A DNA stretch of 64,000 bases, from positions 4,459-68,458 of the forward strand of contig JBAVTE010000009.1 of NCBI GenBank assembly GCA_049695975.1, written 5' to 3'. Source of the DNA: Minisyncoccia bacterium (lineage in GTDB: Bacteria; Patescibacteriota; Minisyncoccia; Phycocordibacterales; GWA1-40-21). A model generated the notes under the pieces. That model worked only from the letters and a program-made list of their open reading frames with translations. It ran no database searches and was not told the DNA's origin. This document shows, piece after piece, positions 1-64,000 of this stretch (positions are counted from its first letter, which is position 1; the number at the start of each line of letters is the position of its first letter). The position numbers and the translations under genes were made by a program.

Positions 1-1
1 A

Positions 2-1543
2 GGTAAACTTCAAGAAATTTTTGGGAAAAAAGGTGACAATACAGCCGAAATGAAATCCATTCTTTCTGAAAAAGGTTTTGATTCCATGTTTGATGTTGCC
101 GTAGAAAATGAAGCTAAACAAGTAGATGCAAACTCAAGACTAATCTGGCAAGAAGAAATCAAAAAAAGAAAAGATCTTCGTAATACTCTGACTTTCACTA
201 TCGACCCAAAAACAGCAAAAGATTTCGACGACGCTATTTCATTTAATAAACTTTCTGATGACAAATTTGAAATAGGTATTCATATTGCAGATGTTTCATT
301 TTATGTGAGAGAAAATACAAAAATGGACAAAGAGGCAAGAAAAAGAGGTTTTTCCGTTTATTTGCCAGATAGAACTATTCCGATGCTTCCTTCAATACTT
401 TCAGACAATCTTTGTAGTTTAAACGAAAGTGAAGAAAAAATGGCCTATTCTGCGATATTTGAACTTGATAAAAACGGAAAGATTCTTTCTAGGTGGTTTG
501 GAAAAACAGTCATAAAATCGGCAAAAAGATTTTCCTATGAAAGTGCCCAAGATGTTTTAAACAAAAAAAGTGGCGAGCATTTTTATGAGCTTGATACTTT
601 GAATAAAATAGCAAAAAAACTTCAAGCTGAGAAAATTCAAAAAGGTGCAGTTGATTTTGAACATGAAGAAATCGAATTTGAAATGGACGGAAACGGAAAA
701 GTTTTATTTATTCACAAAAAAGTCCGTCTTGATACACACAAGCTTGTAGAAGAATATATGCTTCTAGCAAATAGAGAAGTAGCAAATTTTTTGTACAAGA
801 CAATAAAGACAAAGGGTTTTGATTTTTCTCCAATTTTCAGAATTCACGATATACCAGATAGAGAGAAGATCGCAGATCTTTCCCTTTTTGTCCACGCTCT
901 TGGTCACACCTTACCTATAAATAAAAACGGCGGGATTACTGGTAGAGATTTGCAAATACTATTTAAAAAAATAGAAGGAAAAGATGAAGAAGCACTTATC
1001 AAAACGACTGCAATCCGCTCAATGTCAAAAGCTATTTACTCAACCAAAAATATCGGCCACTTTGGACTTGCATTTGAATACTACACGCACTTCACTTCCC
1101 CTATCAGAAGATACCCAGATCTTTGCATTCATAGAATTTTAGAAAAAGTAATCAATAAAGAAAACCTAACAAAAAACGAATGGGATAATTATGAAAAAAT
1201 TGCGAGTGAAAGCAGTCAGAATGAAATTCGTGCAACTGAAGCAGAAAGAGAAGCCAAAAAATTAAAACAGATAGAATTCATATCGGCCAAAATTGGTCAA
1301 ACTTTTGACGGTATTATTACTGGCGTCACGGAATGGGGTATCTATGTAGAAGAAAAAGAAACAAAAACAGAAGGAATGGTAAAACTTTCAAGTATTGGTA
1401 ATGACTATTATGTTTTAGATAAAAAGAAGTACGCCATCATAGGACAAAAGACAAAAAATAAATTTGCTCTTGGAGACAAAGTAAAAATAAAATTAGTTAA
1501 TGCAGATACAGACAAAAAGACGGTGGATTATAAAATAATATAA
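2..1543 (+). CDS. rnr: RNase R / RNase II-family 3'-5' exoribonuclease (RNB domain plus C-terminal S1-like domain); 5'-partial at window edge
   Basis: RNB active-site signature HFGLAFEYYTHFTSPIRRYPDLCIHR; C-terminal S1-like segment GQTFDGIITGVTEWGIYVEE; frame stays open back to nt 2, so the N-terminus lies outside the window. Confidence 0.85.
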   Translation, partial: GKLQEIFGKKGDNTAEMKSILSEKGFDSMFDVAVENEAKQVDANSRLIWQEEIKKRKDLRNTLTFTIDPKTAKDFDDAISFNKLSDDKFEIGIHIADVSFYVRENTKMDKEARKRGFSVYLPDRTIPMLPSILSDNLCSLNESEEKMAYSAIFELDKNGKILSRWFGKTVIKSAKRFSYESAQDVLNKKSGEHFYELDTLNKIAKKLQAEKIQKGAVDFEHEEIEFEMDGNGKVLFIHKKVRLDTHKLVEEYMLLANREVANFLYKTIKTKGFDFSPIFRIHDIPDREKIADLSLFVHALGHTLPINKNGGITGRDLQILFKKIEGKDEEALIKTTAIRSMSKAIYSTKNIGHFGLAFEYYTHFTSPIRRYPDLCIHRILEKVINKENLTKNEWDNYEKIASESSQNEIRATEAEREAKKLKQIEFISAKIGQTFDGIITGVTEWGIYVEEKETKTEGMVKLSSIGNDYYVLDKKKYAIIGQKTKNKFALGDKVKIKLVNADTDKKTVDYKII

Positions 1544-1559
1544 AAATCATCAAAATAAA

Positions 1560-3842
1560 CTATTTTGCCACCGCAACAGCCTCGTCAAATTGAATAGAGA
1601 GAAGTTTAGATACACCGTCAGAACCCATTGTCACTCCATAGATGACGCCAGCACGAGACATTGTCTCTCTATTGTGTGTGATAAGAATAAGTTGAGAATA
1701 TTTGGCAAGGCTTTCTATCATATCTCCATATCTTCTAGAATTGGCTTCATCGAGAGCAGCATCTGTTTCATCCAAAATAATAAATGGTGGAGGATTGACC
1801 TGTGATACGGCAAAAATAAGTGCAATGGAAGTAAGAGCTCTTTCACCACCAGAAAGCATCATAAGCCCTTTGATTTTTTTCTTTGGTAAATTGACTTCAA
1901 TATCAAGCCCTTCTTTTTCTTCAATCTCTTCTTCAGCAATTTCTTCACCCCCATCTTCCGGCAAAAGTTCCACATCAGATTTACGCTTCTTTTGCTCCTT
2001 CACCACAGAAAGCGAAGCTGTTCCCCCGCCAAACATCTGACTGAAAAATTCTTGAAATTGAATATTGATTTTTTGAACACCAATTTTAAATTCTACTGTG
2101 ATTTTTTCATCAAGTTCTTTAATCAGATTTTTCAATGCTTCGGAAGATTTGAAAAGGTCTTCGAGTTCTCGTGCCAAAAATCCATCTCTTTCTGTAGTTT
2201 CTTTGTATTCCTTTACAATATCATCTCCACCAGCAACCCCAGCATCTTCAAGACGGATTTTAATCTTTTCCATCGCTCTCTTTCTTTCAAATTGGGCTTC
2301 CCTACCTTCTTTTATTATTTCATCTTGAGAAAGTGGTGTACCATCTTCCTTTATAGGCCAAAAATCCTTGAAATGTAGTGCGGATGATCCAACAAGAATT
2401 CCTGCTTCCTGAAATTCTCTTTTGAGTTCTTCCTCATCTCTTCTAAGATTTTCTTCCCTTGTTTTTAAAGCTGATAAAACATTTCTCAATTCGTTTTGTT
2501 CAGCAATAATTCTAAAAACTGCTTTTTCTGCATCTCTATTTGAATCTTTTTCTTTTTCTATTTCATTTTTTACCATCACATACTCCTCAGAAAGCTCCGC
2601 TTCTTTCTGTTTTGAAATCTTCAATGCTTCTTCGTGTGCTCTCTTTTGATTTTCTAAATTTTTAACTTCATCTTTCAAATCATTTATTGATCCATCATCT
2701 TCATTTGAATGTCTTTTTATAAAATCTGTAAATGAATCTTTCACAAAATGAAAGAATTTTTTGATTTTTGAAATATCGTCTGAATTTTCGACCTCCTTCA
2801 TTTCGAGATCTATGATTTTATACAAATTTTCTACAGAAGTCATCTCTACTTTTCTATCTTTTAATGAATTTGCTTCATCTTCTTGTTTTTTTATAATTCT
2901 TATAATGGAAAAAATTTCTCCTTCAACACGGCCAATATCTCTCATTAAACTGTCCTTTACTTGCCTCACGCCTTTCAATTTTTCTTCAATGTCAATAATC
3001 TTTCCACTTTTTTCGTCTTTTGACTCCGACTTTGCTAAAACACTTTTTGCTTTAGAAAGCTCAGCCTCCAGATTTTTCATTTTTTCTTCTGGATTTGCCC
3101 TACTATCTAAAATATTTATTTTCTCAAAATTAATGTATTCTTCCTCTCTTCTAAAATAATCATGGTACATAGAACAAAGTTTTTCTTTCATTAAAATCAA
3201 ACTTTCTATCTTTTCTACCTGCTTTTTCAAAAACTTTATATGCGGAGCAATTTCCCTCCTCAATGATTCAATCTGTTTTATATTTTCATCTGTTTTTACA
3301 AGCTTTCTAGAACTTTCTTCTTTTTTATATTGAAAAATTTTTAGACCAAGAGCATCTTCTATCATTTCTCTTCTTTCTTTTATATTTGCATTAAGAATTT
3401 TGTCCGCCTCGCCCTGAGAAATAATTTGATAGCCTGAAGCACCGATATTTGCATTTGCTAAAAGTTCAATGATATCTTTCAATCGCACTTGGCTACCGTT
3501 TATATAATATTCACTGGAAGAATCTCTGTTTACAACTCTTTCAATAACAACTTCATCAAAATCCACATTCAAAATTCTCTGTGTATTATTGAGAACAAGT
3601 TTCACTCCAGCACGATTTGCCCTTCCTGCATCTTTACCACCATTAAATATCAAATCCTCAGCTCTTTTACCTCGAAGAGATTTGATAGACTGTTCACCAA
3701 GTGCAAATCGAAATGACTCAGCAACATTTGACTTACCAGAACCGTTTGGACCAACAATAGCAGAAATAGGCGTATTAAAATTTAAAACACTTCTTTTATT
3801 GAATGATTTAAACCCAGCAATTTCAATTGATTTAAGATACAT
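1560..3842 (-). CDS. smc: SMC-family chromosome condensation ATPase, unusually compact (760 aa)
   Basis: N-terminal head FKSFNKRSVLNFNTPISAIVGPNGSGKSNV (Walker A); long K/E-rich coiled coil; C-terminal head with ABC signature LSGGERALTSIALIFAV and Walker B FIILDETDAALD; pre-head SMC motif region RLEDAGVAGGDDIVKEYKE; rnc-X-smc gene order. Confidence 0.8.
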   Translation of the reverse strand: MYLKSIEIAGFKSFNKRSVLNFNTPISAIVGPNGSGKSNVAESFRFALGEQSIKSLRGKRAEDLIFNGGKDAGRANRAGVKLVLNNTQRILNVDFDEVVIERVVNRDSSSEYYINGSQVRLKDIIELLANANIGASGYQIISQGEADKILNANIKERREMIEDALGLKIFQYKKEESSRKLVKTDENIKQIESLRREIAPHIKFLKKQVEKIESLILMKEKLCSMYHDYFRREEEYINFEKINILDSRANPEEKMKNLEAELSKAKSVLAKSESKDEKSGKIIDIEEKLKGVRQVKDSLMRDIGRVEGEIFSIIRIIKKQEDEANSLKDRKVEMTSVENLYKIIDLEMKEVENSDDISKIKKFFHFVKDSFTDFIKRHSNEDDGSINDLKDEVKNLENQKRAHEEALKISKQKEAELSEEYVMVKNEIEKEKDSNRDAEKAVFRIIAEQNELRNVLSALKTREENLRRDEEELKREFQEAGILVGSSALHFKDFWPIKEDGTPLSQDEIIKEGREAQFERKRAMEKIKIRLEDAGVAGGDDIVKEYKETTERDGFLARELEDLFKSSEALKNLIKELDEKITVEFKIGVQKINIQFQEFFSQMFGGGTASLSVVKEQKKRKSDVELLPEDGGEEIAEEEIEEKEGLDIEVNLPKKKIKGLMMLSGGERALTSIALIFAVSQVNPPPFIILDETDAALDEANSRRYGDMIESLAKYSQLILITHNRETMSRAGVIYGVTMGSDGVSKLLSIQFDEAVAVAK

Positions 3843-3851
3843 TTTTCTTCT

Positions 3852-4208
3852 TTATTCCGTTAATTCATTTATTAACTTTTCTATATCACCATCTGGAGTA
3901 TCAAGTTCCATCATATCAGGAGATGTATTAGGAATACTATCTTTTAAAATATACCAAAGTACAAAATCATTGGGTTGAAGTCCCTTTGATTTAATTTGTT
4001 CCTCCAATGTTTTAATTTTTTGATTATTAAATACATCAAATTTATTTGTCATGGTATTTGCTACTTCCCCACTATCGTCCACATCATTTAAAAGTTTTGT
4101 ATGCAAAAGATCTATCTTAAGTTTGATTTCAATAATTTTATCATTTCTTAAAATCTCTTCTGATTCTTCTTTTTGTCCTTCTATTATGTTTTGTTGATCA
4201 AAATTCAT
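3852..4208 (-). CDS. hypothetical small acidic protein inserted between rnc and smc
   Basis: 118-aa ORF, ATG start, tightly packed (8 nt from rnc stop, 10 nt from smc start); no recognisable motif. Confidence 0.4.
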   Translation of the reverse strand: MNFDQQNIIEGQKEESEEILRNDKIIEIKLKIDLLHTKLLNDVDDSGEVANTMTNKFDVFNNQKIKTLEEQIKSKGLQPNDFVLWYILKDSIPNTSPDMMELDTPDGDIEKLINELTE

Positions 4209-4215
4209 ACTTAAA

Positions 4216-4911
4216 TTATTTACCCCAACACTTTTTTACAAGCGCTGTCTTTGCTGCTTCTTGTTCTGCTTCTTGCTTTGATTTACCTGTTCCAATAGAA
4301 ATCAACTCCTTATCTAAGTATACTCCAACTGTGAAAATTTTGTCATGATCCGGTCCTTCTTCTTTTATTGTTTTATAAGACGGGGTAATGTTTTCATTTT
4401 CTTGGGAAGCCTCCTGAAAATTACTTTTTGCGTCCATCCAAGCCTTTTCTGCCACAATATTGTCTATCAGATGAAAAATATTATTAGAAATAAAATATTT
4501 GGCAATTTCATAACCTTGATCAATAAAAATTGCACCGATAAGTGCCTCTATTGTATTTGCCAAAATAATCTGTCTTGCCCTACCAGTGTCTTTTGTCTCA
4601 CCTTTTGATAATAAAAGAAAATCATTCATTTTTATTTTTGAAGCTGCACTAGACATTGTTTCTGCATTTACAAGAGCAGCACGATAAGATGTAAGATCCC
4701 CTTCATTTTCATCAATGTATTTATTATATAAATATTCAGTAACGATAAGCTCGAGTACAGCATCACCCAAAAATTCTAAGCGCTCATTATGCACAAGCTC
4801 TGAATCTTTGTGTTCATTCAAATATGACCTGTGAGTAAAGGCCTGTTTTAATAAATTTTTATTTTTAAAATTTATTCCTATTATTTCCTCAAATTCTTTA
4901 AAATTTTTCAT
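4216..4911 (-). CDS. rnc: ribonuclease III
   Basis: RNase III signature HNERLEFLGDAVLELIV; C-terminal dsRBD-like KxxAxxxAA region (KQEAEQEAAKTAL). Confidence 0.9.
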   Translation of the reverse strand: MKNFKEFEEIIGINFKNKNLLKQAFTHRSYLNEHKDSELVHNERLEFLGDAVLELIVTEYLYNKYIDENEGDLTSYRAALVNAETMSSAASKIKMNDFLLLSKGETKDTGRARQIILANTIEALIGAIFIDQGYEIAKYFISNNIFHLIDNIVAEKAWMDAKSNFQEASQENENITPSYKTIKEEGPDHDKIFTVGVYLDKELISIGTGKSKQEAEQEAAKTALVKKCWGK

Positions 4912-4919
4912 TATAATTT

Positions 4920-5831
4920 TTATTTTATTTCTACAACAGGACGACTTCCTAAAATAGAAATCGCTTTTGTAATGATTGGTAAGATATCATTATAAAAATT
5001 GAGACTTTGAATTTCTGAAAGTTTAAACCATTTTGCATCGTCCAACCCCCCACTTGAACCAAGCTTCAAATCCTGCATGTTAGAATTGGCAAGAAAATAT
5101 TTTACCTGTTTACGTATTTTACCTTCTTCTGGATGATTGGCTATATATTCATTTGATTGTAATTCATCTTCGATTATCACATCAAGTCCAAGCTCTTCTT
5201 TGATTTCCCTCAAAAGACCATCCTTTAAGGATTCATCTTTTTCAAGTCGGCCCTTTGACAAAGTCCATCTACCAAAAACATCGTGAACAAAAGCAAGATA
5301 AATATCGTTATCTTTTTTGCCATAAACAACAGCTCCAACTAAAATTTTTATTGGCATTTGTTCGTATGGCCGATCCTTATTATCTTTTTTAGTTGTTTCG
5401 TTTTTACCTGGCTCTCCAAGCTCTTTATAAATAGTACCCAAAACTCCATTTACAAATCCGCCACTCTTGTCTCCACTAAAAGTCTTGGCAATTTCTATTG
5501 ATTCATTTATTGCAACTTTTGCCGGAACTTCTTTTCTATCAGAAAAAAGAAGCTCATAAAGTCCCATTCTTAAAATATTTCTATCTACAATGGAAATTTT
5601 ATCTATTGGCCAATCAGGTGCAGCCTTGCAAATAATGTTATCAAGGTCAGATTTCTTTCCTAAAATACCAAAAAGTAAAGTAGTAGCAAAAGATAGGTCG
5701 TCGGCGCCACCACCAAATTCGATGATATTTCTTTTGAGAGACAAAAGAGAGACATCCTTAGAAAAACCCCGAAAATCACTTTCGAATGCTGTTTGAAGAA
5801 CTATTGATCTTGCAAGGTGCCTGTTTGCCAT
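4920..5831 (-). CDS. nusB: NusB antitermination domain fused to a C-terminal NUDIX hydrolase domain
   Basis: N-terminal ~140 aa match NusB (VPAKVAINESIEIAKTFSGDKSGGFVNGVLGTIYK); C-terminal ~150 aa carry a complete Nudix box GRLEKDESLKDGLLREIKEELGL (GX5EX7REUXEEXGU). Confidence 0.75.
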   Translation of the reverse strand: MANRHLARSIVLQTAFESDFRGFSKDVSLLSLKRNIIEFGGGADDLSFATTLLFGILGKKSDLDNIICKAAPDWPIDKISIVDRNILRMGLYELLFSDRKEVPAKVAINESIEIAKTFSGDKSGGFVNGVLGTIYKELGEPGKNETTKKDNKDRPYEQMPIKILVGAVVYGKKDNDIYLAFVHDVFGRWTLSKGRLEKDESLKDGLLREIKEELGLDVIIEDELQSNEYIANHPEEGKIRKQVKYFLANSNMQDLKLGSSGGLDDAKWFKLSEIQSLNFYNDILPIITKAISILGSRPVVEIK

Positions 5832-5898
5832 ATTTTTCTCGTCCGTCCGCCTATGGCGGATTAGGATAAAAATGTTAAAAAACTAAAATCAAACAAAA

Positions 5899-6150
5899 CT
5901 ATTTGACGGCTACTGCTTTATCTTCTTTTTTTGCTTTTACTACTTTTTTGCCTTTTGTTATTTTTTTAAAAGATTTAACTTCTGAAACAATAACTTCTTT
6001 TCCGTTGTATTTTCCACAATTACCACAAACCCTGTGATTGAGTCGTGCTTTTCCACAACCCGGACACTTCGTCAAAGACACACCTTTCAAGGCATGATGA
6101 GATCTTGTGCTTCCCCTCTGGGATCTATTGTGTCGCATTCTATTTACCAT
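5899..6150 (-). CDS. rpmF: 50S ribosomal protein L32 with lysine-rich C-terminal extension
   Basis: RSHHALKGVSLTKCPGCGKARLNHRVCGNCGKYNGKEVI matches the L32 zinc-ribbon core; ~25-aa K-rich tail. Confidence 0.8.
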   Translation of the reverse strand: MVNRMRHNRSQRGSTRSHHALKGVSLTKCPGCGKARLNHRVCGNCGKYNGKEVIVSEVKSFKKITKGKKVVKAKKEDKAVAVK

Positions 6151-6199
6151 AATAGAACCACTATAGCGTATTCAAGAAAAAAAAGCAACAATTTTGTAT

Positions 6200-6231
6200 A
6201 TAAAAAGACCGCCACTCGCAAGTGGCGATCT
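6200..6231 (-). terminator. Rho-independent terminator downstream of the NUDIX gene (minus strand)
   Basis: GC hairpin (CGCCACT-CGCA-AGTGGCG) followed on the minus strand by a T-run (CTTTTTATAT). Confidence 0.5.
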
Positions 6232-6248
6232 TGTCAAAAAAATAAAGA

Positions 6249-6743
6249 TCAACTCTTTATATTTGGATTAGGAAACCGTTGCAAAAGTTCTGAATAGACT
6301 GACAAAAACCTTTGATCTTTGGCCAACTCTACCAGTATCGCACCGAAGGCACCGTGCTGACCATGATAGAGTTTGTCCGCGAACTCTCGAATAGGCAACC
6401 ACCGTGCAATAATATACGAAATAGTTACATCATTACAGAAAATATTTTCCTCAAACTTAGATATTCGGTCTGGACCAAATCCGGGAATCACTCTGGTCGC
6501 CAAGTAGAAATATTGAGTAAGATTCTTAAAAATGACAACGTGAACCAAATAACTATCCACGATACGTGTTCCACCAGTTTCTTCAAAAACCTCTCGTCGC
6601 ATTGTCTCTTCAGGTGTTTCTTTACATATTGCCATACCCCCAGGCATTTTCACATTCAGAGGAAATCGAGTATCAGTAACACACAAAACCATCAAATCAG
6701 ATTTATAACTACCAAGAATAAAACAAGCAGAGAAACTTTTCAT
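6249..6743 (-). CDS. NUDIX hydrolase (stand-alone)
   Basis: Nudix box GGMAICKETPEETMRREVFEETGG. Confidence 0.7.
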   Translation of the reverse strand: MKSFSACFILGSYKSDLMVLCVTDTRFPLNVKMPGGMAICKETPEETMRREVFEETGGTRIVDSYLVHVVIFKNLTQYFYLATRVIPGFGPDRISKFEENIFCNDVTISYIIARWLPIREFADKLYHGQHGAFGAILVELAKDQRFLSVYSELLQRFPNPNIKS

Positions 6744-6860
6744 AACAAATCTCCTAAAATTCTAAATTTAATTGTCAAAAAATTTCCATCTGGAAATCTC
6801 AACTCTTATCCGTATATAATAATACACCCAAAAGTATTAAATGTTTAATATTATTTCTAA

Positions 6861-7511
6861 TTAGACCATCTTTTTCAAAAAACATTTTCTGTGCTCTTTA
6901 CAAATTCCATACTTTTTTATTTTTTCATAATGTTTTTTTGTGCCATAGCCCTTGTGAACTTCAAAACAATAATTTGGATATTTTTTTGCCAATCTACACA
7001 TTAGAGTATCTCTTGAGACTTTCGCTACAATAGATGCAAAAGCTATTACCCTTTCTTTTTCATCTCCTTTTATAATTGTCTTTTGATTTTTGTATTTATC
7101 TGGAGCTTTTAATCCCCCGTCAAGAAGTATTTGGCAGTTTTTTGGATTTAATTTTAATTTTTCTAAGGTTTTTTCCAAGGCTTTTTTAATTGCAGGAACT
7201 ATACCTATTTTATCTATTGTTCTTGAGCTTTCAAAAGAAACTGCATAGTTTACTTTTTTATTTTTCTTTAGTTCTTTTAATTTACAAAAATTTTCTTCTC
7301 TTTCTGTGAACTTTAATTTTTTTGAATCTTTTATCTTTCCAAAATTTTTTGCATTGAAATCTATAGGCATAACAAATGCACATACAGTGACTGGCCCAGC
7401 TAGAGGTCCTCTCCCCACTTCATCTATTCCTACAACAAACTTTATTACATTTTGCAACTTTTTATTTATCATTTTTTGAAGTATGATTACTAATACTATC
7501 ATTATGTCCAA
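6861..7511 (-). CDS. rnhB: ribonuclease HII
   Basis: VVGIDEVGRGPLAGPVTVCAFVM (RNase HII DEVGRG motif); the ORF-track start is TTG, the biological start is probably the ATG at 7502 or 7472. Confidence 0.85.
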   Translation of the reverse strand: MDIMIVLVIILQKMINKKLQNVIKFVVGIDEVGRGPLAGPVTVCAFVMPIDFNAKNFGKIKDSKKLKFTEREENFCKLKELKKNKKVNYAVSFESSRTIDKIGIVPAIKKALEKTLEKLKLNPKNCQILLDGGLKAPDKYKNQKTIIKGDEKERVIAFASIVAKVSRDTLMCRLAKKYPNYCFEVHKGYGTKKHYEKIKKYGICKEHRKCFLKKMV

Positions 7512-10500
7512 ATTTATTCATTTACACACGCATAGTCACTATTCTCTCCTAAATGCTTTGCCTAAAATTCCTGAGCTTATTAAACAAGCAAAAAAATTTG
7601 AAATGTCAGCTCTCGCACTCACAGACGCTGGCAATATGTATGGAGCAATTGAGTTTTATCAGTCCTGCAAAAAAAATGATGTGAAGCCGATTATCGGAGT
7701 GGACTTTTACGTAGCAAATCGAGGGAGATTCGACAAACAAGGAGGTATAGATAATCGCCGAACACGCTTAGTTCTTATCGCTAAAAATAATAATGGGTAC
7801 AAAAATCTTATCAAACTTGTTACTGATTCATACTTTGAGGGTTTCTATTATAAACCCAGAATAGATAAAGAACTTATTGAAAAATATAAAGACGATTTGA
7901 TTTGTATAATGCCACACTTTTCTGGAGAAACTTCTTTTGCTTTGAAAAACAGCGATACTGAAAAAGCTAAAAACTTGGTAGATTGGTACAAAAAAATATA
8001 TGGCGATAATTTTTTTCTTGAGATTACACATCATCCAGAAATAGAAGGTCAGATTGAATTAAAAGAAAAAATTAAAAAACTTGCAAAAGACTCTGGTGCA
8101 AACCTAGTGGCGGGACAAGATGTTTACTATCTCAATCCTGAAGATAAACAAGCCAGAGACACTCTCGTGCAAGTAAATTCCCATTCTGATTTTGGAGATA
8201 GAGAACAAAAAGAAGGGGTTGATAATTTTTCATTTATTTCTTCTGAAAAAGCCATAGAATATTTCAAAGACGAACCAGAAGCTTTGGAAAATACTGAAAA
8301 AATAGCAGAAATGTGCAATGTAGAAATTGTTTTAGGAAAAGACGCTTGGGTATTTCCAAAATTTATTGTGGAAAGCGGCCTATCAAATGATGAAGAACTA
8401 AAAAGAATAGCGTACGAAGGAATAGAAAAAAGAGGTCTGACTCGTTCAAAAGAAGTTGTGGACAGACTTGAATATGAACTTGAGGTTATAAAAAATAAAG
8501 GTTATCCCCAATATTTTCTTGTCGTTCACGACCTCTTAAAATATGCCGACGAACATGGAATTTTTACAAACATCAGAGGCTCAGTCGCAGGCTCACTTGT
8601 CACATATCTTACAAAAATTACAAAAGTTGATCCTCTTCTATACAAACTTCCGTTTGAAAGATTTCTAAATCCAGAAAGACCTTCAGCGCCAGATATTGAT
8701 ATGGACTTTGCTGATAATAGAAGAGATGAAGTTATTGATTATGTGAGATCAAAATATGGCAAAGACAATGTCGCACAAATTGGTACCTTCGGAACAATGA
8801 TGGCCAGAGGCTCTGTACGTGACGTGGCTCGCGCTATGGGTTTTCCCCTTCCACTTGCCGATAAAATAGCAAAACTTATTCCTCTCGGTGCACAAGGCTT
8901 CCCTATGACAATCGACAAAGCGCTTGTTGATGTACCAGAATTAAAAAAAATATATGATGAAGATAAAGATGCAAAAACGATTATCGATATGGCAAAAAAA
9001 ATTGAAGGATGTGCGAGACACATTTCTGTTCACGCGGCAGGAGTTGTCATTGCACCAAGTTCTCTTCTAAACTATGTTCCACTCCAATATGATCCAAAAG
9101 GCGAAGGAAAAATTATCACACAATACGATATGCATGCTGTCGGTGAAGATGGCGTAGGACTTTTGAAATTTGACTTTCTCGGAATTAAAAATCTTTCTAT
9201 CCTTGCAGATGCTGTAGACCGAGTCAAAAAAATTGAAAATATAGATTTGGATATAGAAGCAATTCCTCTTGATGATTCCAAAACTTTTGAGATGCTAGCC
9301 CGTGGTGAAACGATCGGTTTATTCCAACTCAATGGTTCAGGATTAACAAAGTTTTTGAAAGATCTAAAGCCTACCACCATTCACGATATCAATGCTATGG
9401 TTGCTCTTTACCGTCCTGGTCCTTTGGAGTCAATCCCCCAATATATTGAACGAAAACACAATCCTGCTCTTATCAAATATTTGGACCCAAGACTCAAAGA
9501 TATTTTGGACCAATCTTACGGAGTTATCACCTATCAAGACGACGTCATGCTTACGGCCATTAAACTTGCAGGATATTCATGGCTTGAAGCTGACAAACTC
9601 AGAAAAGCCATGGGAAAAAAGATCCCAGCAGAAATGCAGGCACAAAAAGATAAGCTACTTAAAGGTTTCATTGCAAATGGGCTTTCCGAAAAAAAAGCGG
9701 ACACACTTTGGAAACTTATTGAACCATTTGCAGCTTACGGTTTCAACAAGGCTCATGCTGCAAGTTATGGAAGGGTCGCATATCAAACTTCATATATGAA
9801 AGCCAACTTTCCTGCGATATATATGTCTGCAGTATTAACTGCCGACTCTGGTGATGTAGAAAAAATAGGTGAATTTATTGCCGAGTGTAAAAAAATGGGT
9901 ATCCCCGTACTTCCGCCATCTGTAAATGAAAGTTTTAGCGCATTTACTGTCGTAAAAACTCATGGAGCTAGTCCACATTCTACAGGACCTGACAGAGACA
10001 AAATTAGATTTGGACTTACAACCATTAAAAACTTTGGGGAAGGAATTTCAAAAATTATAGTTCATGATAGAAAAGCCAAAGGAAAATTTAAATCTCTCTC
10101 TGATTTTCTCGAAAGGATCATTGATAGAAACATGAACAAAAAATCTCTTGAGGCTCTTATAAAAACAGGGGCTTTGGATGAATTCGGCGAAAGGGGTCAA
10201 ATGCTCGCTAATATTGAAAATCTTTTGAAATACAACAAAGAAGTAAGTCAAAAAGATCAAAATCAAGATTCCCTTTTTGGAGTATTTGATGGATCTACTG
10301 GTGAAATTGCAAAAGAAGCTTTTATATTAGAACCTGCCCCTGAGGCCACTATGAAAGATAAACTCCTTTGGGAAAAAGATTTACTTGGACTCTATGTTTC
10401 TGGACACCCTCTTGATAAATATAAAACTATATTAGACAAGCAACAAATAAATATTAAAAAAATAAAAGAAGAAACAGAATCAGTTAAAAAAATTATTAAC

Positions 10501-10746
10501 GGCGGAAAACCCATAGGCGGAATCATAGAAGAAGTGAGAGAAATAATGACAAAAAATAACGACCCAATGGCTTTTATAAAAATAGCTGATTTCACTGGTT
10601 CAATAGAGGCAGTAGTTTTTCCTAAAACATATCTTCAATACAAAAACGCAATAATAGTAGATAAATGTATCGCGTCTGTTTGTAAAATATCAGAAAGAAA
10701 TGGAGAAGTAAGTTTAATTATAGAAAGATTAAAAGTTTTGGAATAA
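7483..10746 (+). CDS. dnaE: DNA polymerase III alpha subunit
   Basis: N-terminal PHP domain FIHLHTHSHYSLLNALPKI...ALTDAGNMYG; polymerase core and OB-fold region; likely start at M8 (nt 7504, MSKFIHLHTHS). Confidence 0.9.
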   Translation: MITNTIIMSKFIHLHTHSHYSLLNALPKIPELIKQAKKFEMSALALTDAGNMYGAIEFYQSCKKNDVKPIIGVDFYVANRGRFDKQGGIDNRRTRLVLIAKNNNGYKNLIKLVTDSYFEGFYYKPRIDKELIEKYKDDLICIMPHFSGETSFALKNSDTEKAKNLVDWYKKIYGDNFFLEITHHPEIEGQIELKEKIKKLAKDSGANLVAGQDVYYLNPEDKQARDTLVQVNSHSDFGDREQKEGVDNFSFISSEKAIEYFKDEPEALENTEKIAEMCNVEIVLGKDAWVFPKFIVESGLSNDEELKRIAYEGIEKRGLTRSKEVVDRLEYELEVIKNKGYPQYFLVVHDLLKYADEHGIFTNIRGSVAGSLVTYLTKITKVDPLLYKLPFERFLNPERPSAPDIDMDFADNRRDEVIDYVRSKYGKDNVAQIGTFGTMMARGSVRDVARAMGFPLPLADKIAKLIPLGAQGFPMTIDKALVDVPELKKIYDEDKDAKTIIDMAKKIEGCARHISVHAAGVVIAPSSLLNYVPLQYDPKGEGKIITQYDMHAVGEDGVGLLKFDFLGIKNLSILADAVDRVKKIENIDLDIEAIPLDDSKTFEMLARGETIGLFQLNGSGLTKFLKDLKPTTIHDINAMVALYRPGPLESIPQYIERKHNPALIKYLDPRLKDILDQSYGVITYQDDVMLTAIKLAGYSWLEADKLRKAMGKKIPAEMQAQKDKLLKGFIANGLSEKKADTLWKLIEPFAAYGFNKAHAASYGRVAYQTSYMKANFPAIYMSAVLTADSGDVEKIGEFIAECKKMGIPVLPPSVNESFSAFTVVKTHGASPHSTGPDRDKIRFGLTTIKNFGEGISKIIVHDRKAKGKFKSLSDFLERIIDRNMNKKSLEALIKTGALDEFGERGQMLANIENLLKYNKEVSQKDQNQDSLFGVFDGSTGEIAKEAFILEPAPEATMKDKLLWEKDLLGLYVSGHPLDKYKTILDKQQINIKKIKEETESVKKIINGGKPIGGIIEEVREIMTKNNDPMAFIKIADFTGSIEAVVFPKTYLQYKNAIIVDKCIASVCKISERNGEVSLIIERLKVLE

Positions 10747-10753
10747 AATATTC

Positions 10754-10793
10754 AAAAAAAAGACCGTTAGTCGCAAATATGCAACTAACGGTC
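10754..10793 (-). terminator. Rho-independent terminator after the FG-GAP/PKD surface-protein gene
   Basis: 9-bp stem GACCGTTAG/CTAACGGTC followed on the minus strand by T8. Confidence 0.6.
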
Positions 10794-10807
10794 CTTGAGA
10801 ATACAGT

Positions 10808-11815
10808 TCACTGATGTCCATAAATGGACAATGTACCAGGAACCGCAACGTCGTTCGTAACACTGTAATAATAGCTCGTAGTCATGGTCCATTCTTGCGA
10901 CCATGAGTAACCACCATCTGTTGATATTGATATCTCAAACGATCCATTGAAATCCCAACTTTTTTGTTGGCCTAAACCAATGGACTTTTGTACATCATTT
11001 ACCACACACACCAACACATACGAAGAATTATTTGTAACAACAACCTCCGTAGGAAGGGCAACAACTGTAGTACTACAGGAGGCACTAATCGTCTGGCTAC
11101 CCGAAGTCACTGTGACGGTCGCAGTCTTCTGACCAGAACTTGAATAGGTTTTGGAAACATTTGGAGAGTTTCCAATCAAACCATCTGTCCCTGACCAAGA
11201 GTACGTATAACTACCCAATCCACCAGAAGCTGAAACGCTCCAAGTAATCGGTTCCCCCACATTTGCAGTCGCCGGTGTTACCGAACAAGCAATAGTAAGC
11301 GGAGGAGGATTTGTGGTCGTACCCTCGTTTGTGAGATACAGATACCACATTCCGAGAGATTCGTTATAAACCGCGATATCTGTTTTTCCATCACCATCAT
11401 AGTCTGCCATGATAGGCTCATATCCAGGACCTCCGAATCCTCCCGAAATAAGAGAATAATTATTCCCAGACAATAATATCTGCCATTCTCCTGTTGTCTG
11501 ATTATAGATAATGGGATCTGTTTTCCCATCGTTATCAAAATCTCCAGACACAGGTTGGAATCCTAAACCTCCAAAGGTTAATTCTTTCATTTGATAACCG
11601 TCTGAAGACGTGAGGACTCTCCACGATCCTGTTTGTCTATTGTAGACCGCGATGTCTGTTTTTCCATCACCATCATAGTCACCTAAAACGGACTGGAGTC
11701 CCGAACCTCCAAACTGCCCTTGCAGGATGACAGGTGCTGAACCCACCGTGGTGACACCAATCGTGGCGACAAATATGACCAACAAAAACCCGAACACTAA
11801 ACTATTTAGTTTCAT
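10808..11815 (-). CDS. secreted surface protein: signal peptide, 3-4 FG-GAP/VCBS-like repeats (DYDGDGKTDIAVYN), one PKD-like domain, C-terminal domain of unknown function
   Basis: Start taken at ATG 11815 (MKLNSLVFGFLLVIFVA signal peptide; ORF-track start 11857 is TTG); repeats DYDGDGKTDIAVYN / DFDNDGKTDPIIYN / DYDGDGKTDIAVYN; PKD-like SVTPATANVGEPITWSVSASGGLGSYTYSWSGTDG paralogous to the repeats in 44215..45621. Confidence 0.6.
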   Translation of the reverse strand: MKLNSLVFGFLLVIFVATIGVTTVGSAPVILQGQFGGSGLQSVLGDYDGDGKTDIAVYNRQTGSWRVLTSSDGYQMKELTFGGLGFQPVSGDFDNDGKTDPIIYNQTTGEWQILLSGNNYSLISGGFGGPGYEPIMADYDGDGKTDIAVYNESLGMWYLYLTNEGTTTNPPPLTIACSVTPATANVGEPITWSVSASGGLGSYTYSWSGTDGLIGNSPNVSKTYSSSGQKTATVTVTSGSQTISASCSTTVVALPTEVVVTNNSSYVLVCVVNDVQKSIGLGQQKSWDFNGSFEISISTDGGYSWSQEWTMTTSYYYSVTNDVAVPGTLSIYGHQ

Positions 11816-11924
11816 TTTCTTTCCCTTTCTTTTTGAAACAACGTGTGATTTCCCCAAACAGATGTTAGAACTTCTCCTTTCCTATTTTAAAGTTAAAGAA
11901 CAATTTATGTCTATACTAACAAAT

Positions 11925-12135
11925 AATTAAATACTTGTCAAGTGGCTGGACCAGTACGACACATTTGACATATTAAACTCAATTGACTATCATAAATGTA
12001 CAGAAATTGTGTGGCAACCAACCACAAAAAATACGATTTCTTTATCAAAGAGTTGAAAGTCGGGTGGAACCGCGATAATATTGAGTCGCCCCGACAAAAA
12101 ACGAAAATTCGTTTTTTGTCGGGGCGATTTTTGTT
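11925..12135 (+). promoter_or_regulatory. T-box riboswitch leader (tRNA-sensing attenuator) upstream of thrS
   Basis: Conserved T-box sequence AAAGTCGGGTGGAACCGCG at ~12057-12075; immediately followed by a ~20-bp perfect terminator stem GTCGCCCCGACAAAAAACGAA/TTCGTTTTTTGTCGGGGCGA plus T-run (12083-12131); ACC (Thr) triplets in the upstream stem region; 5' boundary is approximate. Confidence 0.5.
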
Positions 12136-12162
12136 CCAATTATTAGACTAAATATTAAAAAA

Positions 12163-13902
12163 ATGGAAAATGAAAAATTGATGAAAATAAGGCACTCACT
12201 CGCCCACTTACTCGGAGGAGCTGTAAAAGAAATCTGGCCAGACGCGAAAATCGCCACAGGACCCGCAATAGATAATGGCTTTTACTATGACTTTGATTTT
12301 GCAACTCCAATCGTAGAAAAAGACCTTGGAAAAATTGAACAGAAAATGCGTGAACTAACAAAGAAAGTAAAATCTTTTGATAAAGCTGAAATTTCAGACA
12401 CAGAAGCAAAAAAACTTTTCGCGGGAAATCCTTACAAACTGGAACTTATAGACGAATACACAAAAGACAGTCAAACACTTACAACATATACTTCTGGAGA
12501 CTTTACAGATCTTTGTGCTGGGCCTCATGTGGAAAGTATGAATGAAATAAAAAATAGCGCTTTTAAACTTGAAAGAATTGCTGGAGCGTATTGGAAAGGT
12601 GACGAAAAAAACAAAATGCTTACAAGAATTTATGGTTTAGCTTTTTCTTCAAAAGAAGAACTCTCTGCATACGAAACACAACAAGAAGAAGCTAGAAAAA
12701 GAGATCACAGAAAACTCGGAAAAGAATTAAAATTATTTACAATTTCCGACCTCGTAGGTGCAGGACTCCCTCTCATGCAACCAAAAGGAATGATAATTAG
12801 AAAAGAGATAGAAGATTATCTATGGGATTTACACAAAGGTAAGGGTTATGACCGAGTTTGGACTCCACATATCACAAAGAAGGGATTGTATGAGACCTCT
12901 GGCCACGCTGCTAAGTTTGGTGAAGAACTTTTTAGAGTAAAAGGTGGGGATGAAGAATTCTTTATGAAGCCCATGAACTGTCCACATCATATGCAAATAT
13001 TCTGTGATAATAAATTTTCATATAGAGATATGCCCGTCCGATATTTCGAACCAGCGACTGTTTATAGATATGAAAAAGCCGGACAACTGTCAGGACTTAC
13101 GAGAGTCAGATCTATTACTCAAGATGATGGACATTTGTTTTGCAGAGTATCCCAAATATCCGACGAAGTCAGTACAATAGTTGAAATTATAAAAGAGTTT
13201 TATACGACAATGAATATGATGAATGGATATTGGGTGAGGTTTTCAGTTCGCGGAGATGACAAAAGTAAATATCTTGGAACTGATGATGTTTGGAACAAAG
13301 CAGAGGAAGCTTTGGAAAAAGCAGCCAAAGAAAACGGATTAAATTACAAAAGAATAGAAGGTGAGGCAGCATTTTACGGACCCAAACTAGATTTTATGTT
13401 CAAAGACGCTATCGGTAGAGAGTGGCAACTTGCTACCATACAATGTGATTTCAACTTACCAGAAAGATTTGACCTTTCTTTTGTGAATGAAAAAGGAGAA
13501 AAAGAAAGACCTGTAGTAATACACAGGGCAATATCCGGATCTCTGGAAAGATTTATGGGAGTTATGATAGAACACTACGCTGGCAACTTCCCTCTCTGGC
13601 TTTCACCAATGCAAATTAAAGTAATCCCCGTTAGAGAAAACCATAACGAAGAAGCAAAAAAGATTTCAGATGAATTAAAAAAAGGAGGATTTAGAGTAGA
13701 CTTTGATGACAGTGATGGGAATATGGGGAAAAAAGTTAGAGATGCAAAAAATAACAGAGTTCCTTATACAGTCATCATCGGTGATAAAGATATCTCCGCA
13801 AAAGTTATTACTGTAGAAAATAGAGATAGGGGAAGTCTTGGACAAATGACTTTAGAAAAATTTGTGGAAATGATGATTAAAGAAAAAGAAGAGAAAAAAT
13901 AA
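12163..13902 (+). CDS. thrS: threonyl-tRNA synthetase (lacks N-terminal TGS domain)
   Basis: Class II core with ThrRS zinc-site motif FMKPMNCPHHMQIF; anticodon-binding C-terminal domain; N-terminus starts in the second additional domain. Confidence 0.9.
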   Translation: MENEKLMKIRHSLAHLLGGAVKEIWPDAKIATGPAIDNGFYYDFDFATPIVEKDLGKIEQKMRELTKKVKSFDKAEISDTEAKKLFAGNPYKLELIDEYTKDSQTLTTYTSGDFTDLCAGPHVESMNEIKNSAFKLERIAGAYWKGDEKNKMLTRIYGLAFSSKEELSAYETQQEEARKRDHRKLGKELKLFTISDLVGAGLPLMQPKGMIIRKEIEDYLWDLHKGKGYDRVWTPHITKKGLYETSGHAAKFGEELFRVKGGDEEFFMKPMNCPHHMQIFCDNKFSYRDMPVRYFEPATVYRYEKAGQLSGLTRVRSITQDDGHLFCRVSQISDEVSTIVEIIKEFYTTMNMMNGYWVRFSVRGDDKSKYLGTDDVWNKAEEALEKAAKENGLNYKRIEGEAAFYGPKLDFMFKDAIGREWQLATIQCDFNLPERFDLSFVNEKGEKERPVVIHRAISGSLERFMGVMIEHYAGNFPLWLSPMQIKVIPVRENHNEEAKKISDELKKGGFRVDFDDSDGNMGKKVRDAKNNRVPYTVIIGDKDISAKVITVENRDRGSLGQMTLEKFVEMMIKEKEEKK

Positions 13903-13938
13903 AACCCCTTTCGGAGGCTTAATTTTGTAGATAGATCT

Positions 13939-14139
13939 TTAGATTCTACCTACATGAAAATGATTTGGCATTAGGCAATATGATAGGATACGCATATCTA
14001 TTAAATCCCGAGCTTCCTTTATTAGAGATTCAAAGTGCCGATATGATGCATTATTTTTAAAAAGACAAACACGTCCATTTGTACGATTAATGACATGATA
14101 GACAATATTTCCAACAGATACACGATTAATTCTAGGCAT
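13939..14139 (-). mobile_element. truncated IS200/IS605-family (Y1 HUH, RAYT-like) transposase; N-terminal 66-aa remnant (pseudogene)
   Basis: YHVINRTNGRVCLF ... SYCLMPNHFHV matches the YHVxxRxNxRxxIF and AYCLMPNHxH (HUH) motifs of IS200-like/REP-associated tyrosine transposases; stop follows immediately after the HUH motif and the catalytic Tyr region is missing. Confidence 0.55.
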
Positions 14140-14235
14140 GCAAAATGTTATAACACATATTTAAAGGATAAATTGGACTTATCCCCATTATCATTATCTA
14201 CATTATCCCAGAGCTTCTTCTCCGGAGCCTAAAAA

Positions 14236-14262
14236 TCAAAAAGACCCCGAATAGGGTCTAAT
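14236..14262 (-). terminator. terminator hairpin directly downstream of tRNA-Asn
   Basis: On the minus strand AGACCC-loop-GGGTCT followed by TTTTT, beginning 10 nt after the tRNA 3' end. Confidence 0.5.
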
Positions 14263-14270
14263 GATTTTTA

Positions 14271-14344
14271 GGCTCCGGAGGTAGGGATCGAACCTACGAC
14301 CAATCGCTTAACAGGCGATCGCTCTACCGCTGAGCTACTCCGGA
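14271..14344 (-). tRNA. tRNA-Asn (anticodon GTT)
   Basis: Hand-folded cloverleaf: acceptor TCCGGAG/CTCCGGA, D-arm GCTC-AGCGGTA-GAGC, anticodon arm ATCGC-CTGTTAA-GCGAT (anticodon GTT), T-arm GTAGG-TTCGATC-CCTAC, discriminator G then CC. Confidence 0.85.
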
Positions 14345-14568
14345 ATACAATCTATCAATTCAAGAGTAGCTCGCGGAACCGCTGGTCACAAATATTTTTC
14401 TGCTGAAAAAATTCGCGACCCCAACTCGCACCGACATGCTCCGTCTTTGAAATGCTTCGATTACTCGCATTTCAACTACTCTGGAATCTTTTTGTTGAAT
14501 AAAATCCAACATTAAGATACTAACAAAAAATGATGGAAAAGTGAAGAGCTATATAGTATAATTTATGT

Positions 14569-14847
14569 ATGGGATTCTTTTTTCCAGATTCAAAAAATAA
14601 AATATCAAAAAGCGAGTTTAAAGAACTTCGGGGACATCTTTCCGGAAATGATTTTTCGCATGATGAAATAGATAAAATTGAAAGTATTTTTAATGCTGAT
14701 CTAAATGAAGAAAGAGAAAATGACTCTGGAATAGATGAATGGGAAATGAAAAGAAGTCTGGAATGGATGAGGAGCCATTTGGACGAGCATCATATCTCCG
14801 AAAAAAAGATAGAAATACTAGAAAGAAAAATGAAGGAATTTTTATAG
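14569..14847 (+). CDS. hypothetical small acidic protein
   Basis: 92-aa ORF in an otherwise non-coding gap; no motif; coding status uncertain. Confidence 0.3.
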   Translation: MGFFFPDSKNKISKSEFKELRGHLSGNDFSHDEIDKIESIFNADLNEERENDSGIDEWEMKRSLEWMRSHLDEHHISEKKIEILERKMKEFL

Positions 14848-14852
14848 AAAAA

Positions 14853-16037
14853 TTAAAAGCCTAAAACTCTAATTGTATCTCTTGTTATTTGTTCCATTTC
14901 ATCCGTTTTTAAAACCAATACAGAAACCTTAGAATCTATCGCTGAGATGTCTACATCTACTCCCTCGCTTTTATTATTTATTTCAATATTGATCTTAATT
15001 CCTAGGATTTCTAAATCTCTGCAAATCTTTTCCCTCATAACAAAAGATCTCTCCCCCACCGTTGCTGTAAAGACTATAGCATCAAGTCCTCCAAGTGCCA
15101 CAAAATACGAGCCGATACATTTTTGCAATCTATAAACATACATATCAAGTGCAAGCTTTGCTCGCAGGTCACTTTCTTTTTCAAGCCTAATCAAGTCTCT
15201 TACATCAGAACTTTTTCCACTCACCCCAAGAAGTCCACACTTTTTATTTAAATAATCCTTTAACTTTTTTCCTTTTATTCCCAATTTGTCCGAAACAAAT
15301 GCTACAGTTCCCGGGTCAATATCCCCCCCTCTTGTCGCCATCATTACACCTTCAAGAGGCGTAAAACCCATTGAGTTTTCAATACTTCTGCCGTTTTTTA
15401 TTGCAGTTACACTCACTCCGCTTCCTATGTGACATACGATTAATTTTGAAGGGATAGTCCTATTTTCTGTTTTCAATTTATTTAATATTGATTCTATAGA
15501 AATGCCATGATAACCATATTTTTTTATATGATATTTTTGTGTATCCTCAAAAGGCAAACCATAATAACTCGCTCTATCGGGAAGTGTGTTATGAAAATCA
15601 CTATCGGATACACCGACAATTGGAACATTTTTGAAAATTTTATTTAACCGCAAAATTTCATCATAAGTTGGCAAAAGATGAAGAGGTGCATCATCTAGAA
15701 TATTTTTTATTTCTTTTATATATTTTTTATCAATAATCTTATCATCCTGAAAATATTCTCCAGGTGCAACAATTCTTATCCCGATTCCCGATATCTCTTC
15801 TCTGCCGGAAATAATTCCAACTGTTTTAAAAAGAGATAATGCGTAATTTAATGAATCTTCAAATTCTTTTTCTGTAATACATTTGGTGTCTTTTTTATTA
15901 TCAATATAGAGAGTCCTCACATAATTACACCCTCTCTCTGGCTTTTCCAAATGCAAAAAAGCCAAACTTTTTTCTTTTGTATAAATGGCGTATTTTTCCG
16001 ACGCACTACCTCTATTTACAATTAAATATTTTTTCAT
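14853..16037 (-). CDS. ackA: acetate kinase
   Basis: N-terminal LIVNRGSASEKYAIY (acetate/propionate kinase signature 1); VCHIGSGVSVTAIKNGRSIENSMGFTPLEGVMMATRGGDIDPG (signature 2). Confidence 0.9.
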   Translation of the reverse strand: MKKYLIVNRGSASEKYAIYTKEKSLAFLHLEKPERGCNYVRTLYIDNKKDTKCITEKEFEDSLNYALSLFKTVGIISGREEISGIGIRIVAPGEYFQDDKIIDKKYIKEIKNILDDAPLHLLPTYDEILRLNKIFKNVPIVGVSDSDFHNTLPDRASYYGLPFEDTQKYHIKKYGYHGISIESILNKLKTENRTIPSKLIVCHIGSGVSVTAIKNGRSIENSMGFTPLEGVMMATRGGDIDPGTVAFVSDKLGIKGKKLKDYLNKKCGLLGVSGKSSDVRDLIRLEKESDLRAKLALDMYVYRLQKCIGSYFVALGGLDAIVFTATVGERSFVMREKICRDLEILGIKINIEINNKSEGVDVDISAIDSKVSVLVLKTDEMEQITRDTIRVLGF

Positions 16038-16044
16038 TAATAAG

Positions 16045-18501
16045 CTATTTTTTAAATGAAATAAATTTCCAATTTAAAATCTCTTCCGGATCATCACCGA
16101 CGCGCATAATATAGTCTTTGTGATCCTTTATTTTATTCTGATAAATCAAAACAAGTCTGTTGGCTTTTTCTTCATCAATCACTCCGTTCTTCGCTACTTT
16201 TTCTATTGCCTCAATAAACAGATTATAACGATCGGTTTTGTTCCTAATATGTAAGTCGAGAGGTGTAGTGGTAGATCCGCTTTCCATGTAACCATGAACA
16301 GAGATTCTACCTAAAGCATTTACAAAACGAAAGAGGGTTTGCTCCAAAGTGTCTGGGTAACCATGAAAATTAAAAATCACTGGTTTATCCTTGGTAAAAT
16401 ATCTTTCAAAATCAATCTCGGAAATTTTATCATCGTGACCAACAGTGTTCGGTGAAAGTTCTACAACATTTACAAAACGTACTTTGACTTCTGGTGCTTC
16501 TTTTTTCAGAAGGTCGATCGCTGCGAGAGCTTCTTTGACCAAATACTGACCACAACCACCGAAGACTATGTCTGGGTTTTCATCACTTGCAAAGTCCCAA
16601 ATAGAAATACCATCTTCTACTTCCCTTTTGGCTTCTTCAAAAGACAGCCAAATAGGTTCAAGGGTTTTCTCAACTATCATTACGTTGATTTCATTTTTTG
16701 AAGCAAGACATTTTTCGGTGATGAGAACAGCTTCGTTTGCATCTGCGGGAAAATAAATATTAATAAAATCGTGATTTTTATTTAGAAGTTCATCCATGAA
16801 GCTTGGGTTCTGATGAGAAAAACCATTGTGCTCCTGACGCCAGCCAGTAGAAGTCAAAATATAATTAAAAGACGGTACATCTCCACGCCACTCTGTCTTT
16901 CGTGCAATCTTCAAAAACTTGCTATACTGATCTGCCATACTAGACACAATAGGAATAAAAGCTTCATAAGATGCAAAAATAGAAAATCGTCCTGTCAAAA
17001 CATATCCTTGGGCCAAACCTTGAAGAGAGTTTTCAGATAACATTTCTATGATTCGTCCATCTCGTGACATATCTTTATCCCATTCTTCAAGCTTACCTGC
17101 AAAAGCTCTTTTGGTTTCTTTGAACATATCTTGCAAACGGTTTGAGTAAGTTTCGTCCGGAGAAAAAAGTCGGAAATTTCTTTGCTCTTTATTTAATTTT
17201 ACAACTTCAGCTAGATACTCGCCATTTTTTGCCATAGCTCCTACTGAGACAGTACCGGCATTTTCTATTTTTGTTTCAAAATTAGCATTATCAGGCAAAA
17301 TCAAATCTCGATTATGATCACCCTTCTTGATACCAAAAGCAATTTGATTGTCACCCATTCGCAAACCTTCTTTTGGCACATTATCTAAAATATCTTTTGC
17401 AAAACCATTTTGTGAATCAAAAAGTTCCTCAAACTTATATGAATGTAACCATTTCTCTACTAATTTTAATTGATACTTGTCTGTTTTGGTCTCCTTGCCT
17501 ACAACTTGATGTGAAAGACAATTTCCTTCGATTTTATCTCCACTCCCCTCAATTTTATAACCTTTTAGATATTTGATACCAGTCCAGCCCTTTGGCGTCT
17601 TCATAATAATCATCGGGAATCTAAAATAATCTTCGAGCTTTCTTTCTGGATTTTCTCTCGCTTCTTTTTGAATAGCTCTGATTCTAGCATAAGCTTCATC
17701 AAGGGCTTTGACCATTTTCTCATAGACTTTATCGTTGTGTCCTTCTACGATTATGGGTTCATAACCATAACCCTTAAATAAAGATTTTAAATCAGAGTTA
17801 CTCATTCGGCCAAAAATTGTAGGACCGGAAATTTTGTAACCATTTAAATGTAAAATCGGTAAAACTGCACCGTTTTTTACGGGATCAATAAATTTGGACA
17901 AATGCCATGATGTAGCGAGTGCGGCGGTCTCGGCTTCCCCATCGCCAACAAGACATGTAACGATCAAATCTGGATTATCTAGCACTGCACCATAAGAAGT
18001 AGAAAGTGAATATCCGAGTTCTCCGCCCTCAAGAATCACGCCCGGGGTCATGGGGCTTGAGTGACTAGGAAAACCATATGGCCAGCTGAAATTTTTGGTA
18101 ATATATGAAATACCATCTTCATTTAACTTTGCATCTATATAATATTTACCAAGAGTCCCCTCGAGAAAAACATTGGATTGAATAGCAGGAAAACCATGTC
18201 CAGGACCAAGGACAAACATCATATTTGCTTCTGTTTTTATAATTAAATTGTTTAGACACGCATAAACAAAATTTATTCCAGGACAAGTTCCCCAATGGCC
18301 GAGTAGACGAGACTTTATATCATCAAAAACGAGTTTGTCTTTCAATAAAAAATTATTTTGTAAATAAATTTGACCTACTGATAAATAATTGGCTGCACGA
18401 ACATATTTTTTTATTCTTTCAATTTCTTTTTGCATGCCTGCCATTATATCAAAGATTAAGAAAAAAATGAAAAGCCAACTACAATACCTTTTATTTTTCA
18501 A
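16045..18501 (-). CDS. xfp: xylulose-5-phosphate/fructose-6-phosphate phosphoketolase
   Basis: GHWGTCPGINFVYACLN and EGGELGYSLSTSYGAVLDNPDLIVTCLVGDGEAET phosphoketolase/TPP signatures; ORF-track start is TTG, the likely start is the ATG ~57 nt downstream (MAGMQKEIERIKKYVRAANYLSVGQIYL). Confidence 0.9.
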   Translation of the reverse strand: MKNKRYCSWLFIFFLIFDIMAGMQKEIERIKKYVRAANYLSVGQIYLQNNFLLKDKLVFDDIKSRLLGHWGTCPGINFVYACLNNLIIKTEANMMFVLGPGHGFPAIQSNVFLEGTLGKYYIDAKLNEDGISYITKNFSWPYGFPSHSSPMTPGVILEGGELGYSLSTSYGAVLDNPDLIVTCLVGDGEAETAALATSWHLSKFIDPVKNGAVLPILHLNGYKISGPTIFGRMSNSDLKSLFKGYGYEPIIVEGHNDKVYEKMVKALDEAYARIRAIQKEARENPERKLEDYFRFPMIIMKTPKGWTGIKYLKGYKIEGSGDKIEGNCLSHQVVGKETKTDKYQLKLVEKWLHSYKFEELFDSQNGFAKDILDNVPKEGLRMGDNQIAFGIKKGDHNRDLILPDNANFETKIENAGTVSVGAMAKNGEYLAEVVKLNKEQRNFRLFSPDETYSNRLQDMFKETKRAFAGKLEEWDKDMSRDGRIIEMLSENSLQGLAQGYVLTGRFSIFASYEAFIPIVSSMADQYSKFLKIARKTEWRGDVPSFNYILTSTGWRQEHNGFSHQNPSFMDELLNKNHDFINIYFPADANEAVLITEKCLASKNEINVMIVEKTLEPIWLSFEEAKREVEDGISIWDFASDENPDIVFGGCGQYLVKEALAAIDLLKKEAPEVKVRFVNVVELSPNTVGHDDKISEIDFERYFTKDKPVIFNFHGYPDTLEQTLFRFVNALGRISVHGYMESGSTTTPLDLHIRNKTDRYNLFIEAIEKVAKNGVIDEEKANRLVLIYQNKIKDHKDYIMRVGDDPEEILNWKFISFKK

Positions 18502-18520
18502 AAGTGTTATTATATTAGAT

Positions 18521-19099
18521 ATGACATTAAAAAGATTAGACGCAAAAAATTTACAAAAGAATACAGAAAATGTGACAGGACTTCACCCCGAGATAGTTGG
18601 CGATTTCAATGACATAAAAGGAGATGTTTCCAAAATAAGAGGAAATATAACTATTCACAAAATAAAAGGTGATGTTTCAAATATAGCTGGCGACATTAGC
18701 GGGCTTTCTGGCGATGTTAGCAATATTCTTGGTGATGTAACAAATATAAAAGGTGATATGACAAACCTTAGCGGAGATATGAGTGACCTTTCTGCAGACT
18801 TTAGTTCTACTATAGGTGATGTCTCAAATATCAGTGGTTCTGTCAAAAATATCAGAGGCAATGTCAGTAAAATTGAAGGAGATGTATCAAATATTCTCGG
18901 AAATGTTTCAAACATCAAAGGTGATGTTACAAACCTTGTAGGCAATGTAACAAACATAAAAGGTTATGTCAGTAATATCAGAGGCAATGTTACAAATGTT
19001 TCTGGAGATGTCACAAACATCTACGGCGATGTCACTGGGGTTGAAGGAGACACGACAGGTATGTCTGGCAATATTGAGGAGTTATTAAAAATTAAGTAA
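18521..19099 (+). CDS. heptapeptide-repeat protein (~20 tandem G-[DN]-V-[ST]-N-[IL]-x heptads), no signal peptide, unknown function
   Basis: Start taken at the ATG at 18521 (the longer TTG ORF overlaps xfp); protein is GDVSNIA GDISGLS GDVSNIL GDVTNIK GDMTNLS ... GDVTNIY GDVTGVE; hydrophobics at heptad positions a/d. Confidence 0.6.
   Translation: MTLKRLDAKNLQKNTENVTGLHPEIVGDFNDIKGDVSKIRGNITIHKIKGDVSNIAGDISGLSGDVSNILGDVTNIKGDMTNLSGDMSDLSADFSSTIGDVSNISGSVKNIRGNVSKIEGDVSNILGNVSNIKGDVTNLVGNVTNIKGYVSNIRGNVTNVSGDVTNIYGDVTGVEGDTTGMSGNIEELLKIK
18599..19061 (+). repeat. in-frame 21-bp tandem repeat array (~20 degenerate copies) encoding the heptad repeats
   Basis: Units such as ggtgatgtttcaaatatagct / ggcgatgttagcaatattctt / ggtgatgtaacaaatataaaa; copies differ mainly at synonymous positions. 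Confidence 0.7.
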
Positions 19100-19234
19100 A
19101 AGATAGTGTGTTAAGAAAAGTCTTTAATATTTTAACTAAGCCTACTGATCCACTTTAGAAACATGAGTTTCTAAAATTAATTGTTAACCTATTCCTTTTT
19201 AATTAAAAATATGCTTTAATAGAAACTCGGATAT

Positions 19235-19251
19235 GCGCTTCGGCGCTTTTT
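19235..19251 (+). terminator. small UUCG-tetraloop hairpin plus T-run (possible terminator of the repeat-protein gene)
   Basis: GCGC-TTCG-GCGC followed by TTTTT; stem is only 4 bp, so this is weak. Confidence 0.3.
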
Positions 19252-19256
19252 ATTAT

Positions 19257-19291
19257 CCAGCCCAATTTTTTGCGGCAAAAAATTGGGCTGG
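19257..19291 (+). promoter_or_regulatory. perfect 15-bp-stem hairpin in the typA leader that overlaps the presumptive ribosome-binding region
   Basis: CCAGCCCAATTTTTT-GCGGC-AAAAAATTGGGCTGG ends 14 nt before the typA ATG; the 3' arm contains the GGG/GGGAAA purine tract. Confidence 0.4.
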
Positions 19292-19305
19292 GAAAACATA
19301 TAATT

Positions 19306-21108
19306 ATGGAAATCAGAAACATAGCAATTATCGCCCACGTGGACCACGGAAAGACCACACTTACAGATGCTCTCATGAAGCAAAGTGGTGTTAATATGGA
19401 AGGCCTTACCATGGACTCAAACTCTCTAGAACAAGAGCGTGGTATTACTATTTATGCCAAAAATACTTCTGTTTTCTACAAAGGCACAAAAATAAATATT
19501 GTAGATACTCCCGGGCACGCTGACTTCGGCTCTGAAGTTGAACGAGTTATCAAGTCAATTGACTCTGTCATTCTCGTCGTGGACGCTCAAGAAGGTCCAA
19601 TGCCTCAAACAAAATTTGTATTAAAAAAATCATTAGAAATTGGGCTTAAGCCTATCGTTGTAATAAATAAAATAGACAAGTCAGCAGCAAGACCCGAAGA
19701 AGCTCACGAAAAAGTGTTGGAGCTCTTTATGGAACTCGGGGCAAACAACGAACAGCTCGATTTTCAAATTATTTATGCTATCGGAAGAAATGGTGTTGCA
19801 ATGAAAAATCTTGGTGATGAACAAAAAGATCTTACTCCCCTTCTCGATTGTATTTTAGAAAATGTTAAACCAGCAGAAAATAAAGAGGATGAACCTCTAA
19901 AAGCTCAGATTTTTAATCTTGCTTACGACAACTTCCTCGGACGACTTGCTATTGCAAGAATTTACGAAGGTAAAATAAAAGATGGTCAAACTATTTTTAC
20001 AAAAACACCAGACGGAAAAACCAAAAAATTTCGCATTACCAAACTTTACACTTTCAATGGAATGACCAAAGAAGCAGTAGAAGAAGCACCTTGTGGAGAT
20101 ATTGTAATGGTTGCAGGAATTTCAGATGCATTTATCGGAGAAACAATTGTAGAAAATAATGAGCAAATTCCCCTCCCTTCTATTCCAATAGATGAGCCAA
20201 CTATTTCTCTAAACTTTTTAGTCAATGATTCCCCTTTTGCAGGAAGAGAAGGCAAATTTGTAACAGGACGACAAATACGAGAAAGACTAGAAAAAGAACT
20301 CGAAGTAAATGTTGGACTAAAAATCGATTTCAGTTCCGAACCACTTTTGGTCTACGGACGAGGTGAGCTTCACATTGCTATCCTTCTTGAAAATATGAGA
20401 AGAGAAGGTTATGAACTTCAAGTCTCTCAACCACAAGCAATCTCAAAAGAAGAAAATGGTGTAAAAACAGAACCATTTGAAGAAGTGACGATAGATGTAC
20501 CTGAAGAATATTCTGGAAATGTGATAGATAAAATAGGTAGGAGAAAAGGAATAATGACCGAAATGAAACAAAAAGAAGGACACTGCCGAATAATATTTGA
20601 TGTACCTACTAGAGGTCTTCTCGGATACCGCGGACAGTTTGTAGTAGATACTAGAGGTGAAGGAATTCTCTGTTCTAGATTTGTCGGATTTAAACCTTAT
20701 GCTGGAGAAATACGAAAACAAGAATATGGTTCTATGACTTCCATGGCTTCTGGAAAAGCTTTGGCATTTTCACTATGGAATTTACAAGAAAGAGGTTCTA
20801 TTTACATTGACCCAGCAACTGAGGTCTATGAGGGAATGGTCATTGGAAATGTTACAAAAGGTGATGAAATGGATGTAAATCCAACAAAAGGAAAGGCTCT
20901 TACAAATATGAGAAAAACTAGTTCAGACGAAGCGATATATCTTACTCCACCACTTCGTCTTGATATTGAAAGAGGCCTTGAAATTATGAGACACGATGAA
21001 CTTTTAGAAATTACACCAAAAAATGTAAGACTTAGAAAAAAGAACCTTACCGATGTTGAGAGAAAAAGAAATGAAAGAAGTCAGACAAAGAAGTTGAATG
21101 ATTTATAA
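19306..21108 (+). CDS. typA: translational GTPase TypA/BipA with K/R-rich C-terminal tail
   Basis: [23 protein letters not shown] (G1), [15 protein letters not shown] (G3), NKIDK (G4); five-domain EF-G-like layout; the upstream TTG (19270) ORF-track start lies inside the leader hairpin and is rejected. Confidence 0.9.
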
Positions 21109-21111
21109 AAC

Positions 21112-21147
21112 AAAAAAACACCCACAGAAAGTGGGTGTTTTTTGTTT
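21112..21147. terminator. bidirectional Rho-independent terminator between typA and the convergent RRM gene
   Basis: AACACCCAC-AGAAA-GTGGGTGTT flanked by A-run and T-run. Confidence 0.6.
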
Positions 21148-21160
21148 TGAGAAGAAGATA

Positions 21161-21457
21161 TTATCTTCCTCCTCTGTAACCTCCTCTATCTCCTCTGTCT
21201 TGTCTTGGTTCGAGTGGCTTTGCTTCATTGACGATAAGCTTTCTTCCATCCATTTCAACACCGTTAAGTGTTTGAATAGCTGTATCAGCTTCATTATCAT
21301 TAGTCATAGACACAAAACCGAAACCTCTGGATCGACCAGTCATCTTATCCATGATGATATTGGCGGATTCAACGGCTCCAACTTTTGAGAAGTAGTCCTT
21401 CAAAGATGCATCTGTTGCACCGTATGAAAGGTTACCTATATATAATTTCTTTGCCAT
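21161..21457 (-). CDS. RRM-type (RNP-1/RNP-2) RNA-binding protein with Gly/Arg-rich C-terminus
   Basis: RNP-2 LYIGNL and RNP-1 RGFGFVSM motifs; C-terminal RQDRGDRGGYRGGR. Confidence 0.8.
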   Translation of the reverse strand: MAKKLYIGNLSYGATDASLKDYFSKVGAVESANIIMDKMTGRSRGFGFVSMTNDNEADTAIQTLNGVEMDGRKLIVNEAKPLEPRQDRGDRGGYRGGR

Positions 21458-21643
21458 TTGTTTGAGCTTGAAATATTCTACTAAATTCGCAGAACGACCT
21501 GTCTCAAACGGCTAAGAAAACTTAAACCTACGAGAACTTGTACTGCATAAATAGTATAGCACATATCAATAAATAATGCAAGTCAAGATGTTGATAATAA
21601 GATAACTTGTGAAAATAGCATATTTTGTATAGAATTAACATAA

Positions 21644-22960
21644 ATGTCAGAAAAAAGTAAAAATGTAAGTACAGAGCCGTATAAAGGAGTAAGGGATTTT
21701 TATCCTACCGATATGGCAGTGCAAAATTACATATTTAAAGTAATGAAAGAAACAGTTGAAGGTTTTGGTTATTCTGAATACGGAGCGTCTGTACTTGAGC
21801 CAGCAGATCTTTACAAAGCAAAATCTGGAGAAGAAATTGTAAATGAGCAAACGTACACATTTACAGACAAAGGTGACCGCGAGGTCTCTCTCCGCCCAGA
21901 AATGACTCCGACAGTTGCAAGAATGATTGCAGGAAAACTTAAAGAGCTTGCCATACCTTTACGATGGTATTCCATTCCAAATCTTTTTCGCTATGAAAAA
22001 CCACAGAGAGGACGCACTCGTGAACATTGGCAACTCAATGTAGATATTTTTGGCGTAAAATCCATTGAAGCAGAAGTAGAGGTTATTTCCATTGCTTCAC
22101 AGGTTCTGAAAAATTTTGGACTCAAAGATTCCAATTTTGAAATTAGAATAAATAGTCGAAAAATAATTAACTACATTTTAAAAGATCTTTTTTCTTTACA
22201 TGAAAATACCATACAAAAAGTTTCTAAGCTCATAGACAAGAAAGATAAGATGAAAGATGGAGAGTTTACGAAAGCTATAGAAGAAATGATCCCTGAAAGA
22301 AGCTCCGAATTTATCACCCTCATCAATTCTAAAAACTTTGAAGAATTTATTTCTCATCTGCCACAAACTGCCGAAGAAAATGAGGGTGTTAAAGAAATCA
22401 AAAAACTCATTGGACGACTTGAGGAAATTGGTATTACAAATGCAGTATTCTGCCAGGCTCTGATGCGTGGTTTTGACTATTATACCGGAATTGTATTTGA
22501 AGTGTATGATACAAACCCCGACAACAGACGATCTGTCTTTGGAGGCGGAAGATATGATGATTTGCTGGATATTTTTGACAAAGAGAAAGTTCCGGCCTGC
22601 GGATTTGGTGCAGGTGATGTGATTATCAGAGATATTTTGGAGACATATGGTTTAATGCCGAAGTTCCCTGCTCCAGCAGACATTTACATTTGTGTTATGA
22701 ACGAGACTTCAATCGGCTTTGCCCAAGATCTAGCCCAATCTCTACGAGAAAGGAAAATCAGAACTTCTGTTGATTTTTCATTCCGAAAAGTAGGAGACCA
22801 AATAAAATACGCCGATAAAAATAAAATTCCTTTTGTTATCTGTATCGGCGAAGAAGAAGTTAAAACCGGTAAATTTAAAGTCAAAAATCTTTCAACAGGT
22901 GAACAAACAGAATTTGACGATTTAGAAATGGAAAAAGTCCAAAAAATAGTTAGAAATTAA
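21644..22960 (+). CDS. hisS: histidyl-tRNA synthetase
   Basis: Class II motifs; HisRS-specific LRPEMTPTVARM and GGGRYDDL motifs; anticodon-binding C-terminal domain. Confidence 0.9.
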   Translation: MSEKSKNVSTEPYKGVRDFYPTDMAVQNYIFKVMKETVEGFGYSEYGASVLEPADLYKAKSGEEIVNEQTYTFTDKGDREVSLRPEMTPTVARMIAGKLKELAIPLRWYSIPNLFRYEKPQRGRTREHWQLNVDIFGVKSIEAEVEVISIASQVLKNFGLKDSNFEIRINSRKIINYILKDLFSLHENTIQKVSKLIDKKDKMKDGEFTKAIEEMIPERSSEFITLINSKNFEEFISHLPQTAEENEGVKEIKKLIGRLEEIGITNAVFCQALMRGFDYYTGIVFEVYDTNPDNRRSVFGGGRYDDLLDIFDKEKVPACGFGAGDVIIRDILETYGLMPKFPAPADIYICVMNETSIGFAQDLAQSLRERKIRTSVDFSFRKVGDQIKYADKNKIPFVICIGEEEVKTGKFKVKNLSTGEQTEFDDLEMEKVQKIVRN

Positions 22961-23048
22961 TTGATCATAATTGCGAGGTGATTTCGGACAAAGCAATCTA
23001 AAAGTAGAACCAGATTGCTTCAAGATTACCACCAAAAAAACAAACAAA

Positions 23049-23630
23049 ATGCTTAAAATAGTATTTGACCTCGAAACAAGTAATATTTTTGATGATATAG
23101 CTAGTAATGATCCGTCTTTGCTTGATATGTCTGTATGCTGTATTTATAACTATGAAACTGATGAGTATTCTAGCTTTACAAAAGAACAGCTCAAAGACCT
23201 TTGGCCTATTATTGAAAAAGCTGATGTCCTTATTGGATACAATTCCGATCATTTTGATATTCCCCTTCTTGGTAAATATTACTCTGGAGATCTAACCAAA
23301 ATAAAAAGTGTGGATATAATGAAAGATATTAAGAAATCCTTAGGAAGAAGAATCAAACTCGATACTATTGCAGAAGCGACTCTCGGCAAAAATAAAATCG
23401 GTCACGGAATAGAAGCGACCATCTGGTGGAAAAATGGCGAGTACGAAAAAGTGATTGAATATTGCAAAGAAGATGTCAAAATCACAAAAGAAATTTACGA
23501 ATATGCTCTCAAAAATGGTATTTTAAAATACAAAGACAAAGACGGTGGAGAAATAAAAGAAATTAAGATAGACACTTCAAACTGGGAAAAGAAAAATGAG
23601 TCAATAATTACCCATACTTTGTTTGGATAA
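23049..23630 (+). CDS. DEDDy-type 3'-5' exonuclease (RNase D / PolA-exo-like fold)
   Basis: Exo I VFDLETSN, Exo II YNSDHFDIPLL, Exo III YCKEDVKITKEIY; start taken at the ATG at 23049 (MLKIVFDLE). Confidence 0.6.
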   Translation: MLKIVFDLETSNIFDDIASNDPSLLDMSVCCIYNYETDEYSSFTKEQLKDLWPIIEKADVLIGYNSDHFDIPLLGKYYSGDLTKIKSVDIMKDIKKSLGRRIKLDTIAEATLGKNKIGHGIEATIWWKNGEYEKVIEYCKEDVKITKEIYEYALKNGILKYKDKDGGEIKEIKIDTSNWEKKNESIITHTLFG

Positions 23631-23632
23631 TA

Positions 23633-24505
23633 TTACAATAAAATCAAAATCAGAATTGCTAATATAACACGATAATACACAAAGACATTTAACTTATGGC
23701 TTTTGAGGAACCTAAGCAGATAGTGGACAACAACGAGTCCAGTGACAAATGCAACAAGCGAACCAACGAGGAGCGGTAGGCCAAGCCCACCGAGCTCATG
23801 CGAATGAATAAGTTCAAAAAGTTTTAGAAGGCCAGAGCCGATGATGATGGGTATTGAAAGTAAAAAGGAAAAACGCGCTGCCTGCTCTCTGGTCAGACCC
23901 ATAAAAAGTCCGCCGGAAATGGTAGCACCCGATCGAGAAAAACCGGGAAGAAGCGAGAGGCATTGAAAAAAACCGATAGCAATTCCCTTTTTAATTGTTA
24001 AAGAAGACTGGATTGCTCCGTCTTCGCTTGCAATGACGGGAGAAGTAGAGAGAACAGATAAATGTTTTGAATAAAGTTCTGCGAGGTACATTACAATACT
24101 TCCAGCAATAAGAACATATGCTACGAGGTGTAAATTTCGAAAAATTGTATCCATTTGTTTTTGTAAAAGAAGTCCGCCGACAACCGCGGGGATTGTACCT
24201 AAGATAATTGCCAAAATTAAAGTTCTGGATTGCTTCGTTTCACTCTCAATAACAGAAGGGATGGACCCCGATCTTCGTCGAAATGTCAAAAAAGAGAAAA
24301 AAGTTTTTATTAAATTCCAAATATCTTTCCAAAAATATACTACAAGGGCAAGTCCTGTCGCAAGCTGAAGCACTGCATCAAAAGATAAATCAAAATTAGT
24401 CTTCATCCCCAAAATATCTCTAATTAGTATTAAGTGTCCCGAAGAAGAAATCGGCAAAAACTCTGTAATTCCCTCAGTAAATCCTAAAATTATTAAATCT
24501 AACAT
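23633..24505 (-). CDS. uppP: undecaprenyl-diphosphate phosphatase
   Basis: N-terminal GFTEGITEFLPISSSGHLIL and C-terminal PGFSRSGATISGGLFMGL BacA/UppP motifs; 8 predicted TM helices. Confidence 0.9.
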   Translation of the reverse strand: MLDLIILGFTEGITEFLPISSSGHLILIRDILGMKTNFDLSFDAVLQLATGLALVVYFWKDIWNLIKTFFSFLTFRRRSGSIPSVIESETKQSRTLILAIILGTIPAVVGGLLLQKQMDTIFRNLHLVAYVLIAGSIVMYLAELYSKHLSVLSTSPVIASEDGAIQSSLTIKKGIAIGFFQCLSLLPGFSRSGATISGGLFMGLTREQAARFSFLLSIPIIIGSGLLKLFELIHSHELGGLGLPLLVGSLVAFVTGLVVVHYLLRFLKSHKLNVFVYYRVILAILILILL

Positions 24506-24576
24506 AAAAACATTATAGCATTATTTGTGTTATATGATAGAATGTGATTATTATAAATTAATAAAGGTAAAAAAAT

Positions 24577-25332
24577 ATGAATAAATATTTAACACCAATA
24601 GCAATAGTGATAGTTGGAATATTGATTGCCGGATCGATTTTTCTTACAAGTAAAATCAAAACAAATACCCCAGTAGACACCAATATATCACCCGCAGTTT
24701 CTGTAGTCACACCTGTAAATGAAAAAGATCACATACTAGGCAATCCTCAAGCAAGTATTGTTGTCGTAGAATATGGTGATACAGAATGTCCTCCTTGTAA
24801 AATGTTCCATACAGTTATGAATCAAGTAATAGATAATTATGGAAAAACAGGACAGGTTGCTTGGGTCTTCAGACACTCTCCAATCGTTGGTTTGCATTCA
24901 AAAGCCCCAAAAGAAGCCGAGGCTACAGAATGTGCCACACTCCTCGGTGGAAAAGATATGTTTTGGAAATATATAGATCAAATCTACACAATCACTCCTG
25001 GAAATAATGGTTTGGATCCAGCAGAACTTCCAAAAATTGCGACCTCTTTAGGCCTTGATGTCACAAAGTTTAATACTTGTCTTTCATCTGGTTCACAAAA
25101 ATCAATAGTGGATCAGGATTTGGCTGATGCACTAAAAATTACAGGTGGACAATTGGGCACCCCACATATAGAAATGATATTAAAGAATGCTCTTACAAAT
25201 GAAAAAGTTACAGACATCGGAACAAACTTTGGAAACAGCATAAATATTGGATCCGACCGAAAACACATTAGTTTTGGTGGTGCTTATCCATATGATGCAT
25301 TTAAGTTTCTTATAGATCTTATATTAAAGTAA
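24577..25332 (+). CDS. membrane-anchored DsbA-like thiol:disulfide oxidoreductase (thioredoxin fold, CPPC)
   Basis: N-terminal TM helix; VVEYGDTECPPCKMFH active-site motif. Confidence 0.75.
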   Translation: MNKYLTPIAIVIVGILIAGSIFLTSKIKTNTPVDTNISPAVSVVTPVNEKDHILGNPQASIVVVEYGDTECPPCKMFHTVMNQVIDNYGKTGQVAWVFRHSPIVGLHSKAPKEAEATECATLLGGKDMFWKYIDQIYTITPGNNGLDPAELPKIATSLGLDVTKFNTCLSSGSQKSIVDQDLADALKITGGQLGTPHIEMILKNALTNEKVTDIGTNFGNSINIGSDRKHISFGGAYPYDAFKFLIDLILK

Positions 25333-25333
25333 A

Positions 25334-28300
25334 CTATATTTTTCCTTCTATCAAATCATCGACAAACCGCTGAGAACCTTTTGTATCTTTAGAATATTTA
25401 GAAACATCAGGAAAATCTAGATTTATAATTTTGTTATAGATAACTGTAATGAGTTTCTTTAGTTTTTCTACTTTTTCGTCTTCTATAATCAAATTTAAAT
25501 CAAAAATTTTTCCATTTTTAGGTTCAATAAATTGCAAAACTCCACTTTTTACTTTGCCCTTTCTGCCAAACTCTCTTGAACCCTCCAAAAGGAGTTTGTA
25601 ATAAATGATTTGTCTTTCATATTTTATTGCTTTTGCTTTTTCATAATCGCTTCCACTAGTCCATGACAAAAGAGGTTTGCCTGTTTTATAATCGCAAACT
25701 TTGTATTCCCCACTATTTTCTTCCATAATCCTATCTATTTTTCCAGACAAATGTGCACCACCAAGCATCACCCCTTGATCTTTAAAATTAAATTCAATAA
25801 TGTCCTTAGGACTGAACCCGTCTTTTTTATTTTTCAGAAATTTATCAAGATCGTCTTGTCCTTTTTCCAAATTTTTTTCAAAATCCTTTGGCGACATTCT
25901 TTCTTTTATAAGAAAATATTTGAACCAAGAAAGTGTTTCAGGAATTTCAGCCATCCTACCTTCCTTTTTAAGAAAAAGAGAAAATTTCTCGAGGGTATGG
26001 TGAATGGCCGAACCATATGAACTGCTGGTATTTTTTGCTTGCGGAAAACGCAAAAGATTTTGTTCCAAAAAATACTGAGGCCCTCCCTTTTCTACATCAA
26101 GAAAATTATTTAAATGAGTGATAGGCATTTCATAGTCAGTCAGTAATGATTTCAAAAGTTTTTCTTCAGAACCAACAAATGGTGGAGTATGATATTGCAA
26201 CCAAGAAGCAGTAAGTACCTCGTGTGCATCCGGCAAAACTTCATCATCAATACTTTCACTTTCAAAATATATTTTCTTCAAAATTTCTTTTTTCATCACA
26301 TCTTCTTCCCCATTTTCCGCAATCAAAAATCTCAGTTTATCTGACGAATCTCCATCTTCTTTTATAAGATATGAGGTCATATACAAAAATCTCTTTGCAC
26401 GAGTGAGTGCAACATAAAATAGCCTAAGCTGATCATCCTCTGTATCTCCTGCCGGCTCTATTGGCAGATTTGCAGGCAACACTATCTTATTCGGGATACC
26501 TCCTCGAGCCCAAATATCATCCTGACAAGATAAAACAAAGACTGTCTCAAACTCTAGCCCCTTGGCCTTGTGGGCAGTCAAAAGGTTCACGGCATTATCA
26601 AGCTTTGCAAAAGGACTCTGATCATTCAAAGAAATATCATTCTGATCGTGCAAATCCACAAACTCCACAAGATCTTTGATAGAAAGAATTTCTCCACTTT
26701 TGTACTCCCGAAGAGCTCCCACAAAAACCCTAAGACTGGAAAGAAAAGATAGGTACTCAGCACGTGCGTGATTGAACTTTTCTTTATTAAAATAAAATTC
26801 TCGAAATGGACTTTCAAATTTGGTTTGGGTGGACGAATTTTTTGCCGCAAAAAATTCGTCATTATCATCATCTTCATTTTCTTCAGTCAAGGGTAAATGT
26901 GCGCCAATAATATCATCGAGTATCTTCTCTAGAGGTTCAGATTGTGACCGCACCCCCAAATCAATAAAAAATTTGGCAATATTTTTTATATTATTATTTT
27001 TGTGATCAAGCATAGTCTCAAGCCAATTTTTTTCTGGATAATTTTTCCTAGCATTCAAGGAAACCTGCCAAATGTCTTCCCTATTAATCTGCCAAAAAGG
27101 AAAACTTAATATTTGTGGCATAAATTCATCTGCTTCATCTTTGTGCTTGTCGATTAAAGATGATAGAAAACGAGCAATAATAATAATTTGTGCAATATGT
27201 GGTTCTTTAAAAACATTTTGTTCTCTTTCATATCTTATAGGTACTTTAGCTCCACGGAGGTATGGAACAAGTGTCTCAAGCTGTTTGTGTTTCCTCGCTA
27301 TAACTGCGATTTCTTCTGGTTTTGCGCCGGCATCTATTTTCTTTTTTATCTCTCTTGAAATAAAATGATATTCGTGAGCAACAGTTTTAAATTCTTTGTG
27401 AATAATATTTCCTTTTTTGATTTCTTTGTTTGAAGCTATAAGATTCTTTTCTATTTCTGGTAAAAGCTTTTCAAGTCGCTCTTCACCTTTTCTTATGATA
27501 TGCGAAGCAATATCTAAAATATCTTGCGATGAACGATAATTTTTAGTCATTGTCACTATTTCTACATCTCTAAAAATCTTTTTAAAATTTAAAATATTTG
27601 AAAGTTCGGCTCCTTGAAATTTGTACACTGCCTGATCATCATCTCCCACAGCCATAATGTTTGGCTTACCTTCATTTACAGGCGCGTCAGAAATAAGTAA
27701 CAAAAGTCGCATTTGTGCTTCGTTGGTATCTTGAAATTCATCCACCAAAATGTATTGATACTGCTCTTGGATTTCATATCGTAAACTTGGATTTTCCTCA
27801 AGAGCTTTCAAAACATCGAGGATCATATCATCAAAATCATAATAGCCTTTTTCGTGCATTGTCTTCCTATATTTGGCATAAATATCTCCTACTGCAAGTA
27901 GTTTTTCTATATTTACCGAGTCCTTAAAAATACTTCCGCCTTCATCATCTTTTTTCATCCATTTTTGCTTCCATGCAGAAAGTGGAGTTGCCTTGCCAAG
28001 GTCATTTGCTTCTTCAAGAGCAATCTTCAATGAATCTCTGATTGAACTAAAAAGCGAATTGACAAAATATGCTATTGAAAAACCTTTTTCTGATTTCAAA
28101 GCCAAAGTATTTAATTTTTCTAAAACCTCTGACACATTTCCTAAACTTTCCTTCCCTATTCTTTCGGAAAAAACGGGGGTCAAAATTTTATCAATTTCCA
28201 TCAATGATTTCTTATTGTGCTCTAAAATAGAGTGAAATTCATCCGGTGTGAGACCTGCCTTTTTCAAATACCCTATAACATTCAAAACACTTTTCAAATA

Positions 28301-28738
28301 TACAAAACCCTGTTCCGGATGATATGAACTAAGTAAATGATTGTGAGGTAGGTTTTCAAAAAGTTCTTCCAAAACCTGCACCTGTGTGAGAGAATCTGCA
28401 GACGAAAAAAAAGCTCCGCTATAAAAATACTGTGGATACTTTTGAATTATTTCCACGCAAAAATTATGAAAAGTGTGTATTGCCACTCGATATGCTTCAG
28501 AGCCTATGAGCGAAGCCAATCTTTTACGCATATTCAATGTCGCCGATTCCGTAAAAGTAAGACACAAAATATTTGAAGCCCTAGTATCTGTATCTTTCAA
28601 AATCTTTCCTACTCTCAAACTCAAAATTTCTGTTTTTCCCGATCCGGGACCAGCTATAACAAGAAGAGGACCGTCTATTTTATCCACAGCCATTTTTTGT
28701 TCCCTGTTTAGTGCTTTATATCTTTCGTCAAAATTCAC
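25334..28738 (-). CDS. AddA/RecB-like helicase-nuclease (UvrD-type SF1 helicase with C-terminal PD-(D/E)XK nuclease domain)
   Basis: N-terminal GPLLVIAGPGSGKTEIL (Walker A), UvrD-like motifs through ~aa 750; C-terminal nuclease motif GKIDRIMEENSGEYKVCDYKTGK. Confidence 0.8.
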   Translation of the reverse strand: MNFDERYKALNREQKMAVDKIDGPLLVIAGPGSGKTEILSLRVGKILKDTDTRASNILCLTFTESATLNMRKRLASLIGSEAYRVAIHTFHNFCVEIIQKYPQYFYSGAFFSSADSLTQVQVLEELFENLPHNHLLSSYHPEQGFVYLKSVLNVIGYLKKAGLTPDEFHSILEHNKKSLMEIDKILTPVFSERIGKESLGNVSEVLEKLNTLALKSEKGFSIAYFVNSLFSSIRDSLKIALEEANDLGKATPLSAWKQKWMKKDDEGGSIFKDSVNIEKLLAVGDIYAKYRKTMHEKGYYDFDDMILDVLKALEENPSLRYEIQEQYQYILVDEFQDTNEAQMRLLLLISDAPVNEGKPNIMAVGDDDQAVYKFQGAELSNILNFKKIFRDVEIVTMTKNYRSSQDILDIASHIIRKGEERLEKLLPEIEKNLIASNKEIKKGNIIHKEFKTVAHEYHFISREIKKKIDAGAKPEEIAVIARKHKQLETLVPYLRGAKVPIRYEREQNVFKEPHIAQIIIIARFLSSLIDKHKDEADEFMPQILSFPFWQINREDIWQVSLNARKNYPEKNWLETMLDHKNNNIKNIAKFFIDLGVRSQSEPLEKILDDIIGAHLPLTEENEDDDNDEFFAAKNSSTQTKFESPFREFYFNKEKFNHARAEYLSFLSSLRVFVGALREYKSGEILSIKDLVEFVDLHDQNDISLNDQSPFAKLDNAVNLLTAHKAKGLEFETVFVLSCQDDIWARGGIPNKIVLPANLPIEPAGDTEDDQLRLFYVALTRAKRFLYMTSYLIKEDGDSSDKLRFLIAENGEEDVMKKEILKKIYFESESIDDEVLPDAHEVLTASWLQYHTPPFVGSEEKLLKSLLTDYEMPITHLNNFLDVEKGGPQYFLEQNLLRFPQAKNTSSSYGSAIHHTLEKFSLFLKKEGRMAEIPETLSWFKYFLIKERMSPKDFEKNLEKGQDDLDKFLKNKKDGFSPKDIIEFNFKDQGVMLGGAHLSGKIDRIMEENSGEYKVCDYKTGKPLLSWTSGSDYEKAKAIKYERQIIYYKLLLEGSREFGRKGKVKSGVLQFIEPKNGKIFDLNLIIEDEKVEKLKKLITVIYNKIINLDFPDVSKYSKDTKGSQRFVDDLIEGKI

Positions 28739-28768
28739 TGGTCTATTTTATCATACATCTCACCCTTT

Positions 28769-29167
28769 TTATCTATTAATATAAGTGACGGTAAGCTGTA
28801 AAACTGTTGCAAAAGAAACCCACAATAAATATGGTATTTGCACATAAGTAATCCACTTGGCATAAGGAAAAATAGCGATCATGAGCCAAATAAGTGTACC
28901 GAGGACAAGAACAATATCTATACCTGCAAGTATATTGTTTTGTAGACCAAACTGAATAGGCGTAAAAGCAAAATTAAAAATTAAATTTAAGATAAAGGGC
29001 AAAAGAATAATAAAAGGAATTTGTTTTTGAAAAAACATAATAAATGCTTTTCCAAAAGAAATCGCTATTAAAATATAAAGAAATGTCCATACTGGACCAA
29101 AAAGCCAGCTTGGTGGCGCCCATGATGGTTTGATAAGAGTTTGGTACCAAGAGGATGCGTTGTTCAT
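28769..29167 (-). CDS. tspO: TspO/MBR-family tryptophan-rich membrane protein (short form)
   Basis: WYQTLIKPSWAPPSWLFGPVWTFLYILIAISFG matches the TspO N-terminal signature; 4-5 TM helices in 132 aa. Confidence 0.6.
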   Translation of the reverse strand: MNNASSWYQTLIKPSWAPPSWLFGPVWTFLYILIAISFGKAFIMFFQKQIPFIILLPFILNLIFNFAFTPIQFGLQNNILAGIDIVLVLGTLIWLMIAIFPYAKWITYVQIPYLLWVSFATVLQLTVTYINR

Positions 29168-29309
29168 AATATATATTAATTAGCTAATAATCAAAATTAT
29201 ATCATTTTAAATAATTTTAGACAAAAAATTTATCTCCTGAAAGTTTGTTTTTTCTAAAAATTTTGTTGTTTTTTTGCTTACTACGCTAAATCGTTCAGAA
29301 AGACTATAT

Positions 29310-30530
29310 TTAATAACTCTGCAATCTATTTATTTTGTCGTGAACACGGATTTTTTCGTGGGCTTTGGCTTCAATTTGTCGAATTCTTTCTCGAGTGACG
29401 CCAAATTCCTTTCCTACCTCTTCAAGTGTGTGCGTAATGCCATCTACAAGTCCATGTCGCATTTCTAAAATTTTTCTTTCTTTGAGAGATAAATCACCGA
29501 GAATTTCTTTGACCTGATCGCCTAAAATTCTTCTAGAAGAATCTTGGTCGGGAGAAAGTATTTTATCATCTGCAACGAAATCTCCGAGAGTGGACTTGCC
29601 GTCATCACTGTCTTCTCCGATAGGTGTCTCGAGAGACACAGTATCTTGGTCAATTTTTTCTATTATATAAACTTTTTCCACTTCTATACCCATTTCAGTT
29701 GCTATTTCTTCTGGCATTGGGTCTCTACCTAGATCTTGTGAAAGTCGTCTGAAAACCTGTTTATATTTTGCAATCGTCTCCACCATATGCACTGGCACAC
29801 GGATAGTTCTAGACTGATCTGCAAGAGCTCTCGTAATAGCCTGCCTTATCCACCAAGTTGCATAAGTAGAAAACTTGTAACCTTTTGTCCAATCAAATTT
29901 ATCAACGGCTTTGAAAAGACCGAGATTACCTTCTTGAATAAGATCAAGAAGGGTAAGATCGGCACTTCTTCCTACGTATTTCTTTGCGATGGAAACAACT
30001 AGACGCAGGTTTGCTTTTGCAAGAAGATTTTTTGCTTCTTCATCGCCGTTTTGTATTTTTCTCGCCAAATCTTTTTCCATTGAAGCATTGATAAGTGGAT
30101 ACTGACCAATTTCTTTAAGATAAATTTGAATAGAATCATATGAAGGATCCAATTTTCTTCCTCCATAAACTTTTTTATTTGCATTTTCATCTTCAAATTC
30201 AAGCATACCTCCTCCCTCCAAAACATCTATGGAAGCCGAACTAAGTCTCACATAAAGTTCATTAAGAAAAATAATATTTTCCTCAATTTTAGGAAATTCA
30301 CGGAGAATTTCGTCGTAAGTTATGAAACCTCTCTCCTTACCTTTAGTGAGGAGCTTCAATAGGCGTGATTCCATATCTTTCTGCTTCAAAGTCATTTTTG
30401 ATGTCTTTTTTACAACCTTTTTAGCAAAAACACTCTTTTTTACAACAGATTTTTTCTTTGATATTTTTGTAACTTTCTTTACAACCTTTTTTACTTTTTT
30501 TATTTTCTTATTTATTTTATTTTTTTTCAT
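29310..30530 (-). CDS. rpoD: primary RNA polymerase sigma-70 factor with lysine-rich N-terminal extension
   Basis: Region 2 [29 protein letters not shown], region 4.2 [23 protein letters not shown]; N-terminal ~45 aa of KKV/KKS repeats; directly downstream of dnaG. Confidence 0.9.
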
Positions 30531-30562
30531 ATTATTTTTTAATTAAGTCTTTGACGTACCAT

Positions 30563-32311
30563 TCAAGGACTGATTTTTAAATTGTTAAGTATTTTTGAAA
30601 CATCATTAAATCTTTTTGCGAGTGAAAGTTGTTTATCCTTTTCGTCTGTTTTTTCGGCCTTTTTTATTTCCATAATTATTTCTGAAAGTTCTTTTTTATA
30701 TTCTTCTTCTTTAATCCCTTTCAAAAGTCCGGAAAATTCTGACTTCAGTTTATCATCTGAAAAGCCCAAATAATAGCTTTCCGCTTCAAATACCAATTCA
30801 TTTTTCAAATTTTCATCTAAAATTTTACTTTTTTCCAAAAAACCTACACCCAAAAACTTTTTAATTTCATCCTGAAAGAAGGTTGATAGATTTTCTTTCA
30901 GATTATTGGATTCTATCATTAAAATCATTCCTACTGCTTTTCTTTCTAAAGAGTTTATTTTAATTATTTTATTATATTCGCTCGCTTCTTTTTGTTCTAT
31001 ATTTTTTATATTATCTCCATCCGAAATTACAACTTTAACTTTTTTCAAATCTTCCCAAAGTGCCTCTTCTTTGATTCCTGTTTTATCGCTAATCTTCCCG
31101 ATATATTGGGATTTTTCTATACTGCTATCCACGAGAGACACATATGGCAAAACTTTTTCTCTCACAGCAATTCCAAGTTTTCTATCATCCAGTTTTTCGG
31201 CCAAAATTTTATTAAGCAAGAAATCAATAATATTAAGAGCATTCTTCAAAATAATTTTCCAATCTTCCTTACCTGTTTCACTCTTTCCATTTAGACCTTT
31301 CAAAATCAAATCCGCTGGGTCAAATCCATCAGGAATCTGAGCAATTTTTACTTCCATCTGTGCAGATACTGCGAGCATCCATGCTCTTTCAGCAGCTTTT
31401 GCACCGGCACTATCAGAATCAAAAGCCATGATTACCCTATTTGACATTCTTTTCAAAATTTCTAAGTGATCGAGGGTAAGAGCCGTCCCTGAAGATGCAA
31501 CTGTGTTTGTAAAACCAGCTTGCTGACACATTAGTAAGTCCATTTGGCCCTCGACAAGGACCGCGTAGTCAAATTTTCTTATCGCTTGCTTTGCAATATG
31601 AAATCCGTAAAGTGTTTTTGATTTGTTGAAAAGCGGTGTTTCGGGACTGTTGAGATATTTTGGAGTATTTTCATCCTTGGATAAGGTCCTGCCAGAATAG
31701 GCGATAATTCTGCCAGCTGTATCAAAAATAGGAAACATTATTCTGCCTCGGAATCTGTCATAAAATCCTTTATCACCTTTTTTGATAAGACCTGCTCTTT
31801 CCATTTCTTCATCTGTAAAGCCTTTGCCTTTCAAATATTCGGAAACCTTATGCCATTCGTCATTTGCATAGCCTATCTGCCAATCTTTAATTGTTTTTTC
31901 TGTGAGTCCCCTCTTTTTCAAATATTCTTGCGGTATTGTTTCTTTCTGTAGACAATCAACAAAAAACTTTGTTGATTCTTCTAGAAGTGTAAAAAGTCGA
32001 TCTTTCTTTTCTACTTTCCCTGGCTCATATTGCTCAAGCTCCACCCCAGCTCTTTCTGCAAGAATTTTAAGAGCTCCCATAAAATCAATCCCTTCAAACT
32101 CCTGGACAAAACTAAAAATGTCACCCTTTGCATTGCATCCAAAACAATAATAACTTCCCCTATCTGGTGATACGAAAAAAGATGGCGTCTTTTCATTATG
32201 AAAAGGACACTTTGCTTTGAGGTTGTTGCCGGCTCTATCCAACTTTAGATAGGAACCAACAACATCCACAATACTCAATCTCTCTTTTATTTTTTCTACA
32301 GATGTGGACAT
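30563..32311 (-). CDS. dnaG: DNA primase
   Basis: CHC2 zinc finger CPFHNEKTPSFFVSPDRGSYYCFGC; TOPRIM VLVEGQMDLL ... FDSDSAG. Confidence 0.9.
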   Translation of the reverse strand: MSTSVEKIKERLSIVDVVGSYLKLDRAGNNLKAKCPFHNEKTPSFFVSPDRGSYYCFGCNAKGDIFSFVQEFEGIDFMGALKILAERAGVELEQYEPGKVEKKDRLFTLLEESTKFFVDCLQKETIPQEYLKKRGLTEKTIKDWQIGYANDEWHKVSEYLKGKGFTDEEMERAGLIKKGDKGFYDRFRGRIMFPIFDTAGRIIAYSGRTLSKDENTPKYLNSPETPLFNKSKTLYGFHIAKQAIRKFDYAVLVEGQMDLLMCQQAGFTNTVASSGTALTLDHLEILKRMSNRVIMAFDSDSAGAKAAERAWMLAVSAQMEVKIAQIPDGFDPADLILKGLNGKSETGKEDWKIILKNALNIIDFLLNKILAEKLDDRKLGIAVREKVLPYVSLVDSSIEKSQYIGKISDKTGIKEEALWEDLKKVKVVISDGDNIKNIEQKEASEYNKIIKINSLERKAVGMILMIESNNLKENLSTFFQDEIKKFLGVGFLEKSKILDENLKNELVFEAESYYLGFSDDKLKSEFSGLLKGIKEEEYKKELSEIIMEIKKAEKTDEKDKQLSLAKRFNDVSKILNNLKISP

Positions 32312-32322
32312 TTAAACGAAAA

Positions 32323-33063
32323 TTAATTTGTAAATTTGAAGGTTCCTAATATTTTCTCAAGATCCTTATGATCTTGAACATTGTAATCAAGCTGATAGAT
32401 GTTTCCATTTTTAATAGTAAAATCATCCCCGAGAATATAATCTGGACCAACAGGATATATTTCTTTCCATTTGATTTCTACCCAACGAATATTATTAACA
32501 TCTCTATACTCACGAGATAATACAGAACAGTTTTTACTTAAAAAGTTATCTACATATTTATCCAAACTAATATTTTGTTCCAACTTTCCAACCGTAATTA
32601 ATAAATTAATACCAAATTCCTTTGACGCTAGAGAAGGGTGAATTTCTAAATAAAGATTAGGTATGGATGCTTTATTAATTGTAAACTCATAACTGTAAGG
32701 ATATCTTATTTCAAATCCATATTGAGTATTTGTATATGTTTTCCAATTTGCAAATTCGTCTGTTGTGGTTGCAATAGAAGTTGCCTCGCATTTTTCTTCC
32801 CAAACTCTCAAACATTTATTTTTTGCTCCACACCAAGAATACCCAGCAGAGCCAATACAGCCGTGGGCATCACGGTCACCACCAACGATGGTTGAGGTTG
32901 CAGTTGTAGTCGCGGTGATGTTTGCAGGAGCAACTGCTTTATTTATTTTGTAGACATAGACACCAAAAGCTATTGCAAACAGTGCAACGATTGCAATAAT
33001 AAGAGGAATTACGAAACCTTTTTGATAATTCATAGTGTTGGTCGAATTTTTTGAGTTGCTCAA
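32323..33063 (-). CDS. membrane-anchored hypothetical protein with a small Cys-rich extracellular motif
   Basis: Single N-terminal TM (FVIPLIIAIVALFAIAFGVYV), Thr-rich linker, HGCIGSAGYSWCGAKNKCLRVWEEKCE (4 Cys). Confidence 0.4.
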   Translation of the reverse strand: MSNSKNSTNTMNYQKGFVIPLIIAIVALFAIAFGVYVYKINKAVAPANITATTTATSTIVGGDRDAHGCIGSAGYSWCGAKNKCLRVWEEKCEATSIATTTDEFANWKTYTNTQYGFEIRYPYSYEFTINKASIPNLYLEIHPSLASKEFGINLLITVGKLEQNISLDKYVDNFLSKNCSVLSREYRDVNNIRWVEIKWKEIYPVGPDYILGDDFTIKNGNIYQLDYNVQDHKDLEKILGTFKFTN

Positions 33064-33105
33064 AAAATTCGACTTTATTAGATTAATAAACTAATAAACC
33101 CAAAA

Positions 33106-36100
33106 TTACCTGTCGTTGTCTCTGTCGTCAAATTTGTATTTGTCTTTTACACCTTGAATAAGGTCAAACTTTTTACTTCCTGGGAAACCTGTACCAGCTG
33201 GAATAATTCTTCCTATGATAACATTTTCTTTGAGACCGGTGAGCCTATCCACAGTTCCTTTTACTGAAGCATTGATCAAGACTCTAACTGTCCATTGGAA
33301 TGAAGCTGCTGACAAGAAACTTCTTCTGGAAAGTGCTGATTCTGTGATACCCATCACAACAGCTTTGACTTTAATTTCTTCACCTTTTTTGACTTTTATA
33401 TTTTTATTTTCTTCAAGAAGATCAAGTTCGTCTATCACTTCATTCACAGTCAATTCTGAAGAACCAGCATCTGTAACGATCATCTTTGAAAACATTTGCT
33501 TAACAATAATTTCAATATGCTTTCTCGATACTGCTTCACCTTGAAGTTCGTATGGCTTACTAACCTCTGTAATAATATAATTCATAGCAGCTTCTCTTCC
33601 AGCAAACTCAAATATTTCATCAATGTCGGCAGAACCATCTGTCAAAAGCTGACCTTTGACAATCTTATCACCCATTTTCACAAGTGGAACTCTCTTTGGA
33701 TTAAATATAAATTCTATTTCTCCTGATTTCTTAGATTTACCTTTATCTTCAATTTCTGGAATAACAGTAATAATTTTTTCTTTTCCAAAATCTTTCACGG
33801 AAGATACAAGACCATTTACAGTAGAGACTACAGCAGGATTCTTTGGTCTTCTTTTTTCAAAGATTTCTTCAACCCTAGGCAAACCGGAAGTAATATCTCC
33901 ACCGACAGATGCAGTACCTCCGGCGTGGAATGTTCTCATAGTAAGCTGAGTTCCAGGTTCACCAATAGCTTGAGCTGCGACTGTTCCCACTGCTTCACCG
34001 ACATCTATTGTTTCACTTCTTCCAAGATCCATTCCATAACATTTGACACAAATCCCGTGAAGTGTCTTGCAAGTAAGTGGTGATCTCACAAAAACTTTGG
34101 GTCCCCCTTCTTGATCTATTTTTTGAGCATCATCCTTTGAAACGAGGTGATCTTTTTTGAATAATACATTTCCATCTTTATCTACCACATCCTGAGCGAG
34201 AAATCTTCCTCTCACATTTTTAGCAATAGATGGGCCTGACTCTTCACCCACTTTTTTACTAATACAAATATATTCTTTTGTTCCACAATCAACCTCCTTA
34301 ATAAGAATATCTTGCGCTACATCAAAAAGTCTTCTGGTAAGATATCCAGCTTTTGCAGTATTTAAGGCAGTATCGGAAAGTCCTTTTCTAGAACCGTGAG
34401 TAGTAATGAAGTATTCGATTGGAGTCAATCCTTCTTTTGCAGAACTAATGACTGGAAATTCAATAGTTTCTCCTGCTGTATTTTGAATCAAACCCTTCAT
34501 ACCAACCATCTGTGTGAGAGATCCAAGAGAACCTCTAGCACCTGACTTCCACATATCATAGACGGAACCATTTTGATCAAGAGAGCTTGGAATCAGTTTT
34601 TCAAGTTCACTTTTTGCTCCATGCCAAATCTCAATATTTTTTCTAATTCTTTCTTCTTCTGCAAGTAATCCTTCACTAAATTCAGCATAAACATCTTCGC
34701 TTTTTTGTTTTGCAATTTTTATAATTTCATCTTTTTCTTTAGGAACAAAAACATCATCTAGACCCCAAGTAGTACCAGAATGTGTAGCGTATTTGAATCC
34801 AAATGTTTTTATTTTATCAAGTATAACCCCAACTTTATTTGGGCCATGTTTATTTATAAGTTCATCAATAATTCTTGTTAATTGTTTCTTGTCAATTTCC
34901 TTATTAACAAAAGGATAATCGGCAGGTAAAATGCTATTGAAAAGTAATCTACCGACAGAAGTTTCCATCAATTCCCCATTGAAACCTGCGTACTTTGCTT
35001 TTTCTGTAGGCAAAACTTTTACAAGAGAACGAATACTTATCGCTTCAAAATCAAAGCAAGTAATAGCCGAATTTGGAGATGAAAAATATTTTCCTTCACC
35101 TTTTTCCCCAGGAATAATTTTTGTCATCCAATAACATCCAAGTACAATATCGAGAAGCTTGGCGGATATAGTAGGATCACCATTTCCTGGTTTCAAAATA
35201 TTTTTGTCAGCTGCCATTATTTCTCTTGCTTCTGTCTGTGCTTCTTCTCCGAGTGGCAAGTGAACTGACATTGTGTCTCCATCGAAGTCTGCGTTGAAAG
35301 CAGTACAAACGAGAGGATGAACTTGAATAGCATTTCCTTCAATAAGAATAGGTCTAAATGCCTGAATACCAAGTCGGTGGAGAGTCGGTGCTCGGTTCAA
35401 AAGAACATATTTACCTTTTATTGCCTCTTCAAGAATTGCCCAAACTTCTGGAATACCATCATCTATAAGTTTACCTGCCCCACGAATATTGTAGGCGAGT
35501 TCTTTTTTCAAAAGTTCAGAAATAACAAAAGGTCTGAAAAGTTCAAGAGCTATGTGCTTTGGTAAACCACATTGATCTAGAGCAAGCTCTGGACCAACGA
35601 CAATAACAGACCTAGCAGAATAATCGACTCTTTTACCAAGAAGGTTCAATCTAAACAACCCTCTTTTACCTTTCAAATTATCAGCGAGAGATTTCAAAGG
35701 TCTTTTCTGCATGGAAGTCATAGCAGAAAGAGCTGAATTTCCATGTCTAATAGAATTATCTATAAGAGCATCCACTGCTTCTTGCAAAATTCTTTTTTCA
35801 TTTCTCAAAATAACATCGGGTGCGTGAATTTCTTTTAATTTGAGCAATCTATTATTTCTATTTATAACTCTTCTGTACAAATCATTTACATCTGAAGTCG
35901 CAAATCTTCCACCATCAAGAGGAACCATCGGACGAAGCGCTGGTGGTATCACAGGGATTGTGGTCAAAAACATCCACTCTGGTCTCACGCGAGAAGCAAC
36001 CATAGATTTAATCAGGGTAATTCTTTTGTTTAATTTTTCAGCTTCTATAGTACTTGCTTTTTCAAGATCAGCCAAAAGATTTTTGAGAAGTAAATTCAAA

Positions 36101-36807
36101 TCAACTTTCTTCAATATTTCATAAATTGCTTCTCCACCAATTCCAGCTTCAAACATTGCTCCGTACTTCACCGAAAACTTATGGAACATTGCTTCATCAA
36201 GCACAAGACCTTGCCTAATGCTTTCTACTTCTTTTTTTGCATTTACTGCAAGATCTTTGATTGCTTCTTTTGTCTTTTCATCTTGAGCTGCTTTTACTTT
36301 TGATTTAAATTCTGAATCAATTTCTTTCAAGATTCTTTCTCTCTCACTTTCCACGGTTTTTGTAACAATATATCCAGCAAAATAAACGACTTTTTCCAAA
36401 TCATTCATTCCCATTCCAAGAATCAGACCGAGTCTTGAAGGCATACCTCTCAAAAACCAGATGTGCGATACAGGAGTTGCAAGCTCTATATGTCCCATTC
36501 TTTCCCTCCTCACGATTGACCTTGTAATTTCTACTCCGCACTTTTCACAAACGATTCCTTTATATCTAATACCTCTGTATTTTCCACAATAACATTCGTA
36601 ATCTTTATCAGGACCAAATATTTTTTCATCAAAAAGTCCGCCTCTTTCACTTCTTTGTGTTCTGTAATTTATAGTTTCAGGTCTTGTCACTTCACCGAAA
36701 GACCACTCTTTGATTCGAAGAGGAGAAGCAACCTTGATAGAAATTGCATTGAAGTCGTTTGTATTTTGTTTATTTATTCTCATGTTTTTAAAATTAATTA
36801 TTATCAA
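33106..36807 (-). CDS. rpoC: DNA-directed RNA polymerase beta' subunit
   Basis: Zinc-binding CYCGKYRGIRYKGIVCEKCG, catalytic NADFDGD, trigger loop and clamp regions. Confidence 0.95.
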   Translation of the reverse strand: MIIINFKNMRINKQNTNDFNAISIKVASPLRIKEWSFGEVTRPETINYRTQRSERGGLFDEKIFGPDKDYECYCGKYRGIRYKGIVCEKCGVEITRSIVRRERMGHIELATPVSHIWFLRGMPSRLGLILGMGMNDLEKVVYFAGYIVTKTVESERERILKEIDSEFKSKVKAAQDEKTKEAIKDLAVNAKKEVESIRQGLVLDEAMFHKFSVKYGAMFEAGIGGEAIYEILKKVDLNLLLKNLLADLEKASTIEAEKLNKRITLIKSMVASRVRPEWMFLTTIPVIPPALRPMVPLDGGRFATSDVNDLYRRVINRNNRLLKLKEIHAPDVILRNEKRILQEAVDALIDNSIRHGNSALSAMTSMQKRPLKSLADNLKGKRGLFRLNLLGKRVDYSARSVIVVGPELALDQCGLPKHIALELFRPFVISELLKKELAYNIRGAGKLIDDGIPEVWAILEEAIKGKYVLLNRAPTLHRLGIQAFRPILIEGNAIQVHPLVCTAFNADFDGDTMSVHLPLGEEAQTEAREIMAADKNILKPGNGDPTISAKLLDIVLGCYWMTKIIPGEKGEGKYFSSPNSAITCFDFEAISIRSLVKVLPTEKAKYAGFNGELMETSVGRLLFNSILPADYPFVNKEIDKKQLTRIIDELINKHGPNKVGVILDKIKTFGFKYATHSGTTWGLDDVFVPKEKDEIIKIAKQKSEDVYAEFSEGLLAEEERIRKNIEIWHGAKSELEKLIPSSLDQNGSVYDMWKSGARGSLGSLTQMVGMKGLIQNTAGETIEFPVISSAKEGLTPIEYFITTHGSRKGLSDTALNTAKAGYLTRRLFDVAQDILIKEVDCGTKEYICISKKVGEESGPSIAKNVRGRFLAQDVVDKDGNVLFKKDHLVSKDDAQKIDQEGGPKVFVRSPLTCKTLHGICVKCYGMDLGRSETIDVGEAVGTVAAQAIGEPGTQLTMRTFHAGGTASVGGDITSGLPRVEEIFEKRRPKNPAVVSTVNGLVSSVKDFGKEKIITVIPEIEDKGKSKKSGEIEFIFNPKRVPLVKMGDKIVKGQLLTDGSADIDEIFEFAGREAAMNYIITEVSKPYELQGEAVSRKHIEIIVKQMFSKMIVTDAGSSELTVNEVIDELDLLEENKNIKVKKGEEIKVKAVVMGITESALSRRSFLSAASFQWTVRVLINASVKGTVDRLTGLKENVIIGRIIPAGTGFPGSKKFDLIQGVKDKYKFDDRDNDR

Positions 36808-39800
36808 GATTCTCTTCTTCTTTTTTCAGCTCTATATCTAGAGCAAGACCTTTAAGGCTATTCAAAAGCACATTAAACGAGGCAGGTAGACCTGGTTCCT
36901 TCATTCTTTCTCCTTTTACAATAGAATCAAATGCAAGAGACCTTCCGACAATATCGTCTGATTTGATAGTAAGCATTTCTCTAAGTGTATAGGCAGCTCC
37001 ATATCCAAGAAGTGCCCAGACCTCCATTTCTCCGAATCTCTGACCTCCGCCTTGTGATCTTCCTCCGAGTGGCTGTTGTGTAATCATGGAGTATGGACCG
37101 ATAGATCTCATGTGAATCTTGTCTTCAACTTCATGGTGAAGTTTCAAAATATACATATATCCAACTGCAATTTCTTGTTCAAATGACTCACCCGTCCTTC
37201 CGTCTAAGAGTTTCATTTTTCCACTTGCATTAAATCCAGCTTTCACTAATTCTTCTTTTATTTCGTCATCAGTAGCTCCAGCAAAAGGTGGTACGATGGC
37301 CTGATAATTAAGTGTGTTTGCAGCAAGACCAAGATGCAACTCAAGAATTTGTCCGAGGTTCATACGCGAAGGAACACCAAGCGGTGTAAGAATGATATCG
37401 ATAGGAGTTCCATCTTCCATAAATGGCATATCTTCCTCTGGCATTATTTTTGAAATAACACCTTTGTTTCCGTGCCTTCCTGCAAGTTTATCACCGACTG
37501 AAACATTTCTCACCTGAGCAATCTCAATGTGAATTCTTTTTATAATTCCTGAATCAAGCTTATCTCCAAGTTCTCTAGAAAAAACTTTAACGGAAATAAT
37601 TCTTCCTCTTTTTCCTCCTTCAAGCCTCTTTGAAGTATCTTTAACATCTCTTGCTTTTTCTCCGAAAATAGATCTGAGAAGTCTCTCTTCTGGGGTTAGC
37701 TGTGTCTCACCTTTTGGTGTGATCTTACCAACAAGTATATCGCCAGACATTACTTCTGCTCCTACGCGGATAATACCATCTTCATCGAGATTTTTTAATT
37801 TTGATTCACCAACGTTCGGAATATCATGAGTGGTGATTTCTGGACCAAGTTTTGTGTCACGGACATTTACAATAAATTCCTCAATATGCACAGATGTAAA
37901 TTTACTATCTTTTACAATCCTTTCTGAAAGAATGATGGCATCTTCATAGTTTGCTCCAAACCATGTCATAAAAGCGACAAGACCATTTTGACCAACTGCC
38001 ATTTCTCCATTAACAGAAGAAGATGTATCCGCGAGTAATGTACCCTTCTTAATTTTTTCACCCAGTGAAACTGCGGGTCTCTGATGAAAAGCGGTCAAAC
38101 TGTTTGTTTTTGAGAAAGTTACAAGTTTATATTCTTTTTCTTTTCCTTTACTATTTTTAATTATTACTTTATTTGCATCTACACAACTCACAATACCTTC
38201 TTCCTCTGCATAGATAATTCTTCCTGTATATTTTGCGACTTCACCTTCAATACCAGTAGCTACAAGTGGTGCTTCTGGAATAATACAAGGCACCGCTTGC
38301 TTCTGCATGTTGCAACCCATCAAAGCTCTATTAGCATCATCGTGGTTTAAGAATGGAATCATTGATGGCGCAATAGAAAACGCCTGATTTGTAGCAATAT
38401 CTATATAATCCACATCCTCTCTTTTACAAATTTGTGGTTTTCCATTCAGACGAACTTCAACTTCATAATTTGTGATTTTTCCTTTTTCATCATACTTCTG
38501 AGCCGCATGAGCGATCTTATAATTTTCTTCTTCAAATGCATTGAAATATTTTATTTCATCCGTAATAAAACCATTTTCAACTTTTGCATAAGGTGTTTCA
38601 ATCATTCCAAATTCATTTATTCTAGCGTAAATAGATAATCTTAAAATAAGACCAATATTTTGACCTTCTGGTGTATGGATTGGACAAACTCTACCGTAGT
38701 GTGACGGATGAACGTCTCTCACTTCGAATCCTGCTCTTTCTCGAGTAAGTCCGCCTGGGCCGAGGGCAGATAGAGTTCTTAATTGCTCTATTTCCTGTAA
38801 AATATTTTCCTGTTGCATAAACTGAGAAAGTTGGTTCGTCGCAAAAAATTCTTTTATTCTTGCTTGAAGAGGCCTTGGAGAAATAAACTGCACAGGCATA
38901 GAAATACTGGGATCTATAGTAGACATTCTGTCTTGAATGTTTCTCTTCATTTGAGTCATTCCTATTCTCATTTTTGCCTGAAGAAGTTCTCCGACTGATC
39001 TAACACGGCGAGAACCCAAGTGATCTATATCGTCTTCTACTGCATCTGGATCACCATTTTGCTTTGTAATGTATTTTATTGTTGTAACAATATCATCTAT
39101 TGTAATATTCTTTTGCTCAAGAGATTTTTCATCCATCGGCTTTCCAAATCTTTTGTTAAATTTAAACCTACCAACTTTAGAAATGTCATACCTCTCGGCA
39201 TTAAAAATAGAATTTATAAAACCCTTTGCATTATCCACTGCAGCAAGATCACCGTCTCGAAGTTTTTTGTATATTTCAATATATGCTTCGTCCTGAGTTT
39301 TAACATGATCCTTCTCCATAGAAGTCATCATCACTTTTTTTGATTCCTCATCGTCATTAAAAAAAGCAAGTATTTCTTTGTCATCTTTTGCACCGAGAAC
39401 TCTCAAAAGAGAGATCACAGAAAATTTTCTTTTTTTATCAATTTTTACATATATTGATCCATCTGCTTCAGACTCTATTTCTATCCAAGCTCCTCTTGAT
39501 GGAATTATTTTTGCACCAAAATAATTTTTCCCTTTGCTTTCATTTGTTGTAAAGAAAATACCATAAGATCTGGCAAGTTGTGGAACAATAACTCTCTCTA
39601 TTCCATTTATAATAAAAGTACCATGACCTGTCATCATAGGAATTTCTGATAGGAATATTTCCTGCTCTTTTACTGTTCCTAAGGTTTTATTTTTTAATAT
39701 AACTTTTGCTTTAAAAGATGCTTCGTAAGAAATTTTTCTATCTTTTGCATGATATTCATCATATTTAGGTTTTTCTATAGAAAAACCACCAAATGACAAT

Positions 39801-39994
39801 TCAAATTTCTTATCAGCATAATCTTTTATTGGAGAAAACTCCTTGAGTACTTCTTTGAGCCCTGTTTCCAGAAAACGGACGTATGATTCTGTTTGATGTT
39901 CCACAAGATTTGGAATTAACACCAAAGGTTTCTTGAATTTACCAAAATATTTCTTCGTAGTTTTACCTCCAGTTATAAAAGAAGCTTGATTCAT
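36794..39994 (-). CDS. rpoB: DNA-directed RNA polymerase beta subunit (compact, 1066 aa)
   Basis: Conserved beta-subunit regions including the rifampicin-cluster region (FGEMEVWAL, GGQRFGEME); 14-nt overlap with rpoC. Confidence 0.95.
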   Translation of the reverse strand: MNQASFITGGKTTKKYFGKFKKPLVLIPNLVEHQTESYVRFLETGLKEVLKEFSPIKDYADKKFELSFGGFSIEKPKYDEYHAKDRKISYEASFKAKVILKNKTLGTVKEQEIFLSEIPMMTGHGTFIINGIERVIVPQLARSYGIFFTTNESKGKNYFGAKIIPSRGAWIEIESEADGSIYVKIDKKRKFSVISLLRVLGAKDDKEILAFFNDDEESKKVMMTSMEKDHVKTQDEAYIEIYKKLRDGDLAAVDNAKGFINSIFNAERYDISKVGRFKFNKRFGKPMDEKSLEQKNITIDDIVTTIKYITKQNGDPDAVEDDIDHLGSRRVRSVGELLQAKMRIGMTQMKRNIQDRMSTIDPSISMPVQFISPRPLQARIKEFFATNQLSQFMQQENILQEIEQLRTLSALGPGGLTRERAGFEVRDVHPSHYGRVCPIHTPEGQNIGLILRLSIYARINEFGMIETPYAKVENGFITDEIKYFNAFEEENYKIAHAAQKYDEKGKITNYEVEVRLNGKPQICKREDVDYIDIATNQAFSIAPSMIPFLNHDDANRALMGCNMQKQAVPCIIPEAPLVATGIEGEVAKYTGRIIYAEEEGIVSCVDANKVIIKNSKGKEKEYKLVTFSKTNSLTAFHQRPAVSLGEKIKKGTLLADTSSSVNGEMAVGQNGLVAFMTWFGANYEDAIILSERIVKDSKFTSVHIEEFIVNVRDTKLGPEITTHDIPNVGESKLKNLDEDGIIRVGAEVMSGDILVGKITPKGETQLTPEERLLRSIFGEKARDVKDTSKRLEGGKRGRIISVKVFSRELGDKLDSGIIKRIHIEIAQVRNVSVGDKLAGRHGNKGVISKIMPEEDMPFMEDGTPIDIILTPLGVPSRMNLGQILELHLGLAANTLNYQAIVPPFAGATDDEIKEELVKAGFNASGKMKLLDGRTGESFEQEIAVGYMYILKLHHEVEDKIHMRSIGPYSMITQQPLGGRSQGGGQRFGEMEVWALLGYGAAYTLREMLTIKSDDIVGRSLAFDSIVKGERMKEPGLPASFNVLLNSLKGLALDIELKKEEENLDNN

Positions 39995-40242
39995 TTTATT
40001 TTATAAAATTAATAATTAATAATTAACAAAATACTAAAAAATAAATAAAGACAAAAAATCACCCTTTACGCCCAAAGGTGCATTTAATCCTATATTTATT
40101 ATTGTTTTTTTTTAAGCAAGATATTAATCTACTTAATAGAGACAAGCTTCCATCAGTAACTCATTCTTACTAAAGCTGTTGATAGGCTACACGAAAGTAG
40201 AAAAAATGTCAATGTTGATAACTTTTATACAGTTCGCACACA

Positions 40243-41910
40243 TCATGACATGATCTTCCGCACAAACAATCTTACAATACGAATTTCCTCAAAGGAATAG
40301 TCAGCACCGAGTTTATTTTTAATGGGTGACAAGAGAAAATCACGATTGTCACCATAAAGGTCCTTGAAAGTGGAATATATTTTAGTAAATTTTGCATTTG
40401 GAACTTCTGCTTTCAATTTTGAAATGTCAAAATCAGAATCTTTCGCTAAAATCTTTTCTATATTTGAAATAACTGAATCTACTTTTACATTTTTTAATTT
40501 TGCAATTTCTTTTATTGAAAGTCCCCCTTCTATCATTGCTTTGACTTTGTCCGATGCGGAAACTTTTCTTTTTTTAATTTTGATTGAACCTGCGATGGGC
40601 GAAATTTTTTCCAAAAATTTCGCCTGCTTTTCTTTGATTTCACTTTCATCAAGCGACTCGAGAAACTTTACATCAATTTCTGACCTTTTGCGAAACATCT
40701 CGTCATACTCGAGAACTTCATCATTCACACAAAGGGCCATGTCGTTCATTCCGAGCAAATTGAGGCCTTCTAGAGACCTCACACGGGAAAGGGCCACATA
40801 TCCCATACCTTTTTCAAAAGATCTCGAAAGGTCGACTTCCACGGCATCCAAGCTCATCCCCTGACTTTTATGCACCGTAATAGCCCAAGCTAGACGAATC
40901 GGAAACTGTTCTATCACAGCTTTTGTCTTTCCTTCCTCTTCTATTTTCCAAGTTGCAACTTCAACATCTATCACTTTACCAGACACAGTCATCACTCGAG
41001 GATGTCCGTATTTACAGTCAATGATTTTACCAAGAGTTCCATTTGCATATCCTGCCTCAGCATTATTTTTTACAAATATTACTTTGGCACCAATTTTTAA
41101 TTTCAAAATTTCTGGAGCAAGGCAACTTTTTTTCAGAGAATCAAGAAGCGGTTTTCTCCCCTTCTCTTCCATATTGAAAACAAATGTCTGACCAGAAATT
41201 TTTGCGAGCTCAGCTTCATTTATTGAATCTACATTTATATTATGTGTATGAAGTCGTGTCGGCTCAATATTTTGTATAGTTTTTTTATTATATCTTTCTC
41301 GTAAAATAAGTAATGTGTCCTCGCTCACACAATTTCCGCGAATGTCATTTAAAACTTTCAAAAAGTTTTGGTCCTTCTGTCTGTGTTGCTCATCGAGATA
41401 ACAAATTCTCATATTCAAATCTTTCCAAGCAGATGATTTATAAGAAAAATGTGATTCCCTCTCCCCCATTCGGGAAACTGGAGGAAGCTGAAAAAAATCA
41501 CCACAAAGTATGACCTGCATTCCACCAAAAGGAGCATTTACTCTGCGAAGTCGCCGAGCTACATTGTCCACAAGATCAAGCCGAGAATGATGAAGCATTG
41601 AGATCTCATCTATGACAAGTACATCTGTGTTTTTCAATCTGTCATAAATATATTTTTTACTTTCTAAATCTTCAAGATCATAAAGTGTAAGATCGTCTTT
41701 TATTCCGATTCCAGACCAAGAATGAATAGTGGAACCGCCAATGTGTGTCGCTGCGATTCCTGTAGAAGCCGTCACTCCCACTTCCACACCTTTATTTTTT
41801 AGGAAATTAATATACTCATTTAAAAGATGTGTCTTTCCGCTTCCGGCAGCACCAGTAATGTAGCAATTGTATCCCATCTTCAAAATTTCCAGCGCTTGCT
41901 TTTGAGTCAT
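40243..41910 (-). CDS. Pif1/RecD-family SF1B helicase with C-terminal helix-turn-helix extension
   Basis: Walker A CYITGAAGSGKTHLL, Walker B VLVIDEISML, Pif1-like motifs (QLPPV, VHKSQG); C-terminal GLSIKEIAKLKNVKVDSVISNIEKI HTH. Confidence 0.75.
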   Translation of the reverse strand: MTQKQALEILKMGYNCYITGAAGSGKTHLLNEYINFLKNKGVEVGVTASTGIAATHIGGSTIHSWSGIGIKDDLTLYDLEDLESKKYIYDRLKNTDVLVIDEISMLHHSRLDLVDNVARRLRRVNAPFGGMQVILCGDFFQLPPVSRMGERESHFSYKSSAWKDLNMRICYLDEQHRQKDQNFLKVLNDIRGNCVSEDTLLILRERYNKKTIQNIEPTRLHTHNINVDSINEAELAKISGQTFVFNMEEKGRKPLLDSLKKSCLAPEILKLKIGAKVIFVKNNAEAGYANGTLGKIIDCKYGHPRVMTVSGKVIDVEVATWKIEEEGKTKAVIEQFPIRLAWAITVHKSQGMSLDAVEVDLSRSFEKGMGYVALSRVRSLEGLNLLGMNDMALCVNDEVLEYDEMFRKRSEIDVKFLESLDESEIKEKQAKFLEKISPIAGSIKIKKRKVSASDKVKAMIEGGLSIKEIAKLKNVKVDSVISNIEKILAKDSDFDISKLKAEVPNAKFTKIYSTFKDLYGDNRDFLLSPIKNKLGADYSFEEIRIVRLFVRKIMS

Positions 41911-41942
41911 GTAAATATCTTAACACAGAAATTTAAAAAACT

Positions 41943-42620
41943 TTAAAAAGTTTTTCTCCATGCATCTATCTCCTTATGATTTCCTGAAAGTAGTACTTTT
42001 GGAACTCTATATTTTTTGCCTTTATATTTTAAAATTTCTGGACGAGTATAAACTTCACTACTTGAAATACGTTCTTCTTCTCGAGAAGAAAAATTACCAA
42101 GAACACCTTCTGTTTGTCTTGCTATACAATCTATCACAATCATCGCCGGCAATTCCCCACCAGTCAAAACAAAATTTCCTACGGAAATTTTATCTGTTTT
42201 ATAAATTTTATTTATCCTCTCGTCTATCCCTTCATACCTGCCACAAATGATAATAATGTCAGAATACTTTTCCACACTTTCCTTCGCATATTGCGTATCA
42301 AAAAGTTTACCGTCTGGAACAAGAAAAATTATTTTCGTTTTTGCTTTTTTATTTTTCTTTATTTTAGAAAGTGCCTTTTCTATGGCTTTTACCACAGGCT
42401 CCGCTTGCATTACCATGCCCGGACCTCCTCCATAAGGAATATCATCCACTCTTTTATATGGCTTATCTTTTCTGGCCTGTATTTTAGTCACCTTCGCAAA
42501 ATCTCGTGGATTATAAAAATCTACCTTCAAAAGTTTATTTTTTATCGCCCGTGCCAAAATAGATTCAGCCAAATATGAGCTAAATGATTCTGGAAAAAGT
42601 GTAATGATATGAAATTGCAT
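41943..42620 (-). CDS. trmD: tRNA (guanine37-N1)-methyltransferase
   Basis: MQFHIITLFPESF start typical of TrmD; SPOUT-knot motifs IPYGGGPGMVM and GRYEGIDERI; the longer ORF-track form (start 42758) would add a 46-aa hydrophobic extension. Confidence 0.85.
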   Translation of the reverse strand: MQFHIITLFPESFSSYLAESILARAIKNKLLKVDFYNPRDFAKVTKIQARKDKPYKRVDDIPYGGGPGMVMQAEPVVKAIEKALSKIKKNKKAKTKIIFLVPDGKLFDTQYAKESVEKYSDIIIICGRYEGIDERINKIYKTDKISVGNFVLTGGELPAMIVIDCIARQTEGVLGNFSSREEERISSSEVYTRPEILKYKGKKYRVPKVLLSGNHKEIDAWRKTF

Positions 42621-42954
42621 AAATGTAAAATACAACAAAAATAGAAAAATAGCAAAAAATAAAAACAAAGGACCTTTTGAACGATTTAGCGTAGCAAGCA
42701 GAAAATCAACAAAATTTTTAGAAAAACGAAATTCCTGTAGCAAAGTACTTTTGAACATCCTTGGGAGGAGCGGTCTGGCGACGGACAGAGAAAATTTTTA
42801 GCAAAAAATTTTCGTGATGGGCAAAAGTATTTTGTGGAGGGAATTTTGTTTTTCTAAAAATTTTGTATAATTTTCTAGATTGCGAAGCTATTAGTGAGAA
42901 ATGTCCTTTGTTTTTATTTTTTGCTATTTTTTAAATTCTTAGATTAACAAAAAC

Positions 42955-42986
42955 AAAACCACCTATAAAAGTGGTTTTGTTTTTTA
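42955..42986. terminator. hairpin terminator between the KH-protein gene and trmD
   Basis: AAAACCAC-loop-GTGGTTTT 8-bp stem flanked by T-runs on both strands. Confidence 0.45.
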
Positions 42987-42998
42987 GACTAAACTAAT

Positions 42999-43331
42999 TT
43001 AGAACTTTAGATCTGCCATTGCCTCATCTACTGTCTTTGAGGTTTTCATTTCTGGTCTAACACTGGTTTCTGGCCTAGTGCTTCCTTCTGGCTCGTTGAT
43101 CTTCAAGTTTACTCTTGAGTTGTTTTTCATTCCTACAACTCGAAGAAGTGTTCTGATGGCTTTGGCTGTATTACCGAGTCTTCCAATGACCTTGCCCATA
43201 TCGGCATTGTCCACTGTAAGAGTAAGTAAAACACCCATCTCATCCACAGTCCTTGTGATAACCACTTTTTCAGGTACATCAACAAGCGCTTTTACAACAT
43301 ACTCGAGAAACTTTACATCGTTTTCTGTCAT
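42999..43331 (-). CDS. KH-domain RNA-binding protein (YlqC/UPF0109-like) between rpsP and trmD
   Basis: VVKALVDVPEKVVITRT...MGKVIGRLGNTAKAIRTLL (KH GXXG loop); conserved rpsP-KH-(rimM)-trmD context. Confidence 0.75.
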   Translation of the reverse strand: MTENDVKFLEYVVKALVDVPEKVVITRTVDEMGVLLTLTVDNADMGKVIGRLGNTAKAIRTLLRVVGMKNNSRVNLKINEPEGSTRPETSVRPEMKTSKTVDEAMADLKF

Positions 43332-43546
43332 TATTTTGTGAAAATTAATTTTTCTTTCATGCAGTAGTTTCGACCGGAATAATTTATTAAATACTGCCTA
43401 AAAAAATAATAGCATAAAAATAAAAATCAAACAACAAAAGCACTTTGCTACAAGGACTTCTTTTTGAAACCTTAAATAAACAAAAAGCCACACAAGATTA
43501 TTCTTTTTCTGAACGCAAAAAAAGTACAATCTCGTGTGGCTTTAGT

Positions 43547-43948
43547 TTATGCTTTTACTTCTTCTTTAGGTGTTTCAACTTTTACTTCTTCAACTGGTTT
43601 TTCCGCCTTTACTTCTGCTTTTGGAGTATTCTTTGCGGCCTCTTCTGCTTCCTTGGCTTTATTAGCATTAATAATTTTATTTTTTGGTAAAACGTTTATT
43701 TTCTTACCAGCAATAATTTTTTGTTCAATAAGAAAATTCCTAACAGTTGCAGAAAGTTGAACGCCTTTTGAAATCCAATGTTTTACTTTTTCACCATCTA
43801 CAGTACATATTCCTTTTCCTCGAGCATCATAAGAACCAAGCACTTCAAGATATCTTCCGCTCTTTGTGCTGTTCTTCGAATCTGTAAGCACAATCCTAAA
43901 AGTCGGCTCATGTACTCTTCCAACCCTTTGTAATCTAATTATTAACAT
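43547..43948 (-). CDS. rpsP: 30S ribosomal protein S16 with Ala/Lys/Glu-rich C-terminal extension
   Basis: MLIIRLQRVGRVHEPTFRIVLTDSKNSTKSGRYLEVLGSYD matches S16; start taken at the ATG at 43948; ~45-aa AKE-rich tail. Confidence 0.85.
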   Translation of the reverse strand: MLIIRLQRVGRVHEPTFRIVLTDSKNSTKSGRYLEVLGSYDARGKGICTVDGEKVKHWISKGVQLSATVRNFLIEQKIIAGKKINVLPKNKIINANKAKEAEEAAKNTPKAEVKAEKPVEEVKVETPKEEVKA

Positions 43949-44159
43949 AAAAGATATACTAAACAAAAAAGAGATAAAAGTCAAACCCATCTGGTAATTC
44001 CACTCATAAAACTACTCTTGATTTAGTATTAAAAAATCCTTTTGATTTATATAAAAAGCATTATCCTCCTGTATCTTATTGCTAAAAAACAAAAATACAA
44101 AGATTACTTTTCTAAATAACCTAAATATAAGCGAGCGGTTACAACGTACCTTTCCTAGC

Positions 44160-44191
44160 AAAAAACAGCCCTTATATGGAGCTGTTTTTTG
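44160..44191. terminator. hairpin terminator 20 nt downstream of the PKD-repeat protein gene
   Basis: AACAGC-loop-GCTGTT stem followed by TTTTTT (plus strand) and preceded by AAAAA (T-run on minus strand). Confidence 0.45.
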
Positions 44192-44214
44192 ACTGCACGA
44201 ATTTTCAATAATAT

Positions 44215-45621
44215 TTACAAATCCTTTTCCCCTATTGCAATCCATTCGTGAGATGCGATGTTCTGAGTTTTTCTAGCAACTGAAATTATTTCCTTTGTAG
44301 CAATATCAATTCTTCCATTATGAAGTAAACAATTCTTTGCAATGTTTTTTACGGCAACAGATGAGATGATTGCATTATTTTCTCTAGCACAATCTTCCAC
44401 TGCGCAAATCGCTCTCTCATAAATTTCATTATGAGAAATAATAGATGTTTTTTCATTATCAATCTGCGTGTTAATAAAATTTGTTTCATTATTTTTAATA
44501 CCTTCTTCTACAGAAATATTTTTGGTTTGAATTTTTGCTTTTCTATTCTGTAAAATATATGCCATACCTGCACTCCAGATAGAAAGTCCGAGGACAAAAA
44601 ACCACAAACTATCAATATCACCGAGACCAGTGTAAGGCACCTCACTAAGGTATACAGAAGTGAGACTTGGACTTGTGTAAGCCAAGACTTGGCCCACACC
44701 TACTGAACAAGTTCTAGAAATACTATCCCCACCAGAAGAGATAGTGACTGTCATTGTCTTTGCGCCAGGCGATCCATAAGTTTTCAAAACAGAATATCCA
44801 TAACCTGTAGCTCCATCACTACCGTACCAACTTAAATTGTATGAACCATTTCCACCAGATGGATAGGCATTCCAAACTATTTGATCTCCCACTTTTCCGT
44901 TTGAAGGTACACCTTCGCAATATCCAGACAAGGAATTACTATAATAAACAGCTGGACCTCCTCCTCCACTACAGTTTGATGTACAAACAACAGGATTATT
45001 TCCGCCTGAAGTAGTCACTGTGGCACTACAATTTGCAGTTGCACTTTGAGTTCCTGAAGTCACCGTAATAGTTGCTGTTTTTGTACCAATTGAAGAATAT
45101 GCCAAAGATGCTGTACTCGCAGTACCAGAAAGTGAATCTGAGCCTGACCATGAATATGTATAGTTCCCTGTTCCTCCACTTGCAACAGAGCTCCAATTTA
45201 CTGAATTACCTGTCTGAATGTTTGATGGATTTGCAGAACAAGAGGCAGTGAGAGTTGATGGTGGAGGTGTGGTTGTGACATTGGCACTACAATTTGCAGT
45301 TGCACTTTGAGTTCCTGAAATTACAGTGACTGTTCCAATTTTTATTCCAGTAGAAGAATATGATTTTGAAATAGAAGAATTTGAACCAGACAAGCTGTCT
45401 GTACCAGTCCAAGAATATGAATATGAACCTGTGCCACCCAAAGCATTTGCATTCCATGCTACTGAATCACCAACAATTGCAGATGATGGATTTGCAGAAC
45501 AAGTTGGAAGATTCATAGCCTCAGCTTTACTTGTAGAAAAAATTAATACACCAAAAATGATCCCAATTATAGTTGGAATCAAACAAATTTTATGTATTGA
45601 AGATGTATAGTTTTTTTTCAT
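44215..45621 (-). CDS. type-I membrane surface protein: signal/anchor, three Ser/Thr-rich PKD-like repeats, Thr/Pro linkers, C-terminal TM helix and ~110-aa cytoplasmic tail
   Basis: Start at the ATG at 45621 (MKKNYTSS, hydrophobic N-terminus); repeats CSANPSSAIVGDSVAWNANALGGTGSYSYSWTGTDSLSG x3 (PKD-like WxxGDG core); TM LWFFVLGLSIWSAGMAYIL near the C-terminus. Confidence 0.6.
   Translation of the reverse strand: MKKNYTSSIHKICLIPTIIGIIFGVLIFSTSKAEAMNLPTCSANPSSAIVGDSVAWNANALGGTGSYSYSWTGTDSLSGSNSSISKSYSSTGIKIGTVTVISGTQSATANCSANVTTTPPPSTLTASCSANPSNIQTGNSVNWSSVASGGTGNYTYSWSGSDSLSGTASTASLAYSSIGTKTATITVTSGTQSATANCSATVTTSGGNNPVVCTSNCSGGGGPAVYYSNSLSGYCEGVPSNGKVGDQIVWNAYPSGGNGSYNLSWYGSDGATGYGYSVLKTYGSPGAKTMTVTISSGGDSISRTCSVGVGQVLAYTSPSLTSVYLSEVPYTGLGDIDSLWFFVLGLSIWSAGMAYILQNRKAKIQTKNISVEEGIKNNETNFINTQIDNEKTSIISHNEIYERAICAVEDCARENNAIISSVAVKNIAKNCLLHNGRIDIATKEIISVARKTQNIASHEWIAIGEKDL
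44690..45441 (-). repeat. three tandem ~240-bp intragenic repeats encoding the PKD-like domains
   Basis: Recurrent DNA segments, e.g. gcactacaatttgcagttgcactttgagttcctgaag appears twice (~45010 and ~45290). Confidence 0.55.
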
Positions 45622-46111
45622 AACAAATAATAAATAATCTGCAGGCAGACATAATTGTGTGACAAAATATAGAGACAATTTCTCACTAATTTTAATGAAA
45701 AGAAGACAAAAAAAACGATTGAATTTAAACTTAAAAATGATTGAGCTTTCGAATCAAAAAAGAACATTAAAATTAAAAGAGAACATTACTGCTATAGAGT
45801 GTATCATATGCCACAAAAATGTCAAGCCTAAAAAACTAATTGCATATTATATTAAATAGAAATATCTAAAATTTTGTAAAATTTAATCATATTAATCTAC
45901 GAAAAAGACTGCCTTATCAATTGATAATTTATAAAGGACATTTACTATTCTAAAAGACAGAGTATGAATGTCCTTTAGAATATATGCCTTAAATTATAAC
46001 AAATTGAGACGTTGAACATTCAAATTGTTTTGGTTCTCGAGACTGCCTTGCATAAGAAGGTCGACACTTATAGAACCACGACCAAAAACGAACGGGATTA
46101 CTACTGTTTGA

Positions 46112-46149
46112 TAACAACAAAAAATGCAAAACCCCGCCGAAGCGGGGCC
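46112..46149 (-). terminator. GC-rich Rho-independent terminator ~100 nt downstream of the Wzy_C/TPR gene
   Basis: CCCCGC-CGAA-GCGGGG hairpin; on the minus strand followed by TTTTGCATTTTTTGTTG. Confidence 0.55.
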
Positions 46150-46237
46150 TTACATAGACATTCGTTTGGGCTAACTAATTGCTAGCACTCACCTTAGTAT
46201 CTTTGCATATTTTAGAAAAATTGCAAGCATTTTTAAA

Positions 46238-48442
46238 CTATTTGAAAGGATTTATTCCTTTATAAATAGAGTTTATCATCCCTTCTATTTTTTCCGTCAT
46301 ACTTGGATTTATTTTTTCTGCTCTTTTCAACAAATCAACTGTAGTAGAAATAATCCCTTTATCATAATACCCTTTTGCAACCGCCATATATGATGAAGAA
46401 ATTCTTGAGTCGCTTGTAGTTGCATTTCCCCAAAGTGCATCAAAAGTTTTTTGATCTTGAGCAAAGATAAGAGATACACCATAAATTATTTTTGTTTCAG
46501 GATAGTTTTGTTCTAGATCATATGACTCTTTTGCCTCTTTCAATACATTATCTATTTGACCCAAGTTAAGATATGCGTTTACAAGTTGAGTTCTAAAGGC
46601 CTGCTTATTTGGAGAAAGTTCTTTTGCTTTTAAGAGATATGTTAATGCTTGATTAAAATCTCCTAAATTAACTAGAAAAATTCCAAAAAATTCTTGATAT
46701 CTTGCATCGTTTGGATAAGTAATAACCTGTGTTTTTATTTGAGTATAAGCTAAGTCAACAAATTTAGTTTTTAAATCCTGACTTGCTACTGTACCTCGAT
46801 ATACAGAAGGAGCAATTTCGAGCAATCTTTCTCTAACTTCTGCTTTTCCTAAAAATCCATTGGAAACAGCTTCTTTGAAGAAATTCAAACTAAGATCAGG
46901 ATATTTACTCTGTGTTTGTACAGCTAAAATCAAATTATGATTTGTATGAATTGGTTTATAATTTACAAAATATAAACTAGCAAAAAGTGCAATAACGACG
47001 ACAGGCGCTATCATATAAGCTACAGCCTCATTATTCTTGCCTGTCTCATCCATCCACTCAGATATTTTTTGCATGTAAGTCCCTTGCTCTCCCTTCTCCC
47101 TTCTAGAATAAATATGAATGATTGCAAAAACTGTAAAGAACAAGAACAAACTTATATTATTATCGAACACAAATAAACTCTGGAAAAAATATCCCGCGAG
47201 TAGTCCTGTAATAACTGACTTCTCTATGATAGACAAAATGCTTGCCTTTCTCCATAGCTCATATAGACATGCGAGATAAAGTCCAAGATAAAATAATAAC
47301 CCCAGAAACCCTCCGGCAACAAGCATATCGAGAGGCATATTGTGCGCCCTATCAAACCATTGCTCTTGATAATACATTTTTGGATCATAAAATTTGTTGA
47401 AAGCATAATTAAAATTTTCTTGACCCCATCCTAAAATCGGTCTCTCCATTGCACCTTTTATAGCCATTGGCCAAACGAGCTGTCTCGCTTGACCGTTTAG
47501 ATCAGTCAAAGAAACAGACAATAATCTCTGCAAGGAACCGTGACTTTTTATATAACTAGAATCCAAAATATTTTGAGTAATTTTACCAAGTCCAGTCTGC
47601 TGATAAGGAGCTGTGTCTCTAAAAATAAATGCTGAATAAGTAAAACCGAAAATAAACATCACAGCAAATATAACAACAGAAGTTTTCCTCACAAAAACAT
47701 TTTTCTTCTCGAAAATTGTAATAAGGAGAGCAGAGATCAATAGGCCAACACCCAATCCCAAAATAACCCCTCTTGAAGTGTTATAAACAAGATATGTAAA
47801 CATACCCCCTAAACATAAGTAAATATAAAATAACCAATTCGAAAAAAGTTTCTTAAGGACGATTCCCTGTTCAGTCAAGCATTTTACCAAGACATCTCTG
47901 TACAAAAGAACCAAAATAAAGAAGAAGTTGAAAAGAAAATAAACGGAGAGATAAATAGGGTTACCAAGTGGGCCGGATACTCGATAAATACCATTCGTGA
48001 TATCTACGAATGACATAATACTCATAATGAAGCTCAAGAAAACCGAGGTTCTCAAAAACCAGGACAAAAAATCATTCTTGATGACAGAAGCAAAAACAAC
48101 AAAATACATTAAAAGATGTATAAGTGTCACCCATCCGTCCATTCGTTCAAAGTTACTCCACAGAGATTTTGCAGGAGCCACACCAAATATATCTGCAAGG
48201 AACATTACTGAAACAAAAAGAAACGCAATCAAAGCCACCCAGGAAAACTTTAGTCTGCTTTCCTTATCCTTGAAAATAAGGATAAGCCAGAGAGCAAAAA
48301 CAATTTCTATAATAATGCGAAGTGTAAATGCCTTACCGACTATGTATGGAAAATACATTCCGTTTGTCACGATAAATGGTACAAGAAGCAATGCAAAAAG
48401 ACCTGTAATAACCGTTACTTTCAATAATTGTTTGATAGTCAT
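46238..48442 (-). CDS. polytopic membrane protein with O-antigen-ligase/Wzy_C domain and C-terminal periplasmic TPR repeats (candidate glycan polymerase or O-oligosaccharyltransferase)
   Basis: >10 predicted TM helices; Wzy_C-type motif RAHNMPLDMLVAGGFLGLLFY after a large external loop; C-terminal ~250 aa TPR-like (LTYLLKAKELSPNKQAFRTQLVNAYLNLGQ). Confidence 0.6.
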   Translation of the reverse strand: MTIKQLLKVTVITGLFALLLVPFIVTNGMYFPYIVGKAFTLRIIIEIVFALWLILIFKDKESRLKFSWVALIAFLFVSVMFLADIFGVAPAKSLWSNFERMDGWVTLIHLLMYFVVFASVIKNDFLSWFLRTSVFLSFIMSIMSFVDITNGIYRVSGPLGNPIYLSVYFLFNFFFILVLLYRDVLVKCLTEQGIVLKKLFSNWLFYIYLCLGGMFTYLVYNTSRGVILGLGVGLLISALLITIFEKKNVFVRKTSVVIFAVMFIFGFTYSAFIFRDTAPYQQTGLGKITQNILDSSYIKSHGSLQRLLSVSLTDLNGQARQLVWPMAIKGAMERPILGWGQENFNYAFNKFYDPKMYYQEQWFDRAHNMPLDMLVAGGFLGLLFYLGLYLACLYELWRKASILSIIEKSVITGLLAGYFFQSLFVFDNNISLFLFFTVFAIIHIYSRREKGEQGTYMQKISEWMDETGKNNEAVAYMIAPVVVIALFASLYFVNYKPIHTNHNLILAVQTQSKYPDLSLNFFKEAVSNGFLGKAEVRERLLEIAPSVYRGTVASQDLKTKFVDLAYTQIKTQVITYPNDARYQEFFGIFLVNLGDFNQALTYLLKAKELSPNKQAFRTQLVNAYLNLGQIDNVLKEAKESYDLEQNYPETKIIYGVSLIFAQDQKTFDALWGNATTSDSRISSSYMAVAKGYYDKGIISTTVDLLKRAEKINPSMTEKIEGMINSIYKGINPFK

Positions 48443-48773
48443 ATTTTAAAAAACTTGTCCCGTAATAAGTTATATCTTACTACTGGTATTATTAGTAATA
48501 TCAATAATCTATAATAAAAAACTTTCAAAAGCTAGTGCAAGTGGCATTATAACACAGAAAATTAATGACAGAAAAGATTAATTTTAAAAACGTGGGTGTG
48601 AGTTCCATCTGCAATATGTCGAAAAGTCGCATAGACAAAGGATGGCGGAACAATGCAAGTATGGAGTGGTGGAAAACAAACAAGATCTCCATTATACATA
48701 GATGAATGTTTAGATCGAAAAACAAGTAAAAAAAGTGACGTTTCAATATAAAGGTGATAAAATATCCTAAATT

Positions 48774-50120
48774 ATGGAAATCGACAATAAAGAGCAGATC
48801 AATGCAACTGTCCTTGACTATTTTACCAACTGGCAAACTTTTTGGTTTTATATAAAAGAAAAGATACAACACCCCGGTGTGCAAAAACATGGAAAAAATA
48901 TGGGGTGGATGTTCACGACAAAGATTACAAGTATGGCGATTTCATTTATCGCAACAGCGTATATAGCAAGGCATCTTGGTCCGATGAATTATGGAGAACT
49001 CAGCTATGCTATGAGCTTTGTGGGACTTTTTGGTTTTATAGCAGTTCTCGGTATAGATCAAATACTATATAGAGATCTTATAAAATACCCTGAAAAAAGA
49101 AACGAATACATGGGGACAGCACTAACTGTGAGAATAATAGCTTCCATAATTGCAGTAATGGTTTGTACATTAGGTGCTTTTATTTTTTCACCAAGAGATG
49201 TTTCTTTATTCTTAATTTTTATTATTAGTTTAACTTTTATATTTAGCTCTTTTCAATTATTGAGTTATGAATTTCAAGCAGAAATAAAATCAAAATATCC
49301 TTCTATCATTTCTTTGGTAATTGTATTGATCTTAAATATATTAAAAATAATAGTAATTTTTAATAGTAAAGGTGTTATATATCTTGCTGGAATCGTCCTG
49401 CTTGAACCCATACTTTATTCTATCGGCTTCTTATATTTTAGAATAAAAAAGTTTGGAACAATTAAATATTGGAGATTTGATAAAAATATTGCGATTTCAA
49501 TTTTAAAAGATTCATCCCCTCTTATTTTTTCATCAGTCTTCCTTGCAATATATGCCCGAATAGATCAAGTTATGATAAAAAATATGATGGATGCGGGTTC
49601 CGTCGGACTCTACAGTTCTGCAGTTACAGTCTCAGAAGTTTGGTATTTTATTCCAAATATAATTGTCTCAGCTCTATTTCCTGCAATCATAAATGCAAAA
49701 TTAACTTCAGACGGACTCTATAAAAATAGATTGAAAAAATTAACCTCACTTTTGTTTGTGTTTTCTTTAATAGCTTCAATTTTTACATCAATTTTTGCCC
49801 CAATAATAATAAAGATACTTTATGGATCTGCTTTCATAGGCGGTATAACAGTCCTACAGATATATGTGTGGTCTCTCGCCGGAACTTCATTAAGTAACTT
49901 AATAATGAATTATTTAGTAGCCCAAAATTACAGAAGGATTTCACTTTTAATAAATATTTTGCCGATGATTATAAATGTTATTTTAAATATAATCTGGATA
50001 CCAAAATACGGTATAATTGGAGCTGCATTAGCGACACTCATTTCATATTCTATTGGTCCTTTTGTCTTATTACTTTTTAAAAAAACAAGAAGTGAAATAT
50101 TAGAAATAATCAAAGCATAA
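48774..50120 (+). CDS. Wzx-like polysaccharide flippase (MOP/PST superfamily)
   Basis: 448 aa, ~12-14 TM helices, PST-family layout; divergently transcribed from the Wzy_C gene. Confidence 0.6.
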   Translation: MEIDNKEQINATVLDYFTNWQTFWFYIKEKIQHPGVQKHGKNMGWMFTTKITSMAISFIATAYIARHLGPMNYGELSYAMSFVGLFGFIAVLGIDQILYRDLIKYPEKRNEYMGTALTVRIIASIIAVMVCTLGAFIFSPRDVSLFLIFIISLTFIFSSFQLLSYEFQAEIKSKYPSIISLVIVLILNILKIIVIFNSKGVIYLAGIVLLEPILYSIGFLYFRIKKFGTIKYWRFDKNIAISILKDSSPLIFSSVFLAIYARIDQVMIKNMMDAGSVGLYSSAVTVSEVWYFIPNIIVSALFPAIINAKLTSDGLYKNRLKKLTSLLFVFSLIASIFTSIFAPIIIKILYGSAFIGGITVLQIYVWSLAGTSLSNLIMNYLVAQNYRRISLLINILPMIINVILNIIWIPKYGIIGAALATLISYSIGPFVLLLFKKTRSEILEIIKA

Positions 50121-50121
50121 T

Positions 50122-51042
50122 ATGTTTAAAATAAAAGAAAGGACAGATAATTTACGTTTTAAAATATACTATAATTCCTTGTTCAAAATAAAAGTCTGGA
50201 CAACAAGAAAAGTGGTGAAATTGTTTAAATTAGGAAGACATACTAGTTATCCATTTATAACTGGGGATAGTTTCCGAGCTTTGGCCCAGCACATTTTTGA
50301 TGAATCATCTGATATTGATTGTCCGTCAGTTATGCATAGTGATATTGTATTTGTACGGACAGATTTTTTGCATACTTTTTTTAAAAAAATACATATAAAA
50401 ATTATTAATCCTTATATTTTAATATCCCATAATGCTGACAATAACATAGACTCTCAATATGAAAAATATATCGATGATAAAATTATCCACTGGTTTGCAC
50501 AGAATCTTTTAATAGACAATAAAAAAATAACTCCTATACCGATAGGGATAACCCTTAGATTTTATGACAAAAAAAATACAACCGCAGAATTAATTAAAAA
50601 ATATCGAAATAAAATAGGTCGTATTTTAAAAATATTTTTTGGATTTTATGGAAATACCAACAAAAAGAGGTTGGGAATCGTAAATGACCTTAGGAAATGT
50701 TCTGTGTGTGTTGAATGTAAGGATTTTTTGGAAAAAGATAAGTACTATGATCAAGTTTCAAATTATGTTTTCAACGCATCACCTATCGGAAATGGGATAG
50801 ACTGTATTCGCACATGGGAATCATTATATTTAGGAACTATTCCCGTGGTTGAAAGAAGTGTGTCAACTGGATATTGGAAAAATATCGGTATTCCCCTACT
50901 TCTCGTTGATTCTTGGAAAGATTTAGAGAATGTCAGAGAAGATTGGCTTAAAAAAGAATATGAAGATATAAAAAATAAAATTGGTTCGGAAGCAATTTAT
51001 ATGGATTATTGGATAAAAGAAGTCATAAAATATAAAAATTAA
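50122..51042 (+). CDS. hypothetical protein in the glycan cluster (possible glycosyltransferase of unassigned family)
   Basis: No canonical motif recognised; tight operonic packing (2-nt gap to the upstream gene, 1-nt gap to the downstream gene). Confidence 0.3.
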   Translation: MFKIKERTDNLRFKIYYNSLFKIKVWTTRKVVKLFKLGRHTSYPFITGDSFRALAQHIFDESSDIDCPSVMHSDIVFVRTDFLHTFFKKIHIKIINPYILISHNADNNIDSQYEKYIDDKIIHWFAQNLLIDNKKITPIPIGITLRFYDKKNTTAELIKKYRNKIGRILKIFFGFYGNTNKKRLGIVNDLRKCSVCVECKDFLEKDKYYDQVSNYVFNASPIGNGIDCIRTWESLYLGTIPVVERSVSTGYWKNIGIPLLLVDSWKDLENVREDWLKKEYEDIKNKIGSEAIYMDYWIKEVIKYKN

Positions 51043-51043
51043 A

Positions 51044-51928
51044 ATGAATTATTCAATAGGAGTCGTCACATATCACGCCAGATTTGAAAAATATTTCATT
51101 CCTCTCATCAAGAAATTGACTGCTATATTTCCTGATAAGGAAATCATATGCGTAATCAATGGACATCCAGATAGAACATTGCAAATCAATTATTTAAATA
51201 ATATTACTGCTTTTTTGTCGAAATTTTCGAATGTTCGTTATTTGACTTATGATACAAATCAATCTTTATCTAAATGCTGGAATCAAATAATAATACTTTC
51301 TCAAACAGAGAAAGTTATTATTATAAATGACGACACTCAAGTAACAGACCTCTTCCGCCAAGAATTTGAAACAAAAGTTTTAGACATACCATTTTCAATT
51401 ATGAATGCCAGCTGGAGTCATTTTCTTACTTCCAAAGAAATTGTTAAAAAAGTTGGATGGTTTGATGAACGTCTCTTGGGAGTTGGGTACGAGGACGCAG
51501 ATTATGGACTAAGAATGGCAATGCTAGGCATCCCTATGACAAATACTATTTGTTTGGGACTCAATAATTATGTAGCTGGCCAAGAAAATCCTGGATGGAA
51601 AAATATTTCCCAAAAAATTAATGCATCAAAATATACATTAGTAAATTTTGAATTTTTTAAAACAAAATGGGTTACTATGGATATAAACCCAGAAATCAAA
51701 CCAGAAAATTTCAAACATAAATTACAATGGAATGATACTCTGTGTTTATTCTCTCCAAAGACAAATGAACCTACCCCTATATTTTACGATTTCAGTTGTC
51801 TTGATTATAAAATAAAAACAAGCTTTAGTTCTCTGCCTTATATTGAAAATAATTTCAAAATTACAATGCAAAAAGTATTCTTTGCATTCAAACAATTACT
51901 TAAGAAAATATATAGAAAAATGTTATAG
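51044..51928 (+). CDS. GT2/GT7-like glycosyltransferase with galactosyltransferase-type GxGxEDxDxxxR motif
   Basis: VIIINDDTQV (DxD-like) and LGVGYEDADYGLRM, which resembles the beta-1,4-galactosyltransferase C-terminal motif (WGWGGEDDD). Confidence 0.45.
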   Translation: MNYSIGVVTYHARFEKYFIPLIKKLTAIFPDKEIICVINGHPDRTLQINYLNNITAFLSKFSNVRYLTYDTNQSLSKCWNQIIILSQTEKVIIINDDTQVTDLFRQEFETKVLDIPFSIMNASWSHFLTSKEIVKKVGWFDERLLGVGYEDADYGLRMAMLGIPMTNTICLGLNNYVAGQENPGWKNISQKINASKYTLVNFEFFKTKWVTMDINPEIKPENFKHKLQWNDTLCLFSPKTNEPTPIFYDFSCLDYKIKTSFSSLPYIENNFKITMQKVFFAFKQLLKKIYRKML

Positions 51929-51934
51929 CACCAG

Positions 51935-52942
51935 CTATTTTTGAATCCAAAAACTTGGTAATTTTTTTGTAATTTCAATATTTTCAAATTCTTTACTGGA
52001 TTGAACACCCACCTTCCTGGCCCAATCAAACATTTTCTTGAGACCTTCGGATAAAAGAATCCTCTTCGGCCTGTTTGATAAAAGTCTATTTAATTTGTCG
52101 TGAGTACTATATGCATGCTTGACTTCATTTCTAGTTTCAAGATGTTTTCTTTGGATTGGTTTACCATTAGCCTTTTCAAGTTCATCTGTCATTTGATTAA
52201 TTGTGCAAGGAACATCTCCTCCAACATTTATAATTTGACTATAAAACGATTTATTCTCGACAGAGTGAGCAATGATTGGGGCAACATCATCAATATATGA
52301 AAATGCTCTGGATTGTTCCCCGTCCCCATAGATAGTTACTGGCTCATCTTTCATTATTTTGTTCATAAAAATACCGATAACATTTCTATATTTATCACCA
52401 ATATTTTGTCTTGGTCCGTAAACATTATGAGGTCTAAATATGACATAATCCATTCCAAACATCTCATTGGCCGCTTTTAAATCAAGTTCAATTGCATACT
52501 TGGCCACACCATACGGATCACAAGGCGAAGGAATCATATCTTCTGAAAATGGAGGTTTGCCATGACCATATACGGCCATTGAAGAAGTAAACACAAAACA
52601 TTTTACTCCATATTTAATAGATGCATTAATCAGATTGACACTGCCCATAAGATTATTTTCATAATTAAACTTACGAATAAAATGACTCAAACCTTCTGCG
52701 GCATAAGCAGCTAAATGATATACATATGAAAATTTGTGTTCAGCAAAAAGTTTTTCTACAAGAGTGGCGTCAGTAATTGACCCATTAATAAATAAAATAC
52801 CTGGCGAGATATTGCTTTCAAAACCTCCCGATAAATCGTCTAAGACAACGACAGAATGACCCATTTTCAAAAGTTCATCCGCAACATGAGAACCAATAAA
52901 ACCTGCACCACCAGTCACTAATATTTTTTCTGATTTATTCAT
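51935..52942 (-). CDS. NAD-dependent nucleotide-sugar epimerase/dehydratase (extended SDR; GalE/UXS-like)
   Basis: ILVTGGAGFIGSHVADELL Rossmann motif, catalytic YxxxK (YGVAKY), YGDGEQSRAF motif; start taken at the ATG at 52942. Confidence 0.8.
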   Translation of the reverse strand: MNKSEKILVTGGAGFIGSHVADELLKMGHSVVVLDDLSGGFESNISPGILFINGSITDATLVEKLFAEHKFSYVYHLAAYAAEGLSHFIRKFNYENNLMGSVNLINASIKYGVKCFVFTSSMAVYGHGKPPFSEDMIPSPCDPYGVAKYAIELDLKAANEMFGMDYVIFRPHNVYGPRQNIGDKYRNVIGIFMNKIMKDEPVTIYGDGEQSRAFSYIDDVAPIIAHSVENKSFYSQIINVGGDVPCTINQMTDELEKANGKPIQRKHLETRNEVKHAYSTHDKLNRLLSNRPKRILLSEGLKKMFDWARKVGVQSSKEFENIEITKKLPSFWIQK

Positions 52943-53048
52943 AACATTAAATATTATACACATTCATAATTATTTTGCACCATATTTATATTATGTTGAA
53001 AAATATACAAAAATTGATATAATATCAAGTAATTAATATAATAAAATT

Positions 53049-53921
53049 ATGAAATACTTAGTATTGGGATCGGCTGGTCAGATAGGTTCGACACTTGTCA
53101 AAAAAATTAAAGAAAATAAAAAAGATGAGGTTTTTGAATTCGATATAGAAAATAATCCGTCTCAGGACCTTAGAATTTATAATAACAAGCTACTAGATAA
53201 AATAATAAAAAAATCGGATTTTATCTTCTTTTTGGCTTTTGATGTTGGAGGATCAAGATATTTAAAAACATACCAAGATACTTATGATTTTGTATCAAAC
53301 AACATTAAAATTGTAGACAGGACTTTTGATGCATTGAAAAAACACAATAAACCATTTATCTTTGCCTCAAGTCAAATGGCAAATATGTCTTATTCAAGTT
53401 ACGGTCTCCTCAAATCAGTCGGAGAAAAAAATACTGAGATTTTAGGTGGACTTGTGGTTAAATTTTGGAATGTTTATGGCTTAGAGCATGATAAAAATAA
53501 ATTTCATGTTATTACTGACCTTATTATCAGAGCATCAACAACTGGTAAAATAAATCTTTTAACTGACGGTACTGAGGAAAGACAACTCCTTTTTACTGAT
53601 GATTGTGCCGAGTGTTTAATAGAATTATCAAAAAAATACAAGAATATACCAAGAAATAAACAACTGCATATCACAAATTTCAAATGGCACACCATTCTCG
53701 ATGTAGCAAACATTATTTCAAAACATTTTCCTGGTTCTAAAATAAAACCAAGTAAACAAATAGATACAGTTCAAAAAAACAAAAAAAATGAACCGGACTC
53801 ATATATTCTTAGCTATTGGAAACCAAAAACTAAACTTGAGGATGGTATTGCTTATATAATAAAAGAGATGAAAGCACATCCTGAAAAATATCCGGGTATG
53901 TCCTCAAAAAAAATCCTATAA
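53049..53921 (+). CDS. NAD(P)-binding epimerase/reductase-like protein (divergent extended SDR)
   Basis: MKYLVLGSAGQIGSTLVKKI Rossmann-type N-terminus; SSQMANMSYSSYGLLK region suggestive of a catalytic S...YxxxK triad; low similarity beyond the fold. Confidence 0.5.
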   Translation: MKYLVLGSAGQIGSTLVKKIKENKKDEVFEFDIENNPSQDLRIYNNKLLDKIIKKSDFIFFLAFDVGGSRYLKTYQDTYDFVSNNIKIVDRTFDALKKHNKPFIFASSQMANMSYSSYGLLKSVGEKNTEILGGLVVKFWNVYGLEHDKNKFHVITDLIIRASTTGKINLLTDGTEERQLLFTDDCAECLIELSKKYKNIPRNKQLHITNFKWHTILDVANIISKHFPGSKIKPSKQIDTVQKNKKNEPDSYILSYWKPKTKLEDGIAYIIKEMKAHPEKYPGMSSKKIL

Positions 53922-53945
53922 TACAGTGTTATTTTTATAATTAAT

Positions 53946-54896
53946 ATGAAAACAATCGTACTCATACCCATTAAAAATGAGGAATGGATTTTGGAGCAGA
54001 CTCTAAATAATATTTCACCGTATGTGGATGAAGTTATAATTGCAGATCAAAAATCAACAGACAAAAGTTTAGAAATCTGTAAGAAATTTTCTAATGTAAA
54101 AGTGATTGATAACCCTTATGAAGGACACAGCAATAAAGTCCGATGGTTACTTCTCGAGGAAGCCAGGAAAATCGGCAAAAATAATTTGATTGTCTGTATT
54201 GATGCCGATGAGATGATTTCACCAATGGGTTTAGAAGAAATTAAAAAACTTATCTCAGAAGGTAAGGCCACTAAGGGAGATGTATTTAAATTAAAATGGA
54301 TACAATTATGGAAAAATACTAAGGAGTATAGAGATGATGGGGTTTGGAAGGATAATTATAAAGATGTTGCTTTTATTGATAACGAAGAAATCAATGAATA
54401 CAAAAGAGATTTTGTTGTAAACGACCACACTTCTAGAGTCCCAGATACAAACATAAATAAAGAAATATCAATTTCCTATCCCCTACTTCATTTTCACTTT
54501 GTGGCTTGGAAAAGAACTGAAATGAAACAGGCTTGGTATAGGTGTTCTGAACTTATTGCTGGTTTAAGAAATGCAAAAAGAATTAATAACACTTATAGAG
54601 TAACCCTCGAACCTAAAAATATTAAACTTCTTTCTATACAAAAAGAATGGGTAGATGGATTGACTCTGACACAAAACATGGAAAAAGCTTCGAGTGATTG
54701 GCATCTGAAAGAAATTTTAGGGTTTTTCGATAAATATGGAATTAAATTTTTTGAGCAATTACAGATTTGGAATATTGACGAATTGCATAATGAATTTGTA
54801 AAAAAAGTTGGACGAGAACCAATAAGTAGAGTTTATCCCAGTTGGTTAGTTGCCTTGAACGAAATTAAAAACAAGATTAGAAATTTTCGCCCATAA
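53946..54896 (+). CDS. glycosyltransferase, GT2-like (GT-A fold)
   Basis: IVLIPIKNEEWILEQTLNNI ... EVIIADQKSTDKS ... VCIDADE (DxD) layout. Confidence 0.55.
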   Translation: MKTIVLIPIKNEEWILEQTLNNISPYVDEVIIADQKSTDKSLEICKKFSNVKVIDNPYEGHSNKVRWLLLEEARKIGKNNLIVCIDADEMISPMGLEEIKKLISEGKATKGDVFKLKWIQLWKNTKEYRDDGVWKDNYKDVAFIDNEEINEYKRDFVVNDHTSRVPDTNINKEISISYPLLHFHFVAWKRTEMKQAWYRCSELIAGLRNAKRINNTYRVTLEPKNIKLLSIQKEWVDGLTLTQNMEKASSDWHLKEILGFFDKYGIKFFEQLQIWNIDELHNEFVKKVGREPISRVYPSWLVALNEIKNKIRNFRP

Positions 54897-54898
54897 AT

Positions 54899-55834
54899 AT
54901 GGAAAAAACATTTAAACAAATTGTGATAGACAAATTAAGAAACATTATTCCATTGTCATTTAGAAAAAAAATTGGGCCTTTTTTTGCTTACATAACCTAC
55001 ATATTTAATATCTATATATTAAAAAACAAAAAACAACCAAAAGTATTGTCGATCATAGAAACTATTGATTTAATAAATAAAATGAATCTTTCTGTCATAC
55101 GATTTGGCGATGGGGAAATGTCTCTAATGGATGGTGTTGATTTAGCTTTTCAAAAATACGATTCGGGACTTGCCCAAAGACTCGTTACTATTTTGCAGAC
55201 AAAATCAGACAAATTATTGATTTGCATTCCTGGAATTTGGAAAAATATAAACAGTTTCAACAAAAGAGATTTTTGGTTTTTTATGCATCATCTTTTTAGA
55301 TATAGACACACTTGGCTAAATTTATTATCTAGTGATCAGATTTATGGTAATACTTTTGTGACTCGTCCCTATTTAACATTCAAAGACAAATCTAAAAGCG
55401 GATATACTTTTGATAAAATATTATCTATTTGGAAAGAAAAAGATATAGTATTAATCGAGGGTGAAAAAAGTCGACTAGGTGTAGGCAATGATCTGTTTAA
55501 TAATGTAAAATCATTCAAAAGAATACTGTGTCCGTCTGAAAACGCTTTCTCAAAATATAATGAAATAAAAGCAGAAGCGGTAAAAATTGATAAAAATAAA
55601 TTAATTTTAATTTCTCTCGGTCCGACTGCCAAAGTGTTGGCTTTTGACTTATTTTTATTAGGATATAGAGTAGTTGATATTGGCCACATAGATATGGAGT
55701 ATGAAATGTTTTTGAAAAAGGAAACAAAAATTATAAAGGTCAGATACAAATATTTCAATGAAATAAGTGAAAGAAATCCTGAAGAATATAATGACAAAAA
55801 ATATCTCGATCAAATAATTACTAAAATAATATGA
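54899..55834 (+). CDS. GT-D-type glycosyltransferase (DUF1792-like)
   Basis: VIRFGDGEMSLMDGVDLAFQ resembles the RFGDGE (DxE metal site) signature recalled for the DUF1792/GT-D family. Confidence 0.45.
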   Translation: MEKTFKQIVIDKLRNIIPLSFRKKIGPFFAYITYIFNIYILKNKKQPKVLSIIETIDLINKMNLSVIRFGDGEMSLMDGVDLAFQKYDSGLAQRLVTILQTKSDKLLICIPGIWKNINSFNKRDFWFFMHHLFRYRHTWLNLLSSDQIYGNTFVTRPYLTFKDKSKSGYTFDKILSIWKEKDIVLIEGEKSRLGVGNDLFNNVKSFKRILCPSENAFSKYNEIKAEAVKIDKNKLILISLGPTAKVLAFDLFLLGYRVVDIGHIDMEYEMFLKKETKIIKVRYKYFNEISERNPEEYNDKKYLDQIITKII

Positions 55835-56895
55835 AAAAAATCAAAGTAAAATATTGTAAATACGACAAATTTGATGAAAATACTCCCCTGACCTATAATT
55901 ATTTCATACATAATATACTCAAAAAATATTATGATGTAGAAGTGTCAGACAACCCAGACTATGTATTTTATCATGAATCAACGTATGATTATTTGAAATA
56001 TAATTGTATTAGAATATTCTATACAGCTGAAAATGTCAGCCCAAATTTTAATCTTTGCGATTATGCTATTAGTAATGACTATATAAATTTTGAAGATAGA
56101 CATTATCGACTAGCATCTTACCTTGTCGCGACTTTTTATCAAAAAAAGGAGTTGGAATTAGCCAAAGATATTGATATAACAAAACCAAAAATTTTTACAA
56201 AAGAAGACCTTGCTAAAAAAACTGATTTTTGTAGTTTTGTTTATTCGAACTATCTCGCCGATGAAAGGAGAAAAATTCTTTTTGATAAAATTTACGCGTA
56301 CAAAAAAGTAGATGCCGGTGGTAAATATCTCAATAATATTGGAGGTCCTACCGACAATAAATTAGGATTTGAAATGAAACACAAATTTTCAATGGCTATC
56401 GAAAATTCCTCTCGTAATGGATATACAACAGATAGAATTGTTTGTTCTTTTATGGCAAATACTATACCAATATATTGGGGTAATCCAGAAATCGGGCGTG
56501 AATTTAATACTAAACGCTTCATAAACTGTCATGACTATAAAACATTCGATGAAGCAGTGGAAAGGGTAAAAGAAATAGATAATAATGATGAGCTTTACTT
56601 AAAAATAATAAATGAACCATTATTTGCAGAAGATTATAGTTTTGAAAAAGCTACGAATGGCCTTGAAAAATTTTTAAGAAATATCTTTGATCAACCAATT
56701 GAAAATGCATCCCGTCGAACCATAAATATGGCGCGATCTGTAAAAATGGAAAAAAATGAAAAAATTATCGAAAGATATACAAAAAAACAGGCAAAAATAA
56801 AAAAACTTTTGGCCAAATTATATCAACCATTCAAGAAAATCAAATCGTTAGAAAATTTTAAAGAAAATTATTTTAGAAAAAAAATATTAAAATGA
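55831..56895 (+). CDS. alpha-(1,3/4)-fucosyltransferase, family GT10 (Helicobacter FutA-like)
   Basis: HKFSMAIENSSRNGYTTDRIVCSFMANTIPIYWGNPEIGREFNTKRFINCHDYKTFDEA matches the FucT motifs YKFNLCFENS..GYVTEKI...TIPIYWG...FVNVHDF. Confidence 0.8.
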   Translation: MKKIKVKYCKYDKFDENTPLTYNYFIHNILKKYYDVEVSDNPDYVFYHESTYDYLKYNCIRIFYTAENVSPNFNLCDYAISNDYINFEDRHYRLASYLVATFYQKKELELAKDIDITKPKIFTKEDLAKKTDFCSFVYSNYLADERRKILFDKIYAYKKVDAGGKYLNNIGGPTDNKLGFEMKHKFSMAIENSSRNGYTTDRIVCSFMANTIPIYWGNPEIGREFNTKRFINCHDYKTFDEAVERVKEIDNNDELYLKIINEPLFAEDYSFEKATNGLEKFLRNIFDQPIENASRRTINMARSVKMEKNEKIIERYTKKQAKIKKLLAKLYQPFKKIKSLENFKENYFRKKILK

Positions 56896-58100
56896 TAGAG
56901 ATACATACGCCCAAAGTTGAAAAGCAAAGATATCCATATTTAGATGCCATGCGAGGAATTGCTATTTTGCTCGTGATTATGTATCACACAACTATTTTTA
57001 TGATTCACAGTACCCCGAATATTCTCTACAGAATATCTGGAGAAGGGGCACGCGGGGTTCAAATCTTTTATATTGTGAGTGCACTTACTTTATGCATGAG
57101 TCTTTCTGCCAGTTTTTTCACTGGAAAAAGACTGGAACAAATCAAGTTTTGGATCAGAAGATTTTTTAGAATTGCACCTGCCTTCTATTTTGTAATAATA
57201 ATTTCCACCGTAATAGGAGTACTGTTCCCTCTTTGGAAAAGCATGCTTTATTTGGATATCAACTCAATTAGTGTTATTTCTGCAATTACTTTCACAAATA
57301 ATTTTTTACCTGAATATATTAACAGTGTCATCCCTGGCCAATGGTCAGTCGCTATTGAAATGTTTTTCTATCTTACAGTACCACTATTTTTCTTAAGAAT
57401 AAAAAGTCTTTCCTCAGCAAAAAAATACTTCTTTTTATTTTTTGGTTTTGCATGTTTAATTGAATTACTTCTTCCTATGTTTCTCCCAGCAATTGCTAGT
57501 GAAAATACCAAAATTTTCCTTTTCTATACTATCCCTATCCAACTTCCAACTTTTTTACTTGGTTTTATTGCTTTTTTTATGCTACGGGAAAATGAACATA
57601 AACCATTTTGGATGCTAAAAGAATTTACTTCACTCTTATTAATAGTATCTGCCAGCGAAATAATTTTTCTTGCTCTTAGATATTTTATTTTTCATAACAT
57701 TGATATATCATTAATTACTCCAAGAGTATATATTGAATCAGTATTGTTTCTAGGGCTAGTATTACTTCTTGCAAAAGGATATGTTTCTTTTTTGCAAAAT
57801 AAAGTATTTCAATACATTGGAAAAATCAGTTACAGTATTTATTTAGTTCAGTTTATAGCCTTTTTTATTATCACAAAAAATAGCATATATCCAATAGTTG
57901 CTTCCTACTTTCATAATGGTGTGGAAGAATATATTTTTCTTTCTGTTGCAACCATACTTCTTTGTGTTGGGATATCTTCTCTTACATTCAAATACATTGA
58001 AACCCCTGGTCAAAAATTAGGAAATTATATTTACAAAAAAGTAGCAGAAAGATACAATCGCCCATCCTCACAAAGCGATAATATTACCAAAACACCATAA
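56892..58100 (+). CDS. membrane acyltransferase family 3 (O-acetyltransferase, OatA/WecH-like)
   Basis: LDAMRGIAILLVIMYHT N-terminal motif; 10-11 TM helices. Confidence 0.75.
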   Translation: MIEIHTPKVEKQRYPYLDAMRGIAILLVIMYHTTIFMIHSTPNILYRISGEGARGVQIFYIVSALTLCMSLSASFFTGKRLEQIKFWIRRFFRIAPAFYFVIIISTVIGVLFPLWKSMLYLDINSISVISAITFTNNFLPEYINSVIPGQWSVAIEMFFYLTVPLFFLRIKSLSSAKKYFFLFFGFACLIELLLPMFLPAIASENTKIFLFYTIPIQLPTFLLGFIAFFMLRENEHKPFWMLKEFTSLLLIVSASEIIFLALRYFIFHNIDISLITPRVYIESVLFLGLVLLLAKGYVSFLQNKVFQYIGKISYSIYLVQFIAFFIITKNSIYPIVASYFHNGVEEYIFLSVATILLCVGISSLTFKYIETPGQKLGNYIYKKVAERYNRPSSQSDNITKTP

Positions 58101-59048
58101 ATGATTACAATATTTACAGAAAATTCAATAGAGGAACCTGTGATTTCTTTTATTAAAAGATATTTAAGAGCATTAAAAAAAATTGCACTTGGAAAAAGTT
58201 TCTCATTAAAATATGGTGGACATTATGCTGTTACCCGAAGTTTACTTGTAGGTTTAGATAAATTACAAGTAAACTATAATTACAACCCCACAAAAATAGA
58301 CGACCTTAATAAAATAGTCCTAGTTCTCAGCAATATCCGAGCTTTAAAGACAGCAATCAAGCTAAAACAAAATGGCAAAATAAAGAAACTTTTTGCAGGA
58401 CCAAATATCATAAACGATCCAGCTGATGAAAAAGAATTATTAAGTTCAAAAGAGATAGATAAGTTCATTGTGAATAGTGACTGGACAAAGGAACTCTACG
58501 GGATTGCTGTTCCAGAATTAATAAACAAATTATCAATCTGGCCAGCTGGAGTAGATGAAGAATACTGGTCACCTAAACCAGAGCAAAAGAACAAGAAAGC
58601 ACTTGTCTATTGGAAAAATGGAACGAGAGATTTCTATCAGTCAGTCGTGAATATTTTGACAGAAAATGGCTGGAAAATATCAACAATAAAGTATGGCAAA
58701 TATAAAGAAAAAGAATTTAATAAAAAATTATCAGATGTATCAATATCTATTTTTCTAAGTAATTGGGAAAGCCAAGGGCTGGCGTTAGCCGAATCGTGGG
58801 CTATGGATATACCTACCCTCGTCTTCAATCCAAAAACTATTTATGAAAAATATCAAGTCGAAACTTCATCAAGTCCATACCTCTCAAAGGATACTGGGTA
58901 TGATTGGAAAGATATAAATGAGTTGAATTATTTATTGAAAAATGAGAATCTTATGGATATACATCCTAGAAAATGGCTTCTAGAAAATATGACAGACAAA
59001 ATATGTGCGCAGAAATTACTTAACATAATATATGAAAAAACTAATTAA
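58101..59048 (+). CDS. GT-B glycosyltransferase (GT4-like)
   Basis: C-terminal EX7E-type motif region NWESQGLALAESWAMDIPTLVF. Confidence 0.5.
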   Translation: MITIFTENSIEEPVISFIKRYLRALKKIALGKSFSLKYGGHYAVTRSLLVGLDKLQVNYNYNPTKIDDLNKIVLVLSNIRALKTAIKLKQNGKIKKLFAGPNIINDPADEKELLSSKEIDKFIVNSDWTKELYGIAVPELINKLSIWPAGVDEEYWSPKPEQKNKKALVYWKNGTRDFYQSVVNILTENGWKISTIKYGKYKEKEFNKKLSDVSISIFLSNWESQGLALAESWAMDIPTLVFNPKTIYEKYQVETSSSPYLSKDTGYDWKDINELNYLLKNENLMDIHPRKWLLENMTDKICAQKLLNIIYEKTN

Positions 59049-59748
59049 AAAAATGATAGGGGTTATTCTGTCCCCTTTTGTGTTAAAAGATTTCCTTCAT
59101 TACAAAAAATTGGATAAAGAAAAGAGATTCAGAAACAATCTTTTTGATTTTTTCCCATGCGTCTTTGACAAAACTATTAAAACAAATTTTGATGCACACT
59201 ACATATATCATACATCTTGGGCCGCAAGAAAAGTAAAAGAAATCAATCCGAAAAAACACACTGATATATCTTCTAGTTTGTATTTTTCTGGAATTTTATC
59301 TGCATTTATACCAGTAGATTTTTATGATTATAGGCCAGCAGAACTTAACCTCTCCCAACTTAAAAGTGGTCATGTAGATCTCGTAAAGTTACCTTTTACA
59401 GACAATAGTATCTATTCTTTGTCATGTATGCACACCATAGAACATATTGGCCTCGGTAGGTATGGAGATCCCATAGATCCTGAAGGTGATCTAAAAGCTA
59501 TAAATGAAATAAAAAGAGTGTTAGCAAAAGAAGGTTCCCTTCTCTTCGTAGTACCAATTGGTAATCCTAAAATTGAATATAATGCACATAGAATATATTC
59601 GTATGATCAAGTATTGTCATATTTTCAAAAATTAAAATTAAAAGAATTTAGTTTGATTACTGATAGTGGAAAATTTATGTATAATAGTACAAAAGAAGAG
59701 GCTGATAAACAATCATATGGCTGTGGATGTTTTTGGTTTATTAAATAA
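59032..59748 (+). CDS. putative SAM-dependent methyltransferase (DUF268-like)
   Basis: VDLVKLPFTDNSIYSLSCMHTIEHIGLGRYGDPIDPEGD ... RVLAKEGSLLFVVPIG resembles the methyltransferase post-I/II region and the GLGRYGDP motif recalled for DUF268. Confidence 0.45.
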   Translation: MKKLIKKMIGVILSPFVLKDFLHYKKLDKEKRFRNNLFDFFPCVFDKTIKTNFDAHYIYHTSWAARKVKEINPKKHTDISSSLYFSGILSAFIPVDFYDYRPAELNLSQLKSGHVDLVKLPFTDNSIYSLSCMHTIEHIGLGRYGDPIDPEGDLKAINEIKRVLAKEGSLLFVVPIGNPKIEYNAHRIYSYDQVLSYFQKLKLKEFSLITDSGKFMYNSTKEEADKQSYGCGCFWFIK

Positions 59749-59759
59749 TAATTGATAAA

Positions 59760-60626
59760 ATGTTGATTGTAAAAATAAAAGCAGGACTAGGAAACCAGAT
59801 GTTTCAATATGCATTTGGTAGAGCGTTGTCTCTCGAACGTAAAGAACCTTTGTTCTTAGATACTTTCTACTACAAAAATCAGCCCGAGCGAGACGCGAAA
59901 AGAGAATATATCCTTGATAAATTTAATATAGAAGCCAATTATGCATCGGAAGAGATGTATAAAAAATATAATTCAAAATTAGAAGTTTTTTTCAGAAAAT
60001 TATACCGAAGAATAAAGAAAGTGGAAGAATATACTTATTATCCTTCTTTCATGAAATCAAAAGCCTCTTATTTTGAAGGATATTGGGCAAATCAAAAATA
60101 TTTTTTAAAGTATGAAAATATTATTCGTAAAGAATTATCCTTAAAAAATCCTTTCGGTGATTCCGCTAAAAAAATAGATATACAAATGTCTGATTGTCTA
60201 TCAAAGGGCGAGATCCCTGTATCAATCCATATCCGTAGAGGTGATTTTGTATCTAACCCACATTCCGCTGCGTATAATGGGTTACTCGGAATTCCCCACT
60301 ATGAAAAAGCTGTGGAACTTTTGATGTCTAAATATTTCAAAAACATATCTGTGTTTATTTTTTCCGACGATATCGCTTGGGTAAAAGAAAATTTAAAATT
60401 ACCTTGCCCAATGTATTTTGTATCAAATAGTGACATTAAAGATTATGAAGAAATAATTTTGATGAGTGAATGTAAACATCACGTCCTCGCAAATTCAACT
60501 TTTTCTTGGTGGGGTGCGTGGCTCAATCCCAATCATGATAAAATTGTTATAGTTCCCAAACAATGGATTGCCAAAAAAACCACAGAGGAAATTGATTTAA
60601 TACCAAAAGAATGGATAACAATATAA
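59760..60626 (+). CDS. alpha-(1,2)-fucosyltransferase, family GT11 (FutC-like)
   Basis: N-terminal KAGLGNQMFQYAFGRAL (GT11 motif I), VSIHIRRGDFV (motif II), HVLANSTFSWWGAWLN (motif IV). Confidence 0.85.
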   Translation: MLIVKIKAGLGNQMFQYAFGRALSLERKEPLFLDTFYYKNQPERDAKREYILDKFNIEANYASEEMYKKYNSKLEVFFRKLYRRIKKVEEYTYYPSFMKSKASYFEGYWANQKYFLKYENIIRKELSLKNPFGDSAKKIDIQMSDCLSKGEIPVSIHIRRGDFVSNPHSAAYNGLLGIPHYEKAVELLMSKYFKNISVFIFSDDIAWVKENLKLPCPMYFVSNSDIKDYEEIILMSECKHHVLANSTFSWWGAWLNPNHDKIVIVPKQWIAKKTTEEIDLIPKEWITI

Positions 60627-61384
60627 AAACAAAAGTAAGCATAGTTATAATAACAAGAAATAGAGCAATTTTTATTATTAAAGCTATTCAAAGTGTTTTA
60701 GATCAGACTTTATATAATTGGGAACTTTTGATTGGTGATGATGATTCTAAAGATGATACAGAAAAAATCGTCAGAGAATTTTCAAACAAAGACAACAGAA
60801 TAAAATATTTTAAAAACTCCCCTGCCTTGGGTATATCAAAAAACAGAAACAAAGCACTCTCTCTTGTTACTGGAAAATATATCTCAATTCTTGACAGTGA
60901 TGACTCATGGATAGACAAAGAAAAAATACAAACGCAGTTTAGTTTTCTAGAAAATAATCCTGATTATGTTTTAATTGGTTCTAATATAAAAGTTATAGAT
61001 GAAAAAAATAACTTTATAAGAAATACTGATTTTTCAACTGAAGATGCAGATATAAGAAAAAAAATACTTATTACAAATCAAATCCCCCATTCAAGTGTAA
61101 TGTATAGAAAAGATATTGCAGAAAAGGTAGGTAGATATAATGAAAATCTTTCTTGTGATGAAGACTTAGATTTATTTTTAAGATTAGGTCTCCTTGGTAA
61201 GATGAAAAATCTAACCGAAATTACTACTTCTTACACCAAACATTCGAAAGGATTTTCTCAACAGCAAAAGATATCTATGGCATGGAATCATTTCATTATA
61301 ATATTGCGAAATTTTGGAAAATACCCAAACTGGTTTATAGCTATTGTTTGGGCAAAATTTAGAATTTTAAAAAACTTATTTTAA
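60611..61384 (+). CDS. glycosyltransferase family 2
   Basis: VSIVIITRNRAIFIIKAIQSVLDQTLYNWELLIGDDDSKDDTEKIV and ILDSDDSW (DxD). Confidence 0.75.
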   Translation: MDNNIKTKVSIVIITRNRAIFIIKAIQSVLDQTLYNWELLIGDDDSKDDTEKIVREFSNKDNRIKYFKNSPALGISKNRNKALSLVTGKYISILDSDDSWIDKEKIQTQFSFLENNPDYVLIGSNIKVIDEKNNFIRNTDFSTEDADIRKKILITNQIPHSSVMYRKDIAEKVGRYNENLSCDEDLDLFLRLGLLGKMKNLTEITTSYTKHSKGFSQQQKISMAWNHFIIILRNFGKYPNWFIAIVWAKFRILKNLF

Positions 61385-62796
61385 TTTAATTTCTTTATTA
61401 TTTTTATAAATTGTTCACCTCTATCAAATTCATTTGCAAACATTCCAAATGAGGCAAAAGCTGGGCTAAATAAAATAATATCACCTTTCTTGGAAAGTTT
61501 AAAAGCGGTTAGAACGGCCGATTTTAGCGTGAAAACTTCGTGAAAATCTGCTACTTTTTCTCTCAAAATTTCTCTGACCTTATCACTTCCGGTACCCGGC
61601 AAAAGAACGACAGTTTTTGCGTATTTTGCTACAAACTCAGTTAGTCTGGTCATATCTATGTTTTTATCCGCTCCACCCATAATAAGCACTATTTTAGGGC
61701 TTTTAGGACTATTTTGATCTTCCGAAAGACCTTTCAAACCTGATAGAGTAGCGTCTGGGGTAGTAGCACAAGTATCGTTGTATATTTTCACTCCTTTTAC
61801 TTTCTTAACAAATTCCAAACGGCCTTCTATTCCGTAATAACTTTCTACTCCGAGTTTAATTATTTTTTCTGGAACTTTGATTTTCTTGCATAATTCAATA
61901 GCGACGGAAACATTACCAAGATTATGTTCCCCAGGGATCTTTATATCGTATTTTTTTGCATTACTATTTTTTGTAATTATTATTTTACTTTTTATTTTAT
62001 CTTTATATTTTTTTAAAATTATTCGAAATACATCTTCACCAAGCACGAGAAAATCATCTTTTTTCTGATGCAAAAAAATCTGTGCTTTGTCCTCAAGGTA
62101 TGCATCCAAATTTCCTTTATAATAGTTTAAGTGGTCAGGCATAAAAGTGGTAACCCCAGCGTATCTCGGACTAATACCGAGTTTTCCCATACTTTCGAGT
62201 TGCCAAGAATCAAGTTCCATCACTACTATATCTCCACGCTTTACTTCATCGAGCATCGCAAGTGTGGATACCCCTTTTATATTTCCGCCGAGAAAAACTT
62301 TCTGTCTTCTCTTAAGAACCAAGGACTCACCTTCCAAAGCTAAGGAGAGACCTTGGTTCTTAACTTCGATCCTCCTTAAGGCAAGACTTTGTTTTTTAAG
62401 AATATGAAAAATGAGATGAGTCGTGGTCGACTTTCCTCTTGTACCCGTAATTCCTAAAATGGTTCCCTGCGTAAGCTGTGCAAAAAGTGCAGTACCCTGT
62501 GTGACAAGTGATCCACTTTTCCTTGCAGTTTCAAGATAAATAGAATCTCTCGGAGCATTCGGCGCATGTAAAACAATATCTCTACCTTTAAAATCATTTA
62601 CTGAATGCCCGCCCAGATGATATGTAATATTTTTATATTTTTTTAATGCACCAACACTTATAGCAAGCTCTTTCTCAGTTTTCAAATCAGTAACAATAAT
62701 CTCCGCACCTTTTTGTGCAAGATAAACCACATCCCCAAGTGCCCTACCAAGAAGTCCTAACCCCATCACTGTAATCTTTTTATTTTTAAAATCCAT
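61381..62796 (-). CDS. murD: UDP-N-acetylmuramoylalanine--D-glutamate ligase
   Basis: N-terminal KKITVMGLGLLGRALGDV; ATP site GITGTRGKSTTTHLI; NDTCATTPDATLSGL (MurD NDSKATN region); C-terminal FSPAFASFGMFANEFDRGEQF. Confidence 0.85.
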   Translation of the reverse strand: MDFKNKKITVMGLGLLGRALGDVVYLAQKGAEIIVTDLKTEKELAISVGALKKYKNITYHLGGHSVNDFKGRDIVLHAPNAPRDSIYLETARKSGSLVTQGTALFAQLTQGTILGITGTRGKSTTTHLIFHILKKQSLALRRIEVKNQGLSLALEGESLVLKRRQKVFLGGNIKGVSTLAMLDEVKRGDIVVMELDSWQLESMGKLGISPRYAGVTTFMPDHLNYYKGNLDAYLEDKAQIFLHQKKDDFLVLGEDVFRIILKKYKDKIKSKIIITKNSNAKKYDIKIPGEHNLGNVSVAIELCKKIKVPEKIIKLGVESYYGIEGRLEFVKKVKGVKIYNDTCATTPDATLSGLKGLSEDQNSPKSPKIVLIMGGADKNIDMTRLTEFVAKYAKTVVLLPGTGSDKVREILREKVADFHEVFTLKSAVLTAFKLSKKGDIILFSPAFASFGMFANEFDRGEQFIKIIKKLN

Positions 62797-64000
62797 TTAT
62801 TCTTTAAGTTTTTCCACACGTAGCATATCACGCAATTCTTTTTCAGGAATTTCTTTTATTGGTGGTTTTTGTTCTAACTTTATCTCAGGTTTTTTATCTA
62901 TCTCACTTTTATTTTGATGAAGATTCGCATTGTTATTATCTGGAATTTTTGATCCAAGTACGGCCTCGATTGCAGATTTTAAATCAGAAATATTTTTAGG
63001 TTTATTTATTTCTAATTCTCCATGTTGTTTTCTTTCACTTTCAAAGGTAGATGGGCAGATTCCTGTCTTCCCAGGAATAAAAGATGGGTGTGAAGATGAC
63101 AAATCAGAATTTGTCACTTTTTTTACCATTTCCTTTAATGGCAAAAATCCTTCGCCATCTTCTTCTGTATCATCTATCAAAGGCGGTTTTTGAAAAACCG
63201 GTCTACTATGCTGAATCGGCAAAACAGGTTTTTCCTGAGCTTGTGGCTTTTGAAAAATCGGCTTCGCTTCATGATTTGGTAAAATAGGTTTTTGTTCAGT
63301 TTTTGGAACAAATTCTTTTTTGGGTAACACTTTTTCTAAAACTGGCAAACTCTTCGCTGAAACAGGATCTGGTTCCACCACTGAAATCGGTGAAACTTTC
63401 GAAGGCGGGAAAGATTTCGACTGTGCTACCAGCTTGTGATCAGAAGCAAACCATTTTTTTATTGAATCTTCTACCATAGCTCGTGGGTGTGCAAACTGTC
63501 TCCTGGATTCTTCTATGATTTCTCTTTTATATGATATCACTGGTTCTGGATATGGTGGAAGTGTCGCTCCAGAAAAAGGAGTGGAAGAAGCCCCGTCGAT
63601 CATCAGCTTCAAATAAATTTGGAATATACCGAGGTTTACCAAATCCTCGGCGGTAAACTGTGGAGCAAACTCTTTTTCAAGTACTTCTGCATCAAAGGCA
63701 CCGACTCGAAACGTAATCATTGTGCCGACGTTACCAAAGACAGCGGCGCGCACTTCCTCTGGCATCTGCTCGATATACTGGTGGGTAATAGTAAGATTGA
63801 GTTTGTATTTTCTTGCTTCCGAAAGAATATTTGCAAATGATTCATTTGCAAAAGATTGAAATTCATCGACATATAGATAAAAATTTGGAAGTTTTTTCAA
63901 CTCTTTCTCCTGAATATCTGCACGACTCATTGCAGCAAGATAAATTTTGGTTACAAGCATACTTCCGAGAAGCATTGCGTTTGATTCCCCCACTCTTCCT
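62797..64000 (-). CDS. C-terminal part of an FtsK/HerA/TraD-superfamily P-loop ATPase with long Pro/Lys-rich low-complexity tail; N-terminus outside window
   Basis: FYLYVDEFQSF (Walker B-like), ARKYKLNLTITHQ and NVGTMITFRVGAFDAEVL resemble the FtsK/T4CP RKYGxxLxxATQ and NIPTRIAFxV motifs; frame is open to the window edge. Confidence 0.45.
   Translation of the reverse strand, partial: GRVGESNAMLLGSMLVTKIYLAAMSRADIQEKELKKLPNFYLYVDEFQSFANESFANILSEARKYKLNLTITHQYIEQMPEEVRAAVFGNVGTMITFRVGAFDAEVLEKEFAPQFTAEDLVNLGIFQIYLKLMIDGASSTPFSGATLPPYPEPVISYKREIIEESRRQFAHPRAMVEDSIKKWFASDHKLVAQSKSFPPSKVSPISVVEPDPVSAKSLPVLEKVLPKKEFVPKTEQKPILPNHEAKPIFQKPQAQEKPVLPIQHSRPVFQKPPLIDDTEEDGEGFLPLKEMVKKVTNSDLSSSHPSFIPGKTGICPSTFESERKQHGELEINKPKNISDLKSAIEAVLGSKIPDNNNANLHQNKSEIDKKPEIKLEQKPPIKEIPEKELRDMLRVEKLKE

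Follow-up and report, generated by a model that had tools for sequence, protein, structure and literature searches.

A probable cassette variant of a conserved-site surface-glycan locus in Patescibacteria carries GT10 and GT11 fucosyltransferase homologs

Helicobacter pylori displays Lewis X/Y on its LPS by means of the fucosyltransferases FutA/FutB (GT10) and FutC (GT11), GT-B fold enzymes whose genes are scattered and lie outside any Wzx cluster. Enterobacterial O-antigen rfb (galF-gnd) and pneumococcal cps (dexB-aliA) loci keep interchangeable glycosyltransferase/sugar-nucleotide cassettes at a fixed site with conserved borders. In the O-glycosylation cluster of Tannerella forsythia (Bacteroidota), Wzx, multiple glycosyltransferases and methyltransferases give a complex oligosaccharide (PMC6120980), and S-layer glycosylation in Paenibacillus alvei (WsfB) and Geobacillus (WsaB) relies on Wzy_C-domain O-oligosaccharyltransferases (PMC2943079). 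Two single enzymes are also relevant: the GT-D fold DUF1792 protein dGT1 of Streptococcus parasanguinis (PDB 4PHR/4PFX), which acts in serine-rich-repeat adhesin glycosylation, and A075L (GT114) of the chlorovirus PBCV-1, a beta-xylosyltransferase that modifies O-4 of L-fucose within the core of the capsid N-glycan (PMC11571054).

The locus analysed here, part of a 64,000-nt stretch of DNA (the window) from a Minisyncoccia (Patescibacteria/CPR) metagenome-assembled genome (MAG) of tiny size, shares features with each of these. A densely packed region of ~15 kb (46238-61384) encodes Wzy_C+TPR, Wzx, GT-D, GT10, GT11, three GT2, AT3 acyltransferase and DUF268 methyltransferase proteins and two SDRs. 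Profile searches, motifs and folds bear out the original prediction of a surface-glycan locus and confirm a genuine biosynthesis locus carrying two fucosyltransferase homologs. As also predicted, neither an initiating (phosphoglycosyl)transferase nor gmd or fcl is present within the window; the same is true of LCP genes, and MurD and UppP (23633-24505) are encoded near the locus. We consider it probable that the locus assembles a surface glycan on undecaprenyl phosphate in a Wzx-dependent manner, has a Patescibacteria-specific core and represents one of the cassette variants of a hypervariable glycan locus that occupies a conserved chromosomal site, from Wzy_C-TPR/Wzx to a TraG-like ATPase, in Patescibacteria.

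This site is marked by a membrane protein of the Wzy_C (O-antigen-ligase) family that carries a 242-aa TPR domain at its C-terminus (Wzy_C-TPR; 46238..48442, minus strand) and a divergently encoded Wzx-type (MOP family) flippase (48774..50120, plus strand; Pfam Polysacc_synt, 104 bits), and other Patescibacteria carry unrelated glycosyltransferase cassettes there. Across 42 loci with a patescibacterial GT10, which formed our comparison set, GT-D immediately precedes GT10 in 35, and GT11 (30 loci), Wzx (24), GT4-like (23), GT2c (21, 3′ of GT11) and DUF268 (17) recur in order; GT-D, GT10, the GT4-like enzyme, the DUF268 methyltransferase, GT11 and GT2 make up the recurrent Patescibacteria-specific module. 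The downstream boundary is a VirD4/TraG-like ATPase (62797..63993, minus strand), cut by the window end and only weakly matching TraG-D_C, whose full-length family matches T4SS-DNA_transf/TrwB; it forms the opposite-strand flank in 22 of the 42 loci and also in L087, and is outside the glycan pathway. In rfb and cps loci Wzx and Wzy are cassette-specific, whereas here Wzx (44-65% identity in the 24 loci and in L086-L088) and Wzy_C-TPR (36-47%, whatever the cassette) are conserved across cassettes. A further difference is the organism, a probable monoderm whose genome is reduced. Two overlapping sigma-70-like promoter matches (52996..53042, plus strand; 11/12) fall in an 85-bp gap 5′ of a nine-gene plus-strand run, and a terminator-like hairpin (46124..46155, minus strand; 14-bp stem, 7 GC pairs, T-run) lies directly past the Wzy_C-TPR stop codon; both are consensus matches, and the total site number of the hairpin scan did not exceed that of shuffles.

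As in rfb and cps, the cluster combines signs of lateral cassette exchange with lower total GC (0.27-0.32 for most of its genes; core genes, 0.32-0.39). The latter might suggest recent horizontal acquisition of the cluster as an island from a source outside Patescibacteria, but GC3 is indistinguishable (0.19-0.28 in the cluster, 0.20-0.32 in the core), so the drop in total GC reflects amino-acid composition. Moreover, every conserved cluster gene has its closest homologs in Patescibacteria and the chromosomal site is conserved, making such an origin highly improbable and the proposed label of island misleading. Gene-tree incongruence suggests cassette exchange within Patescibacteria instead: GT10 identity tends to run against flank identity (rho=-0.43, p=0.051), and L005/L006 carry the closest cassette yet the most distant flank.

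The two fucosyltransferase homologs are bona fide family members, as Pfam, PDB 2NZW and motifs agree, and have the GT-B fold in common with the H. pylori enzymes. The GT10 protein (55831..56895, plus strand; Pfam FucT_N and Glyco_transf_10), a predicted GDP-Fuc alpha-1,3/4-fucosyltransferase, matches H. pylori HpFucT (PDB 2NZW) at E=1.5e-36 and keeps equivalents of its catalytic Glu95, Arg195 and Asn240, the catalytic-base Glu being invariant in 81/81 sequences. The GT11 protein (59760..60626, plus strand), a predicted GDP-Fuc alpha-1,2-fucosyltransferase, matches Pfam Glyco_transf_11 with 114 bits over profile positions 35-297 of 298, and its GLGNQxFQYA, HxRRGD, FSDD and NSTFSWW motifs are conserved across 30 loci. 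This solid family membership, with a GalE-like epimerase that could provide UDP-Gal, is the strength of the original proposal that GT10, GT11 and a galactosyltransferase build Lewis X/Y-like epitopes mimicking a host or partner, as FutA/FutC do in H. pylori. We nevertheless give that proposal very little chance, since no beta-1,4-galactosyltransferase for LacNAc formation can be identified in the locus, whether of GT7/GT25 type or another, and the galactosyltransferase-type motif claimed for GT2a finds no HMM or PDB support. All 42 patescibacterial GT10 sequences form a Patescibacteria-only clade (42/42 monophyletic) from environmental MAGs (groundwater, lake, pond and glacier stream), and their GT10 is invariably coupled to a GT-D enzyme, unlike that of H. 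pylori. In the window both fucosyltransferase homologs share an operon with GT-D, GT4-like, GT114-like, methyl- and acetyltransferases. The HpFucT alignment stops near residue 314, short of the C-terminal CNDAHYSALH sequence, which determines acceptor type in FucTa of H. pylori (PMC4202792); no H. pylori-type heptad repeats are aligned, and patescibacterial GT10 proteins share a conserved basic tail peculiar to them. The additional GT114-like, GT4-like, methyl- and acetyltransferase steps imply a different structure, and acceptor specificity cannot be inferred from GT family membership.

The donor calls for separate consideration. In HpFucT, Glu249 of the E249-K250 site is believed to stabilise an oxocarbenium intermediate (PMC4202792); the window GT10 has D-R there, and TDR replaces TEK in 7 of the 42 patescibacterial members, within a high-identity subclade that includes the window protein. 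A highly divergent extended SDR of 290 aa (SDR290; 53049..53921, plus strand; Pfam Epimerase, 68.6 bits), possibly a sugar-nucleotide reductase or epimerase, resembles Fcl weakly and at its C-terminus only (NF047922, 34.6 bits; PDB 8EWU, 3e-7), and its orthologs (72-79%) occur only in L005-L007, all of that same subclade. Together with the absence of gmd and fcl from the window, these features would fit transfer of a different GDP-activated sugar, a 6-deoxyhexose or pentose, whose synthesis may involve SDR290. We consider this unlikely: the E-to-D and K-to-R changes are conservative, making a GDP-6-deoxy sugar would require a 4,6-dehydratase in addition to SDR290, and true gmd-fcl genes adjoin GT10 in seven relatives, physically linked to the same module, which supports GDP-L-fucose as the probable donor of both enzymes. 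Among the characterised members of CAZy families GT10 and GT11, none is known to use a donor other than GDP-L-fucose.

The remaining enzymes broadly match the predicted inventory, with some reassignment. GT-D (54899..55834, plus strand; Pfam GT-D, 293 bits; TIGR03728, 323 bits against a cut-off of 291) is confirmed as a DUF1792 (SP_1767 family) enzyme by alignment to dGT1 (PDB 4PHR, E=2e-67), including the DGE (DxE) motif; unlike dGT1 it is a stand-alone enzyme in a Wzx cluster, translationally coupled to GT10 (4-nt stop/start overlap), and neither accessory-Sec genes nor a serine-rich adhesin gene lie close by. Three of four predicted GT2/GT-A enzymes stand: the divergent GT2a (51044..51928, plus strand; Pfam Glycos_transf_2, 29.9 bits), with no PDB relative by sequence and orthologs in 5 of the 42 loci; GT2b (53946..54896, plus strand; 48.8 bits), whose family holds this position in 13/42 loci and is replaced by another GT2 family in 27; and GT2c (60611..61384, plus strand; 111 bits), the last cluster gene, whose best NCBIfam similarities (TuaG/EpsE/PglI) are all under cut-off. 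The fourth (50122..51042, plus strand) was rejected as a GT2 and is a GT114/exostosin-like inverting GT-B enzyme, possibly a beta-xylosyl-type transferase, matching A075L (PDB 8ASA/8AVQ/8Q8I) at E=1e-15 over residues 96-305 and, weakly, Pfam RXYLT1_C. Its D106 aligns with the catalytic Asp73, and Asn153, both phosphate-binding Arg (Arg158, Arg208), Asn202/Gly203 and Glu211 are kept (PMC11571054), but Asn148, which contacts uracil, is not, leaving the donor uncertain; like A075L it belongs to a fucose-related pathway, here in a bacterial lipid-linked context rather than cytosolic viral protein glycosylation. The predicted GT4-like enzyme is, by structure, a compact retaining GT-B transferase of 315 aa (58101..59048, plus strand; EX7E motif, E223...E231). 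Of two predicted epimerase/dehydratases, both are SDRs, but the one at 51935..52963 (minus strand; active-site stretch TSSMAVYG...YxxxK) is UDP-hexose/UDP-HexNAc 4-epimerase-like and not a 4,6-dehydratase, being closest to UDP-glucose 4-epimerase (PDB 4ZRM, E=3.6e-57, then 6WJB and 6DNT; TIGR01179 GalE, 165 bits, under cut-off; gmd, just 28 bits). The expected decorating enzymes were likewise recovered as an AT3-only membrane acyltransferase (56892..58100, plus strand; Acyl_transf_3, 91.9 bits), a predicted glycan O-acetyltransferase with orthologs (59-66%) in L005 and L006 only, and a DUF268/class-I SAM methyltransferase (59032..59748, plus strand; DUF268, 63.9 bits; Methyltransf_11, 20.6 bits), a predicted sugar O-methyltransferase with orthologs (51-75%) directly 5′ of GT11 in 17/42 loci.

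How the glycan is used depends on Wzy_C-TPR. A Wzx and a Wzy_C-family membrane protein form the classic Wzx/Wzy pair, TPR domains are polysaccharide export scaffolds in other systems according to a reference within PMC2943079, MurD and UppP lie nearby, and GT2c has its sub-threshold resemblance to teichuronic-acid TuaG; these would accord with a Wzy-polymerised capsule or secondary cell-wall polysaccharide, with Wzy_C-TPR as polymerase, its TPR as chain-length/export scaffold, and an LCP-type enzyme encoded elsewhere attaching the polymer to peptidoglycan or lipid. We find this doubtful, as eight transferases plus an initiator are many for one repeat unit and the window holds no LCP gene. Repeat-unit polymerases are generally known to co-vary with the repeat, and the conservation of Wzy_C-TPR across unrelated cassettes argues against one. 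That conservation and its closest solved fold, the WaaL ligase (PDB 7TPG/7TPJ; 12% sequence identity), favour a candidate ligase/oligosaccharyltransferase. WaaL lacks the external TPR domain, and to our knowledge its lipid A-core acceptor is not expected in Patescibacteria. Because Wzy_C with a C-terminal TPR is common to the O-oligosaccharyltransferases WsfB and PglL (PMC2943079), a likeness of domain architecture, the suggested protein O-glycosylation stands as a reasonable candidate by analogy, although no acceptor protein or sequon is known in Patescibacteria and a profile search did not detect PglL_A.

From gene families, motifs, folds, synteny, clade structure and gmd-fcl linkage in relatives, we infer a pathway whose sugars, order of action, acceptor and ligase step are all proposals. 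A phosphoglycosyltransferase encoded elsewhere would prime the undecaprenyl-phosphate carrier, on which eight cytoplasmic transferases (GT114-like, three GT2s, GT-D, GT10, GT4-like and GT11) would assemble a complex hetero-oligosaccharide; GT10 and GT11 would attach two L-fucose residues, drawing on GDP-fucose whose synthesis is encoded elsewhere in the genome, the GalE-like SDR would provide a 4-epimerised UDP-hexose or UDP-HexNAc, and the DUF268 and AT3 enzymes would decorate the glycan. Wzx would then flip the finished glycan, and Wzy_C-TPR, acting extracytoplasmically and most likely as a ligase/O-oligosaccharyltransferase, would move it onto its final acceptor. The locus would be one cassette of a variable glycan site that the group has in common, rather than an isolated imitation of human Lewis blood-group antigens.

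The ORFs of the original prediction were present at the coordinates given, and profile searches (Pfam, NCBIfam) upheld nearly all of its family calls. The locus comprises a Wzy_C plus TPR membrane protein (Wzy_C-TPR, 46238-48442, minus strand), a MOP-family flippase matching Wzx/Polysacc_synt (48774-50120, plus, 104 bits), GT2 proteins at 51044-51928 (GT2a), 53946-54896 (GT2b) and 60611-61384 (GT2c), all on the plus strand, and two epimerase-family SDRs (SDR342, 51935-52963, minus; SDR290, 53049-53921, plus). These are accompanied on the plus strand by a GT-D enzyme (54899-55834; Pfam 292.8 bits), a GT10 enzyme (55831-56895), an Acyl_transf_3 protein (AT3, 56892-58100), a DUF268/Methyltransf_11 methyltransferase (59032-59748) and a GT11 enzyme (59760-60626). 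GT-D also exceeded, with 323 bits, the 290.75-bit cut-off of TIGR03728 (SP_1767 family), and no other cluster protein was named above an NCBIfam cut-off. The plus-strand run 48774-51928 is tightly packed, and genes of the run 53049-61384 are separated by gaps of 0-24 nt or overlap by 4-17 nt. Promoter and terminator scans of the window gave total sites no more frequent than in shuffles; two intergenic promoter/terminator sites are consistent with the locus and were not counted as evidence.

The remaining genes of the window are housekeeping (rpoB/C, dnaG, rpoD, dnaE, thrS, hisS, uppP, murD). Among other features, a phosphoketolase (XFP, 818 aa) adjoins acetate kinase (14853-18501, minus), a compact phosphoketolase-to-acetate ATP-yielding pair in a reduced genome. 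A 303-aa ORF (4920-5831, minus) is a fusion of a NusB domain with a NUDIX hydrolase domain at its C-terminus, and a second NUDIX ORF lies at 6249-6743; a TspO/MBR family membrane protein (28769-29167, minus, 108 bits) adjoins an AddA-like helicase-nuclease gene; and a 246-aa ORF between dnaG and rpoC (32323-33063, minus) and a 118-aa ORF (3852-4208) had no Pfam match.

The GT10 and GT11 assignments central to the original prediction held under closer inspection. Both GT10 domains exceed their Pfam gathering scores (FucT_N 82.1 against 27.2 bits; Glyco_transf_10 58.9 against 23.9 bits), and the protein matches the Helicobacter pylori fucosyltransferase HpFucT (PDB 2NZW, E=1.5e-36), retaining the equivalents of its catalytic base Glu95, Arg195 and Asn240 (YTAEN, ..ERRK.. 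and IEN aligned). The catalytic-base Glu is invariant in all 81 GT10 sequences compared. HpFucT E249-K250 of the (Y)VTEK motif is replaced by D-R (TDR) in the window, a form found in 7 of 42 patescibacterial GT10s beside TER in 2 and TEK in 33; mutants of HpFucT Glu249 are almost without activity (PMC4202792). The D-R form is, judged by sequence, conservative and fixed in one subclade. The GT11 match spans positions 35-297 of the 298-position profile (114.3 bits against a gathering score of 23.9), and it carries the motifs GLGNQxFQYA, HIRRGDF, FIFSDD and ANSTFSWWGAWL, which are conserved in 30 patescibacterial orthologs, the last three (tested as HxRRGD[YF], FSDD and NSTFSWW) to 70-90% or higher; no solved structure was matched by the GT11 sequence. 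We regard family membership of both proteins as solid because of the profile matches and the conserved residues and motifs, and we infer the GDP-L-fucose donor, linkage and acceptor of these fucosyltransferases, predicted to be alpha-1,3/4-specific (GT10) and alpha-1,2-specific towards galactose (GT11).

Setting aside a 100%-identical sequence, the best 120 homolog clusters share 54-78% identity with the window GT10, and every specifically named organism among them belongs to Patescibacteria (Magasanik-, Taylor-, Paceibacterota). Scanning GTDB species representatives yielded 41 patescibacterial loci at 50-78% identity, with Firmicutes and Bacteroidales coming next (38-54%), and in a neighbour-joining tree all 42 patescibacterial GT10s were monophyletic, with no outsiders.

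To compare gene order, all ORFs of the 41 loci and the window were clustered into families annotated by Pfam, with GT10 (42/42 loci) as the reference gene. GT-D lies immediately upstream of GT10 on the same strand in 35 of the 42 loci, the GT4-like gene directly after GT10 in 23 and the DUF268 methyltransferase directly before GT11 in 17; GT11 itself is present in 30, Wzx in 24 and GT2c in 21. Two GT2 families that the window lacks occur in 27 loci each (Fam3 at about -3.5 kb, Fam4 at about -1.8 kb), the window carrying instead the GT2b variant (Fam12, about -1.9 kb, 13/42), and a DegT aminotransferase belongs to an upstream sugar-nucleotide block in 24. The recurrent order is thus (Wzx ...) GT-D, GT10, GT4-like, DUF268 methyltransferase, GT11, GT2. 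Neither GT-D, the methyltransferase nor the GT4-like gene was found beside GT10 in any of 39 non-patescibacterial loci. From this recurrent synteny, and the absence of the partners from non-patescibacterial loci, we conclude that the window carries a variant of a Patescibacteria-specific module, with GT114-like, GT2a, SDR342, SDR290 and AT3 as its own accessory genes.

The opposite-strand flank in 22 of the 42 loci is a VirD4/TraG-like ATPase (Fam8; window 62797-63993, minus). Across many Patescibacteria this T4SS-type coupling-protein ATPase marks a conserved opposite-strand boundary of the glycan locus, and RsmI and a DUF4015 glycosyl-hydrolase-like gene frequently come after it. Between GT2c and this flank the window carries murD (61381-62796, minus; TIGR01087 299 bits, above cut-off), which overlaps GT2c convergently by 4 nt, an insertion absent from related loci. 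In the Magasanikbacteria-type loci L001 and L013, a 904-aa protein without a Pfam match (7270-9984, plus) lies directly upstream of GT10 in the usual place of GT-D; its orthologs (33-45% identity) occur in L015, L035 and L041, and GT-D was undetected in all three. AT3 was called in the Magasanikbacteria contig L001 as a 715-aa fusion with an SDR epimerase domain (12008-14155, plus), and the near-identical contig L002 has AT3 and SDR as separate genes, so that L001 shows either a real fusion or an assembly/frameshift difference.

GT-D aligns with PDB 4PHR (E=2e-67) through RFGDGE, its DxE motif, and its gene overlaps that of GT10 by 4 nt, through which the two are probably translationally coupled. 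The ORF at 50122-51042, originally called GT2, instead matches the chlorovirus PBCV-1 enzyme A075L (PDB 8ASA/8AVQ/8Q8I, E=1e-15), the founding GT114 member and an inverting GT-B beta-xylosyltransferase acting on O-4 of L-fucose (PMC11571054). This GT114-like ORF conserves A075L catalytic Asp73, Asn153, Arg158, Asn202/Gly203, Arg208 and Glu211; its donor is uncertain because the uracil-contacting Asn148 is not conserved, and no UDP-xylose synthase was identifiable within the window. The protein at 58101-59048 shows the two-Rossmann GT-B fold and EX7E motif of GT4-type retaining enzymes. A galactosyltransferase-type motif had been read in GT2a, which gave a generic weak GT2 match and nothing more specific, with neither a Glyco_transf_7C match in Pfam nor a PDB relative.

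The two SDR genes had been described as epimerase/dehydratases, of which the epimerase-family assignment stands for both and the dehydratase part falls away for SDR342. This protein is closest to UDP-hexose/UDP-HexNAc 4-epimerases (PDB 4ZRM, E=3.6e-57) rather than Gmd, and motif reading shows no dehydratase-type acid/base pair. SDR290 is a very divergent SDR whose similarity to Fcl is weak and confined to the C-terminus. A divergent gmd/fcl pair formed by the two was rejected on these grounds, SDR342 scoring 28 bits with the gmd model. Consistent with the predicted absence of an initiating transferase and gmd/fcl, searches of the 64-kb window for phosphoglycosyltransferase, gmd, fcl, manC and LCP genes were negative. 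Searches within 10 kb of GT10 in the related loci, with seeds taken from E. coli K-12 (its annotated colanic-acid region), recovered true gmd and fcl (54-62% identical) in seven (L020, L022, L024, L027, L030, L034, L044), directly downstream of GT10 in the order GT10, gmd, fcl in L020; manC was found in L007, L020 and L030, and among the homologous clusters L001/L013, L016 and L023 carry Bac_transf initiating transferases. Because these genes accompany GT10 in relatives, there is good, if indirect, guilt-by-association that the module would use GDP-L-fucose and a polyprenyl-phosphate carrier, and the GDP-fucose and initiation genes of the window's genome must, we infer, lie outside the window.

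A search with Wzy_C-TPR (E<=1e-10) returned 1,836 homologs. The best 120 are mostly full length (38-75% identity), the named ones nearly all from Patescibacteria. Of the distant homologs, three located on long contigs (L086, L087 and L088; 43-44% identical) were examined, and in all three Wzy_C-TPR is divergently paired with a Wzx heading a cluster wholly unlike that of the window: GT8, SDR, FdtA, DegT and methyltransferases in L086; five GT2, one GT4 and methyltransferases in L087, ending at a TraG-like gene (1-247); and GT114-like, GT11, methyltransferase, DegT and SDR genes in L088. Housekeeping genes (murB, secA) occupy the other side of these sites. Identity of Wzy_C-TPR to that of the window is similar in GT10-type (36-47%) and other loci (43-44%), with Wzx dropping only from 57-65% to 44-60%. 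Scoring of Wzy_C-TPR adjacency was limited to the window, L006, L011 and L018, since in most GT10-selected loci the cluster runs upstream of Wzx beyond the 10-kb flank.

Wzy_C-TPR could be a repeat-unit polymerase, for which it is the sole candidate in the window, or a ligase. It joins a Wzy_C domain to C-terminal TPRs (Pfam) predicted by hydropathy to lie on the external face, helices 515-727 forming a TPR-like array in a structure model; its fold is WaaL-like, it does not co-vary with the cassette, and no PglL_A match appeared in Pfam output. The Wzy_C plus TPR architecture has precedent among protein O-oligosaccharyltransferases of the PglL/WsfB type (PMC2943079). We favour a ligase/oligosaccharyltransferase of relaxed glycan specificity, acting on a protein, peptidoglycan or lipid acceptor, over a polymerase because the protein is conserved whatever the cassette, a second candidate membrane polymerase is absent from the window, and the presence of eight transferases points to a single complex oligosaccharide and not a short repeat. 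Adjoining Wzy_C-TPR is a Ser/Thr-rich, membrane-anchored PKD-repeat protein (44215-45678, minus), speculatively a candidate surface glycoprotein acceptor. Its start is probably internal (MKKNYT...), and it has a signal/TM-like N-terminus, three PKD-like repeats rich in Ser/Thr/Gly, and a TM anchor and cytoplasmic tail at the C-terminal end; a second PKD protein (FG-GAP+PKD) lies at 10808-11857 (minus).

Loci L005 and L006 have the GT10, GT11, SDR290 and methyltransferase closest to those of the window (67-79%) and the most distant TraG-like flank (48-49%), and GT10 identity correlated negatively with TraG-like flank identity (rho=-0.43, p=0.051). Together these observations suggest that cassettes have been exchanged within the Patescibacteria group. 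Horizontal acquisition had also been proposed for testing by composition; despite a lower total GC, GC3 of the cluster did not differ from core genes, and composition was therefore rejected as evidence of recent foreign origin.

The Lewis-antigen mimicry originally suggested by analogy with H. pylori found no support in the comparison: nothing tested fits beyond the shared GT10 and GT11, and the cluster contains no GT7- or GT25-type match that might form LacNAc (Gal-beta-1,4-GlcNAc). Nor is the association with a Lewis-antigen-bearing animal host expected of an H. pylori-type system seen: going by record titles, the MAGs that hold the orthologous loci are environmental (groundwater, lake, pond, glacier stream and the like). 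The locus is thus not such a mimicry system in any tested respect past GT10/GT11, and an attractive but unsupported claim is removed. It would work like known Wzx-dependent glycan/glycoprotein pathways, its enzymes all coming from known families, and resembles rfb and cps as a variable locus at a conserved site.

As proposed, an initiating transferase encoded elsewhere would prime the lipid carrier, with UppP recycling Und-P, and the chain would be extended by GT2, GT114-like, GT-D, GT10, GT4-like and GT11 enzymes, whose families are established. GT10 and GT11 would add two fucoses from GDP-Fuc, the DUF268 enzyme would O-methylate and AT3 O-acetylate the glycan, Wzx would flip it, and Wzy_C-TPR would pass it to an acceptor on the outer face. 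DUF268 is named for Caenorhabditis proteins and the literature searched assigns it no function; the C. elegans proteins also occur in glycosylation-gene clusters (PMC7614267), making a glycan-methylating role common to both groups plausible.

A large part of bacterial diversity falls within Patescibacteria/CPR, and attachment to host cells is believed to be common among them. The literature searched held no account of patescibacterial fucosyltransferases or of the GT10 module, and nothing on the cell-surface glycobiology of the group. The loci add new sequence space for GT10 and GT11 enzymes, including a natural E-to-D/K-to-R active-site variant, and also supply bacterial GT114-like enzymes and a GT-D coupled to a GT10. 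A Patescibacteria-specific fucosyltransferase module with gmd-fcl in relatives predicts fucosylated, methylated surface glycans on a definable part of the lineages. Lectins (AAL, UEA-I) might then serve to label or enrich the cells, and the locus could be used as a serotype-like marker in strain typing and in work on host or phage specificity. The picture of conserved Wzx and Wzy_C-TPR machinery with swappable cassettes is concrete and testable. Tentatively, and as a rather unlikely extension, it may represent a general patescibacterial system of surface (protein) O-glycosylation that varies by cassette and depends on Wzy_C-TPR. The conserved Wzx and external Wzy_C-TPR would then serve interchangeable cassettes at one site, Wzy_C-TPR would be an oligosaccharyltransferase with relaxed glycan specificity in a strain-variable system, the widespread GT10 cassette family would decorate surface proteins of the S-layer, pilin or PKD type with methylated, difucosylated oligosaccharides, and host-cell recognition or phage pressure would drive cassette exchange. 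In that case, a defined subset of the uncultured episymbionts could be labelled and enriched by means of fucose lectins.

Follow-up and report, generated by a model that had tools for sequence, protein, structure and literature searches.

A probable native cell-surface glycan locus with GT10 and GT11 fucosyltransferases in a Minisyncoccia bacterium

The window, a 64-kb stretch of DNA, carries what is probably a native cell-surface glycan locus of Minisyncoccia (Patescibacteria, CPR) and no import from Helicobacter. A GT-D fold glycosyltransferase and a GT10 fucosyltransferase would form its old, vertically retained core, with exchangeable modules downstream. The exact GT10 and GT11 proteins are present in NCBI from a Minisyncoccia MAG as "glycosyltransferase family 10" and "alpha-1,2-fucosyltransferase". 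The sequence-only reading of this DNA was right in identifying both fucosyltransferases in one same-strand run; its proposals of closeness to epsilon-proteobacterial enzymes and of a horizontal origin did not hold.

Structure of the locus

The glycan cluster (48774–61384) is surrounded by housekeeping genes for DnaE, RpoD, DnaG, ThrRS, HisRS, TrmD, S16 and MurD. The features are:

46238..48442, − strand: Wzy_C (O-antigen ligase/polymerase-type) polytopic membrane protein, 734 aa, TPR region at the C-terminus, divergently oriented relative to the cluster
48774..50120, + strand: Wzx-type flippase (Polysacc_synt; Pfam PF01943 1.1e-29)
50122..51042, + strand: 306-aa protein, weak RXYLT1_C-like match (Pfam PF24785 2.6e-5, below threshold)
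51044..51928, + strand: GT2 glycosyltransferase (Pfam Glycos_transf_2 6e-7)
51935..52963, − strand: SDR epimerase/dehydratase, GalE-like (Pfam Epimerase 8e-58)
52996..53042, + strand: two sigma-70-like promoter matches, TTGAAA-16-TATAAT (with TG) and TTGATA-17-TATAAT, 11/12 each
53049..53921, + strand: short SDR (SDR290), 290 aa (Pfam Epimerase 7e-19)
53946..54896, + strand: GT2 glycosyltransferase (Pfam Glycos_transf_2 1e-12)
54899..55834, + strand: GT-D fold glycosyltransferase (SP_1767/DUF1792 family), 311 aa (Pfam GT-D 2.6e-87)
55831..56895, + strand: GT10 fucosyltransferase, predicted alpha-1,3/4, 354 aa (Pfam FucT_N and Glyco_transf_10)
56892..58100, + strand: membrane acyltransferase family 3, predicted glycan O-acetyltransferase (Pfam Acyl_transf_3 5e-26)
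58101..59048, + strand: GT-B fold GT4-like (retaining-type) glycosyltransferase, 315 aa (fold and EX7E motif)
59032..59748, + strand: DUF268/class I methyltransferase-like protein, predicted sugar O-methyltransferase (Pfam DUF268 2.2e-17; Methyltransf_11 7e-4)
59760..60626, + strand: GT11 fucosyltransferase, annotated alpha-1,2, 288 aa (Pfam PF01531)
60611..61384, + strand: GT2 glycosyltransferase, closing the run and convergent with murD (Pfam Glycos_transf_2 6e-32)

The 734-aa protein has a Wzy_C domain (Pfam 5.4e-18), a weak TPR_8 match and about 11 hydrophobic segments. In the related loci L003, L008 and L015, homologues precede the cluster. The flippase (about 11 TM segments) has homologues of 50–65% identity in most CPR loci, the 306-aa protein in L007, L008, L009, L015, L023 and L042. 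The GT-D gene matched NCBIfam TIGR03728 with 323 bits, above the cut-off of 290.75. The GalE-like SDR reached 165 bits for NCBIfam galE, below the cut-off of 262, and was rejected as Gmd (NCBIfam gmd only 9.5e-7). SDR290 was rejected as Fcl (34.6 bits, NCBIfam cut-off 500); its homologues, 72–79% identical, occur only in L002–L004 of the window's subclade. The acyltransferase has about 10 TM segments and is an accessory gene, present in 3/31 CPR loci (L001–L003) with a weak match in L010. An initiating phosphoglycosyltransferase was absent among the scanned window ORFs, as was a chain-length regulator in the window.

The GT4-like enzyme is labelled "hypothetical protein" in NCBI, and its Pfam match is sub-threshold (E=0.009). 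Its AlphaFold model (pLDDT 94) matched the retaining GT4 GT-B enzymes 8xsh, MshA, PglA and BshA in Foldseek at about 4e-9, and the EX7E pair E223/E231 is invariant. Both observations bear out the label given from the sequence.

ORFs and Pfam matches agree with the proposed tightly packed same-strand run of GT10 and GT11 with the acyltransferase, the GT4-like enzyme and the methyltransferase. From 53049 to 61384, intergenic gaps range from −17 to +24 nt, and this interval contains no + strand terminator. The best promoter-like sites sit in the sole real intergenic gap, upstream of 53049. Overall, the count of sigma-70-like sites was not above shuffled expectation, so the promoter at 52996..53042 is a suggestive candidate for the likely start of the nine-gene unit. 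The GT10 gene overlaps GT-D and acyltransferase genes by 4-nt ATGA junctions, as described before, which makes translational coupling plausible. Since 0/44 genes had Shine-Dalgarno sites, any coupling would be termination-reinitiation.

The fucosyltransferases

GT10 is a genuine family member with intact catalytic and donor-binding motifs, as originally assigned. Pfam matches exceed curated thresholds (FucT_N 4e-23; Glyco_transf_10 7e-16), and TIPIYWG is located at residues 211–217 and FINCHD at 230–235. Alignment identified E67, R146/R147, N192, Y198 and D201-R202 as key residues. The best match among solved structures is the H. pylori FucT (PDB 2nzw, 1.5e-36); the GT10 model (pLDDT 85.6) matched 2nzx in Foldseek (E=9e-21, TM 0.62). 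With H. pylori FucT/FutA (CAZy GT10; PDB 2NZW/2NZX/2NZY/5ZOI), the protein shares both Pfam domains, the GT-B fold, TIPIYWG and F(V/I)NxHD, the catalytic base (FucT E95, window E67) and the equivalents of R195, N240 and Y246. As in H. pylori FucT, two predicted basic-rich helices form the C-terminal tail (residues 300–353); their amphipathicity was not above shuffled controls. The check for a heptad-repeat anchor was negative: the DDLRxNY linker of H. pylori is absent. Further differences are an identity of 33%, a separate CPR-only clade and the gene position directly after GT-D in one operon with GT11, whereas the H. pylori fut genes are not known to be linked.

D201-R202 stands where HpFucT (E249-K250) and all other 66 loci have E-K. 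This change of TEK to TDR in the catalytic motif occurs only in L001–L006, L022 and 26/120 database matches and is a minor, subclade-specific novelty. HpFucT Glu249 mutants are inactive (PMC4202792); hence activity or donor choice could differ. GDP-fucose as the predicted donor is supported by genuine gmd-fcl pairs, which exceed the NCBIfam cut-offs and adjoin GT10 in the four relatives L017, L019, L027 and L041. Neither gmd, fcl nor a salvage kinase is encoded within the 64-kb window or, for the closest relatives, in the flanking ±10 kb.

GT11 likewise proved to be a genuine member with intact motifs. It has a full-length Glyco_transf_11 match (PF01531, 8e-33, above the curated threshold) and the motifs GLGNQMFQYAF (9–19), HIRRGD (157–162) and ANSTFSWWGAWLN (244–256). 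The family alignment has an invariant N-terminal GxGNQxF and C-terminal NSTFSWW(G/A)AWL. Searches of solved structures gave sub-threshold FUT8 matches over HxRRxD only and no solved GT11 structure. Alpha-1,2-fucosyltransferases (H. pylori FutC; E. coli WbsJ, WbwK, WbiQ and WbgL) have the same full-length domain and HxRRxD, a motif in which WbsJ depends critically on the first Arg (PMC4202792). The family also includes the alpha-1,3 enzyme Hh0072 (PMC4202792); linkage is thus not fixed by family membership, and alpha-1,2 is the most likely prediction. The E. coli O-antigen enzymes resemble the window GT11 in belonging to a Wzx/Wzy-type glycan cluster, unlike it in their host: Patescibacteria are not known to have an outer membrane, LPS or a lipid A acceptor.

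Origin of the locus

A GT10 relative is carried by 470 GTDB species genomes. CPR genomes or unclassified MAGs occupy the first 41 ranks (50–78% identity to the window GT10), and Clostridia, including Lachnospiraceae, and Bacteroidales come next (38–54%); Campylobacterota are absent from the best 80 of the 470. CPR GT10s and the window form one clade (bootstrap 100/100), with Kimura distances of 0.21–0.75 to CPR members versus 1.31 to HpFucT. These values, and 33% identity to HpFucT, contradict a particular closeness to epsilon-proteobacterial enzymes, and family alignments revealed the quoted GT10 and GT11 motifs as family-wide, not Helicobacter-specific. The suggested phylogeny check placed GT10 deep within a Patescibacteria-specific clade; together with a neighbourhood conserved across CPR and flanks without mobile-element hallmarks, this speaks against a horizontal acquisition. 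For GT11, the nearest labelled neighbours are CPR (L003 77%, L002 67%), and all named matches among the best 120 are Patescibacteria. The best named non-CPR relatives, from Neorhizobium, Phocaeicola, Chelatococcus and Lactococcus, are 29–35% identical, and non-CPR sequences are interleaved in the deep GT11 tree. Close plasmid-borne relatives were not found (best 30–35% identity).

In 31/39 CPR loci, GT-D immediately precedes GT10, and GT10 partner genes of CPR type were found in 0/39 non-CPR loci. A block of GT4-like, DUF268, GT11 and GT2 genes recurs downstream of GT10 in 12–19 of 31 CPR loci. Within it, GT11 is on the same strand as GT10 in 19/31, the GT4-like gene is present in 18/31 and DUF268 (56–75% identical), usually directly upstream of GT11, in 13/31. 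The gene order GT4-like, DUF268, GT11 is kept in 12/31, and GT2 adjoins GT11 in 15 loci. Divergences of GT10 and GT11 correlate weakly (Pearson 0.32, Spearman 0.04), which suggests a mosaic rather than a strictly vertical locus.

The claim of an AT-rich GT10–GT11 region was partly correct. GC is 0.300 in the cluster versus 0.348 elsewhere in the window (Mann-Whitney p=1e-5), but the decrease spans all 12.6 kb, the GT10–GT11 segment (0.303) being no lower than the rest, and concerns mostly codon positions 1 and 2 (GC1 0.371 vs 0.450; GC2 0.292 vs 0.331; GC3 0.237 vs 0.264, p=0.07). Low GC is typical of surface-polysaccharide loci. Synonymous codon use differs modestly (distance 0.044; permutation mean 0.027, p=0.0005). 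In the proposed tetranucleotide comparison, the cluster correlation fell within the range of the window itself. Neither tRNA, integrase nor flanking repeats, as island hallmarks, flank the cluster.

A recent transfer of the GT10/GT11 pair from Helicobacter or other Campylobacterota, with AT-rich composition as its trace, is extremely improbable. The structure match to H. pylori FucT, the GC about 5 points below the flanks and the shifted codon use would fit it; identities, the CPR clade without Campylobacterota among the best genomes, partner genes conserved in CPR only, nearly native GC3, tetranucleotides, missing island hallmarks, family-wide motifs and the lack of heptad repeats are opposed to it. 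For GT10, this import is effectively refuted. An ancient inter-phylum transfer joining the CPR clade with Clostridia and Bacteroidales, so that GT10 would have become native through an old acquisition, is rather unlikely. Identities of 38–54% are rather high for such distant phyla, and these GT10s lie at a much shorter distance from CPR than HpFucT does; yet the groups separate cleanly, CPR and non-CPR loci have no common neighbourhood, and in the unrooted tree neither transfer nor direction is inferable. A better chance, somewhat short of even, is given to a variable glycan island shuffled among Patescibacteria, in which GT-D/GT10 is stable and downstream modules including GT11 are swapped from other CPR. 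The variable downstream content (GT11, acyltransferase, gmd-fcl in four loci), the weak GT10/GT11 correlation, the low GC and the cluster's rank as the most codon-deviant 13-gene block of the window agree with this. On the other side, the GC gap stems mostly from amino-acid composition, and two genomes, L002 and L003, supply the best matches of GT10, GT11, DUF268, the acyltransferase and SDR290 alike, indicating that the block travels together within the subclade. The shuffled island is compatible with, not exclusive of, the native locus, which we consider probable.

Proposed function

Family functions suggest a mechanism for the native locus. The nine-gene unit (53049–61384) and three upstream genes would encode cytoplasmic glycosyltransferases (three GT2, GT-D, GT10, GT4-like and GT11) that build up a carrier-lipid-bound oligosaccharide step by step. 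One fucose would be attached in alpha-1,3/4 linkage by GT10 and another, most likely alpha-1,2-linked, by GT11, both enzymes using GDP-L-fucose by an inverting, metal-independent GT-B mechanism. In GT10, E67 is the putative catalytic base, and R146/147 and D201-R202 may hold the donor. The DUF268 methyltransferase and the membrane acyltransferase may decorate the glycan. Wzx would flip it outward, and the Wzy_C-domain protein would polymerise it or ligate it to a surface acceptor.

Two of these steps have alternatives. That the subclade GT10 no longer transfers L-fucose, using another GDP-6-deoxyhexose or being catalytically altered, is improbable. The restricted D-R exchange at the functionally critical Glu249 position (PMC4202792), SDR290 homologues in L002–L004 only and gmd/fcl near four EK-type loci and no DR-type locus point in this direction. 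Both substitutions are conservative, though (acid to acid, base to base); the remaining donor and catalytic residues are invariant, and purifying selection on the subclade is clear (65–78% identity among members). L005 and L022 have no SDR290, gmd/fcl counts of 4/~34 versus 0/6 loci are not statistically meaningful, and these genes could sit elsewhere in the genome. The transfer of an oligosaccharide, instead of a polysaccharide, en bloc to pilins, an S-layer or other proteins by the Wzy_C/TPR protein as a PglL/PilO-like O-oligosaccharyltransferase is a tentative and rather unlikely option. Wzy_C is the catalytic domain common to O-antigen ligases and O-OTases, the cluster's only such protein is the 734-aa TPR fusion, and the host lacks a lipid A acceptor as noted above; the domain is also consistent with a polymerase or with ligation to a cell-wall glycopolymer.

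Like Wzx/Wzy-dependent O-antigen and capsule clusters, the native glycan locus combines Wzx, Wzy_C and several GTs with sugar-modifying SDRs, O-acetyltransferase and methyltransferase genes in a single low-GC block. It differs by the missing initiating phosphoglycosyltransferase and chain-length regulator, the TPR fusion and the monoderm-like CPR host. The GT-D enzyme shares the Pfam GT-D and TIGR03728 matches with DUF1792/SP_1767 of streptococcal serine-rich-repeat adhesin glycosylation, and is unlike it a stand-alone protein of 311 aa followed by GT10. Overall, GT10 and GT11 are ordinary, already annotated members of known families. A published description of the GT-D/GT10 pairing was not found; this CPR-wide core is a minor novelty of Patescibacteria glycan loci.

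The fucosyltransferase genes and their operon

GT10 and GT11 are new members of known families, already and correctly annotated, and are located in a normal surface-glycan locus. Both proteins are present at 100% identity in one NCBI Minisyncoccia bacterium MAG, annotated as 'glycosyltransferase family 10' and 'alpha-1,2-fucosyltransferase'. Minisyncoccia are a class in the phylum Minisyncoccota, i.e., the Patescibacteria or CPR. The glycan locus, with its cluster at 48774-61384, includes the following genes and proteins:

54899-55834, + strand: GT-D (Pfam GT-D 3e-87; above the NCBIfam TIGR03728 cut-off)
55831-56895, + strand: GT10, 354 aa (Pfam FucT_N 4e-23 and Glyco_transf_10 7e-16)
56892-58100, + strand: acyltransferase, 402 aa (Pfam Acyl_transf_3 5e-26)
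58101-59048, + strand: GT4-like protein, 315 aa (fold match to GT4; Pfam E=0.009)
59032-59748, + strand: methyltransferase-like protein, 238 aa (Pfam DUF268/Methyltransf_11)
59760-60626, + strand: GT11, 288 aa (Pfam Glyco_transf_11 8e-33, full length)
60611-61384, + strand: GT2 (six-frame ORF list)
Wzx flippase (PF01943 1.1e-29)
Wzy_C-TPR protein (PF04932 5.4e-18)

The six-frame ORF list gave exactly the gene positions of the sequence-only reading. The motifs noted there are present at residues 211-217 and 230-235 of GT10 and at residues 9-19 and 244-256 of GT11, and the overlaps of GT10 with both neighbours were confirmed as a 4-nt ATGA at each junction. Junction gaps range from -17 to +11 nt throughout 53946-61384, and no + strand terminator-like site of note was found within 53049-61384. 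The two highest-scoring promoter-like sites, both 11/12, are located in the sole sizeable gap, 52964-53048. Their position is a hint at the start of the gene run; promoter-like sites as a whole were not above chance in the AT-rich window DNA (95 vs 88.5 expected).

A Shine-Dalgarno core (GGAG, GAGG or AGGA) at -18 to -4 is missing from all 44 gene starts examined in the window. Such a core is present in 6.3% of random 15-mers, corresponding to about 3/44 genes by chance. The regions 5' of these genes are simply A/T-rich, and translation initiation in this CPR genome appears to proceed without Shine-Dalgarno pairing. Given this complete lack of cores, the ATGA overlaps could provide a termination-reinitiation coupling that is not mediated by Shine-Dalgarno pairing.

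The 315-aa protein is a 'hypothetical protein' at NCBI. Its confident AlphaFold model (pLDDT 94) matched retaining GT4 enzymes of the GT-B fold in Foldseek: 8xsh, 3c4q (MshA), 8dvz (PglA) and 3mbo (BshA), with E 4e-9 to 1e-7. The EX7E pair E223/E231 is invariant. Together, the matches and the pair justify the name 'GT4-like' at the level of the predicted fold. Upstream, a 306-aa protein (50122-51042, + strand) matched the C-terminal domain of RXYLT1 only below threshold and is kept in six CPR loci; it may be an unclassified glycosyltransferase.

The GT10 protein

CAZy family GT10 comprises alpha-1,3/4-fucosyltransferases, for which GDP-fucose-dependent transfer to O3 or O4 of GlcNAc/Glc would be expected. 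GT10 passed the curated thresholds of PF18025 (82.1 bits, cut-off 27.2) and PF00852 (58.9 bits, cut-off 23.9). The best solved relative by sequence was HpFucT, the GT10 enzyme of Helicobacter pylori (2nzw, phmmer 1.5e-36). HpFucT was also the best Foldseek match of the AlphaFold model (pLDDT 85.6; E=9e-21, TM about 0.62). The top seven matches were all HpFucT entries (E 1e-17 to 9e-21, TM 0.60-0.64), followed by FUT13, FUT9 and FUT11, so that the model shows the GT-B fold of HpFucT and FUT9. The ranking depends on which family members have crystal structures and does not indicate descent.

In HpFucT, Glu95 is the catalytic base and Glu249 stabilises the oxocarbenium ion; Glu249 mutants are inactive (PMC4202792). 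GT10 E67 aligns with Glu95 and is invariant among 20 CPR homologues. Also invariant in CPR homologues are R146/R147 (HpFucT Arg195), N192 (Asn240) and Y198 (Tyr246). GT10 has Y198-T-T-D201-R202 (56420-56435) where HpFucT has Y-x-T-E-K with Glu249-Lys250; thus, D201-R202 keeps the charge character of the pair with other residues. The TDR variant is fixed in seven loci around GT10 relatives (L001-L006 and L022) and in 26/120 best database matches, and is confined to the subclade of the window. EK is present at all of the 66 other loci, CPR and non-CPR, with ER noted in two. In view of the conservative substitutions and the fixation under evident purifying selection, the TDR-type GT10 is expected to be an active enzyme.

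[quoted passage not shown] Two terminal helices are matched in GT10 by residues 300-335 and 338-353, predicted in the AlphaFold model with net charges of +9 and +3, but neither DDLRxNY heptads nor a 21-nt tandem period were found. The last 69 residues include 21 K/R vs 7 D/E, conserved throughout the CPR clade. A cationic, membrane-associating tail is plausible. The heptad-repeat or amphipathic anchor considered in the sequence-only reading gained no support: the hydrophobic moments of the terminal helices were not above shuffled controls.

The fut genes of H. pylori undergo phase variation through homopolymer tracts. Phase variation was rejected for GT10, which has one A8 run only, at the 3' end; A/T runs of at least 8 nt occur at 0.28/kb window-wide.

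The GT11 protein

GT11 scored 114.3 bits against PF01531 (cut-off 23.9), with residues 4-288 covering profile positions 35-297 of 298. HxRRxD, the donor-binding motif of GT11 fucosyltransferases (PMC4202792), is present as H157-I-R159-R160-G-D162. Among 35 homologues, no variation was seen at R159, R160 or D162, and conservation of H157 is at least 90%. GxGNQxF is located at residues 9-19 and NSTFSWW.AWL at 244-256; invariant columns in the same homologues are G9, G11, N12, Q13, F15, N245, S246, W250, W251, A253, W254 and L255. Against solved structures, which include no GT11 enzyme, the single sequence retrieved nothing and a profile only sub-threshold FUT8 matches. An alpha-1,2 linkage to galactose would be typical of GT11. 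Family membership leaves the linkage unfixed, as Hh0072 is an alpha-1,3 enzyme within GT11 (PMC4202792).

Phylogenetic placement

The sequence-only reading described both fucosyltransferases as Helicobacter-like and possibly horizontally acquired. Family membership was confirmed for both, as was the operon arrangement, and a Helicobacter origin or horizontal acquisition was not supported. The identity of GT10 to HpFucT is 33% over residues 39-314 of the latter, a stretch reconstructed from the search alignment. In contrast, the best 120 database matches reach 54-78% identity, and all those with a name come from Patescibacteria MAGs. A scan with one genome per GTDB species yielded 470 genomes with a GT10 relative, and the best 80 were analysed. 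CPR or unclassified MAGs account for all of the best 41 of the 470 (50-78% identity), with labels including Magasanik-, Wolfe-, Kaiser-, Taylor-, Falkow-, Graci- and Paceibacteria. They are followed by 39 genomes (38-54%) from Clostridia (Lachnospiraceae among them), Bacteroidales and a single Paenibacillus. Campylobacterota were absent from the best 80.

A neighbour-joining tree of 82 sequences placed the 42 CPR proteins, including that of the window, in one clade in 100/100 bootstraps, with L002/L003 as the sister group of the window GT10. The window protein has Kimura distances of 0.21-0.75 within CPR, 0.69-1.16 to other phyla and 1.31 to HpFucT. Such a deep placement in a lineage-specific clade is what the sequence-only reading named as refuting its proposal, and for GT10 it contradicts a Helicobacter-like origin.

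GT11 belongs to a very large family, for which clustering at 50% leaves 26,395 representatives. Its taxonomic frame consisted of eight named matches, the CPR-labelled loci and four plasmid outgroups, H. pylori FutC not being included. The closest labelled sequences are all CPR (L003 77%, L002 67%, L015 48%), and the eight named among the best 120 matches are all Patescibacteria or unclassified 'bacterium' MAGs. In the tree, named Alphaproteobacteria, Bacteroidota and Bacillota (29-35% identical) interleave with distant CPR copies. The near relatives of GT11 thus seem to be CPR, similar to those of GT10, with a fuzzier deep placement.

Gene neighbourhood in relatives

The proteins of the window's cluster were searched by tblastn in the 80 loci. 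GT-D is located directly upstream of GT10 in 31/39 CPR loci, across the lineage labels named above, mostly with junction gaps of -4 to +19 nt. Same-strand genes downstream of GT10 were counted in the 31 CPR loci whose downstream sequence extends for 5 kb or more: 19 have GT11, 18 the 315-aa protein, 16 GT2, 13 DUF268 and three the acyltransferase. The order 315-aa protein, DUF268, GT11 is present in 12 CPR loci, and L001, the closest relative, has the same five-gene order as the window. No such partners were found beside GT10 in the 39 non-CPR loci, apart from one weak GT11 match. A strict co-inheritance of GT10 and GT11 was considered and is not claimed, as the correlation between their distances is weak (Pearson 0.32 with Mantel p=0.009; Spearman 0.04). 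By these results, GT-D and GT10 form the stable core of the locus, and the modules downstream of it are partly exchangeable.

Composition and mobility

The GC content of 48774-61384 is 0.300 vs 0.348 elsewhere in the window (p=1e-5). The difference lies in GC1 and GC2, and the cluster proteins are low in G, A, E and V and high in I, Y, F and N. The cluster differs modestly but significantly in synonymous codon usage (distance 0.044 vs permutation mean 0.027, p=0.0005); no other 13-gene block of the window deviates as strongly. The lower GC noted by eye was thus confirmed, but GC3 is little different (0.237 vs 0.264, p=0.07) and tetranucleotide correlations (0.94-0.97) are inside the window's own range. 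Hallmarks of horizontal acquisition were missing at the cluster borders. The sole tRNA of the window (14271-14344) is 34 kb away, no integrase or transposase domains were detected in the scanned window ORFs, flanking direct repeats were limited to short AT-rich chance matches, and a plasmid tblastn for mobile carriers revealed only distant matches of 30-35% identity. This pattern does not fit a recent foreign island. Surface-glycan loci are usually low in GC; the pattern fits a native surface-glycan locus with some intra-lineage shuffling.

A TraG/VirD4-type coupling-protein-like gene (62797-63993, - strand) is located past murD and continues beyond the window end. A TrwB_AAD_bind protein (L001:15782-17710) is also encoded immediately downstream of the L001 glycan cluster, so the gene seems to reflect conserved synteny of the chromosome and not a mobile element.

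The window is otherwise ordinary chromosome, with genes for RNase R, SMC, RNase III, NusB, DnaE, ThrRS, phosphoketolase/acetate kinase, BipA, HisRS, UppP, an AddA-like helicase, RpoD, DnaG, a Pif1-like helicase, TrmD, S16 and MurD. The ORF at 4920-5831 (- strand) is an unusual fusion, with a NusB domain at the N-terminus (residues 7-136) and a NUDIX hydrolase domain at the C-terminus (165-282). Phosphoketolase (XFP) and acetate kinase form a gene pair (14853-18501, - strand); this compact fermentative route yields ATP and is typical of the reduced CPR metabolism. An FG-GAP/PKD repeat protein gene (10808-11857, - strand) has the top gene GC in the window (0.435, GC3 0.377) and deviates in composition more than the fucosyltransferase cluster. 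A PKD-domain protein (44215-45678, - strand) has an unusually high GC2 of 0.525 and internal direct repeats (45011-45101 and 45272-45362; spacing 261 nt, 81% over 91 nt) and is probably a repetitive surface protein.

Donor supply and predicted glycan pathway

No Gmd or Fcl was found in the 64-kb window; its two SDRs, as candidates, were far under the curated cut-offs. In CPR relatives, eight of 48 SDR genes near the module are Fcl-like. Four CPR loci have gmd-fcl pairs 1-3 kb from the GT10 orthologue (L017:11232-13253, L019:12141-14167, L027:12955-14983 and L041:12853-14937), with 556-567 bits for Gmd (NCBIfam cut-off 415) and 500-523 bits for Fcl (cut-off 500). Their position beside GT10 supports GDP-L-fucose as the probable donor of the CPR GT10 clade. 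These four loci are mostly without the downstream GT4-like/DUF268/GT11 block.

Other sugar genes were observed in the window and its relatives. The short SDR (290 aa) at 53049-53921, of unclear specificity, has homologues in the TDR subclade only (L002:6392-7255, L003:6383-7249 and L004:8341-9204; 72-79% identical). It has an Fcl-like tail, a very weak match, and might supply a different nucleotide sugar. A CDP-glucose 4,6-dehydratase is encoded at L016:817-1893 (- strand; 473 bits, cut-off 278), with similar ORFs in L023, L025, L027, L029 and L030, all in CPR glycan loci; these genes point to pathways for 3,6-dideoxyhexoses or related CDP-sugars in the reduced genomes.

The locus resembles a Wzx/Wzy-type pathway, with Wzx, the Wzy_C-TPR protein, seven glycosyltransferases, a methyltransferase and an O-acetyltransferase. 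Wzx and the Wzy_C protein match Wzx/Wzy-dependent clusters, but an initiating phosphoglycosyltransferase (Bac_transf or Glycos_transf_4) was not found in the scanned ORFs, which comprised all but a few short ones and the two largest (33106-39994). The predicted product is a decorated glycan with alpha-1,3/4-fucose and a second fucose, probably alpha-1,2; linkages, acceptors and destination are inferred.

A far-reaching reading proposes a fucosylation core, new to the literature and present throughout the phylum Patescibacteria, in which GT-D is directly followed by a lineage-specific GT10, with swappable GT4-like/DUF268/GT11/GT2 or gmd-fcl modules. The glycan, a formally Lewis/H-like surface structure with two fucoses as well as methyl and acetyl groups, would serve these episymbionts in host recognition or phage evasion, and the TDR subclade with its private SDR would be retuned to another donor sugar. 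As a whole, we regard this scenario as unlikely.

Implications

The analysis is of value mainly for a negative result, the lack of a Helicobacter-derived transfer. As side-features, the TDR subclade and the GT-D/GT10 core shared across CPR are mildly interesting. The TDR subclade represents a natural experiment on a residue pair considered essential in HpFucT, and the compact CPR GT10 and GT11 are possible biocatalysts for fucosylated oligosaccharides. Literature searches on fucosyltransferases in Patescibacteria or CPR found no relevant publication and, to our knowledge, almost nothing is known about the glycans of these bacteria, which rely on cell-surface contact with host cells. The gmd-fcl pairs beside GT10 in four loci lead to a testable prediction: many such organisms would display fucose.
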